NCBI GenBank assembly: GCA_001818495.1
Contig: MHKS01000005.1
Coordinates: 250,038 to 314,037, forward strand
Direction of reading: 5' to 3'
DNA length: 64,000 nt
Origin: Candidatus Komeilibacteria bacterium RIFOXYD1_FULL_37_29
Lineage (GTDB): Bacteria > Patescibacteriota > Patescibacteriia > UBA1558 > GWA2-36-10
Shown: positions 1 to 64,000 of the stretch, in pieces
How positions within the stretch are numbered: the first letter of the stretch is position 1
Layout: each line of letters begins with the position of its first letter
The notes under the pieces: model-generated
What the model was told of the DNA's origin: nothing
Seen by the model: the letters and a program-made list of their open reading frames with translations, nothing else
The model's database searches: none
Translations under genes and position numbers: made by a program

Positions 1-1
1 A

Positions 2-3000
2 GCAACTATCTTTGCTGATAAAGTTTTTGCTCAAGAAGAATTTGGCATCAATGATTTAGCTGATGCTGGGATAGCCTTGGGCACCAGGTCGATTCAAGAG
101 ACCATTGCCGGAATTGTCAATGTATTTTTGGGATTTTTGGGGATACTGGCCACCTTGCTTATTTTGTACGCGGGCTATCTTTGGATGACATCTGCCGGTA
201 ATGCTGAAAAAGTAGCCAAAGCCAAATTATTAATAGCCAGTGCTGTTATTGGCTTGGTGATTATATTGTCGGCTTATGCTATTTCTAGATTTATATTGAG
301 TAGATTATATGAAGAGGCTGGACCAACTGGTCCGGGTGGTGATCCAGGACCTGGTCCGGGTGGATTACCCACTTGTGATGAGCCATTCAATTTAGAAGAT
401 CCTTTGGTCTGCTCTTTAAGTAGAGGTAGTGGACCAGTCGGCAGTGGTTTGACTATCCGCGGTTGGCATTTTGATACTGATAGTGATGGTAATCCTGGCG
501 TTGGTCGAGTAGAAATTGGTGGCGTGGTGGCTGAAGTAGTGGAGTGCGCCGGTTCAGCTATGTGGGATGATAGGCGAGTCAAGGTAAAAATTCCCGATGT
601 TTTAGATCCAGGAAATTATGAAGTTATTTTATATAATGATTTTGTACCAGGTTTAGCCAGTGTAGAAAATCCACATTTTGATTTTACGGTTCTGCCTGGA
701 GTAGCCTCTGTCAATATAGATTGTCTGGTGCCAGATGAAGAAGCTGTTTCAAACCTACCAATTAATGTTCAGATTTTAGGTAATGGTTTTACCGATACTC
801 AAGATAATGTATCTATGACCGCTTGGGTAGCGGGAGCAGAAACGCCAATTGATTTAGCTATTAATTCTTGGTCAGATTTGGAAATCAATGTGGCTGTGCC
901 AGTTGATGCTTTATCTAGTGATATAGTGGTTAGTGTGGGAGCTAGCTTTGACCAAGAATTTTTTAATGTTACTTGCGCTAATGATCCGGAGTGTTCTTCT
1001 GGCTGTTGTAGTGATAATTCTTGCGTTGATTTAGCGATTTGCCAAGGAGCTGATATCCCTGGAGCCAATGCCCCGGTCATACAATCCATATCTCCAGAAG
1101 ATGGAGAAGAAGGAAGTCTCGTTACTATTTTTGGTTATAATTTTGGTAATGACCCGGGGGCAGTTACTTTTGAAGGAGCCCCAGGAGATTTGCCATCGGT
1201 TTTAAGTGGTGGCGTTTGTATTGATGTTTGGACCAATGAATATATTGTGATGGGAGTACCAGCCGGAGCCAACGGAGTTTTAAATGTCGTAATTACTCAA
1301 GCAGCCGGGGCCGGAGGAGAAAGTAGCGATCCTTATCCTGGTTTTGATCGAAATGATATTGTCCGACCAGGTCTTTGTAGTCTTAGCACCGACGAGGGAC
1401 AATACGGCGATGTTTTAGCTATCAGTGGTATAAATTTTGCGGCGACTGACGAAGTTTATTTTGATACAGTCGTTAGTTATGATACCAATATAATTTCAGC
1501 CAACAATGCGACCGCTGAAGTGCCAAATGTAGTTGGTAATCTGGGTGTTAGTTTGCAAACAGTAGCTGATGTGGCTAGTAATTTTTTACCTTTTTCAGCC
1601 TTAGCGATTGGTGGGGGCGGACCAATTATTAGCGAGTTGTCTCCAGACAACGGACCGGTAGATTCTTATGTGACTATTATGGGTTCTAATTTTGGAGATA
1701 ACGTAGGTTTAGTTTTATTTGATCTAGACAATGACCCAGGCAATGGTAATGAAGTACCGGGTAGTTTTGATTTTCCGGTAGTTTGTGGTGATTATTGGTT
1801 TGACAATTATATTATTGTCAAAGTGCCGGCTGGTCCTTGGGTAATTGGTAATGATTATCCAATCAGAGTGCAAAGAAATCCCGACGGTGCTTTGAGTAAT
1901 GATTTTGATTTTACTATTACTGATGTTGAGCCGGGACCACAGATTTGTTCAGTCAGCCCAGACAATGGTCCAATAGGAAATTTGGTAACTATTTCGGGAG
2001 AAAATTTTGGACCAAATTTAGGTAACGTTTTATTTTATAATTCCGTACCAGCCGGAGCTATTGCTAATTGGAGCTCTAATCAGGTTTTTGGAGTAGAGAT
2101 TCCAGTCGGAGCAGTCACTGGCCCTTTGATAGTTAGAGATTCAGCCGGCAATGATAGCAACGGAGTAGCTTTTAGTGTTGGCGCTTGTAGCAATGACTTG
2201 CAATGCGGTGCGGATGTTTGTTGTCCTGGGGAAAATGGTAATTATTGTGCCGCATCCTGCGATATAGTTTTAAATGCTTGTGAATATACCTGGGAAGTTA
2301 GTACCCAAGCGGATCCTTTTGAACTTCATTATAACTATAGTTGTGTTAGTGGTCTTCAATCTCCAACTCCTTGGCCTGATGAGCATGAAGGCGTTGGTGC
2401 CGATGGATTTTTGGCTCCCCAATCATCTCTTGATGCTTTTATTGATACCAATATTTCCGCTTTATTTACTCGCAATGTGGAAGATGTAGATTTTAATACA
2501 AATAATGTAGAGGTGTGGGAGTGTGATGACGGCGCAGTATTTAATCCGGCTACTTGTACGGTTGAAATTTTTGACAATGATGGAATTTTGGAAATTATCA
2601 ATCACAATAGTGACCGAGAAGGTTTTACTTTTAATCCAGCTAATAATTTATTAGCCAATCATTGGTATCAAGTTCGTTTGGGAACATTTAATGCCGAAGT
2701 GGGGGCTGATAGCTGGACACCTGATCCAGTAAATGATGCTTGGCATTTTAAAACTAGGGACAGTGATGTAATGTGCGAGGTTTCTACAGTGGCTGTTACC
2801 CCACAGAGCCCACAGGCCAACATGTATCCTAGTCGAGAAAAGACTTTTACTGCTTCGCCTTTGGCTGATAATTGTAATATCTGCGGTGGAGATTATGATT
2901 GGCAGTGGTCTTTGGGTCCTGACCCAGCGCCGATAGCAGATTATGCTACTATTGTTGGGCCATTTATTAACATGAGTGTTAATCAGGGTTACACTAGGAT

Positions 3001-6000
3001 AGAAGGTGGTCCAATGTCCACACAGTTAGTCACTGATCCAAATCATATTACTTTAATAGCTGAGAATTCTAATTATGGAATATCCGGTGAGTCTTATCCA
3101 ATTATCTTGGCGCCAATTTTAAGAGTAGAAGATAATGTGCCATCTTGTAGTGACTCTTGTACCAATGTAGCAGTCTGGGCAGATTTTAATACAGTGTTGA
3201 GTGGACCATTAAATATAAATGATTTTGCTATCTATCAATGTCTGGATGCTGATTGTAGTGGCTGGGACATTGGTACAAATTATACTAATAATTTAGACTC
3301 TTACGAAGTGCCGGGTGATGGAGTATATCGGGTGGATATTTTGCACGATCCTTTACCAGCCAATGAAAACTATATTGTTATTATTGATGAAACAGTCACC
3401 AATGTTCATGGTTATCCATTGGGATTGGATTATACTTGGGATTTTGGTGTTAGTGATACTAATTGTAGCATCACGGGCGCAGATATTTTGCCAGATAATT
3501 ATACAGCCAACTCTTTAAGCAATATTAATTATCGGGGCTATGCTTTGGCCAATGCTGGCTCTTGCGGTACCCAAGCTATCCAATGTGAAAATTGTCTTTG
3601 GAATTGGAGCAGTAGTAATCCAGCTATCGCTACTATTTTACCAGGCGGAGCAGGAGAACGGACAGTGCCGGCTACGCCAATAGCCAATGGCAATACTAAT
3701 ATAAATTTGGAAATTGATGGTACTCTCTTGGGACTTGGCTCAGCCAACAACAGCACACCTTTGACAGTAGATGTAGCTGGAGCAGATGTAGATTTTACCG
3801 AATTATCCGTTGATAATTATTTCCCCAATTGTGGCGCTTGTACCAATTCTATTGCCGAAGTTTGGTTTAATTCCAATTTGCAATTAGCTACGGTTAATAA
3901 TAATAGCGTCAGAATTTTTGATATTACCGACGGAGTTTATGATAATTCTGGTGTAACAGTTATTGCTAATAGGCATGTGATTTTAGATCATGGGCTATTT
4001 GATTTAGGACATGATTATCGAATTGAAGTAACCGACACAGTTTTAAATAGTAGTAACGATAATATTTTAGGCGGTTGGCAATCGCCAGTGATTACTATTG
4101 AAAATGATGGTTGTCTAGCTGATGCAGCCTGGGTTGATCCAGTGGTGGCTACCGCTGGCGCCAGTGATGCTATAGCTTATCGGGCTGTCACTACGTATGA
4201 TTCTCCAACTTGCGGACCAGCGCCGGTTGATTGTGACAGCTGTACCTTTGATTGGTTAAACAACGCTTTGGGTAGTTTCAATCAAACTGATGTTCAGTAT
4301 CCTATTTTTATGACCTTGGCTAATGTCAATGATGGTGATAGTGCTGTGATGACTTTAAATGTTTGGGAAGGCGCCAACGTTTTGCCAGTCACTGACGGAA
4401 CATTAAATATAGATCTTAGTATTGATGGTGGTAATTCTTTAAATATTATAGATAGTTGGCCGGATTGTGACGGTGCTTGTGATAATTCTCAGGTGGGAGT
4501 CAGGTTTAATACAGCTATAGACGAAACTACTTTGGGCGGTCAATATTCTATCACCGATGTTACCATTGGGGCAGTAGTAACTAGTGGCTATACACTTACC
4601 GGAGGGGACAGAACTTTGATTATAGAACATTTACCTTTGGTTTTGGGTCATGATTATGCGGTGCTGGTTAGTCAGGGCATCGCCAATGTTGATGGTAATT
4701 CTTTGCCAGGGCCGTTTAGTTTTGATTTTACAGTTGGTGAGGCAGAATGTCAGATTACCTCAGTCAATGTTGAGCCGGCTAGTACTACAGCTGTAGCTAG
4801 CCAGGGCATTACTTATAATGTAGAAACTTTGGCCAATACTGTGGCTTGCGGTAATTTGCCAGTTTATTGTGATAGTTGTACTTACAGTTGGTCTGATTTA
4901 CCTGACTTGGGAGCTTTTAATAATGCTACTTTACAAAATCCAATTTTTACCACGTCTCCAGCAGTGGTTAATGGTGATATCATCACTATTGAAGCTGATG
5001 TAGTAGACCAAGGAACTTTGTTTGAAGACAGTGGACAAATAAATATAGTGATTGGTCCAGCAATAAATCCAACGGTTAACTTAATAGGATTTTTCCCGCC
5101 AGATGAAATCTTAATGTGTATCAATGCCGTCCCATATTTCGAATTTGATATTAGTAATGGTGATTTGGATAGGCAGAGTTTGATAGACCAGGCGATTTTC
5201 TTAGAGATAGATGGCACACCAGTTAGTTTTTCAGTGAGATTTTTAGAGTTAAATCCAGGCATTTTATCAGCTATTTACGAGCCAGCTAATGTTTTGGATA
5301 GGGGTACCATTTATTTTTTCGGTTTTATTAACTTAGGACAAGTCAGAGCCGAAGGTGGTGGGCCAGTGGGTGTCAATTTACCAGAACCTTTAAATAATCA
5401 TCTAGGTAATCTCGGCAGATTTTTAATGACCTTAGATGAGGAGTGTCCTATTCAGCATGTAGAAATTTATCCGGCAGCAGATTCTTTTACTTGTATAGAT
5501 AACAATGGTTGTGATGATGATGAGGGGGCTATGATCGGTAACCAGCATTTATACCAGAGTGTAGTCTATGATATTCAAAATAATATACTAGGACAAGCTC
5601 TTTCTACTTATGCTTGGTCCTCTAGTGATAATAATATAGTTGACCCAGAAAGTTTGAATGATCCGGAAATTTTAGGCACAGCTGGGGAAAATGGTATTGC
5701 CCATTTGAATTTAGAAGTTTTCCTAAATACTGATCCAGCTGATGTTTTTAATACTAATAATACAGTGGAGGTAAATACCTGTCAGAATCCTTGGCCAAAT
5801 TTGGCTACTTATCCCTGGAATGACAATACTTTGCCGGATATGAATTTCTCCACTTATTATTGTGAAGAATATGGAATACCAGGCGAAACGATTTTGCCAC
5901 ATATGGATATTCCAAATATTATAAATTCTCCAGATCCCAATGTCATTAGAGAATACATTACTACGATTGAATATCCAATGGCTTTAAATGGGGCTAGTTC

Positions 6001-9000
6001 TTATCTTGGTTCTTTGGCTTATAATGAAAAATCAAACGATGATTCTTGGGCCAAAAAGTTAGTAGCTTTATTTAAACCAGTCAGGGCTAACAGCCAAGGT
6101 AATCCGACAGTTGATATTATCGCTTTTAGAGTCATGAATAATTCAGAGCATCTTTCTATAATCGATTGGTATACCAAAAATGCTCCCAATCCAGAAGGTG
6201 GACAAACTATAACTATCAACGGTTACGAAGCCATGCAAGTCGGCGCTTCAATCTATATAGCGGCCACCAATATTGAAGGTGGAACAATTTATACCAATGT
6301 CTATATAATTGCTCATAATATTGGAGCCAATGCTACGACTTTAGAAATTTATAATCAGTTAGTTGAAAATTTCAAATTAAATGTTAATATTGGTACTACT
6401 TTGGCTGGTACCTGTAATGGTCAGACATCTTTATCGTGTTCTAGTGATTTTGACTGCCCAAATTATTGTGATAATTTTGCTGATAATAATCAGGCCGATT
6501 GTCTAGCCAGTGGCTCAAATTGGCTACCTGATAGTTGTGATGCCTCACTTCTAAAATTGCGTCGGGATACCAAGCGTCTCAGTGATTTGGTTAATATCAA
6601 TGAAGCTGTTTTAGCTTACGGAGAAATGCATAAAGCTTGTGCTAACAACAGCTTGATTTCTTGTCAAAATTCTTCCAATTGTCCGAGCGGGGCAGCTTGT
6701 GTGCCATATTATCCACCTTTAAATTCTGGAACGTATCTAAATGGATCTTCCAATACTCGCTGGCCGTCCTGGCAAGAAACTTTGTCCGGCACTTTGGGCT
6801 ATTCTTTGCCAGAAGATCCAATCAATTTATTTAATGGTTGTAATGATCCTTATAATCCTGAGACTTGTTGGGATGAACAGGCTTTGGAATTTATCTGTCC
6901 AGCCAATTCTTTGGTCTATATGTATAACATCGGGGGCATTGGACAGTCTTACTATTTGGGGGCAAAATTTGAATTTGATATGCAAAATCCTGCCCCGCCA
7001 GTTACTTTTGTTAATAATTTAAATAATCCAGTCACTATGGATTTGGATATCAATACTCCATATTGTGATGCTATTGTGTTAAATCCTCCGGGAGCTTCAG
7101 CTAGCCCCTATTGTGGTAACGGTGTGATTGATAATGATTACTGTACTGAGCCTGTTTATAATAATCAGGCCGCTTGTCTAGCCGCTGGTGCAGATTGGAT
7201 TGTCAGTGAAGAGTGTGATAACGAATTTTGGAGATTTGCTTGTTCAGAGTCTCCGCCAACTGCTAATCCAGCTATACCAACAGTCGGCAACCATGAATGG
7301 TGGAGAGAGCAGACCATTGGTTGTAATCCTCCTGGAACTATCAATAGTACCGGAGAATTGATTGAATGTACTTGGTATAGACCAAGTCCGCCAATTATTG
7401 CCTCTCAATGTGGCGGTTATTGCGGTGATGGAACTCGCCAGCCTTATTATGAAAGATGTGATGGAGGCTTACCAGCTGAACCTTATCATTGTGCTGAGGC
7501 CGGAGTAAACCCATATTGTGCCGATTGTCAGGTGCTTTGTAACAATGGCACAAATATTTATCCAGCTGCTTTATGTGGTGATGGTATTTGGTCACAACCA
7601 ACAGAACAATGTGATCCAACAGCCAACCCAAACGGTAATGCTGGTTGGGATTGTACGGATGGCGGTAACATTGGTTGTAGTAATAGTTGTCAAAGAACTT
7701 GTACAGTAGGTACTCCTTATCCAGGACTTTGTGGTGATGGTTCTTTTAATCCATTAAATGAAGAATGTGATTATTCTAACTACAGTGCACCACTACCAAT
7801 AAATTCTAGCGCCATAGCTAGTTACAGCTGTACTTTATTTTGTGAGATGAATGGTGAATTTTGTGGTGATGGTGTAGCTCAGTATGAATATCAAGAACTA
7901 TGTGATTGGAATGGAGGATCTTATACCAGTCCCACACCATTATTTTCTGATGAATTTCATCAATATGGTTGTCGGGAAAATGGTTTTTATACAGCTTTAA
8001 ATGGAGCAGACTATGGTGCTTGTACAGCTACTTTGGACGGTTGGTGCGGTGACGGTAATATTCAGGACGGTGTAACATTCCCAGATTATGGAGAAGAGTG
8101 TGATCCGGGAGCACCTTGGGATGAAATAGATCAAAACCCTCCACCACCACTGCCGGAAAATAGTAGTATCAACAATCAGTATTCTTGTGATATTGATTGT
8201 GTGGGCAGAATCGGTGGCTATTGTGGCGATAATGCGGCCAATGAACCATTTGAAATTTGTGACGGCTCAGATTATCCAACCAGGCCAATACCATTTTTCT
8301 CTGGACCAAACAATACTTATGCCTGTGATGCTGATTGTAGTGGTGGGGCAGTAGGTGGTGGCTGGTGTGGCGATGGTACCAAAAATAGCAATTATTACGA
8401 AGCCTGTGATTGGGGTATTGAGGGTGCTCAAGATGCAGACAATTATCCATGGCCCCGGGGAGCTAGCTTGAGTAATTTCTCCAGTGAAATGAATCAGTAT
8501 GTTTGTAGCTCCTGTGTAAATTTTGGTGGCTATTGCGGTAACGGTGTAGTGGATGGTGCTTGCACAGTCAATTGTACTGATTGCGATCAAAATAATAATA
8601 ATTGTCAGAGCTCAGTTGGCTGCACTGCCTTTCAGTGTACCTCCAAGAGTGGCACTTTCTTCCCTTATGAGCAGTGCGATAGCGGTTATGACCCGGCCTA
8701 TTTGGTCAATAAAAATGTCGATATTGTTTACATATTTGATACTTCTGGATCTATGAGTGGAGCGGCTGCCCAATTATGTCAATCTACTGCTACAGTAGTT
8801 AACACCTTAAATACTGAGCATCCAGATATAAATTATCGTATTACTATTTTCCCAATGGGCGATGGCGACGGTACAGATGGAGTGGGTTATGAACTGACAG
8901 CTACGGAAACTGATAATATTCAATATTTTTTTGAGTTAGAAAACGGAGAAGGTACTACAGAACCATGGTACGATGAAGTTTTCGATGCCTTGTATTCCAA

Positions 9001-10813
9001 TTGTCCGCAACTGGTCAATCCGGTTACGGGAGCCACTGTTGATCCAAAAATTAGATATCGTAGCTTATACGATGACGCTACCAACGATATTGATGACCCA
9101 GTTGATATCTATGCCGGTGATACAGTTAATGAATTTTGTCCAGCATATGATGCTACAGAGAATTGGGGTTATGATGTCAAGAGAATAGCCGAGGATTATA
9201 ATTGGCTAGAGGGTTATCATAGAATTATTGTACCGGTCAGCAATGAACACGCTGTTTGTGGAGGACAAGGGGGTGCCAGCGCCAACGAAAATTTTGTTGA
9301 GGTTGATGGAATTTATGATATTTTAGCTGAAGCAGTTAGAGCGGCTAAAATTGATCCATCTAATCCAGTCTTTATAAACCCAGTTTTATGGGGAGCTTCG
9401 GGTATTACGACCATTGGTAGCGCCATTGCTGATGCTACTGGTGGACAATTTACTAGCAATACAGCTGGCTGGGAAGTCCAAACCCTTCAAGTAATCAACT
9501 CTACTATTTGTGATGGCGTCGGCGGTGGTGCTGACGGCAATGATCCAGACGGTCATATGGATTGTGTTTTAGACGACACCTGGGTTCCAGCTGAACCGCC
9601 ACCAGCTCCACCTTGTCGTGTCGAAGGACAATCTTGTAGTTTTATTCCTTGTTGTGCTGGACCGGGACTATTTTGTAATGCTTCTCAAGTTTGTGAAGCG
9701 CCAGCTATACCGCCACCAATGATTACTAGTCCACTGACTGCTAGTGGAGCACCTAGTCAGCCATTTACTTATACTATCACCGCCACCAACAATCCCACTT
9801 CATATGGCGCGGCCAATTTACCAGCTGGTTTATCAATCAATACCACTACTGGCGTGATATCGGGCAGTACGGCTGTTTTGGGAACACGCCTAGTCACTAT
9901 CACGGCTACCAATGCTACTGCAACAGACAGCGAAACCCTCAATCTGACTATTGCCGCAGTCCCTGTTATTACTAGCCCCCTAGCTGCCACCGGAACAGCT
10001 AATCAGCCGTTTACTTATACTATTACCGCTACCAATAATCCTACTAGCTTTAACGCTGAGCCATTCTTACCTCAAGGATTATCTATAAATTTAGCCACCG
10101 GAGTAATTTCTGGTGCTACAGCGACTGTGGGGGTACACAATATTACTATTAGTGCCAGCAATAATATCGGTAGTGATTCAGAAACTTTGGTTATTACTAT
10201 TTTGGCGCCTATACCAGTTATTACTTCTCCTTTGACGGCTACTGTGCCAGTTGGCCAGGCTTTTACCTATACTATTACCGCTAGTGGTAACCCTACCAGT
10301 TTTAATGCCGTTGGTTTACCAGCCGGGCTATCTGTAAATACTACTAGTGGTGTAATATCAGGTACGCCAACCATCGCCGGAACCTACAATGTTACTATTA
10401 GCGCTACCAACGGCAGTGGCACCGGTTCAGCTACTTTGGTTTTGACTGTGACGTTAAGCGCGCCAGTCATTACTAGCGCCAATACAGCCACAGCCACACT
10501 AACCAGGTTTTTCGGTTATTTGATTACTGCTACCAACAGTCCAAGCACCTTTAATGCCGTTGGTTTACCAGCCGGACTATCTATTGATACTAATACTGGT
10601 GTAATATCAGGTATTCCGACAGCTACTGGTGTTTACAGTGTCACTATTAGTGCCACTAATGCCGCTGGTACTGGTACTAGCGTATTAACTATTACGGTTA
10701 ATAATTGTAGTGGTGCTAATCAAGCTTGTAGCGCTACTCAACTTTGTTGTTCAGGAACATCTTGTAGTGGTGGTACTTGTTCAATTGTTTCTGATCGAGA
10801 AAGCTCGTTCTAA
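2..10813 (+). CDS. Giant (>3578 aa) secreted/anchored multidomain surface protein. N-terminal T4SS-pilin-like (TrbC/VirB2, PF18895-type) double-TM anchor, Pro/Gly linker, IPT/TIG-like repeats, Cys-rich CGDG repeats, vWA domain, C-terminal tandem Ig-like (He_PIG-type) repeats. Truncated at the 5' edge of the window.
   Basis: The reading frame is open from nt 2 to the stop at 10813. The ORF-track start at 77 is a TTG. The segment 'VFAQEE...' at nt 20-40 looks like the end of a signal peptide, so the true start is upstream of the window. The N-terminus (LGTRSIQETIAGIVNVFLGFLGILATLLILYAGYLWMTSAGNAEKVAKAKLLIASAVIGLVIILSAYAI) matches the CPR pilin-like two-helix pattern. Repeated G..V.I.G.NFG motifs (TIG-like). 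A vWA MIDAS motif DIVYIFDTSGSMSG sits near nt 8715. Many CGDG...EECD Cys repeats at nt 7400-8700. Five or six roughly 95-aa repeats ITSPLTA.G..QPFTYTITATNNPTSFNA..LP.GLS at nt 9715-10690. Confidence 0.85.
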   Translation, partial: ATIFADKVFAQEEFGINDLADAGIALGTRSIQETIAGIVNVFLGFLGILATLLILYAGYLWMTSAGNAEKVAKAKLLIASAVIGLVIILSAYAISRFILSRLYEEAGPTGPGGDPGPGPGGLPTCDEPFNLEDPLVCSLSRGSGPVGSGLTIRGWHFDTDSDGNPGVGRVEIGGVVAEVVECAGSAMWDDRRVKVKIPDVLDPGNYEVILYNDFVPGLASVENPHFDFTVLPGVASVNIDCLVPDEEAVSNLPINVQILGNGFTDTQDNVSMTAWVAGAETPIDLAINSWSDLEINVAVPVDALSSDIVVSVGASFDQEFFNVTCANDPECSSGCCSDNSCVDLAICQGADIPGANAPVIQSISPEDGEEGSLVTIFGYNFGNDPGAVTFEGAPGDLPSVLSGGVCIDVWTNEYIVMGVPAGANGVLNVVITQAAGAGGESSDPYPGFDRNDIVRPGLCSLSTDEGQYGDVLAISGINFAATDEVYFDTVVSYDTNIISANNATAEVPNVVGNLGVSLQTVADVASNFLPFSALAIGGGGPIISELSPDNGPVDSYVTIMGSNFGDNVGLVLFDLDNDPGNGNEVPGSFDFPVVCGDYWFDNYIIVKVPAGPWVIGNDYPIRVQRNPDGALSNDFDFTITDVEPGPQICSVSPDNGPIGNLVTISGENFGPNLGNVLFYNSVPAGAIANWSSNQVFGVEIPVGAVTGPLIVRDSAGNDSNGVAFSVGACSNDLQCGADVCCPGENGNYCAASCDIVLNACEYTWEVSTQADPFELHYNYSCVSGLQSPTPWPDEHEGVGADGFLAPQSSLDAFIDTNISALFTRNVEDVDFNTNNVEVWECDDGAVFNPATCTVEIFDNDGILEIINHNSDREGFTFNPANNLLANHWYQVRLGTFNAEVGADSWTPDPVNDAWHFKTRDSDVMCEVSTVAVTPQSPQANMYPSREKTFTASPLADNCNICGGDYDWQWSLGPDPAPIADYATIVGPFINMSVNQGYTRIEGGPMSTQLVTDPNHITLIAENSNYGISGESYPIILAPILRVEDNVPSCSDSCTNVAVWADFNTVLSGPLNINDFAIYQCLDADCSGWDIGTNYTNNLDSYEVPGDGVYRVDILHDPLPANENYIVIIDETVTNVHGYPLGLDYTWDFGVSDTNCSITGADILPDNYTANSLSNINYRGYALANAGSCGTQAIQCENCLWNWSSSNPAIATILPGGAGERTVPATPIANGNTNINLEIDGTLLGLGSANNSTPLTVDVAGADVDFTELSVDNYFPNCGACTNSIAEVWFNSNLQLATVNNNSVRIFDITDGVYDNSGVTVIANRHVILDHGLFDLGHDYRIEVTDTVLNSSNDNILGGWQSPVITIENDGCLADAAWVDPVVATAGASDAIAYRAVTTYDSPTCGPAPVDCDSCTFDWLNNALGSFNQTDVQYPIFMTLANVNDGDSAVMTLNVWEGANVLPVTDGTLNIDLSIDGGNSLNIIDSWPDCDGACDNSQVGVRFNTAIDETTLGGQYSITDVTIGAVVTSGYTLTGGDRTLIIEHLPLVLGHDYAVLVSQGIANVDGNSLPGPFSFDFTVGEAECQITSVNVEPASTTAVASQGITYNVETLANTVACGNLPVYCDSCTYSWSDLPDLGAFNNATLQNPIFTTSPAVVNGDIITIEADVVDQGTLFEDSGQINIVIGPAINPTVNLIGFFPPDEILMCINAVPYFEFDISNGDLDRQSLIDQAIFLEIDGTPVSFSVRFLELNPGILSAIYEPANVLDRGTIYFFGFINLGQVRAEGGGPVGVNLPEPLNNHLGNLGRFLMTLDEECPIQHVEIYPAADSFTCIDNNGCDDDEGAMIGNQHLYQSVVYDIQNNILGQALSTYAWSSSDNNIVDPESLNDPEILGTAGENGIAHLNLEVFLNTDPADVFNTNNTVEVNTCQNPWPNLATYPWNDNTLPDMNFSTYYCEEYGIPGETILPHMDIPNIINSPDPNVIREYITTIEYPMALNGASSYLGSLAYNEKSNDDSWAKKLVALFKPVRANSQGNPTVDIIAFRVMNNSEHLSIIDWYTKNAPNPEGGQTITINGYEAMQVGASIYIAATNIEGGTIYTNVYIIAHNIGANATTLEIYNQLVENFKLNVNIGTTLAGTCNGQTSLSCSSDFDCPNYCDNFADNNQADCLASGSNWLPDSCDASLLKLRRDTKRLSDLVNINEAVLAYGEMHKACANNSLISCQNSSNCPSGAACVPYYPPLNSGTYLNGSSNTRWPSWQETLSGTLGYSLPEDPINLFNGCNDPYNPETCWDEQALEFICPANSLVYMYNIGGIGQSYYLGAKFEFDMQNPAPPVTFVNNLNNPVTMDLDINTPYCDAIVLNPPGASASPYCGNGVIDNDYCTEPVYNNQAACLAAGADWIVSEECDNEFWRFACSESPPTANPAIPTVGNHEWWREQTIGCNPPGTINSTGELIECTWYRPSPPIIASQCGGYCGDGTRQPYYERCDGGLPAEPYHCAEAGVNPYCADCQVLCNNGTNIYPAALCGDGIWSQPTEQCDPTANPNGNAGWDCTDGGNIGCSNSCQRTCTVGTPYPGLCGDGSFNPLNEECDYSNYSAPLPINSSAIASYSCTLFCEMNGEFCGDGVAQYEYQELCDWNGGSYTSPTPLFSDEFHQYGCRENGFYTALNGADYGACTATLDGWCGDGNIQDGVTFPDYGEECDPGAPWDEIDQNPPPPLPENSSINNQYSCDIDCVGRIGGYCGDNAANEPFEICDGSDYPTRPIPFFSGPNNTYACDADCSGGAVGGGWCGDGTKNSNYYEACDWGIEGAQDADNYPWPRGASLSNFSSEMNQYVCSSCVNFGGYCGNGVVDGACTVNCTDCDQNNNNCQSSVGCTAFQCTSKSGTFFPYEQCDSGYDPAYLVNKNVDIVYIFDTSGSMSGAAAQLCQSTATVVNTLNTEHPDINYRITIFPMGDGDGTDGVGYELTATETDNIQYFFELENGEGTTEPWYDEVFDALYSNCPQLVNPVTGATVDPKIRYRSLYDDATNDIDDPVDIYAGDTVNEFCPAYDATENWGYDVKRIAEDYNWLEGYHRIIVPVSNEHAVCGGQGGASANENFVEVDGIYDILAEAVRAAKIDPSNPVFINPVLWGASGITTIGSAIADATGGQFTSNTAGWEVQTLQVINSTICDGVGGGADGNDPDGHMDCVLDDTWVPAEPPPAPPCRVEGQSCSFIPCCAGPGLFCNASQVCEAPAIPPPMITSPLTASGAPSQPFTYTITATNNPTSYGAANLPAGLSINTTTGVISGSTAVLGTRLVTITATNATATDSETLNLTIAAVPVITSPLAATGTANQPFTYTITATNNPTSFNAEPFLPQGLSINLATGVISGATATVGVHNITISASNNIGSDSETLVITILAPIPVITSPLTATVPVGQAFTYTITASGNPTSFNAVGLPAGLSVNTTSGVISGTPTIAGTYNVTISATNGSGTGSATLVLTVTLSAPVITSANTATATLTRFFGYLITATNSPSTFNAVGLPAGLSIDTNTGVISGIPTATGVYSVTISATNAAGTGTSVLTITVNNCSGANQACSATQLCCSGTSCSGGTCSIVSDRESSF

Positions 10814-10834
10814 TATTAAGCTTTAATAATATTT

Positions 10835-11731
10835 ATGTTTGATGACTTAAAACAAGACAGTCCAATAAAATCAACTGCTCCCAATGGAGCGTCCAATACG
10901 AACAACTCGACAGTTCGTCAACCCCAAAGAGCGACTGGTATTGATGATATGTTTGATGATGTGGATCCGGTAGCTAGTGCAAGTAGCGGTGGACCAGTTG
11001 ATCCCAACAAACCTAGTGCTGTAAAGTCGGGTAAGATTAAGGTAGTTTCTCAAACCAACTTACCTACCAGCGCCCAGGCGGCTTCTCAGGTGGCTAGCTA
11101 TCCAGTTATACCACAGCCAGTTCGACCATCTAGCATGCCCACTATGTCACTAGATGATTCTATGGTTGTGACCGACGGAAGATCCAATGGCGTTATGAGA
11201 AAAATAATTATTACTTTTTTAGTCATTGTTCTTTTGGCCTTGGTCGGCGGGGGAGTTTATTATTTCTTTTTAAGAACTAATGGTTTGGACAATAACGCTC
11301 AGCCAAACGATAATGCCAATAATAATGTGGCTAATGAAAATAATAATCAAGTGGATGTATTTAATGAATCCGACCAAGAGCCGACAATCAATGAAGATGA
11401 ATTGGATGATGATTTTGATGGACTGAGCAATGGTTTAGAAAAGACCTATGGCACCAATCCTTTGGAAGTAGATAGTGATAATGACGGAGTTTTTGATCAA
11501 GATGAGGTCGAAACCCACAAGACTGATCCCTTAGCTGATGATAGTGATAGCGACGGACTTAGTGATTATCAGGAAATTATTATTTATAAGTCCGATCCCA
11601 ATGATCCCGATACAGATGGAGACACATTTTTAGACGGTGTGGAGGTGCTAAATGGTTATAATCCACTAGGTGCTGGTAAATTGGAAGAGGCTACTTCTAC
11701 TAGTAATTTAAATACTAACAATACTTTATAA
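10835..11731 (+). CDS. Single-pass membrane protein with an Asn-rich linker and thrombospondin type-3-like Ca-binding repeats
   Basis: TM helix IIITFLVIVLLALVGGGVYYFFL. Repeats DSDNDGVFDQDE, DDSDSDGLSDYQE and DPDTDGDTFLDG, all of D-x-D-x-DG-x-x-D-x-x-E type. Confidence 0.7.
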   Translation: MFDDLKQDSPIKSTAPNGASNTNNSTVRQPQRATGIDDMFDDVDPVASASSGGPVDPNKPSAVKSGKIKVVSQTNLPTSAQAASQVASYPVIPQPVRPSSMPTMSLDDSMVVTDGRSNGVMRKIIITFLVIVLLALVGGGVYYFFLRTNGLDNNAQPNDNANNNVANENNNQVDVFNESDQEPTINEDELDDDFDGLSNGLEKTYGTNPLEVDSDNDGVFDQDEVETHKTDPLADDSDSDGLSDYQEIIIYKSDPNDPDTDGDTFLDGVEVLNGYNPLGAGKLEEATSTSNLNTNNTL

Positions 11732-11735
11732 AATT

Positions 11736-12854
11736 ATGTTTAATGATCAGAATGTAAATAATCATTCGAGTGGCTTTGGTCGGGGCGATAATAACGGTTT
11801 TGGTAAAAAAAATAGCGCAGCTTTGGGCAATATTTTAGGTGTACAGAAAGAGGTGGTTAATGTCCATGCTATGCCATCCAAGTTTGTCACCACCACTCAG
11901 CGAACCGGCCATTTAACTACTGCTAGTGGAGCCAAAGGATCGGGGCGCAAATTATTATTAATTACTATTTCCTTGATTTTAGTAATCATTGTAGTAATTG
12001 GGGGAATTATGTATTTTGTTAATGGTGGAAAAGAAAAACTCAATTTTAGCCAACTATTTGGTCAAAATTTAGATTCTAATAATGTAGCCAATGAAAGTGT
12101 CAATCAGAATATAAATGACAACACAAACGACAACACCAATGAAGTAGTCAATGACAATACCAATCAGAATATAAACGACAACACCAACGACAACACCAAT
12201 GAAGTAGTCAATGACAATACCAATCAGAATATAAATGACAACACAAACGACAACACCAACGAAACTCCAAATTATCAGCCCGCTGTTGATACAGATGGAG
12301 ACGGTTTAACTACTGAAGAAGAATTGGTCTTTGGCACCAATCCGGATTTGGAGGACACCGATAAAGATGGTTATAAAGATGGACAAGAAATAACTAGTCT
12401 TTATAATCCTTTAGTACCAGCCCAAGATTTATTTTCTTCGGGCCTAGTTAAAAAATTTATTTCCTCCAATTATGGTTATACATTTTTTAGACCCAACACT
12501 TGGACAGCCAAGGTGGTCGGTACAGTTAGTAATATTATTATTTTGCCGGATTCTGAATCTGGTGAATCATTTAATATTGAAATAACGACTAATCCAGAAA
12601 ATAAAACACTTAGCCAGTTATTAGATGAAACGGGTAGTGTTTTTGTTGACGCTGAAAATTATAGTCTAGCTGGAGCACCGGCCTATCGTTCATTAGATGG
12701 CCGTAAAGTATCGGCTATCAGTAACGGTTTTTTATTCGTTATTTCTCACAATGTTAGTGGTTTAGGTGAAGTTAGTTTTGATAATATTTTTGAGATGATG
12801 TTAAAAAGTTTTACCTGGACGGAAATAGAGAGCCCCGATGTCAATGAATTATAA
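11736..12854 (+). CDS. Single-pass membrane protein with a tandem Asn/Asp/Thr repeat, TSP3-like repeats and a C-terminal globular domain
   Basis: TM helix LLLITISLILVIIVVIGGIMYFV. Three 20-aa peptide repeats NDNTNEVVNDNTNQNINDNT. TSP3-like motifs DTDGDGLTTEEE and DTDKDGYKDGQE. Same architecture as the upstream gene, which suggests paralogs. Confidence 0.7.
   Translation: MFNDQNVNNHSSGFGRGDNNGFGKKNSAALGNILGVQKEVVNVHAMPSKFVTTTQRTGHLTTASGAKGSGRKLLLITISLILVIIVVIGGIMYFVNGGKEKLNFSQLFGQNLDSNNVANESVNQNINDNTNDNTNEVVNDNTNQNINDNTNDNTNEVVNDNTNQNINDNTNDNTNETPNYQPAVDTDGDGLTTEEELVFGTNPDLEDTDKDGYKDGQEITSLYNPLVPAQDLFSSGLVKKFISSNYGYTFFRPNTWTAKVVGTVSNIIILPDSESGESFNIEITTNPENKTLSQLLDETGSVFVDAENYSLAGAPAYRSLDGRKVSAISNGFLFVISHNVSGLGEVSFDNIFEMMLKSFTWTEIESPDVNEL
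12110..12265. repeat. Intragenic 60-bp tandem repeat of about 2.6 copies (caatcagaatataaaYgacaacacMaacgacaacaccaatgaagtagtcaatgacaatac)
   Basis: A near-identical 60-bp unit is repeated in frame inside CDS 11736..12854. Confidence 0.8.
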
Positions 12855-13260
12855 GTTATTAAATTTGAATAAAGCCGGTCAGGTGGCTGATTTTTCTTGG
12901 TTGGGTAATCTGGAAAAGATAGTGAGAAATAAGTTTAAATTAAAAAAACAAATATCCATTGCTCTAATTGGAGAAAGGGAAATTAAAAATTTAAATCGTT
13001 TTTATCGGAAGAAAAATAAAATTACGGATGTCCTATCTTTTGGGGTAGCCAATGATTATATTTTAGGGGAAGTATTAATCTGTACCGATCAGGCGCGTCG
13101 GCAGGCTAAAACAAAAAAACAGACTTATCGAGCTGAATTACAGCTTCTGACAATTCATGGAATTTTACATCTTTTGGGTTATGATCATGAAAAGAGTATC
13201 AAAGAGCAAGTTCGTCAGGAGACCACGGAGAACAAAATATTAGTTGATTTAAATACATAA
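12838..13260 (+). CDS. ybeY: Endoribonuclease YbeY (rRNA maturation factor)
   Basis: Carries the diagnostic H-x-x-x-H-x-x-x-x-x-H metal site HGILHLLGYDHE. Size 140 aa. Overlaps the upstream gene by 17 nt. Confidence 0.85.
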   Translation: MSMNYKLLNLNKAGQVADFSWLGNLEKIVRNKFKLKKQISIALIGEREIKNLNRFYRKKNKITDVLSFGVANDYILGEVLICTDQARRQAKTKKQTYRAELQLLTIHGILHLLGYDHEKSIKEQVRQETTENKILVDLNT

Positions 13261-13262
13261 TA

Positions 13263-13604
13263 ATGAATTGGAATTTTTATAGAAATTTTAGATTTGCTTT
13301 TCGGGGCCTTAAAAATGTTTTTTATACAGAAAAAACTTTTCGTTTGCATACCTTGATTGCTCTTTTAGTCATTGCCTATTCTTGGTATCAGGGACTGGAA
13401 AAGATTTATTGGGTAGTAGTTTTGATGATTATTGCACTGGTTATGTCTTTGGAAATTTTTAATTCAGCCATTGAGAGACTAGTAGACATGTTGGCTCCGC
13501 GTACCCACAATTTTGCCAAAGAAATCAAAGATCTTTTGGCCGCTATGGTGCTTTTGGTCTCACTTTTTGCCGCGGCCATCGGTTTTATTGTATTTCTATG
13601 GTAG
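13263..13604 (+). CDS. dgkA: Diacylglycerol/undecaprenol kinase family membrane protein (DgkA-like)
   Basis: 113 aa with three hydrophobic helices and the DgkA-type motif EIFNSAIERLVDM. Confidence 0.6.
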   Translation: MNWNFYRNFRFAFRGLKNVFYTEKTFRLHTLIALLVIAYSWYQGLEKIYWVVVLMIIALVMSLEIFNSAIERLVDMLAPRTHNFAKEIKDLLAAMVLLVSLFAAAIGFIVFLW

Positions 13605-13699
13605 TTTATAAATAATTTGTATATTGAGAGTAAAAAAGGGTCTAATCAATTTGGCAAATATAGATAATTTAGTTATAATTAATAATCATAAGACATAAA

Positions 13700-14950
13700 A
13701 TGGTCAGTAACAGGGACATCATTACCGGTTTGGATATCGGCACTAACGCGATTAGGATAGTCATGGGGCAAAGAATGCCCGAGGGCCGTCTTAAGATTAT
13801 TGGTGCGGCTGACACTCCCTCGGAAGGGATTATTAGGGGTAGTATAAATTCTATCGAAGAGGCTGTTTCAGTCATATCCGAGACTATAGAAAAATGTGAA
13901 CGCATGACCGGCATGCGGATTGATAAGATTGTGGTGGGTATTTCTGGTTCACACATTAAAACTATTAGTAGTAAAGGTGTGGTAGCGGTGGCCAAGGCCA
14001 ATGAACAGGTAGAAGACTCAGATGTCGAGAGAGCTTTGGAGGTGGCAGAAAATACCACCACTTTGCCAAATTATGAGATACTACATGTTTTGCCAATTAG
14101 TTACAATTTGGATGATCAAAAGAACATTCGCGAGCCCCAAGGGATGAGTGGCGTGCGTTTGGAAGTAGAAACTCAAGTAGTGCTGGCTTTGTCTTCGCAG
14201 GTCAAAAATATGACCAAAGTTATTTATCGAACGGGAGTAGATATTGAGTTTATAGTTTTTTCTATTTTAGCTACAGCCGAAGCAGTTTTGACTGTCAAGC
14301 AAAAAGAATTGGGTGTGGCTGTAGTCAATATTGGTTCAGCCACCACTTCTTTGGCTGTTTTTGAAGAAGGCAATATTTTACACACCGCAGTTTTACCCGT
14401 TGGTGCTGGACATATCACCAACGATTTAGCGATTGGTCTGAAAACATCAGTGGAAGTAGCCGAGTCTGTCAAGATAGACCACGGTCAAGCCATTGATGAT
14501 GGAATTTCCAAAAGAGATGAAGTGGATTTACACAAATATTCCGAGGAAGAAAAGAAGGGTTCTTATGTTTATAAAAAAGACATTGTTGATATTGCTCAGG
14601 CCAGACTCGAAGAAATATTTTCTTTGGTTAAAGACGAGCTTAAAGCCATTGATCGCGATGGTAAATTGCCGGGCGGTATAATACTGACTGGTGGCGGAGC
14701 CAAGATGCCAATGATCGTTGATCTAGCTAAAGATGTTTTAGAACTGCCAGTTTTTTTGGGCATGCCAGTTGACAGCCATTTTCCCATTGATAAATTAAAC
14801 GATACAGAATATACTACAGCTCTCGGCTTGGTGCTGTGGGCCAATAAAAATATGGAAGGTGGCCGAGGTATCTTGGGTAATATATCCGCAATTTCCCAAA
14901 GTACCGATAGAATGAAACGTTGGTTCAAATCACTTTGGCCATCATCTTAA
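13700..14950 (+). CDS. ftsA: Cell division protein FtsA
   Basis: Actin-fold N-terminus ITGLDIGTNAIRIV. 416 aa. Lies immediately upstream of ftsZ. Confidence 0.85.
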   Translation: MVSNRDIITGLDIGTNAIRIVMGQRMPEGRLKIIGAADTPSEGIIRGSINSIEEAVSVISETIEKCERMTGMRIDKIVVGISGSHIKTISSKGVVAVAKANEQVEDSDVERALEVAENTTTLPNYEILHVLPISYNLDDQKNIREPQGMSGVRLEVETQVVLALSSQVKNMTKVIYRTGVDIEFIVFSILATAEAVLTVKQKELGVAVVNIGSATTSLAVFEEGNILHTAVLPVGAGHITNDLAIGLKTSVEVAESVKIDHGQAIDDGISKRDEVDLHKYSEEEKKGSYVYKKDIVDIAQARLEEIFSLVKDELKAIDRDGKLPGGIILTGGGAKMPMIVDLAKDVLELPVFLGMPVDSHFPIDKLNDTEYTTALGLVLWANKNMEGGRGILGNISAISQSTDRMKRWFKSLWPSS

Positions 14951-14977
14951 AAATTATATTTATTTAAATTTAAAATA

Positions 14978-16159
14978 ATGGTAAAAAAGAATATCAAAGA
15001 AGTTATGCCGCCGATAGAGACTTTTGCTAATATCAAAGTAATTGGTGTTGGTGGTTCTGGTGGATCAGCTGTCAATCGTATGGTTGCTTCCAAAATTAGA
15101 GGAGTTGATTTTATTGCTGTAAATACCGATGCCCAGGCTTTACATAGTTCTATTGCTCCTCGCAAAATTCATATTGGTAAAACTACCACCAAAGGATTGG
15201 GGGCTGGCATGGATCCAGATTTGGGCCTAAAGAGTGCCGAAGAAAATGAGCAGGATATCATGGAACATATTGCTGGAGCCGATATGGTGTTTATTACTTG
15301 CGGTTTGGGAGGGGGAACTGGTACTGGGGCGGCACCACTAATTGCTGATTTGGCTAGAGAAGCTGGAGCACTGACTGTCGCGGTAGTGACCAAACCATTT
15401 ACTTTTGAAGGGGTCCAAAGAAAAGCCATTGCTGAAAGAGGACTAGAAAGACTGATTGATAAAGTCGATACTATTATTACCATTCCCAATGATCGCTTAC
15501 TGCAAATTATTGATAAAAAAACTTCATTGCTTGAAGCTTTCTCTATTGTTGATGAGGTTTTAAAACAGGGTGTCCAGGGAATTTCGGAGGTCATTACTGT
15601 TCCGGGACTGGTCAATGTAGACTTTGCCGATGTCAAAGCGATTATGAGTTCAGCCGGTAGCGCTTTGATGGGCATTGGTACAGCTAGTGGTGAAAACAGA
15701 GCTCGGGATGCTGCTAAAGCTGCTATTGATAGTCCGCTTTTGGAGCTATCAATAAATGGCGCCACTGGTGTGCTATTTACTATTTCTGGTGCTAGCGATT
15801 TGACTATGTATGAGGTCAATGAAGCAGCCGAGGTGATTACTGGTAGCTGTGATCCAGAAGCAAAAATAATTTTTGGTACAGTGATTGATGAGGCCTTGGG
15901 TGATAAAGTAAAGGTAACGGTTATTGCCACCGGCTTTAAGGGCAATGATAATATGACTGTAAAGTCCAATGTTTCTTCTAGCCACAGTATGAGTCATCCG
16001 GAAAATTTTGCCAAAAAATCTGAAGAAAGAAAAATGAAGCAGGCTTTTGAAAAAGAAAGAGATGATAGAGTAGAAGAAGTAGTGGATGTGCCAAAAACTC
16101 AAAAAGAAGAAGAACTTGATATACCGGCATTTTTACGAAAAAAACTAAGGAACAGATAA
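14978..16159 (+). CDS. ftsZ: Cell division GTPase FtsZ
   Basis: Tubulin signature GLGGGTGTGAAP. N-terminal IKVIGVGGSGGSAVNRM. Charged C-terminal tail ending DIPAFLRKK. Confidence 0.95.
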   Translation: MVKKNIKEVMPPIETFANIKVIGVGGSGGSAVNRMVASKIRGVDFIAVNTDAQALHSSIAPRKIHIGKTTTKGLGAGMDPDLGLKSAEENEQDIMEHIAGADMVFITCGLGGGTGTGAAPLIADLAREAGALTVAVVTKPFTFEGVQRKAIAERGLERLIDKVDTIITIPNDRLLQIIDKKTSLLEAFSIVDEVLKQGVQGISEVITVPGLVNVDFADVKAIMSSAGSALMGIGTASGENRARDAAKAAIDSPLLELSINGATGVLFTISGASDLTMYEVNEAAEVITGSCDPEAKIIFGTVIDEALGDKVKVTVIATGFKGNDNMTVKSNVSSSHSMSHPENFAKKSEERKMKQAFEKERDDRVEEVVDVPKTQKEEELDIPAFLRKKLRNR

Positions 16160-16168
16160 AATGAATCC

Positions 16169-16230
16169 CGTTAGAAATTCAAATTGTATTACTAATGGGA
16201 TAATATAAACAAGTATAAATTTCTAACGGG
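16169..16230 (+). promoter_or_regulatory. Inverted repeat (12-bp arms CCCGTTAGAAAT / ATTTCTAACGGG, 38-nt spacer) between ftsZ and nrdR, abutting the nrdR start codon
   Basis: A perfect 12-bp inverted repeat is read directly. The 5' arm is the motif that recurs at 16985 and 63606. Confidence 0.5.
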
Positions 16231-16704
16231 ATGAACTGTCCGGTTTGTGCTAATAAAGATACTAAAGTAGTAGACTCTCGTCTGGGTGGCGAGGGTTTTA
16301 GTATTCGCCGTCGTCGTTTATGTGCCAAATGTAGTTTTCGTTTTTCTACAGTGGAAAAGATGGAAATCTTGGATTTGACCGTGATCAAACGCGATGGTCG
16401 TCGGGAAAATTATAATAAAGAAAAATTAATCAGAGGTCTTAGAACATCTTTAGAAAAAAGACAGTATTTGGAGGATGATTTTTATAAATTGATCAACGAG
16501 ATTGAAAAAGATATTCAAAAAGACGCTAAAAACGAGATAACTTCTAAAAAAATTGGTGAAATAGTCATGAAGCAGCTGAAATCTTTTGATCAGGTGGCTT
16601 ATATCCGCTATGCTTCAGTTTATCGGTCTTTTAAAGATGTCCAGACATTTCAAAAAGAACTCAATCAACTACTGAGAAAAAAGAAAATCAGGCCTCGCTT
16701 GTAG
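16231..16704 (+). CDS. nrdR: Transcriptional repressor NrdR (zinc ribbon + ATP-cone)
   Basis: MNCPVCANKDTKVVDSRLGGEGFSIRRRRLCAKCSFRFSTVE is the canonical NrdR N-terminus with a CxxC...CxxC ribbon. 157 aa. Confidence 0.95.
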   Translation: MNCPVCANKDTKVVDSRLGGEGFSIRRRRLCAKCSFRFSTVEKMEILDLTVIKRDGRRENYNKEKLIRGLRTSLEKRQYLEDDFYKLINEIEKDIQKDAKNEITSKKIGEIVMKQLKSFDQVAYIRYASVYRSFKDVQTFQKELNQLLRKKKIRPRL

Positions 16705-16764
16705 GCTACGGTCGAGGGAAAATAGTTATCCACTTGTGGGCTATTTTTTTTCATGTTAAGATCA

Positions 16765-16955
16765 TATTACTTTGACAATTCAATCAGGGAAGTGAGGTGT
16801 GAATCCTCTACAGTCCTAGCTACGGTAAGCTCCATGCAAGTATTATGGGGACAAGTCCGATACCTGAGATATTTGCTTTCTCCTAAGGAGAGAAGAGCTA
16901 AATTTATTAACCAATAACTTTAACTCTGCTTTTCTTAGGGCAGAGATTTTTTGTA
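16765..16955 (+). ncRNA. Cobalamin (B12) riboswitch aptamer with a downstream intrinsic terminator as expression platform
   Basis: Core GGGAAGTGAGGTGTGAATCCTCTACAGTCC...GCTACGGTAAG at 16787-16830 matches the conserved cobalamin-riboswitch core GGGAA..GGTG.GAATCC..C.G.C...GC.AC.GTAAG (compare E. coli btuB GGGAATCCAGTGCGAATCTGGAGCTGACGCGCAGCGGTAAGG). A B12-box-like AAGTCCGATACCTG lies at 16852-16866. A terminator hairpin CTCTGC-ttttcttagg-GCAGAG plus a T-run lies at 16925-16953. Confidence 0.75.
16925..16955 (+). terminator. Intrinsic terminator (riboswitch expression platform)
   Basis: Stem CTCTGC/GCAGAG with a 10-nt loop, followed by ATTTTTTG. Confidence 0.7.
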
Positions 16956-17037
16956 TATAATTTATAATTTAAAATATTATGAACCCCGTTAGAAATTCAT
17001 AAAATATAGCGGGGGAATAAAGAGTAAATATAATATT

Positions 17038-18837
17038 ATGAAAGTTACTAAAATTTTTAACGGGGCGAAAAAAATTATTCTTATTATTTTGGCCATAATT
17101 ACTTTGGTTATTCCCAGTTTGATTTTGGCAGACAATAATACCACCATTAGTTATTTAAAAGGACAAAATCAAAATGCCTGGATTAGTCAGGCTCTTACGG
17201 CTGCTTCAGTAGAAGAAGTGGATATTTCCTATCTAGACTATCAAACTACTGACTTGATGACAGCTGCTAAAAATATTTTGGTTTTAGCCGCTGTAAAATC
17301 TCCGGAAACAGTCAAAATAAATCAGCTAGTAGAAGTTATAGTTACTAGCAAAAATAATGGCCAATTTGGTTCAGTAGATTTATTAAATGATGATTTTTGG
17401 GCTATTTTAGCTTTGGCCTCAGTCAAGCATTTAGATAATACTCAAGATGTTAAAAATTTTATTTTAGAGCACCAAAACAGCGACGGTGGTTGGAGTTGGG
17501 CCAAAAATGGCGCCTCTGATAGCAACGACACAGCCGCCGCTATTATGGCTTTACTTGATTGGGGACTTACTAGCTCATCAACCGAGATCACCAGAGCTTT
17601 GGGTTATTTAAAGAGCGTTCAAAATGATGATGGTGGTTTTGCTTATGATATAGGTAGTCTATCTGATGGAGCTTCGACCGCTTGGATTATGGCGTCTTTA
17701 AATAAAGCAGAGATTAGCGCTAGTAGTTGGCAAAAAAATAATAATAACCCCGTAGCTTTTTTAGAAAATCTTAGACAAGATGACGGGTCATTTTTGTGGA
17801 TGCCGTCTGATGACCACGGTTCTAGTATGGTCACAGCTTATGCTTTATTAGCCCTAAGTGGCCAGAGCTATCCAGTAAATTATATAGACATAGGTACAGA
17901 AGACGAAGAACCGATTTCTGGTCATAGTTTGCGGATTGAAGGGCCAGAGGGCACTATTTGTTTGGCTAGTGGCTTACAGGCCCAAACAGTTTTGGATTTA
18001 TTGGAATTGGGCGCTGAGGTCTGTGATTTTGAATATGTGCTTCAAGACAGCTCTTATGGTACTTATGTTTCGGCTATTGGTGGCTTGAGTGGTCAGGGGA
18101 TGAATGGCTGGCAATATTTTGTCGATTGGCAACCGGCTATGGTAGCGGCTCCTGATTATATTTTAGAGGGTCATCAGGGTGTCTTGTGGGCTTATGGTGG
18201 TTGGCCTTTTTATCCGGTCAGAGTAGAAATAAATAATACCCGTTTTCAAACCGGAGATACTTTGCTAGCTAGTTTCAATTATTATGATGGAGAAAAGTGG
18301 CTACCGCTTGCCAGTCAAGCTGTGATTTTTGGTAGCGATACCTATCAAACAGATAATTTGGGTAAATTTATTTTTACTTTAAACACGGACGGCATTTGGC
18401 CGCTATTTTCTCAACAGTCCGATCAGTATGTTAGAAGTAATCGGGAGTATATTATTGTTGGTAGTGGAGTGTCTAAAGTAGTGGACTTATCAGTCAAAAT
18501 AGAATCTGGTAGTGGTGGAGTAGGTGATAATACTATTGCTTTTAGTATTGATAAATCTAGCATTGATTTTGGTACCTTAAAACCCGGCCAAGCAGCTGAC
18601 ACTATTGTTTCGCTGGTTAATACCGGCAATGTGGATATTCATATTGAAGCCAGTGTCTTGGGTGATCAGCTTTTTCAAAATTTTACTAGCTTAGATCAGA
18701 ATTTATGGGAAGATTATAATATAGCTTTGTCTAGCAGTGCTTCTCGTCCAGTCAATGTCGGATTGTCTGTCCCTACTACTTTTAATACCCCTGGTCAAAA
18801 GGCCGGTCAATTGATTTTTTGGGCCACTAGTCAATAA
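17038..18837 (+). CDS. Secreted/lipid-anchored transcobalamin-like cobalamin-binding protein. N-terminal alpha/alpha-toroid (prenyltransferase/squalene-cyclase-type) repeats, a DUF4430 (transcobalamin beta-domain-like) module, and C-terminal beta-rich domains.
   Basis: N-terminal signal/TM KKIILIILAIITLVIPSLILA. Repeats SDGGWSW, NDDGGFAY and QDDGSFLW typical of prenyltransferase-like alpha6/alpha6 barrels. The segment TVLDLLELGAEVCDFEYVLQDSSYGTYVSAIGGLSGQGMNGWQYFVDWQPAMVAAPDYILEGHQGVLWAYGGW aligns well by eye with the transcobalamin C-terminal beta-domain (recalled human TCII ...LLDVL...SWGPYITSVQGL...TYWELLSGGEPLSQGAGSYVVRNGENLEVRW). Preceded by a B12 riboswitch. Confidence 0.75.
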   Translation: MKVTKIFNGAKKIILIILAIITLVIPSLILADNNTTISYLKGQNQNAWISQALTAASVEEVDISYLDYQTTDLMTAAKNILVLAAVKSPETVKINQLVEVIVTSKNNGQFGSVDLLNDDFWAILALASVKHLDNTQDVKNFILEHQNSDGGWSWAKNGASDSNDTAAAIMALLDWGLTSSSTEITRALGYLKSVQNDDGGFAYDIGSLSDGASTAWIMASLNKAEISASSWQKNNNNPVAFLENLRQDDGSFLWMPSDDHGSSMVTAYALLALSGQSYPVNYIDIGTEDEEPISGHSLRIEGPEGTICLASGLQAQTVLDLLELGAEVCDFEYVLQDSSYGTYVSAIGGLSGQGMNGWQYFVDWQPAMVAAPDYILEGHQGVLWAYGGWPFYPVRVEINNTRFQTGDTLLASFNYYDGEKWLPLASQAVIFGSDTYQTDNLGKFIFTLNTDGIWPLFSQQSDQYVRSNREYIIVGSGVSKVVDLSVKIESGSGGVGDNTIAFSIDKSSIDFGTLKPGQAADTIVSLVNTGNVDIHIEASVLGDQLFQNFTSLDQNLWEDYNIALSSSASRPVNVGLSVPTTFNTPGQKAGQLIFWATSQ

Positions 18838-18839
18838 AT

Positions 18840-19406
18840 ATGCTAAAAATTTTCTCAGTTCTATTAGTCGTGTTGTTTGGACTACCTCTCACAGTCCAAG
18901 CCGTTGGTTTGTCTGTTTCGCCGTCTTCTCTGGATATTTTTTATCCGGATGTTTTAACACAAAAAATAAAAATACAAAATATTTCTAGTGAGCCTATAAA
19001 AATCTATGTGCGGGCTGATGATTTTTCAAAAGAGATTAGCTTAGAACCGTCGGAGTTTAATTTGTTACCCCAAGAGATTGCTCTGGTAAATATTTCAGCT
19101 GATTTTAAGCATTTATCAGCCGGTGTTAGAAAAACCAATATTTCTGTTTTGTCCCAAGCTCTAGATAAAAAGAGTTTCAATGCTATCTCTGGTATCAAGG
19201 TGCCAGTCAGTATTTATGTTACGGAAAGTTATTTCAAGTGGTCAGGACCAGCTGTCTTTGTCGTAGTGTTTTTGGGCTTGGGAGTTATTTTTATGCTTTG
19301 GTATTTATTGGTTTATATTTTCCGGCTTAAACCCAAGAAAAATAAATTAGCGGGTTTTAACTTTTTGTTACATCATAAGCGGAAAAAGTGGTATAAATGG
19401 TGGTAA
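18840..19406 (+). CDS. Hypothetical bitopic protein (signal peptide, beta-rich domain, C-terminal TM anchor with a basic tail). Probably co-transcribed with the B12-binding protein.
   Basis: Start is 3 nt after the upstream stop. N-terminal signal MLKIFSVLLVVLFGLPLTVQA. C-terminal TM VVVFLGLGVIFMLWYLLVYIF followed by RLKPKKNK. Confidence 0.5.
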   Translation: MLKIFSVLLVVLFGLPLTVQAVGLSVSPSSLDIFYPDVLTQKIKIQNISSEPIKIYVRADDFSKEISLEPSEFNLLPQEIALVNISADFKHLSAGVRKTNISVLSQALDKKSFNAISGIKVPVSIYVTESYFKWSGPAVFVVVFLGLGVIFMLWYLLVYIFRLKPKKNKLAGFNFLLHHKRKKWYKWW

Positions 19407-19426
19407 TTTGTTATGATATTTGGAGT

Positions 19427-19596
19427 AGGGAGAGGTAGCAGATCCCGCGTAGCGGGACCCCGCTTTGCGGGGGTGGTTTAGAAATAGTAAGTTGATAATT
19501 TCATTTAGTTTTGGAGAGGTGGCAGCTCCCGCGCAGCGGGACCCCGCTTTGCGGGGGTGGTTTAGAAATAGTAAGTTGATAATTTCATTTAGTTTT
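19427..19596. repeat. Two tandem copies of a roughly 84-bp unit, each beginning with the first 9 nt of the adjacent tRNA (GGAGAGGTG) and containing GC-rich hairpins (CCCGCgcaGCGGG; CCCCGCtttGCGGGG)
   Basis: Copy A is about 19430-19512 and copy B 19513-19596. They are roughly 92% identical and directly abut the 5' end of tRNA-Ser. Confidence 0.8.
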
Positions 19597-19686
19597 GGAG
19601 AGGTGCTAGAGTGGTTGAATAGGGTGCTCTCGAAAAGCACTAGTCCTGAAAGGGACTCGGGGGTTCAAATCCCTCCCTCTCCGCCA
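19597..19686 (+). tRNA. tRNA-Ser (anticodon CGA), type II with a long variable arm, 3' CCA encoded
   Basis: GGAGAGGTG...acceptor, with the pairing CCTCTCC-G-CCA at the 3' end. D-loop AGAGTGGTTGAA. Anticodon loop CTCGAAA. Long extra arm. T-arm GGTTCAAATCC. Confidence 0.85.
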
Positions 19687-20035
19687 TCCTTCGCTAAAGC
19701 TACGGAATGACTAGCCATATGTTATATTATACTTACATTTTATTAAGCTCAAAATCTCATATTTTTTATTTTGGTTCAACGAATAATTTAAAAAATAGAT
19801 TGGAGCTGCATAATAGCGGCAAGGTAACATCAACTAAATCGCATATACCTTGGAAATTAGTTTGGTATTGTGTATTTGAAACGGAAAAACAGGCAAGAGA
19901 TTTTGAGCTTTATTTAAAAACAGGGTCAGGAAAATCTTTTGCTTATAAAAGACTTATTTCCGTGGCTTTAGAGAAGGATTTCAGGGAAGGGAGAATAGGT
20001 AGTCCGAAGCGGAAGCCTTAGCTTTTGCGAAGGAT
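19687..20035. mobile_element. 349-bp GIY-YIG mini-element inserted at the 3' end of tRNA-Ser. It is bounded by 16-bp imperfect terminal inverted repeats (TCCTTCGCTAAAGCTA / TAGCTTTTGCGAAGGA) and flanked by a 16-bp direct repeat of the tRNA 3' end (CCCTCCCTCTCCGCCA at 19671-19686; ACCTCCCTCTCCGCCA at 20036-20051).
   Basis: Repeats are read directly. TIR match is 15/16 and DR match 15/16. The only gene inside is the GIY-YIG ORF. Confidence 0.6.
19707..20021 (+). CDS. GIY-YIG nuclease-domain protein (YhbQ/Slx1-like, UPF0213 family)
   Basis: YYTYILLSSKSHIFYFGSTNNLKNRLELHN...TK...PWKLVWYCVFETEKQARDFELYLK matches the GIY-YIG core (GIY / YIG / R / E / N). Confidence 0.8.
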   Translation: MTSHMLYYTYILLSSKSHIFYFGSTNNLKNRLELHNSGKVTSTKSHIPWKLVWYCVFETEKQARDFELYLKTGSGKSFAYKRLISVALEKDFREGRIGSPKRKP

Positions 20036-20190
20036 ACCTCCCTCTCCGCCAGATTACCAAGTTTGAACCCAAGCAAAATAAGGGTTTTGTGCTATTGAAA
20101 AGCCGGTGTCCGAATAAGGTGCTGATTTTTTAAAATCCTTATCAAATGAGTAAATTTTTGGTAAAATAGAGTTAATAAGAATAGAATTAT

Positions 20191-22020
20191 ATGTCTAAAA
20201 AAATTGATTACGACAACTGGTCAAAAGATGAGATAATCAAGGAGATTAGGCGAATCAAAGAAACTACATACGGACTTGTGTGGCATCGCGACTTACCTGA
20301 GGAAAAAATTGATATTCTTATAAACCCAGATGCTCGGACTCCAAATGAAATGTTCCCTAACGAAATGGCGGGCAAGCCATTTCCAGTTTTGAAAGAGGCA
20401 AAAACAAAAACAATTGAGACTGATAAAAATAAGCCGACAAATATTTTGATTGAGGGTGATAATTATCATTCTCTTGCCGTTTTGAATTTTACTCATCAAG
20501 AAGCAATTGATTTGATTTACATTGATCCGCCTTACAATACTGGCCACAACGATTTTGTTTACAATGATAAAATTAAAAGCGGTTATGTTGTTAAAGATGA
20601 TCCATTTAGGCATAGTAAATGGATTTCTTTCATGGAAAAAAGGTTAAAACTCGCAAAAAATTTATTGAAATCGTCGGGTGTTATTTTTATTAGTATTGAC
20701 GACAATGAATTTGCTCCATTAAAAATGCTGTGTGACGAGATTTTTGATGAAAGTAATTTCATCTCTATGTTGTCAATTGAAAATAATCCTAAGGGACGGA
20801 AAAACTCCGATTTTATATCTATTTGTAATGATTATTGTCTTATATACGCTAAAGACAAAGGTAAAAGTTATTTTGTTGAAAATATTCCCAAACAAGCTGA
20901 CGACTTAACGATTGATGATAATGGAGACTATGTACACAATAGCGGCAAACGGGTCCTTGTTGGAGAAAATAAATTTAATCCGCTTGTAGAAGATTTTGAA
21001 TCAGCTAAGCATTATAGTGTTTATTACAATCAGACTGATAATAAAATTAAAATAGAGGTGGAAAAAAATATTCACGAGGCAAACAAAGATTTATTAAAAA
21101 ACGGATATAAAAGATACTATTCTTATTTTGGAGACAGATTTGTCTTGAATACTTATACAAAATCAAAAATCATAGAGCTTTTCGAAGATGAGGCTCTCGA
21201 ATTCAAAAATGGGAGTATATATGAAAAAAATTTCAGCACAACAATTAGACTAAAAAGTCTTGTTATCAATAAAAAATATGAGGCAGTAATAAATAATGAA
21301 AAAGCAGAATATCAAATAGATGTTAAAACGACTTCAGCGAAGACTGAATTAAAGGATATTTTCAACACTGACCAAATTCCATTTGATAACCCCAAGAATA
21401 TTGGTTTGATAAAATTATTGGTAACATTATTTGAAAATAAATCAATAACTATTTTAGATTTTTTTGCAGGATCGGGAACGACCGGGCATGCAGTCCTTGG
21501 TCAAAATAAAGAAGATGGAGGAAATCGACAATTTATTCTGTGCACGAATAATGAAAATAATATATGCACTGATATCTGCTATCCCCGTCTTGGAAAAGTT
21601 ATAAAGGGATATAAAAATTCAAGAAATGAAAAAATTGATGGTTTGGGTGGAAACCTGAGATATTTTACTGCTTATGACTTTGTAGAAGCTAAGGAAACAG
21701 ATAGAAACAAAAGAAAACTAGTAAACCAATCAACAGAAATGCTTTGCATTAAGGAAAATGCTTTTGAGCTTGTGCAAGAAGTTGAAGATTATAAAATCTT
21801 CAAGAATCATGATAAATATTTGGGAATTATTTTTCATGAAGATTCTATATCGGACTATGTCAAAGCAATAAAAAAGATAAAAGGACACTTTAATACTTAT
21901 ACATTTTCAATGACGGATGATCCTCACAAAGAGGAATTTACTGATGTTGCGGACAAAGTAACTCTTTGTGCAATTCCAGAAATGATTTTGAAAGTATATC
22001 ATGAGATTTTCAAGGAATAA
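20191..22020 (+). CDS. mod: Type III restriction-modification system, Mod subunit (N6-adenine DNA methyltransferase)
   Basis: Motif IV DPPY within LIYIDPPYNTGHNDFVYND. Motif I FFAGSGTTGHAV. 609 aa. Overlaps res by 20 nt. Confidence 0.85.
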   Translation: MSKKIDYDNWSKDEIIKEIRRIKETTYGLVWHRDLPEEKIDILINPDARTPNEMFPNEMAGKPFPVLKEAKTKTIETDKNKPTNILIEGDNYHSLAVLNFTHQEAIDLIYIDPPYNTGHNDFVYNDKIKSGYVVKDDPFRHSKWISFMEKRLKLAKNLLKSSGVIFISIDDNEFAPLKMLCDEIFDESNFISMLSIENNPKGRKNSDFISICNDYCLIYAKDKGKSYFVENIPKQADDLTIDDNGDYVHNSGKRVLVGENKFNPLVEDFESAKHYSVYYNQTDNKIKIEVEKNIHEANKDLLKNGYKRYYSYFGDRFVLNTYTKSKIIELFEDEALEFKNGSIYEKNFSTTIRLKSLVINKKYEAVINNEKAEYQIDVKTTSAKTELKDIFNTDQIPFDNPKNIGLIKLLVTLFENKSITILDFFAGSGTTGHAVLGQNKEDGGNRQFILCTNNENNICTDICYPRLGKVIKGYKNSRNEKIDGLGGNLRYFTAYDFVEAKETDRNKRKLVNQSTEMLCIKENAFELVQEVEDYKIFKNHDKYLGIIFHEDSISDYVKAIKKIKGHFNTYTFSMTDDPHKEEFTDVADKVTLCAIPEMILKVYHEIFKE

Positions 22021-24262
22021 TTATATGTCATGGATTAATTTTAAAAATTATCAAGAAACTGCAATCGATGAAATACGCGACAAGATTAATGCCCTGCTCA
22101 AAAAAGAGGGTAATAGACTTTGCGTATTCAAAGCTCCGACTGGTTCGGGGAAAACTTTAATGATGGCGGAATGGATGATGAGGTTTTGTGACCCATATTC
22201 GCGAATTGATGGGAAAACTTTTTCTTTTGTATGGATAGCAGTAAATAAATTACATGATCAAAGCCATGACAGTTTAAAAAAGTTTTATGAGCTCAAAGGA
22301 GCGGGGCTTCGTTGTTCATATTTTCACGAACTTGAGGATAGAAAAATAAAACAGAACGAGATTTTATTTTTGAATTGGGCAAGTATCAATAATGAAGACA
22401 AGATTATTGTTCGCGCGAATGAAAGAGATAATAATCTCTCAACAATAATTGATCGGACCAAAGATGCCAGTCGGACAATTATTTTGATTATCGACGAAAG
22501 CCACCATACCGCAAAAAGTAAAAATTCAAAGGCTTTAATAAAAAATATTGACCCTAAAATTACGATCGAGGTTTCTGCTACACCAGAAATTTTTGATTTT
22601 GATGAGCGGGTAACCATTGATATTGAGGATGTACGAAGCGAGGAAATGATAAAGAAAGAAATTGTAGTGAACCCTGGCTTCAAAAATTACACAGTTGATC
22701 CAAAAAAGAACGATCAAACAGCAGACGAATTAATCTTGAAGTCTGCTTTGCAAAAAAGGATTGATTTGCGAAAAAAATTAGAAAAAGATGGTTCAAATGT
22801 CAATCCCTTATTACTTATTCAATTACCGGATACAAAAAAAGGAGTTCCTGATAAAAAAGAGGAGATTGAAACACTTCTTGCTAAATTTGGCTATACAACA
22901 AAAAATGGAAAGTTGGCTGTCTATCTTTCTGAAAAAGATAACAAAATAAATCTTGCTAATATTGAGAAAAATGAAAACGAAGTGGAGGTAATGATGTTCA
23001 AGCAAGCGATTGCACTTGGTTGGGATTGTCCAAGAGCTACAATTCTTGTGCTTTTCCGTCAATGGAAAGATGAAACGATAACATTCTCAATCCAAACATT
23101 GGGAAGAATCATGCGTATGCCTGAGCAAAAACATTATAAAGATCAAGAGTTGAATATTGCTTATCTTTATACTAGTTTACAAGACATTAATACTCGTATT
23201 TTGAAAGGTGCTTCGTCGGGAATAAAATCTCTTACGAGTTATCGCAATGAGAAATATAAAAATATTGACCTAATTTCATATCACTCAAAACGATTCCGTG
23301 AGGAAACTCGTTTGTCTTCTGATTTTGTGAAAATTTTTATCGAAGCCGCTAAAAAAACAAATTTAAAAGATGTTTCGCTAAAAGTCGGGATTGTGAAAAC
23401 AACAATGATCAAAGATGGACGCGTGGAAAATGCGGATAAAGAAATAACAAAGATTGAAAGTGATACTTTTTCTATACCCAAAACAGAGACGGAGCTGCAA
23501 TATACTTTTGATATGTTTGTGCTTGATAATCTTGATCCGTTTGAACATGAAGCCCGTTCTATAAAACGCATAAACGATTCAATTTATACTTTCTTTGGCG
23601 CACGACGCAAAGAAGATGAATGGCCTAAAATACAAGCCACGATACTTTCGTATGAAAAGAATCGCCAAGCTGTAATTGATGCTATTAATCTAGCAAAAGA
23701 TTTATATAAAACCGAAGTTGGAAAAGGCAAAAAAGAACTGATACAAAATGATGAGCCGTGGAATGTGCCAGAAGCTATTAATTTTGATCCGTCATTTGTA
23801 GAGCAAAATTATAAAAAATCTATAATGCAACCATATTACGCTCGTTCTCGGGATGGAGAAAACGGACGATTGTTTGAGGACAGTGAAATTGAAAATGATT
23901 TTATTAAATACCTAGAAAAAGCACAGAAAGTTGTTTGGTGGTTCAGAAATGGGAAACAAGACGGATCATTTTTTGCTGTCCCGCACATTGAACACGGACA
24001 AGAAAAGCCGTTTTATGTTGATTTTATAGTTATGATGAAAAATGGAACTGTTGGGCTTTTTGATACAAAATCAGGATATACTGCCGAACTAGCAAAATCT
24101 CGCTCTGATGGACTTGTAAAATATATTAATGAGCAGAAAAAGAAAAAAATTACTGGCGGAATTGTGAGATACGAAAAGAAAAGTTGGCTATATTTTACTA
24201 ACAAAGAATATAAATATAATCCGAATGATATAAAGGATTGGGAATTTTTGGATTTGAATTAA
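22001..24262 (+). CDS. res: Type III restriction enzyme, Res subunit (SF2 helicase-nuclease)
   Basis: Walker A FKAPTGSGKT. DEAH box IIDESHH. 753 aa. Translationally coupled to mod. Confidence 0.85.
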   Translation: MRFSRNNYMSWINFKNYQETAIDEIRDKINALLKKEGNRLCVFKAPTGSGKTLMMAEWMMRFCDPYSRIDGKTFSFVWIAVNKLHDQSHDSLKKFYELKGAGLRCSYFHELEDRKIKQNEILFLNWASINNEDKIIVRANERDNNLSTIIDRTKDASRTIILIIDESHHTAKSKNSKALIKNIDPKITIEVSATPEIFDFDERVTIDIEDVRSEEMIKKEIVVNPGFKNYTVDPKKNDQTADELILKSALQKRIDLRKKLEKDGSNVNPLLLIQLPDTKKGVPDKKEEIETLLAKFGYTTKNGKLAVYLSEKDNKINLANIEKNENEVEVMMFKQAIALGWDCPRATILVLFRQWKDETITFSIQTLGRIMRMPEQKHYKDQELNIAYLYTSLQDINTRILKGASSGIKSLTSYRNEKYKNIDLISYHSKRFREETRLSSDFVKIFIEAAKKTNLKDVSLKVGIVKTTMIKDGRVENADKEITKIESDTFSIPKTETELQYTFDMFVLDNLDPFEHEARSIKRINDSIYTFFGARRKEDEWPKIQATILSYEKNRQAVIDAINLAKDLYKTEVGKGKKELIQNDEPWNVPEAINFDPSFVEQNYKKSIMQPYYARSRDGENGRLFEDSEIENDFIKYLEKAQKVVWWFRNGKQDGSFFAVPHIEHGQEKPFYVDFIVMMKNGTVGLFDTKSGYTAELAKSRSDGLVKYINEQKKKKITGGIVRYEKKSWLYFTNKEYKYNPNDIKDWEFLDLN

Positions 24263-24265
24263 ATT

Positions 24266-25450
24266 ATGGCATTAGAATCAGAAAAATTGGAAGAAAAAAT
24301 AGTTGATAATTATTTTACTGATACTCTATATAGTAGTCGGGAATTTAAGGGTGGAGTAGGTAAATTTTTTACAATAGTATCTCAGGATGAAAATGATATC
24401 CCAAATGTAGTTGATGTTGAGCATTCGTATCCTATACGCAATAAAATAAAGACAACGCTGACATTTATCAAAAAAGAAAACGAAATTACAGCCATTTCCT
24501 TTAAGCGTTTTAAATATTATAAAAAAGAACATTGGGTTGAACAACCAGAAGAACAGATTACTTTTTCATACAGTCTTTTTAAAAAAATTATTGGGTATTT
24601 ACAGTTACTATCAGAATTAAATTTGTCGGCTATTAGTGAGCGAAGAATTGCTTTAGCCGATGACACATTACCGAATATTGACGATGAAACAAAAAAGAAG
24701 ATTAAAACATTGCTTTTACGCAAAGATGGGCAAAAAATTATTGAGGAATTAATAAATAGCGGAATAATTACATCAACCGATATTGTAAATATCGGGTATC
24801 GAAAAAAACAACTTGATGTTTTTGAGAAGCTCCTGACACAACCCGATTATTTTGCAACCTATATAACTGAAAGTAAAATTACAGATACTCGTCATGAGTC
24901 TGTTTGGCAACATTTCTTCCATTCTAATGATTGGATTTTTGGATATGGACTAGATTATCGCTTTCTTGGCATCCTGCAAAAAGAAGCTCATATTTCAAAT
25001 ACAGACGTCGCAGGAAAAGGGGCTGTTATAAATGATTTTCTACTCGGGTGCAATAAATTCACCGTTTTGGTTGAATTAAAAAAACACGACACACCATTAT
25101 TTGGAAAAGACAAAAACCGGTCAAACTCTTGGACACTTTCAGATGATTTAATATCTGGTCTATCTCAAATATTAGAGCAAAAAGCTAGTTGGCAGGTTTC
25201 GGCCGAGACAAATGCAAGTGGAAATTTTGACGATAAGGGTAATTTGATAAAACAAAAAACTATCGATCCAAAAAGTATCTTAGTTATCGGATCAACAAAG
25301 CAATTTGATGGTGATGATAAAGAAAATCAAATTAAAGCAAAAACCTTTGAACTTTTTAGACGAGATTCAAGAAATATAGAAATTCTTACTTATGACGAAC
25401 TGTATGAGAGAGCGAAGTTTATTGTTGAACATAAACAGAAAGACAACTAG
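24266..25450 (+). CDS. Putative defense-associated PD-(D/E)xK nuclease, Shedu (SduA/DUF4263)-like
   Basis: 394 aa. Core AVINDFLLGCNKFTVLVELKK gives D...ELK, a PD-(D/E)xK signature. C-terminal KSILVIGST...IEILTYDELYERA resembles DUF4263 ends. Immediately downstream of Type III R-M. Confidence 0.4.
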   Translation: MALESEKLEEKIVDNYFTDTLYSSREFKGGVGKFFTIVSQDENDIPNVVDVEHSYPIRNKIKTTLTFIKKENEITAISFKRFKYYKKEHWVEQPEEQITFSYSLFKKIIGYLQLLSELNLSAISERRIALADDTLPNIDDETKKKIKTLLLRKDGQKIIEELINSGIITSTDIVNIGYRKKQLDVFEKLLTQPDYFATYITESKITDTRHESVWQHFFHSNDWIFGYGLDYRFLGILQKEAHISNTDVAGKGAVINDFLLGCNKFTVLVELKKHDTPLFGKDKNRSNSWTLSDDLISGLSQILEQKASWQVSAETNASGNFDDKGNLIKQKTIDPKSILVIGSTKQFDGDDKENQIKAKTFELFRRDSRNIEILTYDELYERAKFIVEHKQKDN

Positions 25451-25793
25451 GTTTAAATAGAATAATCCACCTCATTTTTGCTCTTATCTGATTTTAGCTT
25501 CGGTGTCTCAAACCATTCTGGATGAACCTTGAACATAGCCCTTAATTCGCGTATACTTTTATCAATATCCTTAAATTTGAACCACTTTTTTGGTTCAAAC
25601 TTCGGGACATCGCCACCGCCACTCGATTCGCATTTTGCTTCGCAAAAAGCTCACTCGTGATCTACGGTGCTAAAGCACCTTCGACCATTCTAATTCTAGA
25701 ATCGAGTGTATTGAGCGAGCGTAGCGAGTCGAAAGGCACGCGCTATCGTGCTAGCATAAGTGTATTAAAAAATTTCTATATAGTTATTAAAAT

Positions 25794-26387
25794 ATGGATC
25801 AACAAACAATCAATACATACAACAGGATGTCACAAGAGTATGATGATGAAACAGCTGATTTTTGGGAGCGATTTCCTCGAACATTTCTTGATAAATTTAT
25901 TAAGCTATCCGGTAATAAAATACTTGATGTTGGGAGCGGACCAGGTAGAGATGGTTTGATACTTCAACAGGCCGGTAAAAATGTTGTCTGTGTGGATGCT
26001 TCTGCAGCAATGGTGAAATTGTCTTCAGACAGAGGTTTAAACTCTATAGTAGCCAGTTTCGACAATTTACCATTTGAAAATAATTCATTTGACGGCGTAT
26101 GGTCATATACTGCTCTTTTACATATTCCCAAAAAATCTATCGATACCCCTCTTCAAGAGATTTTTCGTATTATCAAACCTTCAGGTATTTTTGCTCTTGG
26201 TCTGATTGAAGGGGACACAGAAGGATACAAAGAAAGCTCTGAAGTGACTATGCCTCGTTGGTTTAGTTTCTATCAGAAAGACGAAGTTGAAAATTTATGC
26301 CAAAAGCACGGATTTGAGCTGGTTTACTTTGAGACTTTTAAACCAGGGTCCAAGCCCTATTTGAATTTTATTTTTCGAAAAATATAA
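25794..26387 (+). CDS. Class I SAM-dependent methyltransferase (Methyltransf_11-like)
   Basis: Motif I KILDVGSGPGRDGL. Acidic motif II VVCVDAS. 197 aa. Confidence 0.75.
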   Translation: MDQQTINTYNRMSQEYDDETADFWERFPRTFLDKFIKLSGNKILDVGSGPGRDGLILQQAGKNVVCVDASAAMVKLSSDRGLNSIVASFDNLPFENNSFDGVWSYTALLHIPKKSIDTPLQEIFRIIKPSGIFALGLIEGDTEGYKESSEVTMPRWFSFYQKDEVENLCQKHGFELVYFETFKPGSKPYLNFIFRKI

Positions 26388-26416
26388 TACTACTAGAACA
26401 TTTTTATCTATCTCAA

Positions 26417-26665
26417 TTTTCACTGTCTTTTCAGGCAGTTTTTTGGTATAATCAAAGCATTAATTAATAAAAATATTATGATTGACGAAGAAATAAAGCA
26501 AATTATTCAGGAAAATAAGGACACTTTGGCTAATATTGATAAAAGGATTGGTCGGATTGAGAAAAATTTTATTTGGAGTTCAATTTTTGGTTTTATAAAG
26601 ATTGTTATTATTGTAGCACCGATTGTTTTTGGTATTATTTATTTTACGCCATTTTTGAAAGATTT
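26417..26665. repeat. Left copy of a roughly 250-bp direct repeat (about 95% identical to 33399..33648). It carries an extended -10 promoter (TTTTGGTATAAT) and the 5' part of a small membrane-protein gene.
   Basis: Direct sequence comparison. Shared sequence runs from TTTTCACTGTCTTTTCAGGCAGTTTTTTGGTATAATCAAAG through ...TTTACGCCATTTTT. Confidence 0.9.
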
Positions 26666-26690
26666 AAATAAATTGGGTATTATTACATAA
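26478..26690 (+). CDS. Small membrane protein (70 aa). A truncated paralog/duplicate of 33461..33811.
   Basis: MIDEEIKQIIQENKDTLANIDKRIGRIEKNFIWSSIFGFIKIVII... is near-identical to the N-terminus of the 33461 ORF. It diverges where the DNA repeat ends. Confidence 0.6.
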   Translation: MIDEEIKQIIQENKDTLANIDKRIGRIEKNFIWSSIFGFIKIVIIVAPIVFGIIYFTPFLKDLNKLGIIT

Positions 26691-26707
26691 TTAAGAAATG
26701 GTAGTAT

Positions 26708-28426
26708 ATGAAAAAGTCAAAAGTCATATTAGGGATTACTGCCTTTAATCATGATTCTTCGGCGTGCTTAATTTATCAAGGTAGAGTAATTGCATTTTGT
26801 GAGGAGGAAAGATTCAATGGCATAAAACATACCGGAGATTTTCCGATAAAATCAATTTTATTTTGTTTAGAAAAAGCTGGTTTGTCATTAAATGATGTGA
26901 CTGATGTAGCTTTTTATTTTAATATTAAAAAATGTTTATTGAGTTATATAAAGAACAATAATCCACTCTATTATATTATTCATCCATCTTTATTTAAGAG
27001 GAAAAGATTTTATTATGAAATTATTTGGTTATTTAGTTTTATAAACAAAATTAATTCAATTAAAAAACTCCTTAATAATTATAAGATAAAGATTACTTAT
27101 GTAGATCATCATATGGCGCACGCTTGGTATGGGTATTTTTCTTCAAATTTTAAAAATTGCACGGTAGTTTCTAATGACAGCGTAGGCGAGAGTGTGAGTA
27201 GTTTAGCCGTAAAGATACAGAGAGAAGATAAAAAAATTATTTTTGGTAAGACATTCAGTCAAACAGACCCTCACTCTATTGGGTATTTGTATGGTGCTAT
27301 AACTGAATTTTTAGGATTCAAAAGAGGTCAAGACGAAGGAAAGGTTATGGCTATGGCGGCTTTAGGGAAAGATAAATATGTAAAATATTTTGATGACTTG
27401 ATTAGATATTTACCTAATGGGGAATTTAGAATAAGTAAGGAGTTGATTTCCTTACGTAATTTTCAGCCAAAATCACAAAGATTAAGCAATGATTTTTTAA
27501 AAAAATTTGGATATTATCGTCAACCCCAAGAACCATTTATCCAAAAGCATTATGATATTGCTTATGCAATACAAGGGGTAACGGAAAAAATTTTATATCA
27601 CCAATTAAAATATATTAATGATGATAATATAGTCATTACTGGTGGTATTGCTCAAAATAGTGTAGCCAACGGGAAACTCAACAATTTTTTTTATAAAAGA
27701 AATATATTTATTCCTCCGATTCCTAATGATGCCGGGTGTGGTATTGGCGCGGCGCTTTCTTTATATTATAAGTATTATGAAGATTTACCAGAGTTTGTGG
27801 ATACTGCGTTTTTAGGCCCAGAATTTTCTGATCATAAAATCATTAAAACATTAGAAAATAATAAAATAAATTTTAAAATTATAAAAAATCAGACGGAATT
27901 CATTATTAATGAGCTTTTGAAAAATAAGATTATCGCTATATATAGAAATGAGATGGAGTGTGGTCCTAGGGCATTAGGTAATAGGAGTATAATAGCCAAT
28001 CCAATTGATCCGGCGATGAAGAATTACATCAATGAAAAAATAAAACACCGTGAATTTTTTCAGCCATACGGCGGGTTGATTATTGATAAAAATGTTAAAG
28101 AAGTATTTGATTATAAGAATAAAAATATTTCCGGACCATATATGTCTTTTGTTTATCCAATTAAAGATAAATGGTTAAAAATGTTTCCATCTTTGGTTCA
28201 TTTTGATAAAACTTCTAGAATTCAAATAATAAAGAAGGAACAAAATTTTTTATATAGTCTCTTGGAAGAATTTTATAAAAAAACAGGTGTCCCCGTAATT
28301 ATAAATACTTCCCTTAATTTAAGAGGGCAGCCTATGGCAAGAAGCCATCAAGATGCTTTAAACACATTTTATAATTCGGGGATTCATTATATTTTATTTA
28401 ATAACAGTATTCTAGTTTCAAAATGA
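26708..28426 (+). CDS. NodU/CmcH-family carbamoyltransferase
   Basis: N-terminal KVILGITAFNHDSSACLIYQGRVIAFCEEERFNGIKHTGDFP matches the carbamoyltransferase N-domain (compare TobZ/NodU ...LG...HD.AAAL..DG.I.AA.EEERF.R.KH). A DHHMAHAWYGYF metal-binding motif is present. 572 aa. Confidence 0.85.
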   Translation: MKKSKVILGITAFNHDSSACLIYQGRVIAFCEEERFNGIKHTGDFPIKSILFCLEKAGLSLNDVTDVAFYFNIKKCLLSYIKNNNPLYYIIHPSLFKRKRFYYEIIWLFSFINKINSIKKLLNNYKIKITYVDHHMAHAWYGYFSSNFKNCTVVSNDSVGESVSSLAVKIQREDKKIIFGKTFSQTDPHSIGYLYGAITEFLGFKRGQDEGKVMAMAALGKDKYVKYFDDLIRYLPNGEFRISKELISLRNFQPKSQRLSNDFLKKFGYYRQPQEPFIQKHYDIAYAIQGVTEKILYHQLKYINDDNIVITGGIAQNSVANGKLNNFFYKRNIFIPPIPNDAGCGIGAALSLYYKYYEDLPEFVDTAFLGPEFSDHKIIKTLENNKINFKIIKNQTEFIINELLKNKIIAIYRNEMECGPRALGNRSIIANPIDPAMKNYINEKIKHREFFQPYGGLIIDKNVKEVFDYKNKNISGPYMSFVYPIKDKWLKMFPSLVHFDKTSRIQIIKKEQNFLYSLLEEFYKKTGVPVIINTSLNLRGQPMARSHQDALNTFYNSGIHYILFNNSILVSK

Positions 28427-29247
28427 TTAAAGATTTTCAAAAGATAGAGTTTTTAAAATCACTTTACAGTGATAAAGACTTAATATCGTTTCGTGGCAAT
28501 TTTTTAAAAAATAATTCCAACCGTAAATTCTCATTAAGATCTTTTATTATTAAACTTTTGCCGATGCTAAAGGATAAAAAAATATTAGACATTGGTTGCG
28601 GAGACGGGTCATTCCTCAATAAATTACATACGGTATATCCTCAAAATAAATATTTTGGTTTGGATGTAGTAGATAATGCTAAATGCCATAAATTGAAATT
28701 TCTTGACTACAAAATTTATGATGGTAAATCCAGGGTTTATTATACGGAAAAATTTGATGTGATATTTTGTATGCACACTGTTTATCATATCGAAGATTTA
28801 TTCACTTTTTTTACAACGATGAAAGACTATTTAAAGCCCCATGGCATTATTATCATTACTACGAAGTCTAAATTGACTTTTCCTAAAATAGAATCAATCT
28901 TTTTAAAGATTGTCGGTAAGCTTGACTTAAAAAAATATTTAAAAATTAGCAAACACAGAGAGGAATCAAAATTTTGTTTGGAGAACGGATTAAACAGATT
29001 AAAAAAACACTTCGCTAGGCGGTCATTTAGTATAAATGAGTATGTTTTAGAAACGCAGGTTTTTGTTAATGACAAAAAAGATCTTTTGAAATATGTTTTT
29101 TCTACAAATAGATATAATATTTTGAAAGATACTTTAAACAAAAAAATTGTTGAAAAATATACAAAACTTTGGTTTGAAGAAATTGATAAAGATCAGATAT
29201 TCATTGATAAATATACGGAGGCTGTTTATTTAATAAAAAAATTATGA
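28423..29247 (+). CDS. SAM-dependent methyltransferase
   Basis: Motif I KILDIGCGDGSFLNKL. D-x motif KYFGLDVVD. Start overlaps the upstream stop by 4 nt. Confidence 0.7.
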   Translation: MIKDFQKIEFLKSLYSDKDLISFRGNFLKNNSNRKFSLRSFIIKLLPMLKDKKILDIGCGDGSFLNKLHTVYPQNKYFGLDVVDNAKCHKLKFLDYKIYDGKSRVYYTEKFDVIFCMHTVYHIEDLFTFFTTMKDYLKPHGIIIITTKSKLTFPKIESIFLKIVGKLDLKKYLKISKHREESKFCLENGLNRLKKHFARRSFSINEYVLETQVFVNDKKDLLKYVFSTNRYNILKDTLNKKIVEKYTKLWFEEIDKDQIFIDKYTEAVYLIKKL

Positions 29248-30311
29248 AAATAGGTTATAGTTGCTGGGGATTTTTGGGTAACGGAATAAAGGATACACCG
29301 GATGGCGGGAGGAGTCACCGGTTGACTTTATTGAAAGAATTAATCCGTCAAGGAGTTGAAATAGTAATGTTGCAAAAGAATAGAGACCTCATTGAAGGCA
29401 ATCAAAGTTTTTCACGAAAGAATTTAATATTTAGTGGTGAGTTACCGGAAATAGATGCTCTATTTGTAGAATATAGATGGAAGATAGTAGGAAGGAATTA
29501 TAAGGTGAGAAAAAATAATCCAGCCTATACTCCGGATTTCGATAGACAGAGTGAATTAATTAATTTTTATAATAATAGAAATATTCCTATTATTATTTGG
29601 GATAAAGATCAGAAACTTGGTAAGAATGAAATAAAAGGCATTAAAAATTTGATTGTATTTGAACCTGCTTTAAAGCCAAGGTTTAATAGAAAAAGTTTAT
29701 TGTTTCCGATGGACAATCATAGAACAAAAATTGTCCTCAAATTGATAGGTAAGTATAAAAAAAATATTAAGAGCTCCAAGTTGTGTTACATTGGAAATCA
29801 ATATGAGAGAGATGGTAGTTTTAAAGAGTTTATTAATAAGCCAGCCAGTATGCTCGATACCAAAACACCAGTATTTGGTAATTGGAACAAATATCCAGAA
29901 AAGTATAAGCAAAATATGCAAAAATTTTCCAATGTTGAATTTAAAGGTAGGGTGCAGTTTAATAAAGTTAATAATATTTATAAAAAATCTTTTTCTACAG
30001 TTCTTATCGCGCCACGGAGATATTATATCACGGGTCATTTTACACAAAGATTATTTGAGGCAATGTGGGGCTTATGCATTCCTTTTACCCCGCAGCAATA
30101 TCATGGATGGCAGGGTTTAATAATAAAAGATTTTATAATTAGATCTGGCAAAGATTTAATAAATAAGATAAAAAAATTAGAAACAACGCCCGATTCAGAT
30201 ATAAGGAGAATGTTTGATAGACAGTTTGAGAAACTTAATTTATTTAATGCCAGTAAACAAGCCAGTATAATTATAAACGAAATCAATAATCATAATGGTA
30301 GACTCGGGTAA
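29244..30311 (+). CDS. T4 beta-glucosyl-HMC-transferase-like (BGT-family GT-B) putative DNA glycosyltransferase
   Basis: Comparison with the recalled T4 BGT sequence shows collinear matches. MKIGYSCWGFLGNG vs MKIAIINMGNNVIN. RLTLLKELIRQGVEIVMLQKN vs IYLFKVISEMGLNVDIISLKN. CYIGNQYERDGSF vs IYGGSFRSGQRE. TKTPVFGNWNKYP vs TKAPVFTGKIP. FTQRLFEAM vs ITLRVWETM. 355 aa versus 351 aa for T4 BGT. Confidence 0.55.
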   Translation: MKIGYSCWGFLGNGIKDTPDGGRSHRLTLLKELIRQGVEIVMLQKNRDLIEGNQSFSRKNLIFSGELPEIDALFVEYRWKIVGRNYKVRKNNPAYTPDFDRQSELINFYNNRNIPIIIWDKDQKLGKNEIKGIKNLIVFEPALKPRFNRKSLLFPMDNHRTKIVLKLIGKYKKNIKSSKLCYIGNQYERDGSFKEFINKPASMLDTKTPVFGNWNKYPEKYKQNMQKFSNVEFKGRVQFNKVNNIYKKSFSTVLIAPRRYYITGHFTQRLFEAMWGLCIPFTPQQYHGWQGLIIKDFIIRSGKDLINKIKKLETTPDSDIRRMFDRQFEKLNLFNASKQASIIINEINNHNGRLG

Positions 30312-31074
30312 TAAAAATAAATCTTTAGAAATTGTAATTGATTCTAAACACTATATTAAAAAAAGATATTCTGATATCCAACGTTTTTTTTGTGAATTAA
30401 AATATCTTAAATATTTTAAAGATGAAGATATCAATGTTCCTTTTATATATAAATTTGATAAAATCCAAAAAACAATAATAATAGATAAAATAAAGGGGAA
30501 AATCGGCGATTCATTAAATAATAGAGACACAAAACTATGCATTGATGTGCTTGTCAAAATAATTTTTATTTTTGGTTTGGAAAAGAAAAATAATAATGAA
30601 ATTGATAGGTATATTTCAAAAGTCAGGTCAAATATAATATGGTGGTGTGAAAATAATAATTATATAGTAGAAAAAGAAAAATTAAATATTTTACTTCAAA
30701 AGTTAAGAAAAGTGTGTTATATATCTTTATTCAAAGATGCCAAACCATCTAATTGGATTTTTCAAAAAGATAAAATATACGCAATAGACTTTGATTATGT
30801 AAAAAAATCATTTTTTTTAGCAGATTTAGCACAACTTTTAAGTTATATTTCATTAAGGAAAAAAATAAGTTATATTTTCTTTGTAAATTATTATCTAAAG
30901 CAAATATTCCCAAAAATGAAGGATTATGATAAATTTTATATACCTTTTAAATTAGCGCTTGTTAATTCCAACATTGCTTCTGAACTTCACAGAGAGAATT
31001 TAGGAGCCTATGTAAAAAGGGGTTTTGCCAAACAAAACAGGTTTATTTTGAGTGAATTTAAGATAATATTATAA
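30295..31074 (+). CDS. Atypical protein-kinase-like (Kdo/WaaP/RIO-type) small-molecule kinase
   Basis: Catalytic-loop-like FKDAKPSNWIF (D-x-K-P-x-N) and a metal-binding IYAIDFDYV (DFD) motif. 259 aa. Confidence 0.4.
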   Translation: MVDSGNKNKSLEIVIDSKHYIKKRYSDIQRFFCELKYLKYFKDEDINVPFIYKFDKIQKTIIIDKIKGKIGDSLNNRDTKLCIDVLVKIIFIFGLEKKNNNEIDRYISKVRSNIIWWCENNNYIVEKEKLNILLQKLRKVCYISLFKDAKPSNWIFQKDKIYAIDFDYVKKSFFLADLAQLLSYISLRKKISYIFFVNYYLKQIFPKMKDYDKFYIPFKLALVNSNIASELHRENLGAYVKRGFAKQNRFILSEFKIIL

Positions 31075-31955
31075 TGTCAATATCAATAACCGCCAAATCA
31101 GCTAATGAAGCATTCATTAAAATAGCTGATAAATTGTATAATAATCCGGAATATGTTTCTAGTCCTCGAAGCTGGGAAACAAGGGAGTTATTAGGGGCTT
31201 TTATTGTTATCAACAATCCCTATGATCGTTTTATAAATAATGTTCATAGGAAGATTTCTTTAAAGTATCTTATTGGTGAATGGTTATGGTATGAGCGAGG
31301 ATCCAATTCTTTAAATGAAATTAATTATTATGCAAAATTTTGGAGCAGTATTTCGGATGATAAAATAACTGCCAATTCAGCTTATGGTCATAGAATTTTA
31401 GGGATCAATAAGTTCGTGATTATTAATCAATGGAAGTGGGCCAAACGGCAAATAATAAAAGATAAGGAAACAAGGAGAGCCATCATTTTTATTGGATTGC
31501 CAAGTGATATGAAAAACGAAACGAAAGATTTTCCTTGCACTATGTCACTCCAGTTTTTAATAAGAAATAATGAGTTACATTTAATTTGCAATATGAGGAG
31601 CAATGATTTAGTATTGGGTTTTACTTATGATGTAGCTACCTTTACTTTATATCAAGAAAAAATGTTGTTGGAGTTGAAAAAATATTATCCAAAATTAAAG
31701 ATAGGTAAATATTTTCATATGGTAGGCAGTTTACACGTATATAAGAAAAACTATGAGATGATAAAAAAAGTGATAAATGATCAGGACAATAATTTGAAAA
31801 TTACCATGCCTCGCATGGGTGATTTAAAAGAAATAAAAAAACTCCAGTATAACGAGAGTATTATAAGAGAAAATAAAAATAAAAAGTTTAAAAAAATTGA
31901 AGATAGATTCTGTATCTGGTGTCAGAATATTTTATTAAATAAAATTAAATACTAA
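31074..31955 (+). CDS. Thymidylate-synthase-family pyrimidine-nucleotide C5 (hydroxy)methylase with predicted dCMP specificity (deoxycytidylate hydroxymethylase-like)
   Basis: Collinear with E. coli ThyA. KYLIGEWLWYERG vs RSIIHELLWFLQG. The YG loop is conserved. RRAII vs RRIIV. FPCTMSLQFLIRNNELHLICNMRSNDLVLGFTYDVATF vs [38 protein letters not shown]. The catalytic Cys is present. The Asn that reads O4/N3 of dUMP (E. coli N177) is Asp here, as in T4 dCMP hydroxymethylase (Asp179). Confidence 0.7.
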   Translation: MSISITAKSANEAFIKIADKLYNNPEYVSSPRSWETRELLGAFIVINNPYDRFINNVHRKISLKYLIGEWLWYERGSNSLNEINYYAKFWSSISDDKITANSAYGHRILGINKFVIINQWKWAKRQIIKDKETRRAIIFIGLPSDMKNETKDFPCTMSLQFLIRNNELHLICNMRSNDLVLGFTYDVATFTLYQEKMLLELKKYYPKLKIGKYFHMVGSLHVYKKNYEMIKKVINDQDNNLKITMPRMGDLKEIKKLQYNESIIRENKNKKFKKIEDRFCIWCQNILLNKIKY

Positions 31956-31956
31956 A

Positions 31957-32628
31957 ATGAAAGGCATAATTATAGACGGAGTTGTTTCTTCTGGTAAAAC
32001 GTCTATCTTAAAACATCTTCATCGTCTGATTTCAGAACAAAACCCTACTTCAACCAAGTTTTTTATTAGTGAACACTATACTGAGAGAATGTTGGAGCAT
32101 TTGAAAGATAAAGGTGAATTAGACGGTAGCCATATAAAAGCCCACGTTGATCAGTTAATCCATACTTTAGCTTCTTTTCAGTCTATGTTGGATAATTCTA
32201 AGTTTCGTGATAACCCGAAAGGAGCAGATTTGTTTGTTACTTTAGAAAGATTTATTCTAACCCATTTGTCCTCAGTGGACATAGGAGATAAATATAGTCT
32301 TGATGAAGTCAAAGCTCATTTTGAAATTTTAAACAAGCTAGGAGTAAAACAAGTAGCTTTAATAATTCCCGAATCAAGACTAAAAGAAAATATCATGTCG
32401 ACTCTGCAATATCGAAATGACGCCTGGTTGGATTATTTGTATTCTAGGGGTGGAGAAAAAGAAATTATAGAATATTATATCAATTGGCAGAATAATTTTT
32501 TAGAGTATATCAACAAATTTAAAGATATAATAGATACCTTAGTCATCGAAGTAAAAGATCAAGACTATCTTCAATATAGTAATACTATTTTTAATAGTTG
32601 TATTAAATCAGATATTCTCTCAAAATAA
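31957..32628 (+). CDS. P-loop nucleoside/deoxynucleoside monophosphate kinase-like protein
   Basis: N-terminal Walker A MKGIIIDGVVSSGKTSILKHL. 223 aa. The position after the ThyA-like gene mirrors phage dNMP kinases. Confidence 0.45.
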   Translation: MKGIIIDGVVSSGKTSILKHLHRLISEQNPTSTKFFISEHYTERMLEHLKDKGELDGSHIKAHVDQLIHTLASFQSMLDNSKFRDNPKGADLFVTLERFILTHLSSVDIGDKYSLDEVKAHFEILNKLGVKQVALIIPESRLKENIMSTLQYRNDAWLDYLYSRGGEKEIIEYYINWQNNFLEYINKFKDIIDTLVIEVKDQDYLQYSNTIFNSCIKSDILSK

Positions 32629-33114
32629 ATGTTTTTTAATTTTATGTTTTTTATACTTTACCCCGGCTAAATCAAAGAGTTTTTTAGAAACGATAAAATT
32701 ATTCGCATCTTTGTCTGATCTATCATCTTGATAGATTATATTTTTTATGCCGCTTTGGATAATAATTTTTGCACACTCATTGCAGGGGAAGAGTAAACAG
32801 TAAAGTTTTGCATTTTCGGCTGATTGATTAGTATTTAAAATGGCATTTACTTCAGCGTGAACAACATACGGATATTTTGTATTTAAGATATTTTTTTTGT
32901 TATGCCCGTAATTATTACTCCAAGAAAAATGCCCTTCCTTAATACCTCTAGGCCAACCGTTGTAGCCAACTCCTAAAACAACATTATTTTTATCAACCAC
33001 GACAGCTCCGGTTTGAGTTGATGGGTCTTTTGATCTCTGAGCTATAACTTGAGCCATTAGCATAAATGTTTCATCCCACGATAAATAGTTTTTTCTAGCT
33101 TTTATATTATCCAT
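32620..33114 (-). CDS. Deoxycytidylate (dCMP) deaminase
   Basis: Zinc site HAEVNAI and PCNECAKII (cytidine/deoxycytidylate deaminase signature). 164 aa. Convergent with the kinase gene. Confidence 0.85.
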   Translation of the reverse strand: MDNIKARKNYLSWDETFMLMAQVIAQRSKDPSTQTGAVVVDKNNVVLGVGYNGWPRGIKEGHFSWSNNYGHNKKNILNTKYPYVVHAEVNAILNTNQSAENAKLYCLLFPCNECAKIIIQSGIKNIIYQDDRSDKDANNFIVSKKLFDLAGVKYKKHKIKKHLF

Positions 33115-33398
33115 TTTTGTAGGTTAGATCACTTTATAAGAATATAATACCCCATACTTATCTTAAAAGTCAAAGATTATAACTATTATTTTTATGTCGA
33201 AACTAGTCAACAAACTAAAACCGAGAAAAATTTTTGGTTGTCAGAAAGAAGCTTGAATAATATAGGCAAGAAAGAGAGTTTTATTATAATGCTCGGAGGA
33301 GATATGTGAAATATTATGAACCAAACATTTAATTCGCAATGATTACTGGTTGTTCTATATAAAAAGATAGAGCCGTTAGTGTTAGTTGACGATTTCTG

Positions 33399-33648
33399 TT
33401 TTTCACTGTCTTTTCAGGCAGTTTTTTGGTATAATCAAAGCATTAATTAATAAAAATATTATGATTGACGAAGAAATAAAGCAAATTATTCAGGAAAATA
33501 AGGAAACTTTAGCTAATATTGATAAAAGAATTGGTCGGATTGAGAAAAATTTTATTTGGAGTTCAATTTTTGGTTTTGTAAAGATTGTTATTATTTTAGG
33601 GCCGATTATTTTTGGTATTATTTATTTTACGCCATTTTTAAAAGATTT
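33399..33648. repeat. Right copy of the roughly 250-bp direct repeat (see 26417..26665), including promoter TTTTGGTATAAT
   Basis: Direct comparison. Confidence 0.9.
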
Positions 33649-33811
33649 TATTCGTATTTATGAACCATTTTTCAAGAATCTACCGATTACTTTACAAAAT
33701 TTAAACAATCCTTCTTCGGACTCAAATATTCCAACTGGCGCTCAGGCTGGGTTAGAAAATTTTTGTGATCCACAAGTTCGCGAGGCCATGATCGATAGTC
33801 TTTGTAAATAA
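33461..33811 (+). CDS. Small membrane protein (117 aa). The full-length version of the duplicated gene.
   Basis: Starts MIDEEIKQIIQENKETLANIDKRIGRIEKNFIW... 12 nt after an A-rich stretch downstream of TGGTATAAT. The ORF track begins earlier at 33386, but the ATG at 33461 matches the paralog. Confidence 0.55.
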   Translation: MIDEEIKQIIQENKETLANIDKRIGRIEKNFIWSSIFGFVKIVIILGPIIFGIIYFTPFLKDFIRIYEPFFKNLPITLQNLNNPSSDSNIPTGAQAGLENFCDPQVREAMIDSLCK

Positions 33812-33817
33812 AAAATC

Positions 33818-34903
33818 ATGGAAGAATTACGCAGTAAAATAAAAACTTTATTTTTGGAGATTTCTAAATCTTTGAAAATTTTTGATTTAGAAAATAAAAA
33901 AAGTAAATTGGGAGAACTCAAAAACGAAATGACCAGACCAGACTTTTGGAATGACCAAGAACGAGCCAAAAATATTAGCTGGCAAGCCAGTGTTTTGGAG
34001 AAGGGTATCAATGACTGGCAGAATATAGCCAAGGAAGTAGCCGAGCTTAATGATTTGTCTCAAGATCAGCAGGCTGAGGAGTTATTAAAAGAATTGGAAA
34101 ATAAGTATAATATTCTTTATAATCAATTTACATCTTTGGCCGTTCAACTTTTTCTGCAAGGAAAATATGACGAGCTAGCCGCTATCATCACTGTCAATGC
34201 TGGAGCCGGAGGAGTAGATGCTCAAGACTGGGCGCAAATGATCGAAAGAATGTATTTACGACTAGCTGAGAAAAATAATTGGCAGGTCCATTTGATGTCG
34301 CGTTCAGTCGGCTCGGAAGCAGGGATTAAAAGTGTGATTTTTAAAGTCCAAGGTCCTTATGCTTATGGCTATTTAAAAAACGAAGCTGGAGTACATCGTT
34401 TGGTCCGTTTGTCGCCTTATGATGCTGATCACGCCCGGCATACTTCTTTTGCTATGTTAGAAGTTTTGCCGGAGATAATCAATCCGGAGATAGATATCAA
34501 AGAAGAAGATATCAAAGTTGATACTTTTCGGTCTTCTGGTAATGGCGGTCAGTCGGTCAATACTACTGATTCGGCTGTGCGGGTGACACATCTACCAACG
34601 GGAATTTCCGCTGGCTGTCAAAACGAGAGATCACAGATACAAAATAAAAAGCAAGCTCTCAGTCATCTCTACGCCAAATTGCAAAAATATTATGAGGCCG
34701 AGCAAGAAGACGAAAGAAAAATGATAAAGGGAGAATATACCGAAGCGGCTTGGGGCAATCAAATTCGCTCTTATGTTATTCATCCGTATAAAATGGTCAA
34801 AGACCATCGGACAAATTTTCAGTCCAAAGATCCAGACAGGGTCTTAGGTGGAGATTTAATGCCATTTATTAAGGCCAATTTGGAAAAAAATGTAGTGGCC
34901 TAA
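33818..34903 (+). CDS. prfB: Peptide chain release factor 2
   Basis: GGQ motif in SGNGGQSVNTTDSAVRVTHLPTGI. RF2-type SPF-like region. Single intact frame, no frameshift site needed. Confidence 0.85.
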   Translation: MEELRSKIKTLFLEISKSLKIFDLENKKSKLGELKNEMTRPDFWNDQERAKNISWQASVLEKGINDWQNIAKEVAELNDLSQDQQAEELLKELENKYNILYNQFTSLAVQLFLQGKYDELAAIITVNAGAGGVDAQDWAQMIERMYLRLAEKNNWQVHLMSRSVGSEAGIKSVIFKVQGPYAYGYLKNEAGVHRLVRLSPYDADHARHTSFAMLEVLPEIINPEIDIKEEDIKVDTFRSSGNGGQSVNTTDSAVRVTHLPTGISAGCQNERSQIQNKKQALSHLYAKLQKYYEAEQEDERKMIKGEYTEAAWGNQIRSYVIHPYKMVKDHRTNFQSKDPDRVLGGDLMPFIKANLEKNVVA

Positions 34904-34928
34904 ACAATTTTGTGCTATAATAGACTAT

Positions 34929-36407
34929 ATGTTTGAGCATTTGGGTCCAGCACCAGAAGTAGGAATGTATAGACCAGGACCAAAATACAAATTGTATTTG
35001 AGTCTGCTTTTTTTGGCTATCTTAGGATTTATTTTCTCGGCTGCTATTAGCCGTGGGCCCAGCTCTCGGGCTATGGAGCCGGAGATTTTATCATCCGAGG
35101 TGTTAGTTGACAGTAGTGATAAAAAAATTGTTTCTAGCGCCAAAAATTTTCCGATTTTTGATTTTGTAGTCGAGGTTGATAATGCCAATACCTCTCTTTA
35201 TAAGCTAAATATTTTAGTAGAAGGTATTTATGATTTGAATTTACTCAAAGATTTAAAGTTGTTTCATGAAAATGTCCAACTCGGTCAAATAGAGCAAATA
35301 GACAGCACTGGTAAAATATATTTTGATTTAAAAGAGTACCAGCTACCAGTGGGTCAGAATAGGTTTTCTTTATTTTTTAGCAGTGGCGATAGTCTCAAAG
35401 ACAGTCCAGTTTTAAAGTTTAGTATTCCCACCAAAGATGACATCTTTCTTATTAGCTCTGGTCAAGTTTTTAGACCACGGGCTGATTTTCCTGTTAGTAG
35501 CGGGCTCATTTCTATTTCTGATCAGGGGCAAATCATGGCTTCTAACAGTTATATTATTGATGATTTTATTGTTGATTCAGAGGTGCCTCAACCGGTTTCA
35601 TCTTTTGAGCTTAGGTCTATTGGTGAAAAAGCTGATTTAAAACAAATAATATTATCCTATCAAAATTTAAGTGACGGGGCTGATACAAAGGCAGATTTCT
35701 TTTTATCTTTAGAGGGAGCACCCATTGCTCAAGCGTCATCTCAAGATGGCCAGATTATTTTTGATATTAAAAAAGGTATACTGCTAGAAGAGTTGTCTAG
35801 AAAAATATTTGAGTTGCACACCTTTGCTTTACCAGAGGGAAGCTATCAGTTTTCTTTAGACAATGTTTCTGCTCAAGGTGTCTGGTCCGGAGCTGACATT
35901 GCACTGCCAGCGCCAATTGCTTTAAGCCAAGTGGAAGCTAGAGCCTATTTTATGCAGTTTCAAGCCAAGGAGTTGGATCAGCGATTAACAGAGGGTTGGA
36001 ATAAAATTTATAATTTACAAATTAGCGCCAGAGGGGCTAAGACACTTTATTTAAATAAATTTACTTGGAGTATTGCCCCACAAAATTTGGATATAACCGC
36101 TTTGGAAATTTGGTACAGTGGTCAGCCCTATATTGCCGATATCATCTTTGAAGACGGCCAAGTAATTGTTAAAACAGACGGTCAAGATCCTTTGCCGATT
36201 GGTCAAGAGCCAACTGAATTATTACTTTTAGCCAAGGTAGAAAATATCAAAAACAAAGCCAAAATAGAGGCCTTTATTTTACCAGATGATAGTCCACTTG
36301 ATCAGGAAAATATTTTTGGCCATATTATCTGGTCAGATGGGCAAGATTTTTATAACGGTTATAAAATGCCATATTTACCGCTTCAGCCGAGTATCTTAAA
36401 CAATTAA
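34929..36407 (+). CDS. Hypothetical membrane-anchored extracytoplasmic protein
   Basis: N-terminal TM LYLSLLFLAILGFIFSAAI followed by a roughly 440-aa beta-rich ectodomain. No recognisable motif. Confidence 0.4.
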   Translation: MFEHLGPAPEVGMYRPGPKYKLYLSLLFLAILGFIFSAAISRGPSSRAMEPEILSSEVLVDSSDKKIVSSAKNFPIFDFVVEVDNANTSLYKLNILVEGIYDLNLLKDLKLFHENVQLGQIEQIDSTGKIYFDLKEYQLPVGQNRFSLFFSSGDSLKDSPVLKFSIPTKDDIFLISSGQVFRPRADFPVSSGLISISDQGQIMASNSYIIDDFIVDSEVPQPVSSFELRSIGEKADLKQIILSYQNLSDGADTKADFFLSLEGAPIAQASSQDGQIIFDIKKGILLEELSRKIFELHTFALPEGSYQFSLDNVSAQGVWSGADIALPAPIALSQVEARAYFMQFQAKELDQRLTEGWNKIYNLQISARGAKTLYLNKFTWSIAPQNLDITALEIWYSGQPYIADIIFEDGQVIVKTDGQDPLPIGQEPTELLLLAKVENIKNKAKIEAFILPDDSPLDQENIFGHIIWSDGQDFYNGYKMPYLPLQPSILNN

Positions 36408-36485
36408 ATCCTGCCTTAGAGCAGGATTTTTTGACAAAGATGTTTTTCTTTGTTTAAATATAGCCAAGAAAAGTAAAAAGCGGTT

Positions 36486-37799
36486 TTGATGAGCAAAAGC
36501 AAAATATTTTTGTTGGTTAGTTTTATTTTTTTAGCTGGTAATTTTTTTTGGTTGTTATATTTTGAAGATAGGGGAAACCATAATTTTAATTATGGTTCTT
36601 TTTATAGTTTCACCGCCCAGGTAGTCAGAGTTGATAAAAAAATTAATGGTTATAATATTGTGGTCCGTCCCGAAGGACTGGCCGATTTTTTCGGTCAGAT
36701 TTTGTTGTATACGCCACTTTACCCGGAGTATTATTATGGCGATATTTTGCAAATCTCCGGCAAGATTTATCAGCCGGAAAAACTAGCTGGCGACGATGGT
36801 CAGGTTTTTGCTTATGATAAATATCTCGCCAAAGATAATATTTTTGGCACCAGCTTCCGGCCGATTTTAAAAAAAATTGGTCAGTCAAAAAATCTGACTT
36901 TTTATGTTTATCAGGCCAGGCATTATTTTTGGCAAAACCTCAATGATTATTTGAGAGAGCCAGCTTCGGCTTTGGCCAAGGCCATGTTTTTGTCTCCTCA
37001 GCGGGAAATCAGCCCAGAGCTTTGGGATGTTTTTGCCAAAGTCGGCGTCAGTCATATGATCTCTATTTCCGGTTCGCATATGGTGATTATTATTTGGTTG
37101 TTGCAGTCTTTTTTGATTGCCGTGGGGTTTAGCAGAAAATCAGCTTGGTGGTGGCTGGTGATTTTTTTGTTGTTTTATTTATATTTGATTGGTTTTATCA
37201 GTCCGGCGGTACGCTCGGCCGCCATGGCTATCATTTTATTGTCCGGGCCATTTGTGGGTCGTCAGACTGATTCAGTTTATAGTCTGTTTTTGGTGGCCGA
37301 TATTTTGGTAGCTTTAAATCCTTTTATTATTTTATATGATATTGGTTTTCAGTTGTCTTTTTTGGCGGTTTTGGGATTGGTGTATTATGCTAGATTTTTT
37401 AATAAAATTTTGATTTTTATTCCTAGTAAATTCAAATTGCGCGAAGTCTTGGCCATGACTTTGGCCTCACAAGTGTTTACTTGGCCAATTACTGTTTATA
37501 ATTTTGGTATATTTTCCATTGTGGCTCCTTTGGCCAATTTTTTGATTCTGCCACTACTTCCAGCAGTTTTAGTTTTGTCCATGGCTTTAAGTGTCTGTGG
37601 CTTTTGGCCGTTTTTAGCCGAGCTTATCTCCTGGTCATTATTTTTGCTTTTAAAAATCATTGTCTTGATCAGTCAGCTGTTATCGCAAGTGTCTTATGCT
37701 TCTGTTTATATCAAAGGTTTTGATATTTGGTCTTTGTTTTTGTCTTTATTTTTTATAGGTGTTATTACTTGGATTTTAAAGCCACGGTCTTATGAATAA
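36486..37799 (+). CDS. comEC: ComEC/Rec2 competence channel, membrane (competence) domain
   Basis: Polytopic. Conserved VGVSHMISISGSHMVII (ComEC H-x-x-SG-x-H motif). N-terminal OB-like region. Confidence 0.75.
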   Translation: MMSKSKIFLLVSFIFLAGNFFWLLYFEDRGNHNFNYGSFYSFTAQVVRVDKKINGYNIVVRPEGLADFFGQILLYTPLYPEYYYGDILQISGKIYQPEKLAGDDGQVFAYDKYLAKDNIFGTSFRPILKKIGQSKNLTFYVYQARHYFWQNLNDYLREPASALAKAMFLSPQREISPELWDVFAKVGVSHMISISGSHMVIIIWLLQSFLIAVGFSRKSAWWWLVIFLLFYLYLIGFISPAVRSAAMAIILLSGPFVGRQTDSVYSLFLVADILVALNPFIILYDIGFQLSFLAVLGLVYYARFFNKILIFIPSKFKLREVLAMTLASQVFTWPITVYNFGIFSIVAPLANFLILPLLPAVLVLSMALSVCGFWPFLAELISWSLFLLLKIIVLISQLLSQVSYASVYIKGFDIWSLFLSLFFIGVITWILKPRSYE

Positions 37800-38586
37800 A
37801 ATAATATTATTAATACTGGTTATTGGTGGAATTTTATTTTTTTCTTTATATTACGAAAAAAAACAACTTGAGATATATTTTTTAGATGTTGGCCAAGGCG
37901 ATGCTATTTTAATTCGTAGCCCCCAGGGACAAAATATACTGATTGATGGCGGTCCAGACAACCAATTGCTCTCCGAGCTTGGCCAAGTCCTGCCTTGGTG
38001 GGAAAGGCAAATTGATTATGTGATCGTTAGCCATTATCATGATGATCATTTGACCGGACTGATAGAATTGTTAAATAAGTACAAGATTAAAAATGTTTTA
38101 GTGACCGCTCATCAACCTGATGATTTTTTATATCAGGTTTGGGCAGATAAATTGTTAGCAAAAAATATTAAGCCAACAGTAGTTAAAGCCGGTGATAGTT
38201 TTGTTGCCTCTGATGGTCTCTCCTGGCAAGTTATTTTAGCTGACTCAGAGCATGAGGATTATAATGAGAATTCTTTGGTTATTAGACTGACTTATCATAA
38301 TAAAAGTTTTTTATTGACCGGAGATTTGGGCAAAGTCGGGGAGGATAAAATTTTATCTGCTGGCTTAGCCATTGATGCTGATTATCTCAAAGTCGGCCAT
38401 CACGGCAGCAAGTATTCTTCTTCGGCCGAGTTTTTAGAAGTAGTCAGTCCAGAGATTTGTATTATACAATCGGGAAAAGATAATAAGTTTGGTCATCCGC
38501 ATCTGGAGACACTCAAAAGATTGTCAGCGGTGGGTTGTCAGATTATGAACACCCAAGATTTGGGCACAATTAGCTTTAATTTTTAG
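37792..38586 (+). CDS. comEC: ComEC C-terminal metallo-beta-lactamase domain, encoded as a separate ORF overlapping the previous one by 8 nt
   Basis: HYHDDHLTGL (HxHxDH), DYLKVGHHGSKYSS, N-terminal TM. Confidence 0.75.
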   Translation: MNKIILLILVIGGILFFSLYYEKKQLEIYFLDVGQGDAILIRSPQGQNILIDGGPDNQLLSELGQVLPWWERQIDYVIVSHYHDDHLTGLIELLNKYKIKNVLVTAHQPDDFLYQVWADKLLAKNIKPTVVKAGDSFVASDGLSWQVILADSEHEDYNENSLVIRLTYHNKSFLLTGDLGKVGEDKILSAGLAIDADYLKVGHHGSKYSSSAEFLEVVSPEICIIQSGKDNKFGHPHLETLKRLSAVGCQIMNTQDLGTISFNF

Positions 38587-38599
38587 GGTTGTTATATTT

Positions 38600-38697
38600 A
38601 TTTTTTGGTATTATAATTTAACAAAGTCCACATATAGTATGTGGATTGTCGTACATATCAACCGATGCTTTATAAGCATCAGCAAGGAGTTTCTATT
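38600..38697 (+). promoter_or_regulatory. Promoter and leader of the small ORF. Extended -10 (TTTTTTGGTATTATAAT), then palindrome CCACATATAGTATGTGG, hairpin GATGCTTTATAAGCATC, and a strong SD (AAGGAG).
   Basis: Read directly. The -10 resembles the TGGTATAAT promoters at 26447 and 33431. Confidence 0.5.
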
Positions 38698-38799
38698 ATG
38701 AAACGCTTGAATCCACTTCGTATGAAGTGGCAAGAAGGTTTAGGCGGCAACAAGATCGAGAAGAACAAGGTCGTATCTGACCCGACAGACGGCCGCTAA
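38698..38799 (+). CDS. Orphan 33-aa ORF (MKRLNPLRMKWQEGLGGNKIEKNKVVSDPTDGR), GC-rich, with a perfect SD and its own terminator
   Basis: AAGGAG lies 8 nt upstream of the ATG. The codon usage is G/C-rich, unlike the neighbours. Followed by a terminator at 38822-38862. Confidence 0.45.
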   Translation: MKRLNPLRMKWQEGLGGNKIEKNKVVSDPTDGR

Positions 38800-38821
38800 C
38801 CAAGAAGGTCGCCGGTTCGCA

Positions 38822-38862
38822 GGGGGTCCAAAGTGTAGTCTTTGGCCCCCTTATTTATTTTC
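38822..38862 (+). terminator. Intrinsic terminator
   Basis: GGGGGTCCAAAG-tgtagt-CTTTGGCCCCC followed by TTATTTATTTTCTT. Confidence 0.75.
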
Positions 38863-38921
38863 TTGATTTTTGTATAGATTTGACCTATAATAAAGGCACT
38901 AAATCATTAAATTTTTGCTTT

Positions 38922-39308
38922 ATGGCCAGTGATAAGAAAATTAAAATTTTACTCATCGAAGACGAGGAAATGCTCGCCAATATGTACGAGGTCAAGTTTA
39001 AAAACGAAGGTTTTGACTTGGAAAAAGCTTTAGATGGAGCTGAGGGTTTGGCTAAAGCCAAGGCCAATGTGCCAGATTTTATATTGTTGGATATTATTAT
39101 GCCAAAAATGGACGGCTTTTCAGTCTTGAAAGCTCTCAAAGATGATCCAGCTACCAAAAATGTGCCAGTTATTTTACTGACCAATCTTGGTCAGGAAGAA
39201 GATGTTGAAAAGGGTAAAGAATTGGGAGCAGTTGGTTATTTGGTTAAGGCCAATATTACTCCTTCCGAAGTAGTGGCCGAAGTAAAGAAAAAGCTTGGCA
39301 AAAAATAA
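38922..39308 (+). CDS. Single-domain response regulator (CheY-like receiver)
   Basis: KILLIEDEE...DFILLDIIMPKMDGF...VPVILLTN contains the phosphoacceptor Asp and the conserved Thr/Lys. Confidence 0.8.
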   Translation: MASDKKIKILLIEDEEMLANMYEVKFKNEGFDLEKALDGAEGLAKAKANVPDFILLDIIMPKMDGFSVLKALKDDPATKNVPVILLTNLGQEEDVEKGKELGAVGYLVKANITPSEVVAEVKKKLGKK

Positions 39309-39381
39309 AATTTTTGTTAGTATATAGCCACCGCACCTCGCTTCGGCGGGGTGAGTTTAAATAATTAATAGTTTACGGAGT

Positions 39382-39960
39382 ATGAATTTTAAAGAGGAAA
39401 AAACATTTGTGATGATCAAGCCGGACGGTGTCCGCAAGAATCTGATTGGCGAAATTATTGCTCGTTTTGAACAACGCGATTTAAAAATAGTAGCTTTGGA
39501 AATGTTTCAGCCAACTGTTGCCCAGATTGATGAGCATTATCCCAAGGATAAGGCTTGGATCGCTCGCTTGGGTCAAAAAACTTTAAGTACTTATGAAAAA
39601 TACGGAGTTGATCCGATTAAAGAGCTGGGTACTGACAATGATTTTGAAATTGGTCAGATGGTCCGCAAGTGGTTGGTTGATTATATGACCTCTGCTCCTT
39701 TGGTTAGAATGGTGGTCCAAGGTATTCATGCGGTTGATATGGTTCGTAAAATTTGCGGTGTCACTATTCCCAATATGGCTGACATGGGTACTATTCGTGG
39801 TGATTTTTCCTCTGATTCTCCTTCAGTAGCTAATAGTGAAAAAAGAGCAGTAATGAATTTGATCCATGCGTCTGAAACTCCGCAAGAAGCTGAACACGAA
39901 ATGAAACATTGGTTTGGAAGCAGAAAGGTTATATTCAATTACGAGCGTTACCAAGATTAA
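39382..39960 (+). CDS. ndk: Nucleoside diphosphate kinase
   Basis: TFVMIKPDGV and the NxxHASD-like region NLIHASE. 192 aa. Confidence 0.85.
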   Translation: MNFKEEKTFVMIKPDGVRKNLIGEIIARFEQRDLKIVALEMFQPTVAQIDEHYPKDKAWIARLGQKTLSTYEKYGVDPIKELGTDNDFEIGQMVRKWLVDYMTSAPLVRMVVQGIHAVDMVRKICGVTIPNMADMGTIRGDFSSDSPSVANSEKRAVMNLIHASETPQEAEHEMKHWFGSRKVIFNYERYQD

Positions 39961-39967
39961 AAATTAA

Positions 39968-39999
39968 AAAGAGCTAGGTTTAGCTCTTTTTTTGTTTTA
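39968..39999 (+). terminator. Intrinsic terminator after ndk
   Basis: AAAAAGAGCTAggtTTAGCTCTTTTTTTG. Confidence 0.7.
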
Positions 40000-40362
40000 G
40001 TTTGCTAGGATATTTTTCCGGTGTTATAATGGCTTTGTAGCCTCTTCTTTTAAAAATATGTAACTCTACAACAATTGCTATCGGTGTTTTATATTAGCTT
40101 AGACCTTGGTCTTATGTTTGCGAACACCACCCTTTTAAATAGGGGTTATACATATAGGAAAGAATGCTACTTAGTCAATTTTATCAGTAACCAATCAAAC
40201 ATGCTGACATGTGACTAGCAAAAAGGTGTTTTATAAGTTTTGCACTATACAAACGCCTTTTTGTTTTGGTTTAAAAAATATTTTTGTCAATAAAAAAATC
40301 CAGTTGCCCTTAGTTGCTATATAAACATTAATTAGCAGGAGCCACTGGATTAAATAATAAAA

Positions 40363-40554
40363 TTATTTTGAAGTTTGTTTTTTCTTTAATTTGTTGAGAG
40401 TCTTTAAACAAGAAGTGCAAATAGTCATTCTAGCACCACCCAATTTTTTGGATTGCAAGTTGATTTTCATGGTTCGGCGGCTGGCCATATTGGAATGGCT
40501 GCGTGAATTACCACTTACTTTCCCTCGGTTACAGATATCACATACTTTGGCCAT
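40363..40554 (-). CDS. rpmB: 50S ribosomal protein L28
   Basis: MAKVCDICNRGKVSGNSRSHSNMASRRTMKINLQ is the L28 family signature. Confidence 0.85.
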   Translation of the reverse strand: MAKVCDICNRGKVSGNSRSHSNMASRRTMKINLQSKKLGGARMTICTSCLKTLNKLKKKQTSK

Positions 40555-40638
40555 ATGCTTGAATTTCTAATTAATTAAGCTATAATTATTAATACGACGT
40601 AGAATAATTTAGCATAAAAGTAACTTTTTGTCAAAGCT

Positions 40639-41268
40639 ATGTTAATATCAACTTTGTTTTCCGAGCCATCTCTATTTTTAATTGTTATATTGTCTATTAT
40701 TTATGCCTTAACGGTTCATGAGTTTTCTCATGCTCTAGCCGCCACTTATTTGGGGGATAATACAGCCAAATATAGCGGTCGGCTAAATTTAAATCCCTTA
40801 TCTCATCTGGAGATCTTTGGTACTTTGATGTTACTTTTTGCCGGCTTTGGCTGGGGTAAACCAGTGCCGGTCAATCCTTTTAATCTTCGTTTTAAACGAT
40901 GGGGGGAGGCCATAGTTTCTTTGGCTGGTCCGGTTTCAAATTTTATATCGGCGGCCATTTTTGTTGCTTTGGCTAGTTTACTGGTCAGATTTATGCCAGC
41001 TGGTAGTTTATTGTTTGATTTCTTGTTTTATTTGATTTTTATCAATTTTGTTTTAGGAGTTTTTAATCTTATTCCTATTCCGCCACTAGATGGCTCCAAG
41101 GTTCTTTTTGCCATATTGCCCGCCAATTTTGAAGGTTTTAAGCGTAGTTTTTCTGTTAATGGACCATGGGTACTGCTCGGTTTGATATTTTTGGATAATT
41201 TTGTTGGTGTCAACATTTTTGGTCATATTTTTCAGTTTTTCATAAATATAATATATTTGCTATTCTAA
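40639..41268 (+). CDS. Site-2 protease family (peptidase M50) membrane metalloprotease
   Basis: HExxH as TVHEFSHALAA. Polytopic. Confidence 0.7.
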   Translation: MLISTLFSEPSLFLIVILSIIYALTVHEFSHALAATYLGDNTAKYSGRLNLNPLSHLEIFGTLMLLFAGFGWGKPVPVNPFNLRFKRWGEAIVSLAGPVSNFISAAIFVALASLLVRFMPAGSLLFDFLFYLIFINFVLGVFNLIPIPPLDGSKVLFAILPANFEGFKRSFSVNGPWVLLGLIFLDNFVGVNIFGHIFQFFINIIYLLF

Positions 41269-41452
41269 AATTTATTCAAATCTTAGCTAAAGACCAGATT
41301 TGCCAAGATTATTTTGGCAAATTTTTATTTAAATAGTAGACAATCCTTGACTTTGTTAATTTTTTATGCTATTTTATTGGGGACTTTTCTTTGGAAACAA
41401 TGGGTTGTTTTTGGAGAAAAATTAGTCGCATTTTTATTTTTTTTAATACAAT

Positions 41453-41890
41453 ATGCCAACAGTCAATCAATTATTGAGACATCCTAGAAGAAAACAGAAA
41501 GCCAAGAGTTCTACACCGGCTTTACATACTGTTTTAAATAGCTTAAGAAGAAGAAAAAGAGAGCTTCCCGAAGGTGCTCCTTTTAAGCGTGGTGTTTGCA
41601 TTAAGGTAACTACCAGCACCCCCAAAAAACCGAACTCTGCTCTTCGTAAAATTGCTAGGGTTAGATTATCGAACGGTATGGAAGTAACTGCTTATATTCC
41701 CGGCGAAGGTCACAACTTACAAGAGCACAGCATTGTGTTAATTCGTGGTGGTAGGGTCAAAGATTTACCTGGTGTCCGTTATCATATTGTCCGTGGTGTT
41801 TATGACACCCAAGGTGTGGCTAGTAGAAAACAGGGCCGATCTTTGTATGGTACTAAAAAGGAAAAAGCTGCCAAAAAAAAAGTAAAATAA
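41453..41890 (+). CDS. rpsL: 30S ribosomal protein S12 (with a roughly 20-aa internal insertion)
   Basis: PTVNQLLR..., [58 protein letters not shown]. Confidence 0.95.
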
Positions 41891-41914
41891 TATTTCAATA
41901 AACCTAATCAAATT

Positions 41915-42379
41915 ATGAGAGGAAAAAGAAGTCCCAAGAGAGATATTTTGCCAGATCCTAAATTTCAAAGGATTGACATTGCTAAGTTGATCAACAAAGT
42001 AATGACCAGAGGTAAAAAAACTACCGCCCAAAAAGTTGTTTATGAGGCCTTTGAGTATATTTCTGAGAAAACCAAACAGGATCCGATTGGTATCTATGAC
42101 GCGGCTATTAGAAATGTTTCCCCCAGTCTAGAAGTAAAAGGTAAAAGAATTGGTGGCGCCAATTATCAGGTGCCGATTGTAGTGACTGGTGAAAGAAAAC
42201 TTATTTTAGCTTACCGTTGGATTTTGGAAGCGGCGCGCAGTCGCAAAGGTTCGGCTATGTATAAAAGATTGGGTGATGAGTTGATATCAGCGTCTACCGG
42301 AGAAGGAACAGCTATGAAAAAGCGTGAAGATGTCCAGAAAATGGCTGAATCAAACAAAGCCTTTGCTCACTTTGCTTAA
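41915..42379 (+). CDS. rpsG: 30S ribosomal protein S7
   Basis: MRGKRSPKRDILPDPKF... is the S7 signature. Confidence 0.95.
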   Translation: MRGKRSPKRDILPDPKFQRIDIAKLINKVMTRGKKTTAQKVVYEAFEYISEKTKQDPIGIYDAAIRNVSPSLEVKGKRIGGANYQVPIVVTGERKLILAYRWILEAARSRKGSAMYKRLGDELISASTGEGTAMKKREDVQKMAESNKAFAHFA

Positions 42380-42463
42380 ATTAAAAATTTTTAAATAAAA
42401 GGCAGACATTGTCTGCATTTTATTTTTAACCCATAAACCAATCCATTAAATCAAAACAATATT

Positions 42464-44560
42464 ATGGCCAGACAACCATTGGAAAAAGTAAGAAATATCG
42501 GAATTATCGCTCACATTGATGCTGGAAAGACCACAGTCACCGAGCGTATACTTTTTTATACTGGTAAAAAACATAAGATTGGAGAAGTGCACGAAGGTAA
42601 GGCTGAAATGGACTGGATGGAGCAGGAAAAAGAGCGCGGTATTACCATTACCTCGGCCGCTACGACTTGTTTTTGGCCATTACCAGATTGGTTGGGAGGC
42701 GACAAAGCCAACGTCAATATTATTGATACTCCTGGTCACGTGGACTTTACAGTGGAAGTAGAAAGATCATTGCGTGTGCTAGATGGCGGTGTCATTGTCT
42801 TTGACGGTGTAGCTGGTGTGGAACCACAATCAGAAACTGTTTGGCGTCAAGCTGATAAATATCATGTTCCTAGACTGGCCTTTATCAACAAGATGGACAG
42901 AATGGGAGCGGATTTTTATTTTGATATGAAGACCATCTATGAGAGATTGACCAAGCACGCTCATCCAGTACAGTTACCGATTGGAGCCGCTGAAACTTTT
43001 GTTGGTATAGTCAATTTATTGGAACGGGAAGCCTGGTATTATTTGGATGAAGATGGCAAACAATATGAAAAAAGAGATATTCCAGCCGATATGAAAGATA
43101 AGGTAGAGCAGTATCGCTCTCAGCTGATTGAAGCCGTGGTAGAGCACGATGACGTCTTGATGGAAAAATATCTAGCTGGCGAAGAATTAGCTATAAATGA
43201 TATTAAAAAAGTTTTACGTAAAGCTGTTATTAGTAATAAAATAGTGCCGATATTTTGCGGCTCAGCTTTGAAAAACAAAGGAGTCCAATTCTTATTGGAT
43301 GCTATTGTTTCTTATTTGCCGTCACCACTTGATGTACCACCAATTGAAGGTACTGAGCCAAGAAATGAAGAAAATAAAATCAAAGTAAAAATTGGAGATA
43401 ATGAGCCATTTGTTGGCCTAGCTTTTAAAGTAGCTACCGATCCTTATGTCGGACGACTCACTTATGTGCGTGTTTATGCCGGTACCCTAAAATCCGGATC
43501 TTATGTCTATAATGCTAACACCGAAAAGAAAGAAAGAATCGGTCGTATTTTGAGAATGCACGCCAATGCTCGAGAAGAAGTACAGGAAATTTTTAGTGGA
43601 GATATAGTGGCTGTAGTGGGACTAAAAGATACTACCACTGGTCATTCTTTGTGTGATCCAGATCATCCAGTAGTTTTGGAAAGTATGGATTTTCCTGATC
43701 CAGTAATTTTTGTGGCTGTCGAGCCAAAGACCAAAGCTGACCAAGAAAAGATGGGTATGGCCTTAGCCAAATTGACCGAAGAAGATCCTACCTTTACTGT
43801 TAGGTCAGATGAAGAAACCAATCAAACTGTTCTTGGTGGTATGGGAGAATTACATTTGGATATCATTGTCGATCGTATGAAACGAGAGTTTTCTGTTGAG
43901 GCCAATGTCGGTGCTCCACAGGTAGCCTATAAAGAAACTATTATGGGTACGGCTGAAGCGGAAGGAAAATATATCAAACAATCCGGTGGTCGCGGTCAAT
44001 ACGGACATTGTTGGCTTCGTTTAGAGCCACAAGAACGCGGTAAGGGCTTTGAATTTATTGATGAAATTAAAGGTGGAGCTATTCCTCGAGAATATATTCC
44101 AGCTATTCAAAAAGGTGTTAAGGAAACTATGGACAATGGTATTTTGGCTGGTTATCAAATTCAGGATATCAAGGTAGCTGTCTATGATGGATCTTTCCAT
44201 GATGTTGATTCATCTGAAGCTGCTTTTAAAGTAGCTGGCTCTATGGCTTTTAAAGCTGCTTTTAGGTTGGCTAAGCCGGTTATTTTGGAGCCGATTATGA
44301 AAGTAGAAGCTGTTACTCCGGAACAATACATGGGTGATGTAATTGGTGATTTAAATTCCAAGAGAGGACAAGTATCAGAAATGAGTGATCGGGCTGGTGT
44401 CAAAGTAATTGCTGCTGAAGTGCCTTTATCAGAAATGTTTGGTTATGCTACGGCCCTTCGCTCAATGACTCAAGGCAGAGCTAGTTATAGTATGGAATTT
44501 TCCAAATATCAGGAAGTGCCTCGTAGTGTTGCTGAAGCCATCATCAGTAAAAAAGCTTAA
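42464..44560 (+). CDS. fusA: Elongation factor G
   Basis: [22 protein letters not shown]. 698 aa. Confidence 0.95.
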
Positions 44561-44574
44561 TGATTATAATTTTA

Positions 44575-44608
44575 TCCCGCCGCGTTTGACGCGGCGGGAT
44601 TTTTTTAA
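44575..44608. terminator. Bidirectional intrinsic terminator (CCCGCCGCGTTTGACGCGGCGGG flanked by A/T runs)
   Basis: Hairpin read directly. There is a T-run on the + strand and an A-run/T-rich context for the convergent minus-strand gene. Confidence 0.75.
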
Positions 44609-44670
44609 TTTTAAGAAGCGCCTCAGTGGAGACGCTTCTTTTTACAGGGAGGGAGGGGGAGCAACACAGG

Positions 44671-45114
44671 TTATTCTGTGATATCGTCGACAAGCTTGTG
44701 GTAGCCGACACTGATATGATCCTGATTTGGCAGGTTCCACCAGAAAGCCAGGCCGTAGCGGCCGACTTCGATTAGAGCTTTGTCTATGAGTTCAGGGAAC
44801 TCCATGCGCAGATACAGCTTCATTAAGCTGCGGAGTAGAAAGAGCCGATCTTCCAGCGGAGAAACAAAGTCGTTGTAGAATTCGTTGCTCTCATCTGATT
44901 TGCACGGCAGTTTTTTATGTCTCCTTTTGAGATCTTTGAGTGCCCATTCAGTTTCCTGAATCAGGCGATAGAACTTCTTGATCAGCGGGCTAGCAGTACC
45001 CACTACGACTTGATGGGGACCGATTTTTATGTTCGGCCACAACATTGATTTTTTCAAATCAACTGCCTTTACCTCTTCAATGAGTTCTAGTGCCAGATCT
45101 TTTTCTGCTGTCAA
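44671..45114 (-). CDS. Hypothetical 147-aa protein, visibly G+C-richer than its surroundings (foreign-looking)
   Basis: Long ORF on the minus strand, convergent with fusA. Its composition departs from the flanking AT-rich DNA. No recognisable motif. Confidence 0.45.
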   Translation of the reverse strand: MTAEKDLALELIEEVKAVDLKKSMLWPNIKIGPHQVVVGTASPLIKKFYRLIQETEWALKDLKRRHKKLPCKSDESNEFYNDFVSPLEDRLFLLRSLMKLYLRMEFPELIDKALIEVGRYGLAFWWNLPNQDHISVGYHKLVDDITE

Positions 45115-45461
45115 AATATCCTCCTTGTGAGTGATTGTTAATTCTCTTCCAGTGAGAAGAAATGGAGGCGAAGAGCTAGGGTTTTGACCGTGGTCACCGC
45201 TAACCAGATAAATATACCGAAGTAATCAAGCTAAAGCCCAATTAAATCTGGCTAAGCTTATCTGTTTCGCTGCTCCAATTCTCCTCACTGGAAAAAGTAA
45301 TTGTAAATAACTTTTATAATGATAAATCATAGCATATATTTAAATTATTGTCAATAGTTACTGCTCTTGTTTTTGTTTGACAAAATAAAGCTTTTTGCTA
45401 TAAAATACCAACACTTTCCCCATTGAATGGGGTGCAGTAATTTACCTAAAAGCGTAATAAT

Positions 45462-45836
45462 ATGCCAAATTATAAGCAAATGGAAAGGGTGTTAGATTTA
45501 GCCGCTAAGACTGGCGATAAAGTGATTGTTTTATCAGATCATCATGATCCTTATGTTTTGATGACTATCAAGGAATATGAGGCTCTATTACACGGTCCGT
45601 CTTCAGTCAAAAATTTATCAGAAGATGAATTGCTTAGTAAAATTAACCGCGATATAGCCATTTGGAAAGCCTCCCAGGAGAGTTTAAGTGACTATAGTTT
45701 AGAGGATTTTAAGGTGGATAGCATTAGAAAAGATGAAAAAAAGCCTGAAATATCTAAGAAAAATGCCGATAAGCCTATTGTTGATAAGTCAGTTAATCCA
45801 GAGGAAGATAGGTATTATATTGAGCCAGTAGATTAA
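45462..45836 (+). CDS. Hypothetical protein with a Phd/YefM-antitoxin-like N-terminal region and a Lys/Glu-rich tail
   Basis: ERVLDLAAKTGDKVIVLSDHHDPYVLMTIKEYEALL resembles the Phd/YefM fold pattern (..pV.I.......vlmsieeYe.L). Confidence 0.35.
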   Translation: MPNYKQMERVLDLAAKTGDKVIVLSDHHDPYVLMTIKEYEALLHGPSSVKNLSEDELLSKINRDIAIWKASQESLSDYSLEDFKVDSIRKDEKKPEISKKNADKPIVDKSVNPEEDRYYIEPVD

Positions 45837-46031
45837 AATATTGGCTAATATTAGATAAAAGATTTGATAAATCAAAGCGGGTCCCTTAGGGGCTTGTCAA
45901 ATTTTTAAAACAGTGCTATAATCTGTTTGTTTTAAAAAAACAATATATAGATAATTAATAAATAATTTTTAAGATAGCTGGTTTACAAACCCCTGTATTT
46001 AAGGAGGGCTATCACGAAGGAGAAAAATAAA

Positions 46032-47219
46032 ATGGCAAATGTTTTCAAACGTGAAAAGCCGCACGTAAATATTGGCACCATTGGTCATGTAGACCATGGT
46101 AAAACTACTCTCACTGCAGCTATTTTAAAAGTATTATCCGCCGCCGGTGGTGTAGCTCAACAGAAGGACGTTGATCAAATTGATAATGCTCCAGAAGAAA
46201 GAGAACGTGGTATTACTATTGCTACATCTCATGTTGAGTATGAATCAGATAAGAGACACTATGCACACGTTGACTGTCCCGGTCATGCTGACTATGTCAA
46301 AAACATGATTACTGGTGCAGCTCAAATGGATGGTGCTATTTTAGTGGTATCCGCCGCTGATGGTCCAATGCCTCAAACCAGAGAACACATTCTATTAGCT
46401 CGTCAGGTTGGCGTGCCTTATATTGTTGTTTTCTTAAACAAAATGGATCAAGTAGACGATCCAGAATTGGTTGATCTAGTAGAAGAAGAAATCAGAGATT
46501 TACTTAAAAAATACGAATTCCCTGGAGACAAAACTCCAATTATTCGTGGTAGTGCTTTAAAAGCTTTGGAAAATCCAATTGGCGAATATGCCAAACCTAT
46601 TTTAGATCTTATTAAAGCCGTTGATGAATATATTCCTGAACCAAAACGTGATACTGATAAACCATTTTTGATGCCGATTGAAGACATCTTCTCAATTGAA
46701 GGTCGTGGTACTGTAGTAACCGGCCGTATTGACAGAGGTATTGTCAAACTAAACGATGAAGTAGCCTTAGTTGGTATCCATGACACTACTAAAACAGTAG
46801 TGACTGGTATTGAGATGTTTAACAAACAATTGGACGAAGGTAGAGCTGGTGATAATGCTGGACTACTTTTACGCGGTACTAAGAAAGAAGAAGTTGAGCG
46901 CGGTCAAGTTTTGGCCAAGCCAGGTTCTATTACTCCTCATACCGAATTTGAAGCTGAAACTTATGTTTTAAGCAAAGAAGAAGGTGGTCGTCATACCCCA
47001 TTTTTCAAAGGTTATAAACCACAGTTCTATATCCGTACTACAGATATTACTGGTGAAGTAGAACTTCCAGAAGGTACTGAGATGGTTATGCCAGGGGACA
47101 CCATCAATTTAAAAATTAAATTGATTGCTCCAGTCGCCCTTGAAGAGAAATCCAAGTTTGCTATCCGCGAAGGCGGACGCACTGTTGGTGCTGGTGTAGT
47201 AACCAAGATTATCAAATAA
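46032..47219 (+). CDS. tuf: Elongation factor Tu
   Basis: [26 protein letters not shown]. 395 aa. Confidence 0.97.
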
Positions 47220-47231
47220 ATTTACATTTAC

Positions 47232-47262
47232 CCAGCCGCGTCAAACGCGGCTGGGTAAAGGG
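47232..47262 (+). terminator. Intrinsic terminator after tuf (CCCAGCCGCGTCAAACGCGGCTGGG)
   Basis: Hairpin read directly. Its core is the reverse complement of the fusA terminator core. Confidence 0.6.
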
Positions 47263-47300
47263 GTTTAAATAATTTAAGTAAATTAACAATTCACAATTTC

Positions 47301-47630
47301 ATGCCAGTCAAAGCTAAAGAAGATACTCAGTCAAGAATTCGTATCAAGATTAGAGCCTATGATCACAAAATCATTGATCAGTCTACCAAGACTATCATTG
47401 AGACTGTTGATCGTAGTGGAGCTAAGATTATCGGACCCATTCCGCTGCCTACCGAAAAAAAGAAATTCACGGTTCTTCGTTCAACTTTTGTTCACAAAGA
47501 TGCCCGTGATCAGTATGAAATGAGAGTTCACAAAAGACTTTTGGATATTATTGATCCTACTCCGCAAACTGTTGATGCTTTACAGAGCCTCAATTTACCA
47601 GCCGGTGTAGATTTGGAAATAAAAATGTAA
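47301..47630 (+). CDS. rpsJ: 30S ribosomal protein S10
   Basis: [40 protein letters not shown]. Confidence 0.95.
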
Positions 47631-47959
47631 TCATTGCTTGTTCATTGGGTAATTAAAAATTCTTTGTTTGTTTAGACAACCCCAATCCCATAATCTATCT
47701 AGATTATTTGCTTGGGAAGTGTATAGATAGATAAAGTTTTGTAAGAAGGATAAAAATAGTAAAATTGTTTAAACACTACTGCTAATCAGGCAGTAGCCAT
47801 AAAGCGAAAAAATTAGCCCGAGGCTAATAGTCGCGATTTTATCCTTAAAAGTATTTTGTCAGTATTTTTGAAGATAGAATCGCGATTTTTTTCACCTACA
47901 TAAATTTATATAAAAAAGGTGATCCCGCTCTGCGGGGTAAAAGAGTAGATTTAAATTAT

Positions 47960-48736
47960 ATGGCCAAGTTTATCTTAGGAAGAAAATTGAATATGACCCA
48001 AAAGTTTTTGGCAGACGGTCGTTTGGTCCCAGTTACAGTAGTAGAAGCTGGTCCTTGTACAGTTGTTCAAGTAAAGAGCAAAGATAAGGAAAAATACACT
48101 TCTATTCAGGTGGGATTTGCCCAAAAACCCCAGGTCAATAAACCACTGGCAGGTCATCTAAAAGGATTGGAAAATTTTAGATACTTGAAAGAATTTAGAT
48201 TAGATAATATTGAGAATTTCACCAAAGGGAAAGTTTTTGATGTTACTAGTTTTTCAGCTGGTGATAATTTGAAAATTACCGCTACATCCAAAGGAAAGGG
48301 TTTTCAAGGCGTGGTAAAAAGACACGGTTTTCACGGTTCTCCAGCTAGTCATGGTCACAAAGACCAGCTTAGAATGTCTGGTTCTGTCGGAGCAACCGAC
48401 CCAGCTAGAGTTTTTAAAGGCACTCGCATGGGTGGACGCATGGGTTCAGATACAGTGACTGTTAACAATCTGGAATTAATCGAAGTAGATGTAGCTAAAA
48501 ATTTGCTTTATATTAAAGGAGCTGTGCCCGGTTCTAGAAATGCTTTGGTAACTATTTGGTCCGATGGTGGTCAAATTGTTTTTGTAGAAAAGCCAAAGGA
48601 AGTGGTAAAAACAGAAGTTGTTAAAGAAGCAGTGGCTGCCAAACCAGCCGGAGAAGTAAAAACCGAACTAGCTGTTGAGCCAAAAGAGCTTGAAAAAAAA
48701 GCAGTCAAACAAGAAGAAAATAAGGAAGAGAAATAA
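47960..48736 (+). CDS. rplC: 50S ribosomal protein L3 (with a Lys/Glu-rich C-terminal extension)
   Basis: GKGFQGVVKRHGF, L3 core. Confidence 0.95.
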   Translation: MAKFILGRKLNMTQKFLADGRLVPVTVVEAGPCTVVQVKSKDKEKYTSIQVGFAQKPQVNKPLAGHLKGLENFRYLKEFRLDNIENFTKGKVFDVTSFSAGDNLKITATSKGKGFQGVVKRHGFHGSPASHGHKDQLRMSGSVGATDPARVFKGTRMGGRMGSDTVTVNNLELIEVDVAKNLLYIKGAVPGSRNALVTIWSDGGQIVFVEKPKEVVKTEVVKEAVAAKPAGEVKTELAVEPKELEKKAVKQEENKEEK

Positions 48737-48741
48737 ATTAT

Positions 48742-49377
48742 ATGGCAGAGATTAAAGTAAAATTATATGATTTTCAGGGTAAGGAGCTAGGAGAAGAAAT
48801 TCTAGATTCCAAACTTTTTGGTGTAGCCGTTGATCCCCAGATTATCCAGGAAATAGTTGTTTCCCAAAGAAAAAATGCTCGGGAAGTATTGGCTCATACC
48901 AAAGGAAGATCAGAAGTTCGCGGTGGTGGTAAAAAACCATGGAAGCAAAAAGGAACCGGTCGGGCTCGTCATGGTTCTATCCGTTCTCCACTTTGGATTG
49001 GTGGTGGTATTACTTTTGGTCCAACTAGAGAAAGAAATTTTTCTGTCAAAGTTAATAAAAAAGTCAAAAAGAAAGCCATGGCCATGGTCTTATCTGATAA
49101 AGTAGCTAATAGTAAATTAGTTTTAGTAGAATCATACAATCTTCCAGAAGCCAAAACCAAGCTTTTACAAACTGCTTTTACAAAATTACCAAATAAGAAT
49201 AAATCAACTTTGGTAGTTACTAAGAGTGCTGAGGAAAATATTGTCCGAGCTTCAAAAAATTTACCAAAAGTGCATACTATCAATTATGGTAGTTTGAATT
49301 TGGTAGATTTGATGAAAAATGAATATTTGGTTCTTAATAAGGAATTACTTAAAAAAGTAAGCGAACATTATTTATAA
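48742..49377 (+). CDS. rplD: 50S ribosomal protein L4
   Basis: Operon position plus the L4 pattern (RGGGKKPWKQKGTGRAR). Confidence 0.93.
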   Translation: MAEIKVKLYDFQGKELGEEILDSKLFGVAVDPQIIQEIVVSQRKNAREVLAHTKGRSEVRGGGKKPWKQKGTGRARHGSIRSPLWIGGGITFGPTRERNFSVKVNKKVKKKAMAMVLSDKVANSKLVLVESYNLPEAKTKLLQTAFTKLPNKNKSTLVVTKSAEENIVRASKNLPKVHTINYGSLNLVDLMKNEYLVLNKELLKKVSEHYL

Positions 49378-49381
49378 ACAT

Positions 49382-49861
49382 ATGGGTTTGTTCAGTAAAA
49401 AAAATAAAGAAGTAGCTAAGGACACGGTTAGTCAAACCGCTAAAGATTCTGTGTCTAGTCAGGCCAGTAGCCAGCTTAAGGTAGTTGATAAAAAAGTTAA
49501 GGCTTTGAAAAACAGTCAACCCAAAAGTAAAAAAGTTACTGATAAAAAAGATGGCCATAAGTTCGGTGGACAAAATGCCCAAGCGCATCGATTTTTACTT
49601 AGACCAGTTATTTCTGAAAAGGCCACCATTAGTGTCAGCGACGGAAAATATACTTTTGAAGTATCTGGCGATTCTAATAAAGTAGCTATTAAAAAAGCGA
49701 TTGAAGAAATATATGGAGTCAGGCCAATCGGAGTAAATATTATCAACCAATGCGGTAAAAATGTTCGTTTTGGTAGAAAATTTGGACAAACCAAAAATGT
49801 TAAAAAAGCCATTGTTACTCTGAAAAAGGGTGATAGTATAAAACTATACGAGGGTATTTAA
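49382..49861 (+). CDS. rplW: 50S ribosomal protein L23 (with a roughly 65-aa Lys-rich N-terminal extension)
   Basis: Core ...RFLLRPVISEKAT... Operon position. Confidence 0.85.
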   Translation: MGLFSKKNKEVAKDTVSQTAKDSVSSQASSQLKVVDKKVKALKNSQPKSKKVTDKKDGHKFGGQNAQAHRFLLRPVISEKATISVSDGKYTFEVSGDSNKVAIKKAIEEIYGVRPIGVNIINQCGKNVRFGRKFGQTKNVKKAIVTLKKGDSIKLYEGI

Positions 49862-49872
49862 TATAGATCTAT

Positions 49873-50721
49873 ATGCCAATTAAAGTTTACAAACCAACCA
49901 CACCAGCTCGCCGTAAAACCAGCGTTTTGATAAATAAAAATTTATCTAAAAAACGTCCGGAGAAATCTTTGGTTATTATTAGAAAAGAACAAGCTGGTCG
50001 TAACAACCAAGGCCGTATTTCTGTCAGACACAAGGGTGGTGGAGAAAAAAGATATATCAGATTGATTGACTTTAAACAATCTAAATTTGATATGCCCGCT
50101 AAAGTAACAGCCGTAGAGTATGACCCAAATAGAAACGCTGATATTGCTTTAGTTGTTTATCCAGACGGTGTAAAGAGTTATATTGTTGCCGCCGAAGGAA
50201 TGGCTGTTGGTCACGAAGTATTGTCTTCCGAGAAAAAAATTGATATTAAAGTTGGCAATCGTTTAGTTTTAAAAAATATTCCTACCGGTACGATTGTTTA
50301 TAATGTAGAAATGGTTCCGGGTAAAGGCGGTCAATTGGCTCGCAGTGCTGGAAATGGTTTAGTGTTGATGGCTATTTATGATGGTAAAGCTCAACTAAAG
50401 ATGCCAAGTGGAGAAATCAGAGTTGTCCCAGAAAATTGTATGGCTTCTATTGGTATGCCTAGCAATTCTGAACACAGAAATATCCGTTATGGTAAAGCTG
50501 GCCGGAAGCGTCATATGGGTATCAGACCAACTGTTCGTGGTAAAGTTATGAACCCGGTCGATCACCCTCATGGTGGTGGAGAAGGTCATAATCCGATTGG
50601 TATGAAACATCCTAAGACCTACAAAGGTAAACCGGCTTATGGTGTCAAAACTAGAAAGAGAAATAAGAGGAGTGATCGGATGATTATCAAACGTCGTTTA
50701 TCTAGAACGGGTAGAAAATAA
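49873..50721 (+). CDS. rplB: 50S ribosomal protein L2
   Basis: [24 protein letters not shown]. Confidence 0.97.
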
Positions 50722-50741
50722 TTGGTAAATATTTATAAATT

Positions 50742-51026
50742 ATGTCAAGAAGTTTAAAAAAAGGTCCGTTTACAGATCCAAAGTTGCTCAAAAAAGTAGC
50801 CGGTCTAAAACCAGAAAGCGGTTCAGTGATCAAAACTTGGTCACGTTCTTCAGTTATTACACCGGAGATGGTTGGTTTTACTTTTGGAGTGCATAATGGT
50901 CGGATTCATTCCAACGTTTATGTAGTGGAAAACATGGTTGGACATCGTTTGGGAGAATTTGCTCCAACCAGAAAATTTGTTGTTCACGGTGGTAAAATGG
51001 CCAAGAGTCAAACCCAGGAAAGTTAA
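50742..51026 (+). CDS. rpsS: 30S ribosomal protein S19
   Basis: [12 protein letters not shown]...[11 protein letters not shown]. Confidence 0.95.
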
Positions 51027-51049
51027 TTTAGGTAAATTATTTATATTGT

Positions 51050-51571
51050 ATGGTTGAATCAAAAGCACAATTGAAAAATCTTCGCATCTCCTACAAGAAA
51101 GTCGGTTTGGTAGCCGGCGCTATTCGTGGTTTGGATGTCAGTGTTGCTTTGGCTAAACTTCAGATTGTTTTTAAAAAATCTTCTCCAGAAATTGAGAAAT
51201 TGCTTAAATCAGCTGTCGCCAATGCTATTGATAGATACAGTGTTAAAGAAGAGGACTTGAAGATTAAGAGCATTATAGTTAATAAAGCCATGGATCTAAA
51301 GCGTTGGAAACCAGCGGCTTTTGGTCGGGCCCATCCTTTCCGCAAGGCTTCTTGTCATGTAGCCATTATTTTGCAAACCAAAGAAGGAGTCAAAGTTGTG
51401 GCTAAAGAAAAGGTTAAAAAAGTCATAGACACGGTTGATTTGACCAAAACTGATAAGAAATTGGGTTCTCGGGTTGATAGCAAAAAAGTCAATAGTAATA
51501 TAAGCAAGAAAACAGTTAAGGAATCTACGACTGGTGCAGCCAAAGATAAATCTAAAGTAAAAAAGGGTTAA
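51050..51571 (+). CDS. rplV: 50S ribosomal protein L22 (with a Lys-rich C-terminal extension)
   Basis: L22 core plus operon position. Confidence 0.9.
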   Translation: MVESKAQLKNLRISYKKVGLVAGAIRGLDVSVALAKLQIVFKKSSPEIEKLLKSAVANAIDRYSVKEEDLKIKSIIVNKAMDLKRWKPAAFGRAHPFRKASCHVAIILQTKEGVKVVAKEKVKKVIDTVDLTKTDKKLGSRVDSKKVNSNISKKTVKESTTGAAKDKSKVKKG

Positions 51572-51575
51572 TTAT

Positions 51576-52367
51576 ATGGGAAAAAAGGTAAATCCAAGAG
51601 TATTTAGATTAGGCTTGAGTGAGAAATGGAGATCTCGCTGGTATTCTGGTAGGGATTTTTCTAAATTTTTACAACAAGATGTTTGTCTCAGAAGGGGTCT
51701 AAATCATGAATTAAAAGAAGCCGGTATTGATCGGATTGAGATTGAAAGAAATAGAGGCGAAATTATTGTCAATATTTTGGCTGCCAAACCAGGTATTATC
51801 ATCGGTCGTGGTGGTAGTGGTATTGAAGATCTAAAGAAAAAGATTAAAAGTAAATATTTAGACAAGGATATTAAGTTGAGTGTTAATATTAGAGAAGTCG
51901 CCATTCCTAATCAATCAGCCAATATCATTGTTGATGCGGTCAGAGTTGATTTGGAAAAGCGTATTCCTTTTAGACGAGTACTGAAGCAAAATGTAGATAA
52001 GGTTATGAAAGCTGGCGCTAAGGGAGTAAAGATTTTGGTTGCCGGTCGTTTAAACGGAGTAGATATTGCCCGTCGTGAAAAAATCGTCCAAGGTAAAATT
52101 CCTCTACAAACTTTAAGATCAAATATTGATTATAGTCGTGGCGTTGCTCAGACTATGTATGGAGTGATTGGTATTAAAGTGTGGGTTTATAAGGGAGAAT
52201 ATTTTACTAAAAAAGAAGAAAAAGAAGCTACCAAGAAACTGGCTCCGGTTAAAAGCGCCAAGCTATTTTCCGGCGATGATATGAAGCGAAGACCAATAGA
52301 AAAACCTAGCACCAGTCGACGTGAAACCGGCACTCGTGTTCATCCTAGAGCAAAAACCAAGAAATAA
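51576..52367 (+). CDS. rpsC: 30S ribosomal protein S3
   Basis: MGKKVNPRVFRLG..., KH domain. Confidence 0.95.
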   Translation: MGKKVNPRVFRLGLSEKWRSRWYSGRDFSKFLQQDVCLRRGLNHELKEAGIDRIEIERNRGEIIVNILAAKPGIIIGRGGSGIEDLKKKIKSKYLDKDIKLSVNIREVAIPNQSANIIVDAVRVDLEKRIPFRRVLKQNVDKVMKAGAKGVKILVAGRLNGVDIARREKIVQGKIPLQTLRSNIDYSRGVAQTMYGVIGIKVWVYKGEYFTKKEEKEATKKLAPVKSAKLFSGDDMKRRPIEKPSTSRRETGTRVHPRAKTKK

Positions 52368-52397
52368 TATTTCAAATAATTTCCACATAATAAATAT

Positions 52398-52814
52398 ATG
52401 TTAGCACCAAAGAAAGTAAAACATAGAAAATGGCATAGAGGAGATCAAATAAAAGGTAAGGCTACCCGTATGAATAGGGTGAGCTTTGGCGACTATGGTT
52501 TGAAAAGTTTACAGACCGGTTGGATTACTGCTCGTCAAATTGAATCTGCTCGTCGAGCTGTGGTTGGACATATGCAACGCGGTGGGGAAATGTTTATTCG
52601 TATTTTTCCAGATAAGCCTATTACCGCCAAAGGTAGCGAGATGCCGATGGGTAAAGGTAAAGGAGCTGTTGATCATTATGTAGCGACAGTTAAGCCAGGC
52701 ACCATTATGTTGGAAATTGGTGGAGTAGATGCAGAAACCGCTAAGCGTTCTTTACAATTAGCCGGTTACAAATTGCCAGTCAAAACAAAATTGGTCAGCA
52801 AGGAATTATTATAA
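52398..52814 (+). CDS. rplP: 50S ribosomal protein L16
   Basis: MLAPKKVKHRK.., RMNRVSFGDYGLK. Confidence 0.95.
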   Translation: MLAPKKVKHRKWHRGDQIKGKATRMNRVSFGDYGLKSLQTGWITARQIESARRAVVGHMQRGGEMFIRIFPDKPITAKGSEMPMGKGKGAVDHYVATVKPGTIMLEIGGVDAETAKRSLQLAGYKLPVKTKLVSKELL

Positions 52815-52819
52815 AATAT

Positions 52820-53035
52820 ATGAAAATTTCAGAATTAAGAAAATTAGATATAGAAAAGCTAAACGACACATTGGCAGAATTGCGTAATAAAAATCGTGAG
52901 CTTAGGTTTTCTATTACTAATAATCAATTGAAGAATGTCAGACAGGCCCGAGTAGTTAAAAAGGAGATTGCTAAAATTTTGACAGCTTTAAATGAAAAAA
53001 GAACAGTGGCTGAAGATTTGAAACAAGAAAAATAA
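52820..53035 (+). CDS. rpmC: 50S ribosomal protein L29
   Basis: LRKLDIEKLNDTLAELRNKNRELRF. Confidence 0.9.
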   Translation: MKISELRKLDIEKLNDTLAELRNKNRELRFSITNNQLKNVRQARVVKKEIAKILTALNEKRTVAEDLKQEK

Positions 53036-53046
53036 TTTGAAATAAG

Positions 53047-53295
53047 ATGGAAAAGACATTAATAAAAAAGAAATTAGAGGGTCAGGTAGTCAGCGATAAG
53101 ATGGATAAAACCGTTGTAGTTTTGGTGACGACCATAAAAACCCACCCTAAGTATGGTAAACAATTCAAGGCATCTAAAAAATACAAAGCTCATGATGAAA
53201 AAAATGAGTATAAAGTAGGTGACCAAGTATTGCTCCAGGCCTGTCGTCCACTATCTAAAGATAAAAGATGGCGAGTAATTAAAAAAGTAAAGTAA
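53047..53295 (+). CDS. rpsQ: 30S ribosomal protein S17
   Basis: [16 protein letters not shown]..., operon position. Confidence 0.9.
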
Positions 53296-53305
53296 ACATA
53301 CAGAT

Positions 53306-53677
53306 ATGATTCAACACATGTCACTATTAAAAGTCGCAGATAATTCTGGTGCAAAATTGGTAAAATGCATTAGGGTTTTAGGTGGCTATAAAAAAAGATA
53401 TGCTCGTGTTGGCGATTTGATTACGGTAGCTGTCAGAAGCGCCCAGCCTCATAGTGCTGTTAAAAAAGGTCAGGTACTACATGCGGTCATTGTCAGACAA
53501 AGAAAAGAAATTCGTAGAATCAACGGTACTTATATTCGTTTTGACGATAACGCTGTGGTCATTGTGGATAAGAAAAATAAAGAGTTAAAAGGTACTCGTA
53601 TTTTTGGGCCAGTCGCTCGCGAGCTTCGAGCCGCCGGCTATACCAAGCTTATTTCATTAGCCCCAGAAGTTTTATAA
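53306..53677 (+). CDS. rplN: 50S ribosomal protein L14
   Basis: [17 protein letters not shown]... Confidence 0.97.
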
Positions 53678-53681
53678 ACAT

Positions 53682-54008
53682 ATGAACATCAAGATAAAAG
53701 TAAATGATAAAGTACAAGTGCTGTCCGGCAAGGATAAGGGTAAAACTGGTAAAGTTTTACAGATTTTGCCTGGCCTAAACAAAGCAGTGGTTGAAGGTAT
53801 CAATACTATGTACAAGCACATTAAGTCACGTAAAAAAGGGGAGAAGGGCCAAAGAGTTCAATTTAATGGTCCAGTGATTGGCAGTAACTTGATGTTGGTT
53901 TGTCCAAAATGCAACAAACCTAGTCGCTTGGGAGTGAAGATTTCCGAAATGGCCAATAAAAAAACCAAAGTAAGATTTTGTAAAAAATGTAAGGAAGTAA
54001 TTGATTAG
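53682..54008 (+). CDS. rplX: 50S ribosomal protein L24, with a Cys4 zinc-ribbon-like C-terminal region
   Basis: KIKVNDKVQVLSGKDKGKTGKV (KOW). The C-terminus has CPKCNKP...CKKCKE. Confidence 0.9.
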   Translation: MNIKIKVNDKVQVLSGKDKGKTGKVLQILPGLNKAVVEGINTMYKHIKSRKKGEKGQRVQFNGPVIGSNLMLVCPKCNKPSRLGVKISEMANKKTKVRFCKKCKEVID

Positions 54009-54040
54009 GTTTTACTAGATGTAGTTAAATATATAAAAAT

Positions 54041-54592
54041 ATGAGCAGATTAGCAGACAAATATAAAAAAGATTTAAAGCCTCAATTGGCCAAAACTTTG
54101 GGTTTAAAAAATCTAATGGCCGCTCCCAAAGTAGAAAAAGTGGTACTTAATATTGGTATTGGAAAAGCCACCCAAGACAAACAATGGATTGATTTGGCTA
54201 CTTCTATTTTAGGTCGGATTACCGGTCAAAAAGCCGTTACTACTAAATCTAGAAAATCAATTTCTAATTTTAAAGTACGTAAAGGTATGGTAGTGGGAGC
54301 CAAAGTAACCTTACGCGGTGAGAAGATGTATGATTTTTTGGATAGATTGGTCAATGTCACTATTCCACGATTGCGAGATTTTTTTGGCTTAGATCTTAAA
54401 AAGGGCTTTGACAAGCACGGAAATTATACTATTGGTTTTAAAGAACACATTGTTTTTCCGGAGATTGGTATGGACGATTTGGATAAAATACATGGGTTAG
54501 AACTCACCGTAGTTACTTCTGCTAAAAATGATCAAGATACTTTAGAATTGCTCAAGGTCTTGGGATTTCCTTTTAAAAAAAGTAAAAAATAA
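54041..54592 (+). CDS. rplE: 50S ribosomal protein L5
   Basis: L5 core plus operon position. Confidence 0.93.
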
Positions 54593-54609
54593 TTGTAAAA
54601 ATTCTTAAT

Positions 54610-54795
54610 ATGGCAACATCAGCACAAATTGCAAAATCAAACAGAACACCAAAGTATTCAACACGAATTACCCGTCGTTGTTGGCGATGTGGCAGACACC
54701 GTTCTTATATGAGAAGATTCGACCTTTGTCGCATTTGTTTTAGGGAGTTAGCTGATAAAGGCGAAATTCCGGGAATTAAAAAATCAAGTTGGTAA
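54610..54795 (+). CDS. rpsN: 30S ribosomal protein S14, type Z (zinc-binding, 61 aa)
   Basis: [23 protein letters not shown]. Confidence 0.93.
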
Positions 54796-54815
54796 TTAAT
54801 TATAATTAAAATATC

Positions 54816-55205
54816 ATGACAGATCCTATTGCAGACATGTTAACAAGAATAAGGAATGCCGCAGCCGTTAAAAAGGTGGAGGTAGTTTTGCCTTATTCAA
54901 AGTTAAAGTTTAATATAGCCAAGATTTTGGAAAAAGAAAGTTATATATCCAAAGTAGAAAAGATCAAGACTGGAAAGTTTGATGAACTTAAAATTGAATT
55001 GAAATACACCAGTCATGGTCCAGCCATTAGGCATATTAAGAGAATTTCTAAACCTGGTCAGAGAATTTATTCTGCTGGAAAAGAATTGCCCCGTGTTTTA
55101 AACGGCTATGGCTTGGCTATCCTTTCTACTTCCAAAGGAATTATGACTAATAAGGAAGCAAAAAGTCAGAATATAGGTGGAGAATTAGTTTGTGAAATTT
55201 GGTAA
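54816..55205 (+). CDS. rpsH: 30S ribosomal protein S8
   Basis: MTDPIADMLTRIRNA... Confidence 0.97.
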   Translation: MTDPIADMLTRIRNAAAVKKVEVVLPYSKLKFNIAKILEKESYISKVEKIKTGKFDELKIELKYTSHGPAIRHIKRISKPGQRIYSAGKELPRVLNGYGLAILSTSKGIMTNKEAKSQNIGGELVCEIW

Positions 55206-55214
55206 TAAAAAATT

Positions 55215-55769
55215 ATGTCAAGAGTTGGAAAAAAACCAATAGAAATACCCAAAGGCGTTGAAGTAAAAATAAACGCCGAAAAAATGGGTTATCAAGTAGG
55301 CATTAAAGGACCGAAAGGATCTTTGAATGTTGCTTTACCACAGGGAGTGGTTGTTGAACAAAAAGATAATCAGCTTGTTTTAAGTGTACAGAATTCTGAA
55401 GATGGGCATGAAAAGGCTCTCTGGGGTCTATCTAGATCATTGATCAACAATGCTGTTTTAGGAGTGACTGGTGGATTTTCTAAAGAATTAGAAATCAACG
55501 GTGTCGGTTTTAAAGTGGCTTTGCAAGGAAAGAAATTGGTATTAAATGTTGGATTTTCTCATCCAGTAGAATATGCTTTACCCGATGGTATCGTGGCGGT
55601 TGTAGAAAAAAATAACATTAAAATATCAGGTATTGATAAGCAGCTATTGGGCCAGGTCACCGCTGAAATCAGGGCTATTAAAAAACCAGAGCCATATAAA
55701 GGTAAAGGTATTAAATATATTGACGAACATATTCGCAGAAAAGCTGGTAAAGTTGTCAAAGCTGCCTAA
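55215..55769 (+). CDS. rplF: 50S ribosomal protein L6
   Basis: MSRVGKKPIEIPKGVEV... Confidence 0.97.
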   Translation: MSRVGKKPIEIPKGVEVKINAEKMGYQVGIKGPKGSLNVALPQGVVVEQKDNQLVLSVQNSEDGHEKALWGLSRSLINNAVLGVTGGFSKELEINGVGFKVALQGKKLVLNVGFSHPVEYALPDGIVAVVEKNNIKISGIDKQLLGQVTAEIRAIKKPEPYKGKGIKYIDEHIRRKAGKVVKAA

Positions 55770-55789
55770 GTCCATTAATATAAAATATT

Positions 55790-56146
55790 ATGAAGGATAA
55801 AAATAAAGTAAAACTAAGCAATATTATCAGACGACAGCGTCGAACCAGGGCTAAAATTAGTGGTACTGCTGTTCGGCCGAGAGTTTCTGTTTTCAAGAGT
55901 TTGATGCATACTAGCGTTCAAGCGATTGATGATGTAGCCAGAAAGACTTTGGCTGCTATGACTGATAAAACTCTTAAAGTTAAGGGTACCAAATCAGACA
56001 AAGCAGCTGCTTTGGGCGAGGAGTTTGGTAAAAAATTGAAAACTCTTAAGATTGAGGCCATCATTTTTGATAAAGGAGCTTATAAATACCACGGCCGAGT
56101 AAAAGCTTTAGCCGACGGCATTAGAAAAGCAGGTATAAATTTTTAA
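55790..56146 (+). CDS. rplR: 50S ribosomal protein L18
   Basis: L18 core plus operon position. Confidence 0.9.
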   Translation: MKDKNKVKLSNIIRRQRRTRAKISGTAVRPRVSVFKSLMHTSVQAIDDVARKTLAAMTDKTLKVKGTKSDKAAALGEEFGKKLKTLKIEAIIFDKGAYKYHGRVKALADGIRKAGINF

Positions 56147-56150
56147 TATT

Positions 56151-56888
56151 ATGGAAGAAAAAAATATAAAAGAAATTGAGCCTAAGGTTTTGGAACAAAG
56201 TAGCGATGATTTACAAGTCATTGATGATTTGGTCAAAACCCCCGCTGATCAAAAAGTTTTTACCAAAGTAAAGGTTAACTTTAGACGGGCTCCTATTAAG
56301 AGACGACAGTCAGATAAACCAAAAGATGATTTTGAACAAAAAGTTTTGGATTTAGCTAGAGTTACTCGTGTGATGGCCGGTGGTAAGAGAATGAAATTTA
56401 GAGCCACTATGGTTATTGGTGATAAAAAAGGTAAAGTTGGTATCGGCATTGCTAAAGGTATGGATGTTTCTATGGCTATTTCTAAAGCAGTGTCTAAAGC
56501 CAGGAAAAATTTGGTGGAAGTACCGATTATTGATGGTACAGTACCTCATCAGGTACGGATCAATGATCATTCAGCTAAACTGATGATTCGTCCAGCTCGT
56601 TCTGGTAGTGGTATCAAAGCTGGTGGTGTAATGCGTATTGTTTTTGAGTTAGCTGGAATCAAGGACGTAGTAGCCAAAATTTTGGGTACCAGTAATAAAG
56701 TAAACAACGCCAAAGCTACTGTTAAGGCTTTAAATTCTTTTATTCCTCAGGCTGTTGAAGCAGCTCGAGCTAGTAAAAAAGCGCCAGCTCAGCCAGCCAC
56801 TTATAGTGCTCATAATCAAAATAGGGGAGCTTTTGTTAGAAAAGATAAACCCACCGGTCACAAAAAAGACCGAGGAGAAAGTAAATAA
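56151..56888 (+). CDS. rpsE: 30S ribosomal protein S5 (with an N-terminal extension)
   Basis: VTRVMAGGKRMKFRATMVIGDKKGKVGIGIAKG. Confidence 0.95.
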   Translation: MEEKNIKEIEPKVLEQSSDDLQVIDDLVKTPADQKVFTKVKVNFRRAPIKRRQSDKPKDDFEQKVLDLARVTRVMAGGKRMKFRATMVIGDKKGKVGIGIAKGMDVSMAISKAVSKARKNLVEVPIIDGTVPHQVRINDHSAKLMIRPARSGSGIKAGGVMRIVFELAGIKDVVAKILGTSNKVNNAKATVKALNSFIPQAVEAARASKKAPAQPATYSAHNQNRGAFVRKDKPTGHKKDRGESK

Positions 56889-56890
56889 AT

Positions 56891-57412
56891 ATGTTGAATC
56901 TACACAGTCTAAAAAAATCAAAAGGAACCAAAAGAAAGAGAGAAAGATTGGGACGCGGTAATGCTACTGGCAGTGGAAATTATTCTACTCGTGGTATGAA
57001 GGGTCAGCGCGCTCGTTCTGGCGGTAAATCTGGTTTGGCTTTACGCAGTATCAGAAGCTATCTTTTGGCTGTACCAAAAGTTAGGGGTTTTAAATCTCTA
57101 AGTATTCCTCGATCAGTTGTTAATGTGGGTGATTTGGAAAAGAATTTCTCTAGCGGTGAGAAAGTTAATATTAGAGCAATGCTTAAGGCCGGATTAATTA
57201 TGACCATTTCTGGCGGCGTTAAAGTATTGTCTTTGGGTAAAATTAGTAAAAATTTAATTGTTGAGGCCAATGCTTTTTCAGCTGAAGCTAAAGGAAAGAT
57301 TGAAGCAGCTGGTGGTAAGGCTATTGTAGTTTACGGTAGTAAGCGGGCCAAAGAATTATCGGCCAAAGCTGGTCAAAAAGATGATCAGGCCACAGCAGAA
57401 ATTAAGGCTTAA
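56891..57412 (+). CDS. rplO: 50S ribosomal protein L15 (directly follows rpsE, with no L30 gene between)
   Basis: MLNLHSLKKSKGTKRKRERLGRGNATGSG... Confidence 0.93.
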   Translation: MLNLHSLKKSKGTKRKRERLGRGNATGSGNYSTRGMKGQRARSGGKSGLALRSIRSYLLAVPKVRGFKSLSIPRSVVNVGDLEKNFSSGEKVNIRAMLKAGLIMTISGGVKVLSLGKISKNLIVEANAFSAEAKGKIEAAGGKAIVVYGSKRAKELSAKAGQKDDQATAEIKA

Positions 57413-57429
57413 GAAATAAATAAAAATTT

Positions 57430-58707
57430 ATGTTAGCCAAACTACAACAAATTTTCAAGGCTAAGGATATTAGAAACAATATTCTCTTTGTTTTGGCTCT
57501 CTTGATAGTATTTAGAATAGCCGCTCATATTCCAGTACCAGGAGTTAATGTCATGGATTTGCAGGCATATTTTTCTGGCAATCAGGTTTTAGGATTGTTG
57601 GATTTATTTTCCGGCGGGGCCATGCAAAATTTTTCTATTGTAATGTTGGGAGTTGGTCCTTATATCACTGCTTCCATTATTTTTCAATTATTGGTCATGA
57701 TTGTCCCAAAACTAGAAGCTATGTCTAAAGAGGGAGAATACGGTCGTCAAAAAATCAATCAATATACTAGAATCGCTACTGTGCCCTTGGCCATAATCCA
57801 GGGTTACAGCTTTCTTAAACTTTTATCCAATCAGACTAATGGTCAGTTATTAGCCAATATTACTTCTATGCAACTTATTGCCACTTTACTGATAGTGACC
57901 GCCGGTACTATATTTTTGATGTGGATTGGAGAACTTATTAGCGAACGTCATATTGGAAATGGTGTATCACTTATTATCTTTGCTGGTATTGTCAGCGGTT
58001 TGCCCCAGTCAATTAGAAATACTTTTATATCAGTGGATAATACTATGGTATTAAATTTGGTAATATTTGCCGTGATTGCTTTAATTACCATTGCCGCCAT
58101 TGTGCTTATTACTGAAGGTACTAGAAATATCCCAGTTTCTTATGCTCGGCATGTGGTGGGACAGAAAAATCTGGGTGGAGTCAAAACTCATTTACCACTT
58201 CGTGTTAATCAAGCCGGAGTAATTCCAATTATCTTTGCTATTTCAGTGATTATTTTTCCACCAATGGTAGCCCAGTTTTTTATCCGTTCGCAAGTAAATT
58301 GGATTGCTGATTCTTCCCAATGGATTATTGATATTTTTGCCAATCAAACTTTTTATGCTATTTTTTATTTTTTAATGGTAGTATTTTTTACCTATTTTTA
58401 CACTTCCGTCATTTTCAAACCAACAGAAATAGCTGAAAATCTTCAAAAACAAGGAGGCTTTATTCCAGGCATTAGACCAGGTAAAAATACTTCGGATTAT
58501 TTAAATTTTACTATGAACCGAGTGGTTTTTGCTGGAGCAGTATTTTTGGGTCTCGTCGCCATATTACCGCTTATCGTTGGTCCGGTGACTGGTATTGCTA
58601 CTATCAATATTGGTGGTACTAGTCTGCTCATTACCGTAGCCGTGGTTATTGAAACAGTCAAACAAATTGATGCCCAATTAGTTATGAGAGACTACGAAGG
58701 ATTTTAA
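57430..58707 (+). CDS. secY: Preprotein translocase subunit SecY
   Basis: 10-TM pattern, ...GEGYGRQKINQYTR..., operon position. Confidence 0.95.
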   Translation: MLAKLQQIFKAKDIRNNILFVLALLIVFRIAAHIPVPGVNVMDLQAYFSGNQVLGLLDLFSGGAMQNFSIVMLGVGPYITASIIFQLLVMIVPKLEAMSKEGEYGRQKINQYTRIATVPLAIIQGYSFLKLLSNQTNGQLLANITSMQLIATLLIVTAGTIFLMWIGELISERHIGNGVSLIIFAGIVSGLPQSIRNTFISVDNTMVLNLVIFAVIALITIAAIVLITEGTRNIPVSYARHVVGQKNLGGVKTHLPLRVNQAGVIPIIFAISVIIFPPMVAQFFIRSQVNWIADSSQWIIDIFANQTFYAIFYFLMVVFFTYFYTSVIFKPTEIAENLQKQGGFIPGIRPGKNTSDYLNFTMNRVVFAGAVFLGLVAILPLIVGPVTGIATINIGGTSLLITVAVVIETVKQIDAQLVMRDYEGF

Positions 58708-58814
58708 TTTTTACATTTATTTTTAATCAAAACCCCTTCCAAAATATCTCTGGCGGGGGTTTTGATTTTAAGTAGTTAATTTGCTATAATCTTATTGACA
58801 ATATAAGGAATAAT

Positions 58815-59465
58815 ATGGCACAACAAATGAAAAGAATAGTACTTTTAGGGCCACAAGCTTCTGGCAAAAGTACTCAATCTAAAGTCATTACGGATTTTTT
58901 AAAAATACCCCTGGTTTCAGCTAGTCATAGTTTACGTAAGATGATAGGGCGTGGTACTGTTTTGGGTAAAAAAATCAAAGAACTGATGGACCAAGGGTCC
59001 TTGGTGCCAGATGATCAGATGATCAGTTTGATTTTGGGAGAGTTGGGCAGTGAATATTGTCTGAATGGTTATTTATTAGATGGTTTTCCTAGAAATATAC
59101 GTCAAGCTCAAGTTTTGGATAGCAGTTGTGGGGTAGATAAGGTTTTTAATATTGAAATATCTGATGAAGAGGCTATTAAGCGCATGGCTGGTAGGCGGAT
59201 GTGTTCCAATGGTCATGTTTTTCATATTAAGTTTAAGCCTTCTGGCAAAGGGGATATTTGTGATATCTGTGACCAAGAGCTTTATCAGCGTGAAGATGAT
59301 AAGGAAGAAATAGTTAAAAAAAGATTGGGTATTTATCGAAGAGACACTTCCAAGTTATTGGATTATTATGATAAGCAAAATAAATTAGTCAGTTTTGATG
59401 GGGAAAAAGATATTAGTGAAGTTTCAGAGGATATTTTAAATTATTTAAAAGCCAATGTTGGATAA
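58815..59465 (+). CDS. adk: Adenylate kinase (zinc-lid form)
   Basis: LLGPQASGKSTQ P-loop. Lid CSNGHVFHIKF...CDICD. Confidence 0.93.
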   Translation: MAQQMKRIVLLGPQASGKSTQSKVITDFLKIPLVSASHSLRKMIGRGTVLGKKIKELMDQGSLVPDDQMISLILGELGSEYCLNGYLLDGFPRNIRQAQVLDSSCGVDKVFNIEISDEEAIKRMAGRRMCSNGHVFHIKFKPSGKGDICDICDQELYQREDDKEEIVKKRLGIYRRDTSKLLDYYDKQNKLVSFDGEKDISEVSEDILNYLKANVG

Positions 59466-60201
59466 AAAAACTCCCGAGGAAATCAAAATTTTAAGAGAAG
59501 GCGGTAAAAAACTAGGTCAGATTTTGCGTCAGCTTGTTGAAGAGACAGTAGTGGGAAATACCGGTCGAAAATTAAATGACCGGGCGGAAAAATTAATCAA
59601 ACAAGCTGGTGGTGTTCCATCTTTTAAGAATTATCAAGGTTTTCCAGCGGCTTTATGTGTATCGATAAATGATGTGGTAGTGCATGGCATACCGACCGAT
59701 GAATCTTTTCAAGAAGGTGATCTAGTAGGGCTTGATTTGGGTATGCAATACAAAGGCCTTTATACCGATACAGCTATTACCGTAGGGGTTGGTCGGATCA
59801 GTTCAGCCGCTGAAAAGCTTCTTTTTGCTACTAAAAAGTCTTTAGATTTAGCCATTTCTCAACTTAAAGTCGGTGGCTATATTTCTGATATTGGTCAAAC
59901 TATTGAGCAATTTATCAAGCCTTATGGCTATGGGATAGTCAGAGATTTAGCTGGTCATGGTGTTGGTCGGCAGGTGCACGAAAATCCTAGTATCCCCAAT
60001 TATTACATTGGCCGAAATTCAGTAAAAATATTTGATGGTATGGTCATTGCTATTGAGCCAATGTTGATTATAAATAACAATTGGAGAATAAAGATCAAAA
60101 ATAATAAATGGGATGTTGTTTCTCAAGACGGCAGTTTAACCGCTCATTTTGAACATTCGGTCGCTATTACTCAGGATGGGCCAATTATTTTGACAGAATA
60201 A
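59455..60201 (+). CDS. map: Methionine aminopeptidase type I
   Basis: Pita-bread fold motifs VVHGIP, GHGVGR, FTIEP-like. Confidence 0.9.
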   Translation: MLDKKTPEEIKILREGGKKLGQILRQLVEETVVGNTGRKLNDRAEKLIKQAGGVPSFKNYQGFPAALCVSINDVVVHGIPTDESFQEGDLVGLDLGMQYKGLYTDTAITVGVGRISSAAEKLLFATKKSLDLAISQLKVGGYISDIGQTIEQFIKPYGYGIVRDLAGHGVGRQVHENPSIPNYYIGRNSVKIFDGMVIAIEPMLIINNNWRIKIKNNKWDVVSQDGSLTAHFEHSVAITQDGPIILTE

Positions 60202-60207
60202 ATAATC

Positions 60208-60594
60208 ATGACGAAGAAAAAATTTTTAGGCATTGATTTTGGAGATAAAAGAGTCGGTTTGGCTTTGGCAGAGGACAAAGGACCGGCTCTGCCTTTTAAA
60301 GTGATTCCCAATGATTCCAAATTAGTGGCTTCTTTACAAGAGATTATCAAGCAAGAAAATATCACCGCTGTAGTGGTAGGCTTACCACATAGTTTTTCTG
60401 GCCAAGAAAATGAGCGAATGTTTTTGACTAAAAAATTTGTCGAAATATTACAGCATAATTTGAGTATAGAAGTCTATACTATTGATGAACAATTTACTTC
60501 TAAGCTTTATGAGAAAATGGGTGTGACTAAAGATTTAGACAAACATGCCGCTACCGCTATTTTAGATACTTATTTGATTAAAAATGATTTTTAA
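60208..60594 (+). CDS. ruvX: Putative pre-16S rRNA nuclease / Holliday-junction resolvase-like YqgF (RuvX)
   Basis: KFLGIDFGDKRVGLALAE..., RNase H-like. 128 aa. Confidence 0.8.
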   Translation: MTKKKFLGIDFGDKRVGLALAEDKGPALPFKVIPNDSKLVASLQEIIKQENITAVVVGLPHSFSGQENERMFLTKKFVEILQHNLSIEVYTIDEQFTSKLYEKMGVTKDLDKHAATAILDTYLIKNDF

Positions 60595-61654
60595 TATTCC
60601 CAAATTTATTTTTGTTTTTATCTTGGCTCTAGTTTTATCTGGGGTCTTGGTAAAATTGGTCATGATTTTAGCGCGCCGTTTAAAGATTTTAGATTATCCC
60701 AATACTGATCGAAAGATTCATCAAAAACCCATACCGCTTTTAGGGGGCTTGGCTATCTACGGAGCTTTCTTACTAACGGTGTTTATTTTATGGCAACAGA
60801 AGCTACTACTAGATGGCCGAGTAGATTTGTCTATCATTGTCTGGTTTTTGCTAGCAGGCCTGGTTTTAATGATTAATGGCTATTTGGATGATAAATACTC
60901 CTTAGCCCCTAAAATAAGCATTGGGGGGCCTATTTTGGCCTCTCTGATAGTGATTGTCGGGGGTTTAAAGATTGCGTACATTACTAATCCGAGTGGTGGG
61001 GTATTATATCTAGATGGTTTGTTTAATTGGGATTTTATTGGGTTGGCTATTACATTTTTGTGGCTGATGGGGATTACTTATACTACCAAACTTTTAGATG
61101 GTATTGACGGCCTGACTTCCAGTATTGGACTGATTGCTAGCTTGGTTATCTTTGGCGTTAGTATGAGTTGGGATGTAGCTGGCTCAAGTACTTCTCTTTT
61201 ATCTTTAGCTTTGGCTGGTTCTATTCTTGGTTTTTTGATTTTTAATTGGCATCCCGCTAAGATATTTTTGGGAGAAGCTGGTAGTACATTTATTGGTTTT
61301 GCTCTCGGTGTTTTATCGATTATTTCTGGTTCTAAAATAGCTACAGCTCTTTTAGTTATGGGGCTACCGGTTTTGGATATTTTTTGGGTAATTATAAAAA
61401 GAATTAAGCGCGGTCAGGTTTTTTGGCATAGCGATCAGGAACACTTACATTTTCGACTGTTAAAAAGCGGGTTTTCCCAAAAACAGATTGTTTTATTTCT
61501 CAGCGCCGTTTCTTTGTCATTTGGAATAATTTCCATATTCTTTACTACTAAAATTAAAATCAGTGCTTTACTTATTGTAATAATTTTAATGATTATATTA
61601 AGTAGTTGGATAAATTATCGTTTAAGAGAACAAGATGAAAAAACAAAAATTTAA
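60584..61654 (+). CDS. Glycosyltransferase family 4 polyprenyl-phosphate sugar-1-phosphate transferase (MraY/WecA family)
   Basis: YLDDKYSL (DDxxD). Cytoplasmic loop IHQKPIPLLGGLAIYGAF. Ten or more TM segments. Confidence 0.75.
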   Translation: MIFNIPKFIFVFILALVLSGVLVKLVMILARRLKILDYPNTDRKIHQKPIPLLGGLAIYGAFLLTVFILWQQKLLLDGRVDLSIIVWFLLAGLVLMINGYLDDKYSLAPKISIGGPILASLIVIVGGLKIAYITNPSGGVLYLDGLFNWDFIGLAITFLWLMGITYTTKLLDGIDGLTSSIGLIASLVIFGVSMSWDVAGSSTSLLSLALAGSILGFLIFNWHPAKIFLGEAGSTFIGFALGVLSIISGSKIATALLVMGLPVLDIFWVIIKRIKRGQVFWHSDQEHLHFRLLKSGFSQKQIVLFLSAVSLSFGIISIFFTTKIKISALLIVIILMIILSSWINYRLREQDEKTKI

Positions 61655-62099
61655 ATTAGTTATCTTGATAGCCGTCTTGGGCCTATTGACTATTGCTTAT
61701 TACAGTTTTGCTTATTTTAATAATAAGCCAACGGTGACTATCAATGGCCATGTCTTTGAGGTTGATGTGGCCGAAGAGGCTGATGATATAGAAAGAGGTT
61801 TGTCTGGGCGTAAAGATTTGGCTGATGACCAGGCTATGCTTTTTATTTTTCCTAGGAAGCAGGAATTAGCTTTTTGGATGCATGGCATGAATTTTAATGT
61901 TGATCTTTTATGGATAGATGGTAATAAGGTATTAGATTATGAAAAAAATATGCCAGCTCCAGGTGATAATACAGCCATTAGAGATTTGCCTAGATTTTTT
62001 CCGTCTCAGCCAGTTGATAAGGTTTTGGAAATAAAAGCCGGGCTGATTGATTTATTGGGTATAAAAATAGGGGACTCAGTTGATATAAATATTGACTAG
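61635..62099 (+). CDS. DUF192-domain secreted protein
   Basis: N-terminal signal. DUF192 pattern VDVAEEADDIERGLSGRKDL...AMLFIF...AFWMHGMNFNVDLLWID...LEIKAG. Confidence 0.65.
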   Translation: MKKQKFKLVILIAVLGLLTIAYYSFAYFNNKPTVTINGHVFEVDVAEEADDIERGLSGRKDLADDQAMLFIFPRKQELAFWMHGMNFNVDLLWIDGNKVLDYEKNMPAPGDNTAIRDLPRFFPSQPVDKVLEIKAGLIDLLGIKIGDSVDINID

Positions 62100-62448
62100 T
62101 GTTAATTTATCAGGTAAGAGGTTTAAATATATGACAGCAGAGCGTTGGCAGGAGATAAAATTTCATATTAAGGAAAATTTTGGCATAGAAGACGAGTATG
62201 AAGAAGATTTAGATCCGGGGTTGGCTGAAGTTATACAATTTACCGGACCGCGGGGAAAAATGTTGGCCCGTTTTGTTACTCGGCCAAAATTATTGGATAA
62301 AAAGACTAGTTTTTCCAATCGAGTTGGCTCAAATGTCAAGGTGGATTATGTTTATTCGCCTGATGAGACAGCCTCTCATGTGGAAATGTATAGTTGGTCA
62401 GAACAGAAAGATGATTGGGTAAAACTGGATTCGGAGTCTTTATTGTAA
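62092..62448 (+). CDS. Hypothetical protein
   Basis: ORF only. Translationally coupled to neighbours. Confidence 0.4.
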   Translation: MTSVNLSGKRFKYMTAERWQEIKFHIKENFGIEDEYEEDLDPGLAEVIQFTGPRGKMLARFVTRPKLLDKKTSFSNRVGSNVKVDYVYSPDETASHVEMYSWSEQKDDWVKLDSESLL

Positions 62449-62461
62449 GTATTTAATAAGT

Positions 62462-62872
62462 ATGCAACAGACAAAACGTGTTTTAATGTTGATCCTAGCT
62501 TTTGCGGGGCTTGGTTTAGTGGCTGTATTTTTTACTCATGAAGCAGCTAAGCCGAGTGAATTAGTTTCTATGGAAAATTATGTTATTCATGTCGAACCGT
62601 GGATTAGTCAAGCCCACCGCGATCAATCTCTGGCCAATATAACAGTCGTAAGAGATAATTTTTTAAATTTTAAAGGTTCTGATCATTCTATGGGGGCAAC
62701 CCATCTAGCTCTATTTTTAGCTTTTGATGCTTGGCAGAGATTTTTAATAACTGGTGATAATAATAATATAAATCAGTCCCTCAAACATTTTTCTGTAGCC
62801 AAGGATTTGTTACCGGAACTGAGAGTAGAAATAGAAAATTTGGAAAATTTATTAAGACAAAAAAATGCTTAA
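62462..62872 (+). CDS. Hypothetical protein with an N-terminal signal/TM
   Basis: ORF only. Confidence 0.4.
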   Translation: MQQTKRVLMLILAFAGLGLVAVFFTHEAAKPSELVSMENYVIHVEPWISQAHRDQSLANITVVRDNFLNFKGSDHSMGATHLALFLAFDAWQRFLITGDNNNINQSLKHFSVAKDLLPELRVEIENLENLLRQKNA

Positions 62873-63590
62873 ATACTTAACAATTTTTATCAGCTCACTG
62901 TTACTGCTAGCTGGATTTTGGTCTTTATTTTATAGTCAAAAAAATATACATTATTGGTTAGTGGCCATAGCGGTGGCGGTGATTTTATTGTCTGGGCGTA
63001 TTTTATCCCGAAATAGATTTTTTCGTTTTAAGATATTGTGGCTCAATCTTATTTTTGTTTACATATCTCAGTTATTATTTCTTTTACTCTTGATTTCTGA
63101 AGAATGGCGATATCTTTTATCTCTGGTTTTGTCTTTATTATGGATGTTGATTTGGTGGCTCTTGGCCAAGTATTTTGAAAATATAGATAATATAGAAAAT
63201 AGCAATTATTTGGTAGTTAATAAGTTTTTTTATTATTTAGCTTTTTGGTTTTTAGCCACTAGTTTGTATTCCTTAGTTATTTTTATACACTTTCCCTTGC
63301 TTTATGCTTATTTGATCTGTATTGTTTTTACATTTTTTTGGTTAGTTGATATTGTCCGATATCAGGATAATTTTAGTTGGGTTAATCTAATTTTTTCCCT
63401 ATTTATTTTAAGCCAAATTTTGGTGGCAGTTTATTTATTGCCAGTTAGTTTTTATGTGGCTGGTACTATTGCAACTTTATGGTTTTTCTTTATAATAGAT
63501 AATACGGCCAATACTTTGAGGTCTTTTAAGCTATACTTAGGCCTATTTTTATTGATAACGATACTTTTATTAACTACTTCTATAATATAA
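62865..63590 (+). CDS. Hypothetical polytopic membrane protein
   Basis: Six or more hydrophobic helices. Confidence 0.45.
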   Translation: MLKYLTIFISSLLLLAGFWSLFYSQKNIHYWLVAIAVAVILLSGRILSRNRFFRFKILWLNLIFVYISQLLFLLLLISEEWRYLLSLVLSLLWMLIWWLLAKYFENIDNIENSNYLVVNKFFYYLAFWFLATSLYSLVIFIHFPLLYAYLICIVFTFFWLVDIVRYQDNFSWVNLIFSLFILSQILVAVYLLPVSFYVAGTIATLWFFFIIDNTANTLRSFKLYLGLFLLITILLLTTSII

Positions 63591-63655
63591 TAAAATATAC
63601 GTGCTCGGTTAGAAATTTGTGGTAATAACCGGGCTAACAATTAATTTGATACTTT

Positions 63656-64000
63656 ATGCTTGATAATAAAATTTCTAATAGGACAGAAGATAGACACAAA
63701 CATTTTGAAAGGCCCACTACACAGCGGCCACCGTCCATGTTTAACCTGACTTTATGGGCTATTTTTGTCAGTCTAGCGGCTGGTTTTGGGGGTTATTTAT
63801 TGGCCAATTATATACTGCCGAGCAGTAATACCAATTATTTTAGCGTCGATAATTTAGGTCGAAATATCAATGTTGATATTGATCAACCTATGGTAGATAT
63901 TGGTAATCAACATCAAAAAAGCATAGCGGGAGTTTATAAAAAAGTAGCTACGGCTACTAGTATTGGCCAGACTATTTTTTCCCAAGAAGATTTTTTGGGA
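63656..64000 (+). CDS. Hypothetical protein, 3'-truncated by the window end (N-terminal TM after a roughly 30-aa cytoplasmic segment)
   Basis: ATG at 63656 and open to the window end. MLDNKISNRTEDRHKHFERP...LWAIFVSLAAGFGGYLLANYIL. Confidence 0.4.
   Translation, partial: MLDNKISNRTEDRHKHFERPTTQRPPSMFNLTLWAIFVSLAAGFGGYLLANYILPSSNTNYFSVDNLGRNINVDIDQPMVDIGNQHQKSIAGVYKKVATATSIGQTIFSQEDFLG

What the first reader, a model, noticed from the sequence alone, without database searches (positions are those of the whole stretch)
1..10813. Giant (>3.5k aa) adhesin-like protein anchored by a T4SS-pilin-like N-terminal module and cut off by the window edge
The N-terminus matches the TrbC/VirB2-like pilin fold (PF18895-type) that is largely restricted to CPR bacteria. 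Here it is fused to about 3500 aa of extracellular modules: TIG-like repeats, Myxococcus-like CGDG Cys repeats, a vWA domain with an intact MIDAS motif (DTSGSMSG), and five or six He_PIG/Ig-like repeats bracketed by knottin-like Cys clusters. This architecture suggests a pilus-tip or cell-surface host-attachment protein of an episymbiont. The frame is open to nt 2, so the true N-terminus (signal peptide) lies outside the window.
Basis: partly seen in the sequence, partly recalled or inferred. Interest (0 to 1): 0.55.

Follow-up and report, generated by a model that had tools for sequence, protein, structure and literature searches.

The report
Giant pilin-headed surface protein of Patescibacteria
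This is a real, intact gene for a roughly 3,600-residue surface protein of an ultrasmall (CPR/Patescibacteria) bacterium; a conjugation-pilin-like hairpin at its start holds a very long chain of adhesion-type modules, and it belongs to a widespread conserved gene cassette that I found described in no paper of the library I searched.

Summary
Frame 2 is open from nt 2 to the stop at 10811-10813, giving 3,603 codons. A complete 50%-identical ortholog in a Ca. Komeilibacteria genome shows that only about 14 signal-peptide residues are missing.

- **Confirmed by Pfam:** the VirB2-like T4SS_pilin head, TIG repeats, Big_5 domains and four He_PIG repeats (not five or six).
- **Pattern only:** the CGDG cysteine repeats and the knottin-like clusters.
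- **Not confirmed:** the 'vWA' domain matches no VWA model. It belongs to an unannotated family of about 190 residues with a conserved DxSGSM motif, and its profile weakly hits solved vWA/I-domains.

The protein is not a one-off. In 42 of 79 related genome loci a pilin-headed giant (1,550 to more than 3,500 aa) is present. It nearly always sits directly behind a 520-1,036-aa pilin-headed paralog, in a housekeeping neighbourhood with no T4SS genes in the flanks examined.

The pilin heads are far more conserved than the rest of the protein (52% against about 25% identity). They are more alike within a genome than between genomes.

My best reading is a hairpin-anchored fibrillar adhesin. Incorporation into a T4SS-type pilus as a modular pilin remains possible.

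The parts
2..31 (+). C-terminal remnant of the Sec signal peptide (ATIFADKVFA, cleavage before QEEFG). About 14 residues and the start codon lie upstream of the window.
   Evidence: Alignment with the complete ortholog L002 and with the N-termini of P0001-P0014.
32..313 (+). Mature N-terminus plus the VirB2/TrbC-like T4SS_pilin helical hairpin: helix aa 31-63, basic loop TSAGNAEKVAKAK, helix aa 68-106.
   Evidence: PF18895 at 42.3 bits against a cut-off of 26.6, PF04956 at E=0.002, NF045849 at 39 bits against a cut-off of 40. These are the only two hydrophobic segments in the protein. AlphaFold with 34 sequences gives pLDDT 81-89 over the hairpin. Mean identity among giants is 52%.
314..382 (+). 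Gly/Pro-rich flexible linker (EEAGPTGPGGDPGPGPGGLPT).
   Evidence: Read directly from the sequence. pLDDT is below 50 in the model.
383..2149 (+). Array of five to six TIG/IPT Ig-like domains (starts near aa 134, 236, 358, 456, 539, 644), interrupted by six-Cys cluster 1 (aa 325-347).
   Evidence: Pfam TIG at 92.3 bits in 5 stretches, TIG_SUH at 24.2 bits. Motif scan.
2186..2260 (+). Six-Cys cluster 2 (C-C-CC-C-C).
   Evidence: Regex scan.
2261..3601 (+). Conserved Ig-like/Big_5 stalk region (aa about 755-1200), shared by 31-35 of the 42 related giants.
   Evidence: Big_5 at 34.4 bits, best stretch aa 859-896. BLASTP coverage map.
3602..5548 (+). Variable stalk of repeated units of about 200 aa (Big_5-like plus Cys-containing Ig-like domains), aa about 1200-1850.
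   Evidence: Big_5 at aa 1493-1577. Internal repeats at 1180-1400 and 1403-1608. Few of the 42 giants match this stretch: 3-6 of them over aa 1251-1800.
5549..7006 (+). Conserved central module of unknown fold (aa about 1850-2335), made of a domain of about 95 aa, a Cys-rich loop and a helix-plus-globular part. It is present in nearly all giants and stands alone in P0035.
   Evidence: BLASTP and alignment. No Pfam or PDB profile hit.
7094..8683 (+). Cysteine-rich region with about ten CG[DN]G...C[DE] repeats (DUF4215-like in pattern only).
   Evidence: Regex scan. No Pfam hit in the window. DUF4215 hits in relatives.
8684..9601 (+). Divergent vWA-like domain with DTSGSMS, a lineage-specific insertion of about 90 aa, and SNE in place of the family's SDE.
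   Evidence: Exhaustive HMMER search found 61 relatives. Family alignment A4. The profile hits integrin I-domains, SpaC and vWF at E=0.006-0.5. No Pfam VWA hit.
9614..9694 (+). Six-Cys cluster 3.
   Evidence: Regex scan. Weak knottin-type hits only.
9716..10699 (+). Four He_PIG Ig-like repeats.
   Evidence: Pfam He_PIG at 153 bits in 4 stretches. phmmer self-scan gives the boundaries.
10706..10813 (+). Six-Cys cluster 4, a short C-terminal tail and the stop codon. No LPXTG or other known sorting signal.
10835..11731 (+). Single-pass membrane protein with extracellular TSP3 calcium-binding repeats, 21 nt downstream of the giant gene. Probable partner, conserved at this position in several lineages.
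   Evidence: Pfam TSP3_bac at 53 bits. Sequence. Synteny in L002, L003, L004, L008, L009, L021, L056, L069 and L072. No terminator between the genes.
11736..12854 (+). Second single-pass membrane protein with a TSP3 repeat and a C-terminal domain. Conserved after the first one.

Best explanation
The gene encodes a giant, very acidic, disulfide-rich fibrillar surface protein. The extracellular part is about 370 kDa with pI about 4. The organism is a Komeilibacteria-related Patescibacteria bacterium.

Proposed mechanism:
1. A Sec signal peptide is removed.
2. The VirB2-like two-helix hairpin inserts in the cytoplasmic membrane with its basic loop inside and both ends outside.
3. A Gly/Pro linker follows. 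The rest of the chain then projects from the cell as a stalk of TIG, Big_5 and other Ig-like modules.
4. The stalk carries a family-conserved central module. At the far end it carries lineage-variable binding modules: cysteine repeats, a divergent vWA-like domain and He_PIG repeats.

The protein is made together with a shorter paralog that has the same hairpin. In this lineage two membrane proteins with calcium-binding TSP3 repeats are also encoded alongside. The likely function is attachment to a host cell or other surface.

Shown: the architecture, the single anchor, the cassette and its conservation. Inferred: the topology, the fibril shape, and adhesion as the function.
For: - The ORF is intact and domain calls exceed curated thresholds.
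- The only two hydrophobic segments are the pilin hairpin. The AlphaFold model is a hairpin with pLDDT 81-89. The loop is Lys-rich, which fits the positive-inside rule.
- No enzymatic domain was found here or in three other giants. They carry only Ig-like, beta-propeller and cysteine-repeat modules.
- The part near the anchor and the central module are conserved. The distal end varies: vWA-like only in the closest relatives, He_PIG only in some. This is the pattern expected of an adhesin with a distal binding end.
- The architecture meets the published fibrillar-adhesin criteria except for a known anchor (PMC8286594).
- 42 of 79 genome loci carry such a giant. 36 of these have a medium paralog directly upstream, at a median gap of about 5 bp.
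- Synteny pepA-pth-der-lytR-lepB-hisS-yqeY-medium-giant is shared by four relatives (L002, L160, L161 and the P0010 contig), which marks a vertically inherited core locus rather than a mobile T4SS.
Against: - No experiment or structure supports adhesion, and no ligand can be named.
- The hairpin is much more conserved than a generic membrane anchor needs to be: 52% identity against about 25% for the rest of the protein.
- The hairpin is more similar between the two adjacent genes of one genome (61%) than between genomes (50-52%). It also scores like genuine small array pilins. These points suggest a specific assembly interaction that a plain anchor model does not explain.
- The core of the protein is conserved across distant lineages, which is unusual for fast-evolving adhesins.
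- The supposed adhesive vWA domain is not confirmed.
Confidence: 0.5

Rival explanations
1. Modular T4SS pilin. The VirB2-like head is extracted from the membrane by the Patescibacteria T4SS. It is then built into a pilus made of small VirB2-like pilins, at the tip or as a rare subunit. The pilus thereby displays a giant adhesin, possibly as a heteromer of the medium and giant heads. This would parallel modular type IV pilins such as S. sanguinis PilB.
For: - The head has strong, pilin-like conservation and carries the signature motif Y[AG]G[YFW]x[WY]xT. That motif is also found in 120 of 316 small array pilins.
- The best small pilin of each array scores 107 bits against the giant/medium head model. 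Giants themselves score 113 bits.
- Similarity between the medium and giant heads is higher within a genome than between genomes.
- Four genomes carry both the cassette and an 11-gene small-pilin array.
- A Gly-rich linker follows the head.
- The literature reports essential VirB2-like pilin arrays in Patescibacteria and no PrgB-type adhesin (PMC12102498; PMC10633639).
- vWA modules sit on pilus-tip adhesins and on a modular type IV pilin (PMC8179133).
Against: - No VirB4, VirB6 or other T4SS gene lies within 53 kb downstream in the window or within 10 kb upstream in orthologs. The locus is a housekeeping one.
- No T4SS pilus has been demonstrated in any Patescibacteria bacterium.
- A 370-kDa passenger on a 70-residue subunit is sterically possible only at a tip or at very low occupancy.
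- The higher within-genome similarity could equally be gene conversion between adjacent paralogs.
- The loci were chosen by similarity to this head, which biases.
Confidence: 0.27
2. Structural envelope component. The medium and giant proteins, perhaps with the calcium-binding TSP3 proteins, form a membrane-tethered coat or S-layer-like scaffold of the ultrasmall cell, rather than a target-specific adhesin.
For: - The locus sits in the core genome next to lytR, lepB, ftsA and ftsZ.
- The cassette occurs across many lineages, and the stalk core and central module are conserved.
- The composition is extremely acidic, with neighbouring calcium-binding repeat proteins.
Against: - A single chain of about 3,600 residues with a variable distal end is not typical of lattice-forming S-layer proteins.
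- The TSP3 partners are missing from half of the testable loci.
- No SLH or other lattice domains were found.
- Size and distal modules vary strongly between genomes, from 1,550 to more than 3,500 aa.
Confidence: 0.18
3. Artefact: a mis-assembled, chimeric or decaying gene that is not expressed as one protein.
For: The protein database holds only a 613-aa fragment identical to part of it, with a divergent last few residues (P0034).
Against: - The frame of 10.8 kb is open.
- A collinear 3,515-aa ortholog at about 50% identity covers aa 1-3213 in an independent genome.
- Dozens of further full-length relatives exist.
Confidence: 0.02

Closest known systems
VirB2/TrbC-like T4SS pilins of Patescibacteria (Pfam PF18895; small pilin arrays described in PMC12102498 and PMC10633639)
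   Same: The same hairpin domain, above the Pfam threshold. The same signal peptide, helix, basic loop, helix layout. The same signature motif as many small array pilins. The same phylum.
   Different: - Described pilins are small. The ones in the arrays I fetched are 120-250 aa.
- They are highly divergent within arrays, about 25% identity according to the paper.
- They often lie near virB4.
- Here the head carries a passenger of about 3,500 aa, is 52% conserved between genomes, and lies in a housekeeping locus with no T4SS genes nearby.
Fibrillar adhesins of bacteria (criteria of Monzon et al. 2021, PMC8286594)
   Same: Extracellular. A long stalk of repeated Ig-like domains (TIG, Big_5, He_PIG). 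Candidate binding modules at the end far from the anchor. A single chain spanning the whole fibril.
   Different: - The anchor is an N-terminal VirB2-like hairpin, which is not in that paper's list of known anchors (LPXTG, SLH, beta-barrels and others).
- No recognised adhesive Pfam domain is present.
Modular type IV pilins, e.g. Streptococcus sanguinis PilB (pilin module plus vWA module; PMC8179133)
   Same: The concept of a pilin module with a functional module grafted to its C-terminus. A vWA-type metal-site motif in the grafted part.
   Different: - The pilin superfamily is unrelated: a type IV pilin with a class III signal peptide, against a VirB2-type hairpin.
- No N_methyl motif is present here.
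- The passenger is ten times larger.
- Filament incorporation is not shown here.
Surface adhesins of Gram-positive conjugative T4SSs (PrgB type)
   Same: A large surface protein in a monoderm organism that could provide the cell-cell contact a T4SS needs.
   Different: - No sequence relationship.
- PrgB is LPXTG-anchored and encoded in the T4SS operon.
- The Patescibacteria T4SS survey found no PrgB homologue (PMC12102498).
vWA-containing pilus-tip adhesins of sortase pili (SpaC, GBS104)
   Same: These are among the best PDB matches of the vWA-like family profile. The match covers the strand beta1 plus DxSGSM region.
   Different: - The matches are marginal (E about 0.007-0.3) and cover only about 25-30 residues.
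- The rest of the domain is not detectably similar.

Membership tests
PF18895 T4SS_pilin / VirB2-like pilin | Profile HMM score above the curated gathering threshold. | tested here: met
   35.9 bits on the whole protein and 42.3 bits on the segment, against 26.6. TrbC PF04956 at E=0.002.
PF18895 T4SS_pilin / VirB2-like pilin | Cleavable signal peptide followed by two hydrophobic helices joined by a short basic loop. | tested here: met
   AxA|Q site by ortholog alignment. Hydropathy. AlphaFold helices 31-63 and 68-106.
PF18895 T4SS_pilin / VirB2-like pilin | Three-dimensional similarity to solved conjugative pilins. | tested here: inconclusive
   Foldseek against the PDB gave no match with E<=0.001. 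The A. pernix conjugation pilin 8dfu ranked 19 at E=6.3. A two-helix hairpin is too simple to discriminate.
PF18895 T4SS_pilin / VirB2-like pilin | Small stand-alone subunit. | tested here: not met
   3,603 or more residues.
PF18895 T4SS_pilin / VirB2-like pilin | Encoded with T4SS genes or in a pilin array. | tested here: not met
   No T4SS family among the Pfam-scanned genes to about 41 kb. ORF order suggests the rest of the window is the EF-G/EF-Tu and ribosomal-protein region, which was not scanned. None in the 10 kb upstream of orthologs. The only pilin-type neighbour is the medium paralog.
PF18895 T4SS_pilin / VirB2-like pilin | Polymerises into an extracellular pilus. | not testable with these tools
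   Needs microscopy, proteomics or multimer modelling.
von Willebrand factor type A (vWA) domain | Match to a VWA profile (PF00092, PF13519 and related). | tested here: not met
   No hit at E<=1 or E<=10 in the window or the ortholog. None in 10 relatives at E<=0.001.
von Willebrand factor type A (vWA) domain | MIDAS DxSxS motif after a hydrophobic beta1 strand. | tested here: met
   VDIVYIFDTSGSMSG. D, S and S are invariant in 17 family members.
von Willebrand factor type A (vWA) domain | Remaining MIDAS ligands (Thr, and Asp after beta4). | tested here: inconclusive
   The family consensus is RxxvPiSDE. The window has PVSNE, with Asn for Asp. No Thr can be assigned without a structure.
von Willebrand factor type A (vWA) domain | Alpha/beta Rossmann-like fold. 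| tested here: inconclusive
   The single-sequence AlphaFold model has pLDDT 40.6. The family profile's best PDB hits are nearly all vWA/I-domains but at E=0.006-0.5 and mostly over beta1-alpha1-beta2. hhalign probability against CMG2 is 37%.
Fibrillar adhesin-like proteins (PMC8286594) | Stalk of repeated stalk-type domains. | tested here: met
   TIG in 5 stretches, several Big_5, four He_PIG.
Fibrillar adhesin-like proteins (PMC8286594) | Recognised adhesive domain at the end far from the anchor. | tested here: inconclusive
   Only a divergent vWA-like domain and cysteine-rich modules are present there.
Fibrillar adhesin-like proteins (PMC8286594) | Known surface anchor (LPXTG, SLH, LysM, beta-barrel and others). 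| tested here: not met
   The C-terminus ends ...CSIVSDRESSF. No such Pfam domain was found. The only hydrophobic segments are the N-terminal hairpin.
DUF4215 / Myxococcus cysteine-rich repeat (PF13948) | Profile HMM match. | tested here: not met
   No hit at E<=10 for aa 2370-2863. Relatives do hit: L006 at 35.3 bits against a cut-off of 27, L014 at 21 bits, P0035 at 19 bits.
He_PIG (PF05345) | Profile HMM match, with number of copies. | tested here: met
   153 bits and four copies.
Modular type IV pilins (PilB/PilC type) | Class III signal peptide / N-terminal methylation motif of type IV pilins. | tested here: not met
   No N_methyl hit, and the head is VirB2-type. This is an analogy, not membership.

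The most novel reading that the evidence does not exclude
Patescibacteria possess 'modular VirB2-type pilins'. In this reading a conserved operon supplies a medium and a giant protein whose co-evolving pilin heads form a tip or minor-subunit complex of the T4SS pilus. This would give the monoderm-type T4SS of these episymbionts its missing adhesin. It would be the first case of a conjugative-type pilin used as a carrier for large functional modules.
Probability: 0.22. Interest if true: 0.8.

Novelty: new variant of a known kind. Interest (0 to 1): 0.55.

Why it matters
Patescibacteria may make up a large share of bacterial diversity, and the cultivated ones live attached to host cells.

- Their T4SS and its VirB2-like pilins are essential in the one species tested (PMC10633639). 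It is not known what these systems touch or how contact is made.
- The main genomic survey reported no T4SS adhesin (PMC12102498).
- This work finds a conserved, vertically inherited cassette that joins the same pilin hairpin to some of the largest proteins of these tiny genomes. About 11 kb is roughly 1% of a 1-Mb genome.
- The cassette is a concrete candidate for the contact apparatus. It would also add a new kind of surface anchor to the fibrillar-adhesin repertoire, where nearly half of the proteins surveyed had no known anchor (PMC8286594).
- The analysis also exposes two unannotated domain families: the central module and the DxSGSM vWA-like domain of about 190 aa.

Tried and rejected
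1. A whole-protein homology search timed out.
2. The window's own contig could not be extended. Neither the genome scan nor the metagenome scan returned a 100% match; the best was 62-63%.
3. For the vWA-like region:
   - Pfam at E<=10 gave nothing.
   - PDB phmmer and the two-sequence profile gave nothing relevant.
   - The word-indexed search of 5.8 billion proteins gave nothing.
   - The single-sequence AlphaFold model was unusable at pLDDT 40.6, so no fold search was run on it.
   - Pfam on ten weaker relatives gave no VWA.
4. For the central module:
   - Only two database hits turned up, one of them a self-fragment.
   - There was no PDB hit by sequence or by a 13-sequence profile.
   - I suspected a type IV pilin or pseudopilin head from the motif KLRRDTKRLSDL...YP...LPxDPxN...YxY...YxL. 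I treat this as unsupported.
5. A Foldseek search of the hairpin model against the PDB was uninformative.
6. No DNA-level tandem repeats occur in the gene, so recent repeat expansion or length variation is rejected.
7. I looked for T4SS genes beside a small-pilin array (L017) to obtain a VirB4 probe. None was found in that locus. Genome-wide co-occurrence with VirB4 therefore could not be tested.
8. The Pam donor-strand pilus of CPR bacteria (bioRxiv 10.64898/2026.03.03.709456) is a different system and not related.

Full report
**1. The observation**

Frame 2 of the plus strand is open from nt 2 to a stop at 10811-10813, which gives 3,603 codons. GC content is 39-45%, like the rest of the window. 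No DNA tandem repeats occur in the gene. A frame this long cannot arise by chance.

The translation begins ATIFADKVFAQEEFGINDLADAG. Homologs found with the first 333 residues all start with a Lys-rich N-terminus, a hydrophobic stretch and an AxA|Q cleavage site.

The complete ortholog in a Ca. Komeilibacteria genome is L002:9959-20506, 3,515 aa. It begins MKKVFSLLISNLILAITFANKAFA|QEEFGVNDLADAG. The window therefore lacks only about 14 residues of a Sec signal peptide. Neither public collection held the window's own contig, so it could not be extended directly.

**2. Domain anatomy**

Pfam places T4SS_pilin (PF18895) at aa 28-98. It scores 35.9 bits in the whole protein and 42.3 bits on the isolated segment, against a cut-off of 26.6. 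TrbC/VirB2 (PF04956) scores E=0.002. The NCBIfam Mycoplasma-ICE pilin-like model scores 39 bits against a cut-off of 40.

Hydropathy finds only two membrane-type segments in the whole protein, aa 31-64 and 70-102. An AlphaFold model built on 34 sequences shows two long helices, 31-63 and 68-106, with pLDDT 81-89. A Foldseek search of that model against the PDB gave nothing significant. This is expected for a bare helical hairpin and adds no information.

The modules after a Gly/Pro linker, in order:

| Residues | Module | Evidence |
|---|---|---|
| about 128-716 | Five to six TIG domains | 92 bits |
| about 755-1850 | Stalk with several Big_5 matches | |
| about 1850-2335 | Module with no database match | |
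| 2371-2860 | About ten CG[DN]G cysteine repeats | |
| about 2895-3200 | Region carrying DTSGSMSG | |
| 3239-3566 | Four He_PIG repeats | 153 bits |

Four six-cysteine C-C-CC-C-C clusters sit between modules. The extracellular part is about 370 kDa, with pI about 4.05, 133 cysteines and only 0.7% lysine. There is no C-terminal sorting signal.

**3. Claims that needed correction**

- He_PIG has four copies, not five or six.
- The cysteine repeats give no Pfam hit even at E<=10. Related giants and P0035 do hit DUF4215, so the resemblance is plausible but is not a membership for this sequence.
- The vWA claim failed every direct test:
  - no VWA profile hit in the window or the ortholog;
  - no PDB sequence hit;
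  - nothing in the word-indexed protein search;
  - an unusable single-sequence model.

The exhaustive HMMER search found 61 relatives of this region. Seven of them score below 1e-30. Six of those seven are proteins of 2,800-3,400 aa, and the domain sits at or near the C-terminal end in each. About 45 weaker hits are compact domains of about 190 aa. Their consensus is vDvVFvmDTSGSM.DE..ALC...EdWGpA...R.ivPiSDEGP...V.VSPi...La.dLA..TGG. None of ten of these that I scanned has a Pfam VWA hit.

A profile of 17 members, searched against all PDB sequences, returns a list headed almost entirely by vWA/I-domains. These include integrin alpha-L at E=0.006, the pilus-tip adhesin SpaC, collagen VI, vWF A3 and GBS104. 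The matches are marginal and lie mostly over beta1, the MIDAS motif, alpha1 and beta2. I conclude that this is a divergent vWA-like family that Pfam does not capture.

In the window the family's SDE after the putative beta4 is SNE. The domain also carries an insertion of about 90 residues. 'Intact MIDAS' is therefore not established.

**4. It is a member of a large family in a conserved cassette**

The genome scan with aa 1-333 returned 79 loci from species-representative genomes. I re-analysed them with tblastn and ORF extension.

- 42 loci carry a pilin-headed ORF of 1,550 to more than 3,500 aa. Many are cut by the 10-kb flank.
- In 36 of these, a pilin-headed ORF of 520-1,036 aa lies directly upstream. 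The median gap is about 5 bp, and the genes often overlap by 4 bp.
- 33 loci are arrays of small pilins, 11 genes in the four I listed, as described in the literature (PMC12102498).
- Four genomes have both a cassette and an array.

The medium proteins are T4SS_pilin plus Big_5. Sources name them only 'Ig-like domain-containing protein', 'pilin' or 'hypothetical protein'.

The neighbourhood pepA-pth-der-lytR-lepB-hisS-(S21)-yqeY-medium-giant recurs in four relatives: L002, L160, L161 and the P0010 contig.

In the window the giant is followed after 21 nt, with no terminator, by two single-pass membrane proteins with TSP3 calcium-binding repeats. Then come ybeY, dgkA, ftsA and ftsZ. The TSP3 genes hold this position in at least nine other loci but are absent from the Magasanikbacteria-type loci.

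No T4SS gene appears among the Pfam-scanned genes to about 41 kb of the window, nor in the 10 kb upstream of the four relatives with the conserved neighbourhood. ORF order suggests the remainder of the window is the EF-G/EF-Tu and ribosomal-protein region, which I did not scan.

**5. What is conserved**

BLASTP of the window protein against the 42 giants gives this picture:

- Shared by nearly all: the pilin head, aa 350-1200 and aa 1850-2350.
- Rarely shared: aa 1200-1800 and everything beyond about aa 2600.
- The vWA-like domain appears only in the closest ortholog among these loci.

He_PIG appears in some other giants. Other giants add Big_7 and a BNR/sortilin-type propeller. No enzyme domain was seen. 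The central module also occurs directly behind a signal peptide in a 764-aa protein, so it is an autonomous unit.

The pilin core of 79 residues averages 52% identity between giants of different genomes, while the rest of the proteins align at about 25%. The medium and giant heads of the same genome are 61% identical. Heads from different genomes are 50% identical.

An HMM of these heads scores giants at a median of 113 bits. The best small pilin of each array scores a median of 107 bits. The signature Y[AG]G[YFW]x[WY]xT is present in 40 of 42 giants, 42 of 45 medium proteins and 120 of 316 small pilins. The giant's head is thus the same kind of module as the stand-alone pilins, and it is under strong constraint. 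One caveat applies: all loci were selected by similarity to this head.

**6. Mechanism**

*Shown:* a signal peptide, a VirB2-type hairpin as the only hydrophobic element, a flexible linker, and about 3,500 residues of extracellular-type modules with a conserved proximal and central part and a variable distal part.

*Inferred from the known topology of VirB2-family propilins (established knowledge):* after signal-peptide cleavage both ends of the hairpin face outward and the Lys-rich loop faces the cytoplasm. The passenger would then be outside the cell.

The most economical reading is a membrane-tethered fibrillar adhesin. Its distal modules would determine what it binds. It would be produced with a shorter paralog and, in this lineage, with calcium-binding membrane partners (confidence about 0.5).

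The strong conservation of the head, and its greater within-genome similarity, are not explained by a passive anchor. They keep alive the alternative that the heads are recognised by the T4SS and enter a pilus as a tip or minor complex (about 0.27). Gene conversion between neighbouring paralogs could mimic the within-genome similarity.

A structural coat role is a third possibility, given the core-genome position and the extreme acidity (about 0.18). Artefact is essentially excluded by the collinear ortholog.

**7. Comparison with what is known**

The library search found only one study that uses PF18895, the Patescibacteria T4SS survey. That study treats VirB2 homologues as small proteins and states that no PrgB-like adhesin was detected. 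It does not mention fusions.

The T4SS review and the Saccharibacteria genetics paper describe essential small-pilin arrays only. The fibrillar-adhesin surveys do not list this anchor. They note that nearly half of such proteins have no known anchor.

The nearest functional analogy is the modular type IV pilin PilB of S. sanguinis, which is a pilin plus a vWA module. That belongs to an unrelated pilin superfamily. The recently reported Pam pilus of CPR bacteria is a different, donor-strand system.

I therefore file the protein as carrying a PF18895 domain, since that membership test is met. It is not a conventional pilin: the size and gene-context features are not met, and polymerisation is untestable here. 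It is fibrillar-adhesin-like with a new anchor type.

**8. Verdict**

It is a new variant of known kinds: a VirB2-like pilin domain joined to a fibrillar surface protein. Such proteins are already present in sequence databases under uninformative names, and no paper I could find describes them.

Interest is moderate to good at 0.55. The cassette is a concrete, testable candidate for the contact apparatus of a large uncultivated radiation. The key question, anchor or pilus subunit, cannot be settled computationally with the tools at hand. The lineages carrying the cassette among my hits do not include the cultivated Saccharibacteria models.

Noticed in passing
window 16745-16885 (+), with genes at 17038-18837 and 18840-19406: A cobalamin riboswitch (34.4 bits against a gathering score of 31.5). 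It precedes a 599-aa protein with a prenyltransferase/squalene-cyclase-like alpha-alpha toroid and DUF4430, and then a 188-aa protein with no Pfam hit. This may be a B12-binding or uptake pair in an organism unlikely to make cobalamin.
   Followed up: partly
window 19597-33114: A tRNA-Ser(cga) is followed by a low-GC (27-34%) island. The island carries a GIY-YIG nuclease, an N6/N4 DNA methylase, a ResIII helicase, a Shedu SduA_C protein, methyltransferases, a carbamoyltransferase, a thymidylate-synthase-like protein and a dCMP deaminase on the minus strand. It looks like an integrated defence or nucleotide-modification island.
   Followed up: partly
window 36486-37799 and 37792-38586: ComEC appears split into two overlapping ORFs, one with the Competence domain and one with the metallo-beta-lactamase domain.
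   Followed up: no
window 10835-11731 and 11736-12854; also L003:17330-19110, L004:12168-13805, L009:7273-8826: Two single-pass membrane proteins with low-complexity cytoplasmic N-termini and extracellular TSP3 calcium-binding repeats. They are conserved directly downstream of the giant gene in several lineages but not in Magasanikbacteria-type loci.
   Followed up: partly
proteins P0042-P0096 (relatives of window aa 2895-3215): An apparently unannotated domain family of about 190 aa. Invariant DxSxS, E.W, W and P.S positions and a near-invariant TGG mark it. It occurs singly in small secreted proteins, in tandem, and at the ends of giants. No Pfam model matches the ten members scanned.
   Followed up: partly
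P0035 (764 aa); window aa 2034-2335 (nt 6101-7006): The conserved central module of the giants also occurs directly after a signal peptide in a much shorter cysteine-rich protein. It is therefore a mobile, self-contained module of unknown fold.
   Followed up: partly
L017:5200-6318, 7751-8464, 8474-9232: In a small-pilin array some members carry the T4SS_pilin module at the C-terminus, behind an N-terminal extension of 160-300 aa. Extensions therefore occur on either side of the hairpin.
   Followed up: no
P0034 (613 aa), matching window aa about 2076-2688: The protein database holds a fragment that BLASTP reports as 100% identical to the giant. It starts at an internal Met, and the last residues visibly differ. 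This suggests a fragmented or slightly different assembly of the same organism.
   Followed up: no

What the first reader, a model, noticed from the sequence alone, without database searches (positions are those of the whole stretch)
16765..16955. Cobalamin riboswitch with a terminator expression platform, sitting between nrdR and a surface protein gene
The conserved aptamer core (GGGAA-n3-GGTG-n-GAATCC...C-G-CC...GC-AC-GTAAG) and a B12-box-like segment are present. An intrinsic terminator follows about 60 nt downstream, which suggests transcription-attenuation control. CPR bacteria are B12 auxotrophs, so a riboswitch-gated B12-scavenging gene next to nrdR (regulator of ribonucleotide reductases, often the B12-dependent class II enzyme) makes physiological sense.
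Basis: partly seen in the sequence, partly recalled or inferred. Interest (0 to 1): 0.65.

Follow-up and report, generated by a model that had tools for sequence, protein, structure and literature searches.

The report
B12 riboswitch gating a B12-catcher gene
This is a genuine vitamin-B12-sensing RNA switch that most likely stops transcription of a transcobalamin-like surface protein gene in a tiny "CPR" bacterium when B12 is plentiful; it is a correct but fairly ordinary find of a well-known kind.

Summary
Rfam's Cobalamin model (RF00174) hits window 16745-16885 above its gathering score (34.4 vs 31.5 bits, E 5e-5). Twenty-one related Patescibacteria loci carry the same leader, and its P3-P6 core is supported by compensatory changes.

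A conserved promoter (TTGnnn-17-TGnTAnnnT in 21/22 leaders) puts the RNA start near 16769. The Rfam "P1/P2" part is therefore probably promoter DNA, and the real aptamer is a short, Cbl-II-like form: no P2, small hairpin on P6.

Downstream lie a P13 hairpin (loop CUAAGGA, complementary to L5 UCCU), an AU hairpin, and a terminator with U-run (16924-16952). In 17/22 leaders the lowest-energy fold is an antiterminator. Blocking AGGA, as an L5-L13 kissing loop would, gives the terminator in 22/22. Best reading: a B12-dependent transcriptional OFF switch.

The regulated gene (17038-18837) has the transcobalamin, intrinsic factor and haptocorrin fold (alpha/alpha toroid plus beta-grasp DUF4430), followed by a conserved membrane-anchored PapD-like partner (18840-19406). 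Cobalamin-type elements precede this gene in at least 47 of 65 Patescibacteria loci.

nrdR adjacency is conserved (20/22), but nrdR is a separate transcription unit and no functional link is shown. Verdict: new member of a known kind, moderate-low interest.

The parts
16734..16762 (+). Promoter: -35 TTGTGG (16734-16739), 17-nt spacer with extended-10 TG (16754-16755), -10 TAAGAT (16757-16762). Inferred transcription start near A16769.
   Evidence: TTGnnn-17-(TGn)TAnnnT is found in 21/22 homologous leaders, with a variable distance to the aptamer. The Rfam P1 pairing over this stretch is not conserved in relatives. The TSS is inferred, not measured.
16769..16783 (+). Conserved 5' leader ACUUUGACAAUUCAA. 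No P1/P2 partner was found.
   Evidence: Highly conserved in alignment A2. A search for any conserved helix of 4 bp or more with downstream columns found none.
16784..16867 (+). Cobalamin aptamer core. P3 is 16784-16788/16863-16867. J3/4 is GGGAAG. P4/L4 is 16794-16808. P5/L5 is 16812-16821, with L5 UCCUAG at 16814-16819. The P6 base is 16823-16825/16857-16859, with a short hairpin extension at 16830-16850. The B12-box-like J6/3 is 16853-16867.
   Evidence: RF00174 at 34.4 bits, above its gathering score. RNAalifold recovers P3-P6. In A2, 98.8% of cells are paired and 7/15 pairs are compensatory; slid controls give 25-51%. In 47 sequences, 16/22 pairs are compensatory.
16872..16902 (+). P13 hairpin. 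Inner stem is UUCUC 16878-16882 / GAGAA 16890-16894. Loop L13 is CUAAGGA at 16883-16889. AGGA at 16886-16889 is complementary to L5 UCCU at 16814-16817 (proposed kissing loop).
   Evidence: The RF01482 alignment of the transcribed part places this hairpin on the model's P13 with a 7-nt loop. The P13 pairs are kept in 22/22 leaders and 7/7 pairs covary in 47 sequences. L5/L13 complementarity changes in step across subfamilies.
16899..16922 (+). AU-rich central hairpin between P13 and the terminator. It extends the antiterminator helix.
   Evidence: Columns 141-153/174-186 of A2 are 96.8% paired, with 3 pairs compensatory.
16924..16952 (+). Intrinsic terminator: stem-loop 16924-16945 (9 bp) plus U-run 16947-16952.
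   Evidence: Terminator scan. A terminator abutting the U-run is predicted in 22/22 leaders when AGGA is blocked or P13 is enforced.
16876..16945 (+). Alternative antiterminator: 16876-16897 (the P13 region) pairs with 16924-16945 (the whole terminator).
   Evidence: It is the minimum-free-energy fold of the window leader, at -25.7 kcal/mol against -20.9 for P13 plus terminator. It is also the RNAalifold consensus of the 22 leaders and the MFE in 17/22.
17038..18837 (+). Regulated gene F0: a secreted 599-aa transcobalamin-like protein. It has a signal peptide, an alpha/alpha toroid (about residues 30-285), a beta-grasp DUF4430/SLBB domain (about 296-390), a further beta domain, and a C-terminal PapD/Cep192-like Ig domain.
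   Evidence: Pfam PF00432, PF13243, PF14478 and PF22073. The family profile hits the transcobalamin beta-domain at E 4e-7. The AF2 model has pLDDT 83. The top 15 Foldseek PDB hits are transcobalamin, intrinsic factor and haptocorrin.
18840..19406 (+). Co-transcribed partner F1 (188 aa): signal peptide, PapD/MSP-like Ig domain, C-terminal TM helix and basic tail.
   Evidence: It starts no more than 32 nt after the F0 ORF in 19 of the 20 related loci that hold it (194 nt in L024; in L003 the contig ends). No Pfam or NCBIfam hit. AF2 pLDDT 82; Foldseek hits pilus chaperones and MSP domains.
16231..16704 (+). Upstream neighbour nrdR. It is a separate transcription unit and not part of the switch.
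   Evidence: Pfam Zn_ribbon_NrdR plus ATP-cone. The order ftsA-ftsZ-nrdR-riboswitch is conserved in 20/22 loci.

Best explanation
A cobalamin riboswitch of the short, Cbl-II-like architecture is transcribed from its own sigma-70-type promoter, starting near 16769. It controls the two-gene operon F0-F1: a transcobalamin-like B12-binding surface protein and its PapD-like membrane partner.

With cobalamin bound (inferred): the P3-P6 four-way junction is organised and L5 (UCCU, 16814-16817) forms a kissing loop with L13 (AGGA, 16886-16889). This locks hairpin P13. The downstream segment 16924-16945 is then free to fold into the intrinsic terminator, and RNA polymerase stops at the U-run 16947-16952, 85 nt before the start codon.

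Without cobalamin (inferred): P13 is not held. Its two strands (16876-16897) pair with the two strands of the terminator (16924-16945) to give a more stable long antiterminator helix, and transcription reads through into F0-F1.

Net effect: the B12-scavenging apparatus is made only when intracellular B12 is low.

Shown in silico: family membership, helices, the two alternative folds, protein folds, and conservation. Inferred: ligand binding, kissing-loop formation, the TSS, and termination itself.
For: - **Rfam.** RF00174 hit above gathering score. The transcribed part alone aligns to RF01482, P13 included.
- **Homologues.** 21 homologous leaders from Patescibacteria share the aptamer, P13, central hairpin and terminator.
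- **Aptamer covariation.** 98.8% paired, 7/15 compensatory pairs, 0/500 shuffles reach the observed score, slid controls 25-51%. In 47 sequences, 16/22 pairs are compensatory, including 7/7 in P13.
- **Bistable platform.** The antiterminator is the RNAalifold consensus and the MFE in 17/22 leaders. Blocking AGGA or enforcing P13 yields a terminator in 22/22. The mean cost is 2.2-4.3 kcal/mol; for the window, -25.7 against -20.9 and -19.0.
- **Kissing loop.** L5/L13 complementarity co-varies between subfamilies: UCCU/AGGA, UGC/GCA, AUC/GAU, GUC/GAC, UCGCG/CGCGA. An L5-L13 kissing loop is described as common to all cobalamin riboswitch classes (PMC7367189).
- **Promoter.** Conserved in 21/22 leaders.
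- **Gene association.** Model R1 finds a hit on the + strand just upstream of the F0 homologue in 47/65 Patescibacteria loci and only one hit in the window. Rfam gathering thresholds confirm 8/15 close and 12/15 distant loci.
- **F0 fold.** Transcobalamin, intrinsic factor and haptocorrin. Such bacterial toroid+SLBB proteins were predicted to be extracellular B12 scavengers (PMC1796856).
Against: - The Rfam score is only 3 bits above threshold, and part of it comes from aligning promoter DNA. On the transcribed part alone the best model, RF01482, is below its own gathering score (37.6 vs 50).
- No P1 helix was found, and the conserved 5' leader has no assigned role.
- Within the window's own subfamily L5 and L13 are invariant. 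The kissing-loop covariation therefore rests on comparing subfamilies by a semi-manual motif count with noisy off-diagonal cells.
- In its most stable local register, P13 closes over a UAA triloop and buries AGGA, so kissing would have to compete with 3-4 intramolecular pairs.
- In 5/22 leaders the terminator state is already the MFE.
- No experiment supports ligand binding, ligand form, the TSS or termination.
- Alignment A4 is fitted to the model, which inflates its pair counts.
Confidence: 0.8

Rival explanations
1. The same riboswitch and the same OFF logic, but the switch does not use an L5-L13 kissing loop. Instead, ligand binding stabilises P3 and J6/3. This frees the adjacent 5' strand of P13 (CUUUCUCC), which in the apo state could pair with the aptamer's GGGAAG, so that it can act as a classical anti-antiterminator.
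For: P13 starts only a few nucleotides after the 3' strand of P3. By inspection of the sequence, CUUUCU can pair with GGGAAG using G-U pairs; this is inference only. In its best local register P13 buries AGGA in the stem. L5 and L13 are invariant in the window's subfamily, so kissing is not proven there.
Against: L5 and the loop of the first downstream hairpin change together across five subfamilies. RF01482 aligns the hairpin as a P13 with a 7-nt loop. The literature describes the kissing loop as universal in this riboswitch class (PMC7367189). No covariation was found for a GGGAAG/CUUUCU pairing, because GGGAA is invariant.
Confidence: 0.12
2. The element acts mainly on translation or on a short leader ORF. 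On this reading the conserved AAGGAG in L13 is a real Shine-Dalgarno sequence that is masked or unmasked, as in the env8 or btuB-type switches.
For: CUAAGGAG is a near-perfect SD sequence and is invariant in 22 leaders. Some relatives (L004, L006, L010, L012, L014) have AUG 7-9 nt downstream.
Against: In the window and in L001, L002, L003, L007 and L062 no AUG, GUG or UUG follows at SD spacing. The real start codon is about 150 nt downstream. The positions concerned are part of a covarying helix, columns 141-147/180-186. A terminator with U-run is present in 22/22 leaders.
Confidence: 0.05
3. A chance or decayed match: the sequence resembles a cobalamin aptamer but no longer binds ligand, and the terminator is a constitutive attenuator or the nrdR terminator.
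For: The Rfam score is marginal (34.4 vs 31.5) and is partly derived from promoter DNA. There is no P1, and P6 is truncated.
Against: Core nucleotides are invariant and the helices covary over 22-47 loci from diverse Patescibacteria. The element always lies upstream of the same transcobalamin-like gene. Twenty of 30 related loci pass Rfam gathering thresholds independently. A separate promoter lies between nrdR and the element.
Confidence: 0.03

Closest known systems
Cbl-II class cobalamin riboswitches (for example env8, PDB 4FRN; Rfam RF01689 'AdoCbl-II')
   Same: Four-way junction P3-P6 with the GGGAA J3/4, the GGUG..AAUCC L4 and a B12-box J6/3. No P2 module. P6 carries only a loop (relatives L007, L009, L012, L013, which pass RF01689 at 44-45 bits) or a short hairpin (the window). 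An L5-L13 kissing hairpin follows directly after the aptamer.
   Different: No P1/J1-3 could be identified: the RNA appears to start 18 nt before GGGAA. L13 is embedded in a terminator/antiterminator exchange rather than masking a ribosome-binding site. The window copy itself is reported best under RF00174 or RF01482, not RF01689. Ligand preference (OH/MeCbl versus AdoCbl) is unknown.
Bacillus subtilis yvrC (btuF) cobalamin riboswitch, and AdoCbl riboswitches of RF01482 (T. tengcongensis 4GMA, S. thermophilum 4GXY)
   Same: Control of a B12-uptake gene by transcription termination, with P13/L13 kissing L5 and alternative pairing with the terminator region (PMC7367189). The window RNA aligns over the full RF01482 model, including P13.
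   Different: Those RNAs have a P2 arm and/or a large P7-P11 extension. The window RNA has neither, and it scores below the RF01482 gathering score (37.6 vs 50).
Transcobalamin / intrinsic factor / haptocorrin, and the bacterial toroid+SLBB (DUF4430) proteins predicted by Burroughs et al. 2007 (PMC1796856)
   Same: N-terminal alpha/alpha toroid followed by a beta-grasp domain, secreted. The top structural matches cover both domains. The family was predicted to scavenge extracellular B12 in organisms that lack biosynthesis.
   Different: About 14-18% identity. Two extra C-terminal beta domains, including a PapD-like one. A dedicated PapD-like membrane partner (F1). No CbiO/CbiQ-type transporter genes in the operon, unlike the operons described in 2007. 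Corrinoid binding is untested.

Membership tests
Cobalamin riboswitch (Rfam clan CL00101; RF00174) | Covariance-model score at or above the curated gathering score | tested here: met
   RF00174 scores 34.4 bits against 31.5, E 5.1e-5 over the whole window. Caveat: model positions 1-25 are aligned to what is probably promoter DNA.
Cobalamin riboswitch (Rfam clan CL00101; RF00174) | Four-way junction P3-P4-P5-P6 supported by covariation | tested here: met
   In A2, 98.8% of cells are paired, 7/15 pairs are compensatory, and slid controls give 25-51%. In A4, 16/22 pairs are compensatory.
Cobalamin riboswitch (Rfam clan CL00101; RF00174) | Conserved core sequences: J3/4 GGGAA, L4 GGUG..AAUCC, and a B12 box (AGYCMG..ACCUG) | tested here: met
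   Found at 16787-16791, 16796-16806 and 16853-16866. They are invariant or nearly so in 22 leaders.
Cobalamin riboswitch (Rfam clan CL00101; RF00174) | L5-L13 kissing loop linking the aptamer to the expression platform | tested here: met
   L5 UCCU and L13 AGGA are complementary in 22/22 leaders. Complementarity changes in step in four other subfamilies. P13 with a 7-nt loop aligns to RF01482. This is sequence-level evidence only.
Cobalamin riboswitch (Rfam clan CL00101; RF00174) | Binds a cobalamin and changes gene expression | not testable with these tools
   Needs in-line probing or ITC, and transcription assays.
Cbl-I class (AdoCbl; RF01482-type) | P2 loop-stem-loop between P1 and P3, and a large P7-P11 extension of P6 (PMC7367189) | tested here: not met
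   The transcript starts about 18 nt before GGGAA. The P6 extension is a 21-nt hairpin here and is absent in four close relatives. RF01482 scores 37.6 bits, below its gathering score of 50.
Cbl-II class (IIa/IIb) | No P2 module; only a loop or short hairpin on P6 | tested here: met
   Relatives without a P6 hairpin pass RF01689.
Cbl-II class (IIa/IIb) | P1 helix with a J1/3 bulge (IIa) or a short mismatched segment (IIb), which sets ligand selectivity | tested here: inconclusive
   No conserved helix links the 5' leader to any downstream column. The subclass, and hence the cobalamin form sensed, cannot be assigned.
Intrinsic (Rho-independent) terminator | GC-containing stem-loop immediately followed by a U-run, upstream of the regulated ORF | tested here: met
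   Stem 16924-16945 (9 bp, 4 GC) plus T6. Present in 22/22 leaders. Termination itself was not tested.
Transcobalamin-like B12 binders (alpha/alpha toroid + SLBB/DUF4430) | Two-domain architecture with a secretion signal | tested here: met
   Pfam PF00432/PF13243 plus PF14478. Sequence-profile hit to the TC2 beta-domain, E 4e-7. Foldseek top 15 hits are TC, IF and HC, E 5e-11 to 2e-9.
Transcobalamin-like B12 binders (alpha/alpha toroid + SLBB/DUF4430) | Binds cobalamin between the two domains | not testable with these tools
   Supported only indirectly, by riboswitch association in at least 47 loci.

The most novel reading that the evidence does not exclude
F0 plus F1 may form a so far uncharacterised, CPR-wide corrinoid capture system. 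On this reading a bacterial transcobalamin homologue is tethered to the membrane through a PapD-like partner, possibly through the matching PapD-like domain at the F0 C-terminus. It would serve as the main, or only, riboswitch-controlled B12 acquisition route of these reduced episymbionts, working without a canonical BtuF/BtuCD, ECF-CbrT or BtuM gene in the operon. The riboswitch subfamily (P1-less, with an SD-like L13 re-used in a hairpin-exchange terminator) would be its dedicated sensor.
Probability: 0.35. Interest if true: 0.55.

Novelty: new member of a known kind. Interest (0 to 1): 0.35.

Why it matters
The RNA is a standard cobalamin riboswitch that automated Rfam annotation would already flag, so the RNA itself adds little.

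Its value is as a functional label. It ties an unstudied, widespread Patescibacteria protein pair, a transcobalamin-fold surface protein plus a PapD-like membrane partner, to B12 physiology in at least 47 independent loci. CPR bacteria are uncultured, metabolically reduced organisms, and how they obtain cofactors is largely unknown. A riboswitch-marked B12 capture operon gives a concrete, testable candidate.

The set of 47 leaders also offers natural covariation for the L5-L13 kissing loop, and an example of that loop coupled to a two-hairpin/one-hairpin terminator exchange.

Tried and rejected
1. **Rfam's P1/P2 alignment (16745-16770) taken as RNA.** Rejected. The stretch is a conserved -35/-10 promoter (21/22 leaders) and its proposed pairing is not kept in relatives.
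2. **Search for a P1 or any partner of the conserved 5' leader.** None found. Eye-picked 3-bp options were not consistent.
3. **Leader-peptide or SD reading of AAGGAG.** Rejected because no start codon is conserved.
4. **ORFs 16753-16917 (+) and 16989-17147 (-) from the ORF list.** Treated as spurious: the first starts upstream of the inferred TSS, and its ATG is not conserved in relatives.
5. **Column-wise covariation of the terminator.** Not possible, because the terminators are not in register between subgroups. Replaced by per-sequence folding.
6. **Automated L13 detection by local folding.** Missed the main family, because the MFE closes the loop. Replaced by a motif cross-table, which is only semi-quantitative.
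7. **NrdR-box reading of the palindrome CCACTTGTGG in the promoter.** Considered by eye. More simply explained as hairpins at the nrdR 3' end overlapping the -35. Not pursued.
8. **Literature searches for cobalamin riboswitches or B12 use in CPR/Patescibacteria.** Found nothing relevant.
9. **Pfam scan of 29 of the window's ORFs.** Found no B12-dependent enzyme, cob/cbi gene or known B12 transporter.
10. **Whole-genome check for NrdJ, MetH and similar enzymes.** Could not be done, because only +/-4 kb of the related contigs is held.

Full report
**1. Observation**

- GGGAA at 16787-16791.
- GGTG at 16796-16799. The spacer is 4 nt, not 3.
- GAATCC at 16801-16806.
- A B12-box-like AAGUCCGAUACCUGA at 16853-16867.

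A scan of the whole window against Rfam 15 at gathering thresholds returns two hits. One is a tRNA. The other is RF00174 (Cobalamin) at 16745-16885 on the + strand, at 34.4 bits against a gathering score of 31.5, with E 5.1e-5.

The terminator scan finds a 9-bp stem-loop at 16924-16945 followed by T6. The upstream ORF 16231-16704 is NrdR. The downstream ORF 17038-18837 is a 599-aa secreted protein.

**2. Relatives**

The 599-aa protein (F0) has hundreds of homologues, essentially all from Patescibacteria/CPR MAGs such as Komeilibacteria, Parcubacteria and Nealsonbacteria. More distant ones occur in Dehalococcoidia and Bathyarchaeia.

I fetched 80 loci. In the 21 closest, the whole leader is recognisably the same as in the window: aptamer, a hairpin with the invariant loop CCUAAGGAG, an AU-rich hairpin, and a terminator with U-run.

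Gene order is conserved in 20/22 loci:
- ftsA, ftsZ, nrdR, then the leader.
- A small lipoprotein-like ORF F9, present in 9/22 loci and absent in the window.
- F0, then F1, followed (in 18 related loci) by an ORF of about 115 aa and, where the contig extends, a release-factor gene.

In the window, a tRNA-Ser and a roughly 14-kb island follow F1 instead. The island holds a GIY-YIG gene, a DNA methylase, a ResIII helicase, a Shedu gene and others. The release-factor gene reappears at 33818.

**3. Where the RNA starts**

In 21 of the 22 leaders, a TTGnnn box is followed at 17 nt by TGnTAnnnT. In the window these elements are:
- -35 TTGTGG at 16734-16739.
- TG at 16754-16755.
- -10 TAAGAT at 16757-16762.

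The distance from this -10 to the aptamer varies between subgroups (24 to 53 nt). The pairing that Rfam proposes for the stretch 16745-16768 is not kept in relatives.

I therefore take it as a promoter, with a start near A16769. This is inferred, not measured. The RNA then has no room for the P1/P2 elements of the RF00174 model.

Searching only the transcribed part (16769-16905) gives RF01482 (AdoCbl) as the best model, at 37.6 bits. That is below its gathering score of 50. However, the alignment places 16872-16902 on the model's P13 hairpin, with the 7-nt loop CUAAGGA.

No conserved helix links the 15-nt 5' leader to anything downstream.

**4. Aptamer structure**

RNAalifold on a plain MAFFT alignment of the 22 leaders (A2) recovers P3, P4, P5 and the base of P6. 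Counting on that alignment:
- 98.8% of cells are paired.
- 7 of 15 pairs show compensatory changes. Examples are UCAGG/CCUGA becoming UCGAG/CUCGA, GUCGG/CCCGA and ACAGG/CCUGU, and CGG/CCG becoming CUG/CAG in P6 in a 12:9 split.
- None of 500 shuffles reach the observed score.
- Slid controls give 25-51% paired.

A covariance model built from aptamer plus P13 (R1) finds exactly one hit in the window. It also finds a hit on the + strand just upstream of the F0 homologue in 47 of 65 Patescibacteria loci at E <= 0.05.

In that 47-sequence alignment, 16/22 pairs are compensatory, including all 7 of P13. The alignment is fitted to the model, so these counts lean towards the structure.

Rfam's own gathering thresholds give independent support. 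A cobalamin-clan hit at the same place passes in 8/15 close loci and 12/15 distant loci.

**5. Class**

By the published definitions (PMC7367189):
- Cbl-I has a P2 arm and a large P7-P11 extension.
- Cbl-II has neither and carries only a loop (IIa) or a short hairpin (IIb) on P6.

Here P2 is absent. The P6 extension is a 21-nt hairpin in the window, differs in sequence and length among relatives, and is missing in L007, L009, L012 and L013. Those four pass RF01689.

The architecture is therefore Cbl-II-like. Because no P1/J1-3 could be defined, the subclass and the cobalamin form sensed remain open.

**6. Expression platform**

Folding each of the 22 platforms on its own gave these results:
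- In 17/22, the minimum-energy structure is a long hairpin in which the P13 region pairs with the terminator region. In the window this is 16876-16897 with 16924-16945, at -25.7 kcal/mol.
- Forbidding AGGA from pairing, or forcing it to pair upstream (P13), gives a terminator hairpin abutting the U-run in 22/22 leaders. The window values are -19.0 and -20.9 kcal/mol.
- The mean cost of the switch is 2.2-4.3 kcal/mol.

The antiterminator is also the RNAalifold consensus. P13 pairs are maintained in all sequences. The platform is thus a two-hairpin/one-hairpin exchange poised near equilibrium.

**7. Kissing loop**

L5 (UCCUAG) and L13 (CUAAGGA) offer UCCU/AGGA. Both are invariant in the window's subfamily, so that subfamily gives no covariation.

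Across the more distant riboswitches upstream of F0 homologues, L5 varies, and the loop of the first downstream hairpin (consensus ..CGA-xyz..) varies with it:
- UGC with GCA, in 7/9.
- AUC with GAU, in 3/4.
- GUC with GAC.
- UCGCG with CGCGA.

This is semi-quantitative. Some off-diagonal matches arise from GAGAU in terminators. It does agree with the literature statement that the L5-L13 kissing loop is common to all classes.

**8. Regulated genes**

F0 consists of a signal peptide, a prenyltransferase-like alpha/alpha toroid, DUF4430, and further beta domains.
- A profile of the family hits the transcobalamin beta-domain in the PDB at E 4e-7.
- The AlphaFold model has pLDDT 83.
- Its 15 best Foldseek matches are transcobalamin, intrinsic factor and haptocorrin, over both domains. 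The global rmsd is high because the relative domain orientation differs.

Burroughs et al. 2007 had already predicted bacterial toroid+SLBB proteins to be extracellular B12 scavengers (PMC1796856).

F1 consists of a signal peptide, a PapD/MSP-like Ig domain, a TM helix and a basic tail. It has no database family.

No known B12 transporter, B12 enzyme or cob gene was found among the 29 window ORFs scanned.

**9. Mechanism, rivals, limits**

The best-supported reading is a cobalamin-dependent transcriptional OFF switch acting through kissing-loop stabilisation of P13. I give it a confidence of about 0.8 for the switch as such and about 0.65 for the kissing-loop step.

Three rivals were considered:
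- A kissing-independent anti-antiterminator.
- Translational or leader-peptide control through AAGGAG. This is disfavoured: no start codon is conserved, and the real AUG is about 150 nt away.
- A decayed match. This is disfavoured by conservation and covariation.

The nrdR neighbourhood is conserved, but it reflects an ftsA-ftsZ-nrdR block next to an independently promoted operon. Whether these organisms carry a B12-dependent reductase could not be checked.

**10. Verdict**

The finding is right and well located. It is a new member of a known riboswitch kind, and Rfam already detects it. Its main interest is that it marks a widespread, unstudied transcobalamin-like protein pair of CPR bacteria as B12-related.

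Noticed in passing
window 19429-19605 and 19597-19686: An 84-bp tandem repeat, 2.1 copies at 96% identity. Each unit begins with the first 9 nt of the adjacent tRNA-Ser(CGA), GGAGAGGTG, followed by two GC-rich hairpins. The last copy runs into the real tRNA.
   Followed up: partly
window 19672-19686 vs 20038-20052; ORF 19707-20021: The 3' end of the tRNA-Ser (CCTCCCTCTCCGCCA) is repeated just after a GIY-YIG nuclease ORF. This looks like an att-like duplication left by an insertion next to the tRNA.
   Followed up: no
window about 19400-33800: A roughly 14-kb island sits between F1 and the release-factor gene (33818-34903). In 17 related loci (all in which the contig reaches that far) the release-factor gene lies within about 2.5 kb downstream of F1. 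The island holds a DNA methylase (20191-22020), a ResIII helicase (22001-24262), a Shedu SduA_C protein (24266-25450), methyltransferases, a carbamoyltransferase and a thymidylate-synthase-like gene.
   Followed up: partly
window 16982-17016: A GC-rich hairpin (AACCCCG, 21-nt loop, CGGGGG) lies between the riboswitch terminator and the F0 start codon. It is absent from the closest relatives L001, L002 and L062. Similar CCCCGC..GCGGGG hairpins occur elsewhere in related loci (L018, L019) and in the tandem repeat at 19429-19605.
   Followed up: no
window 16769-16783: The 5' leader ACUUUGAMAAU is nearly invariant in the 22 leaders but has no detectable pairing partner. Its role is unexplained. 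It could be a J1/3-like ligand contact, a promoter-proximal element, or a protein site.
   Followed up: partly
L003, L005, L009, L013, L015, L017, L019, L024 (between riboswitch and F0): A small ORF (F9, 115-158 aa) with a lipoprotein-like signal (for example MGLDRRMFLKLCSFSFLGFIISSC) lies between the riboswitch and F0 in these 8 listed loci. It has no Pfam or NCBIfam family and is absent in the window.
   Followed up: partly
window 77-10813: A giant ORF of 3578 aa, followed by two proteins with bacterial TSP3 repeats (10835-12854). These are probably large surface proteins typical of CPR.
   Followed up: no
L040, L044, L046, L052, L053, L057, L071 leaders: In distant subfamilies the L13 loop CUUCGAG is complementary to CUCGAAG in the terminator loop. 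This is the same hairpin-exchange logic as in the window, built from a different sequence.
   Followed up: partly
window 16705-16750: The short nrdR 3' region contains hairpins (CCTCG..CGAGG and CCAC-TT-GTGG) and a T8 run that overlap the -35 of the riboswitch promoter. This may be the nrdR terminator.
   Followed up: no

What the first reader, a model, noticed from the sequence alone, without database searches (positions are those of the whole stretch)
19671..20051. Miniature GIY-YIG element inserted at the tRNA-Ser 3' end, with 16-bp TIRs and a 16-bp duplication of the tRNA terminus
The tRNA 3' end including CCA (CCCTCCCTCTCCGCCA) is repeated 350 bp downstream (ACCTCCCTCTCCGCCA). Immediately inside these direct repeats lie inverted repeats TCCTTCGCTAAAGCTA and TAGCTTTTGCGAAGGA. 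The only cargo is a 104-aa GIY-YIG nuclease. This is the signature of a site-specific insertion (attL/attR-like, or a target duplication) and not a static yhbQ-like gene. It could be a minimal GIY-YIG homing-type or tRNA-targeting mobile element.
Basis: seen in the sequence. Interest (0 to 1): 0.65.

Follow-up and report, generated by a model that had tools for sequence, protein, structure and literature searches.

The report
Tiny tRNA-targeting nuclease mobile element
A 352-bp piece of selfish DNA that carries only a 100-amino-acid nuclease gene sits directly after a serine tRNA gene. About 45 related loci show that it belongs to a family I could not find described. The family inserts at the same nucleotide of many different tRNA genes, duplicates 14 bases of the tRNA end, and carries an internal stretch that can base-pair with that target.

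Summary
tRNA-Ser(CGA) (19597-19686) is followed by a 352-bp unit (19685-20036). The unit is flanked by a duplicated tRNA 3' segment (19672-19684 and 20037-20049) and by 20-nt inverted ends. It encodes one intact 100-aa GIY-YIG nuclease of the Slx1/UPF0213 clade.

The same unit lies in the same orientation directly after Gln, Ser, Asn, Trp and Leu-derived tRNA 3' ends in many Patescibacteria (candidate phyla radiation, CPR) lineages. It always follows tRNA nt 74. It is always flanked by a 13-14-nt repeat of that host's own nt 61-74 (26 cases, 22 different repeat sequences).

Orthologous ftsX-tRNA-Gln loci are either filled or cleanly empty. The ORF is under strong purifying selection (dN/dS about 0.13).

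Two structures on the sense strand are supported by covariation: a 16-bp helix between the left end and codons 82-88, and a right-end hairpin.

One finding is new. The 20-25 nt between these two structures (codons 88-95) is complementary to each element's own duplicated tRNA segment (permutation p < 5e-5; confirmed on 3 of 3 held-out elements).

Best reading: a new family of site-specific mobile elements driven by a minimal structure-specific nuclease, possibly guided by base pairing. The mechanism is inferred, not shown.

The parts
19597..19686 (+). tRNA-Ser(CGA), the target gene. It is left intact by the insertion. G73 = 19683, C74 = 19684.
   Evidence: ARAGORN. Rfam tRNA, 52.1 bits.
19671..19684 (+). 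Left copy of the duplicated target (T_left) = tRNA nt 61-74, CCCTCCCTCTCCGC (T-stem 3' strand + acceptor 3' strand + discriminator + 1).
   Evidence: The same tRNA positions are duplicated in 26 elements.
19685..20036 (+). The inserted element: 352 bp, from the variable first base N (C here) through ...GGATA.
   Evidence: Boundaries come from the 23-element alignment A1 and the direct-repeat script.
19686..19707 (+). Left end L: ATCCTTCGCTAAAGCTACGGAA. It is an imperfect palindrome and forms the 5' arm of the long-range helix.
   Evidence: 0 mismatches to the family consensus. L-I helix.
19719..20021 (+). GIY-YIG nuclease ORF (100 aa; an alternative ATG lies at 19707). The stop codon TAG is at 20019-20021, inside the right-end structure.
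   Evidence: Pfam PF01541, E = 1.5e-16. Start taken from alignment. AlphaFold2 model, pLDDT 84. Foldseek matches to UPF0213 and Slx1. dN/dS about 0.13.
19958..19979 (+). Internal site I: TTCCGTGGCTTTAGAGAAGGAT. It is the reverse complement of L and lies in codons 81-87 (SVALEKD). It forms the 3' arm of the long-range helix.
   Evidence: I2, D4. 16-bp helix with 97% of cells paired and 4 compensatory pairs.
19980..19997 (+). Segment S: TTCAGGGAAGGGAGAATA (codons 88-93). It is complementary to the duplicated tRNA segment; GGGAAGGGAG pairs with CTCCCTCTCC.
   Evidence: Own-versus-cross duplex energies and permutation tests. The sliding-window control confines the signal to this segment. Hold-out test.
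19998..20037 (+). Right-end hairpin R: GGTAGTCCGAAG - variable loop/module - GCGAAGGATAC. Its last pair uses the first C of the right target copy.
   Evidence: helices 2 and 3; the upper stem covaries: CG 12 / UA 7. The GGT AGT CCG codons show no synonymous variation.
20037..20049 (+). Right copy of the duplicated target (T_right), CCTCCCTCTCCGC. It is followed by the native CA of the CCA end (20050-20051).
20104..20135 (+). Terminator-like hairpin plus T-run. It is the probable end of a tRNA-nuclease co-transcript (inference).
   Evidence: No promoter-like site lies between the tRNA and the ORF start.

Best explanation
**What it is.** This is one copy of a family of very small (336-435 bp) site-specific mobile elements of Patescibacteria. 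I found no description of the family.

**Where it inserts.**
- Each element inserts, always co-oriented with the gene, between nt 74 and 75 of a tRNA gene.
- The targets almost always have G73-C74: Gln, Ser, Asn and Trp, with one Leu-derived end.
- Insertion duplicates nt 61-74, so the tRNA stays intact.

**What it carries.**
- The only gene is a nuclease of about 100 aa. It is a bare GIY-YIG catalytic domain of the Slx1/UPF0213 (structure-specific endonuclease) clade, plus a 20-aa tail.
- The gene fills the element. Its 3' codons double as nucleic-acid signals:
  - site I pairs with the left end L;
  - hairpin R closes the right end and contains the stop codon;
  - segment S, between I and R, is complementary to the duplicated tRNA segment.

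**Proposed mechanism (inferred).**
1. The nuclease is probably made from read-through of the tRNA promoter.
2. It acts on branched or hairpin structures formed by L/I, S and R on the sense strand, as ssDNA or as RNA paired to DNA.
3. It cuts the target at the two edges of the 14-nt segment (60/61 and 74/75).
4. Repair or fill-in then gives the 14-bp duplication.
5. S-to-target pairing contributes to choosing or re-finding the tRNA site.

**Shown:** the anatomy, the insertion footprint, presence/absence at orthologous sites, purifying selection, the covarying structures, and S-target complementarity.

**Inferred:** that the GIY-YIG protein is the mobility enzyme, the cut positions, whether the structures act as DNA or RNA, and the role of S.
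For: **Footprint**
- The 13-14-nt direct repeat always starts right after the T-loop and ends at discriminator + 1.
- It is seen in 23 elements: 15 exact, 7 with one mismatch, 1 with two. None of 500 shuffles matched as well.
- Three held-out elements all have 14/14 repeats.
- There are 19 distinct repeat sequences among the 24 canonical elements scored, and 22 with the 3 held-out ones. Each matches its own host tRNA.

**Orientation**
- All 22 adjacent tRNAs found by ARAGORN are on the ORF's strand.

**Empty versus filled orthologous sites**
- By FtsX identity the two states are interleaved.
- L036 carries a different L subtype from L017 and L023 at the same tRNA. That indicates independent insertions.

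**Conserved ends**
- Alignment A1.

**Selection on the ORF**
- 21 of 22 ORFs are intact. Median pS is 0.70, pN is 0.19, and dN/dS is about 0.13.
- Y6, Y17, R27, H31 and E63 are invariant in 33 homologues.
- Fold matches are to Slx1 (30-36% identity, rmsd 2-2.5 A) and UPF0213, far better than to I-TevI.

**Structures**
- 96.9% of cells are paired, against 34-44% when the partners are slid.
- 9 pairs carry compensatory changes, against 4.2 +/- 1.1 in shuffles (0 of 500 reach 9).
- The A32>T change is compensated in I but not within L itself, which favours the L-I helix over an L self-hairpin.

**S-target complementarity**
- Own duplex energy is -11.5 kcal/mol, against -9.4 for other elements' targets.
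- Permutation p < 5e-5 with one representative per target type.
- The signal is confined to alignment columns 335-378.
- 3 of 3 held-out elements rank their own target first of 20.

**No other mobility gene**
- No integrase or transposase was found in the adjacent 14 kb.
Against: **Recent movement**
- There is no direct sign of recent movement. The window holds one copy.
- P0100 occupies one fixed context in all contigs read.
- The closest element pairs still have dS >= 0.8.
- No identical element was seen at two sites.

**This copy**
- No empty site was found for this tRNA-Ser.

**Enzymology**
- GIY-YIG enzymes are hydrolytic nucleases. None is known to do strand transfer or to make long staggered cuts (my own knowledge).

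**Target site after insertion**
- The filled site keeps the T-loop plus nt 61-74 intact. The usual homing logic, in which insertion destroys the recognition site, therefore does not obviously apply.

**Limits of the S signal**
- S-target pairing is imperfect (4-11 pairs) and poor in about a quarter of elements (L014, L016, L025, L036).
- It cannot be assigned to the left or the right copy.

**Non-canonical loci**
- About 10 of 41 loci have non-matching flanks, which I interpret as rearranged.

**Unknowns**
- Whether the structures act in DNA or RNA is unknown.
- ORF-less derivatives and copy number per genome were not surveyed.
Confidence: 0.7

Rival explanations
1. Non-autonomous passenger. 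The inverted ends and the 14-bp duplication are made by a transposase or integrase acting in trans, for example a casposase-like or DDE enzyme encoded elsewhere. The GIY-YIG gene is cargo, serving for example as an addiction, defence or repair function.
For: - Long fixed target duplications next to tRNA 3' ends are known for Cas1-driven casposons. Their TSD median is 15 nt, and some overlap the last 4-7 nt of tRNA genes.
- GIY-YIG nucleases act as non-essential accessories in Tsy transposons.
- No GIY-YIG transposase is known (my own knowledge).
Against: - Every element found carries the nuclease, and it is under strong purifying selection.
- The end signals I, S and R, and the stop codon, are embedded in its coding sequence. 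Gene and ends therefore cannot be separated.
- No transposase or integrase lies in the flanks examined.
- The family spans many CPR phyla with tiny genomes.
- Caveat: all loci were found by searching with the protein, so ORF-less copies would have been missed.
Confidence: 0.12
2. Cis-acting RNA device on a long-resident, domesticated gene. Ancient insertions are now fixed. L/I, R and S-T pairing serve the tRNA-mRNA co-transcript, for example in stability, RNase III or RNase Z processing, or translational control of the nuclease. The right-hand repeat is kept by selection for pairing with S, not by recent insertion.
For: - Structures are supported on the sense strand. G-U cells outnumber non-pairs by 15 to 10 in L-I, and there are 14 G-U among 177 S-T pairs.
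- The arrangement is strictly co-oriented with the tRNA.
- No promoter-like site lies between the tRNA and the ORF, and a terminator-like site lies downstream.
- One fixed copy per population.
- Elements show saturated dS, yet their repeats are nearly perfect.
- The whole-transcript fold has z = -5.4.
Against: - The repeats are identical to the host tRNA even at positions that S does not pair with: nt 1-2 and 13-14 are rarely paired.
- Filled and empty states are interleaved among close relatives.
- Different element subtypes sit at the same tRNA.
- Related elements sit at different tRNAs: the window's closest relative among the loci compared is in tRNA-Trp.
- This reading explains how the structures are maintained. 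It does not explain the origin of 22 different exact duplications.
Confidence: 0.12
3. Remnant of a tyrosine/serine-integrase island. The direct repeat would be an attL/attR core left by an element integrated at the tRNA, and the nuclease gene the last surviving cargo.
For: - tRNA 3' ends are classic integrase targets.
- The window's tRNA sits at the edge of a lineage-specific region of about 14 kb.
- L025, L061 and L065 show other small inserts and extra tRNA 3' fragments nearby.
Against: - The same conserved 340-bp unit abuts at least 8 different tRNA species.
- The repeat has a fixed length of 13-14 nt and is always host-specific. An attP core would be constant for an element family.
- There is no integrase in the island.
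- No further copy of the repeat occurs in the window.
Confidence: 0.03
4. Intron-like RNA element. The segment from T_left through R would be removed from the precursor RNA, joining nt 60 to the right-hand copy, with S-T pairing playing an EBS/IBS-like role (exon-binding/intron-binding site pairing, as in group II introns).
For: - In the structure (T_left+L)/(I+S) plus R, nt 60 and nt 61' are brought together at a three-way junction. This geometry is inferred.
- The right copy often keeps the native GCCA, while the left copy has GC(A/T)A.
Against: - There is no Rfam intron or ribozyme match.
- The element is almost entirely ORF, with no room for a ribozyme core.
- The upstream copy already completes a normal tRNA, so splicing is unnecessary.
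Confidence: 0.03

Closest known systems
Free-standing GIY-YIG homing endonuclease genes (T4 Seg family, e.g. SegB in the tRNA gene cluster; I-TevI)
   Same: - A small selfish unit whose only gene is a GIY-YIG nuclease.
- SegB acts in a tRNA gene region (abstract of PMC13096335).
- The catalytic Tyr/Tyr/Arg/His/Glu set is conserved.
   Different: - There is no DNA-binding domain: 100 aa, with only PF01541 matched.
- The fold is closer to Slx1/UPF0213 than to I-TevI.
- The element has inverted structured ends and a 14-bp target duplication, which homing does not produce.
- The host is cellular Patescibacteria, not phage: there is no phage or IMG/VR match.
Casposons (Cas1-solo self-synthesising transposons)
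   Same: - Terminal inverted repeats.
- Target duplications with a median of 15 nt.
- Some insert at the 3' end of tRNA genes without damaging them.
   Different: - No Cas1 and no PolB.
- Size is 0.35 kb, not about 8-20 kb.
- A different enzyme class.
- An internal segment complementary to the target.
IS200/IS605 family (IS608 TnpA)
   Same: - Very small elements with subterminal imperfect hairpins.
- Strictly oriented insertion next to a specific flank.
- The flank or cleavage site is recognised by base pairing with an internal guide just 5' of the hairpin foot (my own knowledge: Barabas et al. 2008). Here S lies 3 nt 5' of hairpin R, and the target copy lies 3' of it.
   Different: - The enzyme is GIY-YIG, not an HUH Y1 transposase.
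- IS200/IS605 elements make no target duplication.
- The complementary segment here is about 10 nt rather than 4 nt, and it is coding.
OMEGA systems (TnpB/IscB with right-end-derived guide RNA) and IS110 bridge RNAs
   Same: - A structured region overlaps the 3' end of the element's gene and its right end.
- That region is directly followed by target-derived sequence.
- An element-encoded nucleic acid is complementary to the target. OMEGA review: PMC13565253.
   Different: - No RuvC or DEDD protein.
- The nuclease is 4-10 times smaller.
- No evidence yet that any RNA is bound or used as a guide.
Slx1 / bacterial UPF0213 (YhbQ-like) structure-specific nucleases
   Same: These are the best sequence and fold matches: 1zg2, 1ywl, 6seh/6sei, 7cq2, 4xm5.
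   Different: - Those are host repair proteins or uncharacterised proteins, not known to be mobile.
- This subfamily has a specific C-terminal tail encoded by the I/S/R signals. Only 5 representative clusters score E <= 1e-30, against 5,854 at E <= 1e-3.
GIY-YIG-encoding 'insertion sequences' in CPR rRNA genes (Tsurumaki et al. 2024, PMC11270868); accessory GIY-YIG nuclease of Tsy transposons (PMC10293859)
   Same: - CPR hosts, with GIY-YIG ORFs in non-intron insertions inside structured-RNA genes.
- A GIY-YIG nuclease that boosts a transposon.
   Different: - The rRNA inserts were not analysed for ends or duplications. Whether they belong to the same family was not tested here.
- Tsy moves by tyrosine recombinases, which are absent here.

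Membership tests
GIY-YIG nuclease superfamily (Pfam PF01541) | Profile match above the curated cut-off | tested here: met
   60.9 bits against a cut-off of 22.6; E = 1.5e-16.
GIY-YIG nuclease superfamily (Pfam PF01541) | Conserved catalytic residues: GIY Tyr, YIG Tyr, Arg, His, Glu | tested here: met
   Y6, Y17, R27, H31 and E63 are invariant in 33 homologues and in the 21 element ORFs. Equivalence to I-TevI Y6/Y17/R27/H31/E75 rests on my own knowledge.
GIY-YIG nuclease superfamily (Pfam PF01541) | GIY-YIG alpha/beta fold | tested here: met
   AlphaFold2 model with pLDDT 84. Foldseek matches to Slx1 and UPF0213 at probability 1.00.
Classical GIY-YIG homing endonuclease (I-TevI / Seg type) | Separate C-terminal DNA-binding module (NUMOD, IENR1 or HTH) | tested here: not met
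   The protein is 100 aa, and Pfam matches only residues 7-76. The tail is one helix plus a low-confidence end.
Classical GIY-YIG homing endonuclease (I-TevI / Seg type) | Insertion without target duplication, spread by double-strand-break repair between alleles | tested here: not met
   A 13-14-nt host-specific duplication flanks 26 elements. Homing between identical alleles is not excluded.
Bacterial insertion sequence / transposon (generic) | Terminal inverted repeats | tested here: met
   20 nt at 90% in the window. The ends are conserved family-wide.
Bacterial insertion sequence / transposon (generic) | Target-site duplication of fixed length | tested here: met
   13-14 nt in all canonical copies.
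Bacterial insertion sequence / transposon (generic) | Empty and filled orthologous sites | tested here: met
   L017, L023 and L036 are filled; L055, L057 and L058 are empty.
Bacterial insertion sequence / transposon (generic) | Transposase of a known class (DDE, DEDD, HUH, Ser, Tyr, Cas1) | tested here: not met
   The only ORF is GIY-YIG. NCBIfam gives no hit. No recombinase lies in the flanks.
Bacterial insertion sequence / transposon (generic) | Several copies per genome, or identical copies at different sites | tested here: inconclusive
   One copy in the 64-kb window. One locus per GTDB genome, but the search was limited to close relatives. P0100 has a single context. Chimeric flanks in about 10 loci hint at recombination between copies.
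IS200/IS605 | HUH Y1 TnpA; no target duplication | tested here: not met
   No HUH protein is present, and a duplication is present.
IS200/IS605 | Subterminal hairpins, with flank recognition by internal base pairing | tested here: inconclusive
   The hairpins and S-target complementarity are shown statistically. Their function is untested.
Casposon | Cas1 integrase and PolB | tested here: not met
   Both are absent from the element and from the neighbourhood.
Integrase-mediated island with tRNA att repeats | Integrase gene, and an att core constant for the element family | tested here: not met
   There is no integrase. The repeat differs with each host tRNA.
Group I / II intron or other Rfam RNA | Covariance-model match | tested here: not met
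   Only the tRNA is found in 18500-21000 at E <= 1.

The most novel reading that the evidence does not exclude
The element may be a nucleic-acid-guided mobile element run by a GIY-YIG nuclease of about 100 aa.

A sequence carried by the element would base-pair with the 3' part of the tRNA gene. Two candidates exist:
- segment S, complementary to tRNA nt about 63-72 on the sense strand;
- or, as in OMEGA systems, the target copy transcribed just 3' of hairpin R.

This pairing would create the branched substrate that the Slx1-like nuclease cuts at both edges of the 14-nt duplex. Target choice would then be programmable and would co-evolve with the host tRNA.

If true, this would be a new transposition/homing chemistry and the smallest guided nuclease known.
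Probability: 0.2. Interest if true: 0.95.

Novelty: new variant of a known kind. Interest (0 to 1): 0.8.

Why it matters
**Size and enzymology**
- If the 100-aa nuclease is sufficient for mobility, these would be the smallest protein-coding mobile elements known to me, smaller than IS200.
- They would also be the first elements known to me in which a GIY-YIG enzyme, rather than a DDE, HUH, Ser, Tyr or Cas1 enzyme, underlies insertion with a target duplication.

**The target-complementary segment**
- The internal coding segment tracks the host tRNA sequence.
- This gives a directly testable hypothesis of base-pair-guided target choice by a minimal nuclease, which is of interest for genome-engineering tools.

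**CPR biology**
- The family explains a very common, so far uninterpreted class of 'GIY-YIG nuclease family protein' genes next to tRNAs in CPR genomes.
- It also explains tRNA 3'-fragment duplications that confuse annotation.

Tried and rejected
**Searches that found nothing**
- Rfam scan of 18500-21000 at E <= 1: only the tRNA. No intron, ribozyme or known motif.
- Rfam on 15 loci with odd left flanks: nothing at the junctions. LOOT RNA lies elsewhere in L026 and L033.
- Phage DNA collection and IMG/VR: no relatives.
- NCBIfam: no named family. PHROGs: one weak hit of unknown function.
- Literature: 9 searches, 8 of which ran (one search was rejected for a malformed term). No description of tRNA-3'-end GIY-YIG mini-elements, YhbQ or UPF0213.

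**Empty site for this tRNA-Ser**
- I looked through orthologues of the upstream 599-aa gene. The relatives lack the tRNA and 14 kb around it, so this was uninformative for this copy.

**False leads**
- A left-end-like 15-mer at L047:10466-10490 turned out to be the loop of an unrelated hairpin, and the corresponding window region has no insert.
- P0100 (119 index blocks): I hoped for the same protein in several contexts, but found one context only.

**Tests that could not resolve the question**
- In-register (ungapped) pairing of S with the left flank: own and cross scores barely differ (6.96 against 6.62 pairs), because the offsets vary. Gapped duplex energies were needed.
- Left versus right target copy as the partner of S, using the 8 elements whose copies differ: no discrimination.

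**Explanations rejected**
- Integrase att-site explanation: the repeat is host-specific and there is no integrase.
- Chance explanation for the direct repeat: expectation 0.07.
Full report
**1. The observation**

The window comes from a Candidatus Komeilibacteria (Patescibacteria, candidate phyla radiation = CPR) genome. The ORF product is identical to a protein of RIFOXYC1_FULL_37_11.

- tRNA-Ser(CGA) lies at 19597-19686.
- CCTCCCTCTCCGCCA occurs only at 19672-19686 and 20037-20051. The chance expectation is 0.07.
- Directly inside these repeats lie inverted arms at 19686-19705 and 20016-20035, 20 nt and 90% complementary.
- ORF 19707-20021 is a GIY-YIG domain protein, E = 1.5e-16.
- A third copy of the inverted motif lies inside the ORF. 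Positions 19958-19990 pair with 19675-19707 over 33 nt at 79%.

**2. The arrangement is a family trait**

A protein search returned more than 540 clusters at 72-88% identity from many CPR phyla. A scan of GTDB species genomes gave 38 loci, all from different assemblies.

- In 22 loci ARAGORN finds a tRNA on the same strand, ending 25-60 nt before the ORF. The tRNAs are Gln(TTG, CTG), Ser(CGA, GCT, GGA), Asn and Trp. None lies on the other strand.
- The flanks read: tRNA...T-loop | 14 nt | N-ATCCTTCGC(T/C)AA(A/G)GCTACGGAAT... ORF ...GGTAGTCCGAAG-(variable)-CG(A/T)AGGATA | the same 14 nt.
- A script that takes the 14 nt before the left end and searches downstream found 0-2 mismatches in 23 elements. 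Fifteen were exact, and no shuffle of 500 did as well.
- The repeat always begins at the first base after the T-loop (tRNA nt 61) and ends one base past the discriminator (nt 74).
- It has 19 different sequences among the 24 canonical elements, each equal to its host's own tRNA end.
- All but one of the targets have G73-C74. Unoccupied tRNAs in the same loci mostly have A73.

In the window the repeat is 13 of 14 nt. The further 'CA' identity is coincidental: the left CA is the element's N-A start, and the right CA is the native CCA.

**3. Empty sites**

The window's nearest relatives are L047 and L049, at 65% identity in the upstream gene. They are collinear up to window 19400 and resume at 33457. 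They therefore lack the tRNA, the element and about 14 kb, and are uninformative for this copy.

The synteny group prfB-ftsE-ftsX-tRNA-Gln(CTG) gives the answer.

- L017, L023 and L036 are filled.
- L055, L057 and L058 have one uninterrupted ...CCAAGCCCCGCAG(C)... followed by unrelated sequence.
- L056 has a different small GIY-YIG gene at the same position without a duplication.
- By FtsX identity, filled L017 groups with empty L055 (72%). Both sit nearer the empty L057/L058 pair than filled L023 does.
- L036 carries another left-end subtype than L017 and L023, so this site was hit more than once.

**4. The protein**

- The likely start is 19719, giving 100 aa.
- 21 of 22 element ORFs are intact. 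L042 has an early stop.
- Median pS is 0.70, pN is 0.19 and dN/dS is about 0.13. Even the closest pairs have dS >= 0.8.
- Y6, Y17, R27, H31 and E63 are invariant.
- Sequence and predicted-fold searches hit UPF0213 proteins and the Slx1 nuclease domain (30-36% identity, rmsd 2-2.5 A). I-TevI scores much worse, at E about 0.7.
- In a library of 1.84 billion representatives, 5,854 proteins match at E <= 1e-3 but only 5 at E <= 1e-30. The broader hits stop at about residue 80. The C-terminal tail therefore marks a tight subfamily.

**5. Structured ends**

RNAalifold on the 23-element alignment predicts two structures.

- A 16-bp long-range helix joins the left end L to an internal site I (codons about 81-87).
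- A hairpin R forms from GGTAGTCC...GGATAC(C). It includes the first base of the right repeat, and in most elements the TAG stop codon.

On these 25 pairs:

| Measure | Observed | Control |
|---|---|---|
| Cells paired | 96.9% | 34-44% when partners are slid |
| Pairs with compensatory changes | 9 | 4.2 +/- 1.1 in shuffles (0 of 500 reach 9) |

- The A>T change in L of L015, L038 and L044 is compensated in I but not within L's own palindrome. This favours L-I pairing.
- The codons GGT-AGT-CCG and GAT87 show no synonymous variation at all. This indicates constraint at the nucleotide level.
- G-U cells exceed non-pairs (15 against 10), which points to the sense strand, as RNA or as top-strand ssDNA.

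**6. A target-complementary segment (new)**

The window's 33-nt inverted repeat runs from L into the tRNA. I therefore asked whether the segment after I (called S; codons about 88-95, 'DF..GR..') is complementary to each element's own repeat.

- It is. The mean duplex energy is -11.5 kcal/mol for an element's own target and -9.4 for other elements' targets. Permutation p < 2e-4.
- With one representative per repeat type (19 types), p < 5e-5, and 6 elements have their own target as the unique best.
- A sliding-window control shows the effect only at alignment columns 335-378 (difference -2.2 kcal/mol). Everywhere else the difference stays between -0.42 and +0.72.
- Pairing involves repeat nt 3-12 and the Gly91-Arg92 codons. 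Their synonymous choices follow the target:
  - GGC-AGA with CTGCC
  - GGT-AGA with CTACC
  - GGG-AGA with CTCCC
  - GGG-AAG-GA with TCCTTCCC

As a hold-out I fetched five more proteins' loci after fixing the test.

- Three were canonical: L061, L065 and L066. All have exact 14/14 repeats.
- In all three, S ranks its own target first of 20. By my calculation the chance of this is about 1e-4.

Whether S pairs with the left or the right copy cannot be told.

**7. Interpretation**

- Twenty-two different, almost undecayed host-specific duplications argue for repeated site-specific insertion. Five to nine mismatches in 322 nt contrast with synonymous saturation between elements.
- A passive relic could not have tracked each host's tRNA sequence.
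- The only protein available is a bare structure-specific-type nuclease. Its gene is interwoven with the end signals.
- S sits 3 nt 5' of the R hairpin foot, and the target copy sits 3' of it. This resembles the guide/cleavage-site layout of IS608 (my own knowledge).
- If (T_left+L) pairs with (I+S), nt 60 and nt 61' meet at a three-way junction. These are the bases that must be joined for precise excision. This is my inference.

I therefore favour an autonomous element whose nuclease acts on element-formed branched structures, with base pairing helping to find the tRNA end. I hold this mechanism at moderate confidence only.

Rivals are listed separately: mobilisation in trans by an unknown recombinase, a purely cis-RNA role on a domesticated gene, integrase att remnants, and an intron-like element. 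The first two remain live.

**8. Known relatives and novelty**

The element shares single features with several known systems:

- Seg-type homing endonuclease genes
- casposons
- IS200/IS605
- OMEGA and bridge-RNA systems
- Tsy
- the unexplained GIY-YIG inserts of CPR rRNA genes

It meets the defining set of none of them (see the membership table). Eight full-text searches that ran found no description (one search failed).

I rate it a new variant, meaning a new family, of site-specific mobile element. There is a 20% chance that it is something categorically new: a base-pair-guided GIY-YIG transposition or homing system.

Noticed in passing
window 19429-19596: Two tandem 84-bp units (96% identical) lie directly upstream of the tRNA. 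Each starts with the tRNA's first 9 nt (GGAGAGGTG). Two GC-rich hairpins follow (CCCGCGCAGCGGG, CCCCGCTTTGCGGGG), then the AT-rich tRNA upstream region. A strain variant (L001) has only one unit. L066 shows an analogous 20-nt duplication of the tRNA-Asn 5' end around a 37-nt insert. A second kind of small insert may target tRNA 5' ends.
   Followed up: partly
window 19407-33399: About 14 kb is absent from the nearest relatives (L047, L049), which are collinear on both sides. The region contains the tRNA and element, a type III-like restriction-modification pair (N6_N4_Mtase + ResIII/DEAD), a Shedu SduA_C protein, methyltransferases, a carbamoyltransferase, a thymidylate-synthase-like protein and a dCMP deaminase. 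It has no integrase. It looks like a defence/nucleotide-modification island next to the tRNA.
   Followed up: partly
window 26417-26665 and 33400-33648: A 249-nt direct repeat (96%) spaced 6,983 bp apart duplicates the promoter and 5' part of the gene at 33457. It brackets the carbamoyltransferase-to-deaminase block. This suggests a second insertion with a long target duplication, or a recombination scar.
   Followed up: no
L056:2491-2811: A different small GIY-YIG subfamily gene (MYFIYILENTKCKLYIGFT...) starts right after the same position of tRNA-Gln(CTG). It has another leader sequence, and no second copy of the tRNA end within 1.1 kb. tRNA 3' ends may host several GIY-YIG lineages.
   Followed up: partly
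L036:2303-2355; L020:3382-3410: A second, solo left end (about 40 nt, identical to the first) follows directly after the right-hand repeat. It could be a tandem or abortive second insertion, or the product of unequal recombination.
   Followed up: no
L009, L013 (right repeat); L012, L019, L025, L038, L061 (right end): The right end often carries one to four tandem extra copies of a roughly 15-30-nt 'CCGAAG...GAAGGAT' module. In L009 and L013 such a module splits the right-hand repeat. The right end seems prone to slippage or repeated partial events.
   Followed up: no
L025:2772-2955; L061:~340-520: A conserved insert of about 130-170 nt (containing GGAYTCGAACAGGARAGGGGT) lies between an RNA gene's 3' end and a second copy of the T-loop plus 3' end, just upstream of the GIY-YIG element. 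It appears to be another small element stacked at the same site.
   Followed up: no
L037:2926-3000; L065:~505-575: The loop of the left-end hairpin carries an insertion of about 36 nt (GTCGCTTACGCTTCCGTAGCTTCAGGGACGGAGCG-like) in two unrelated loci.
   Followed up: no
L011, L012, L018, L020, L022, L026, L027, L033, L059, L063: These elements have a left flank that does not match the right-hand tRNA-like repeat. No tRNA or Rfam RNA lies upstream. The pattern is consistent with rearrangement between copies, but it is unexplained.
   Followed up: partly
L026:2670-2790 (-); L033:4611-4737 (-): LOOT RNA genes (Rfam RF03000; 84 and 72 bits) lie within 0.2-1.5 kb of the elements in two loci.
   Followed up: no
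window 77-10813: A single 3,578-aa ORF opens the window. It was not examined.
   Followed up: no
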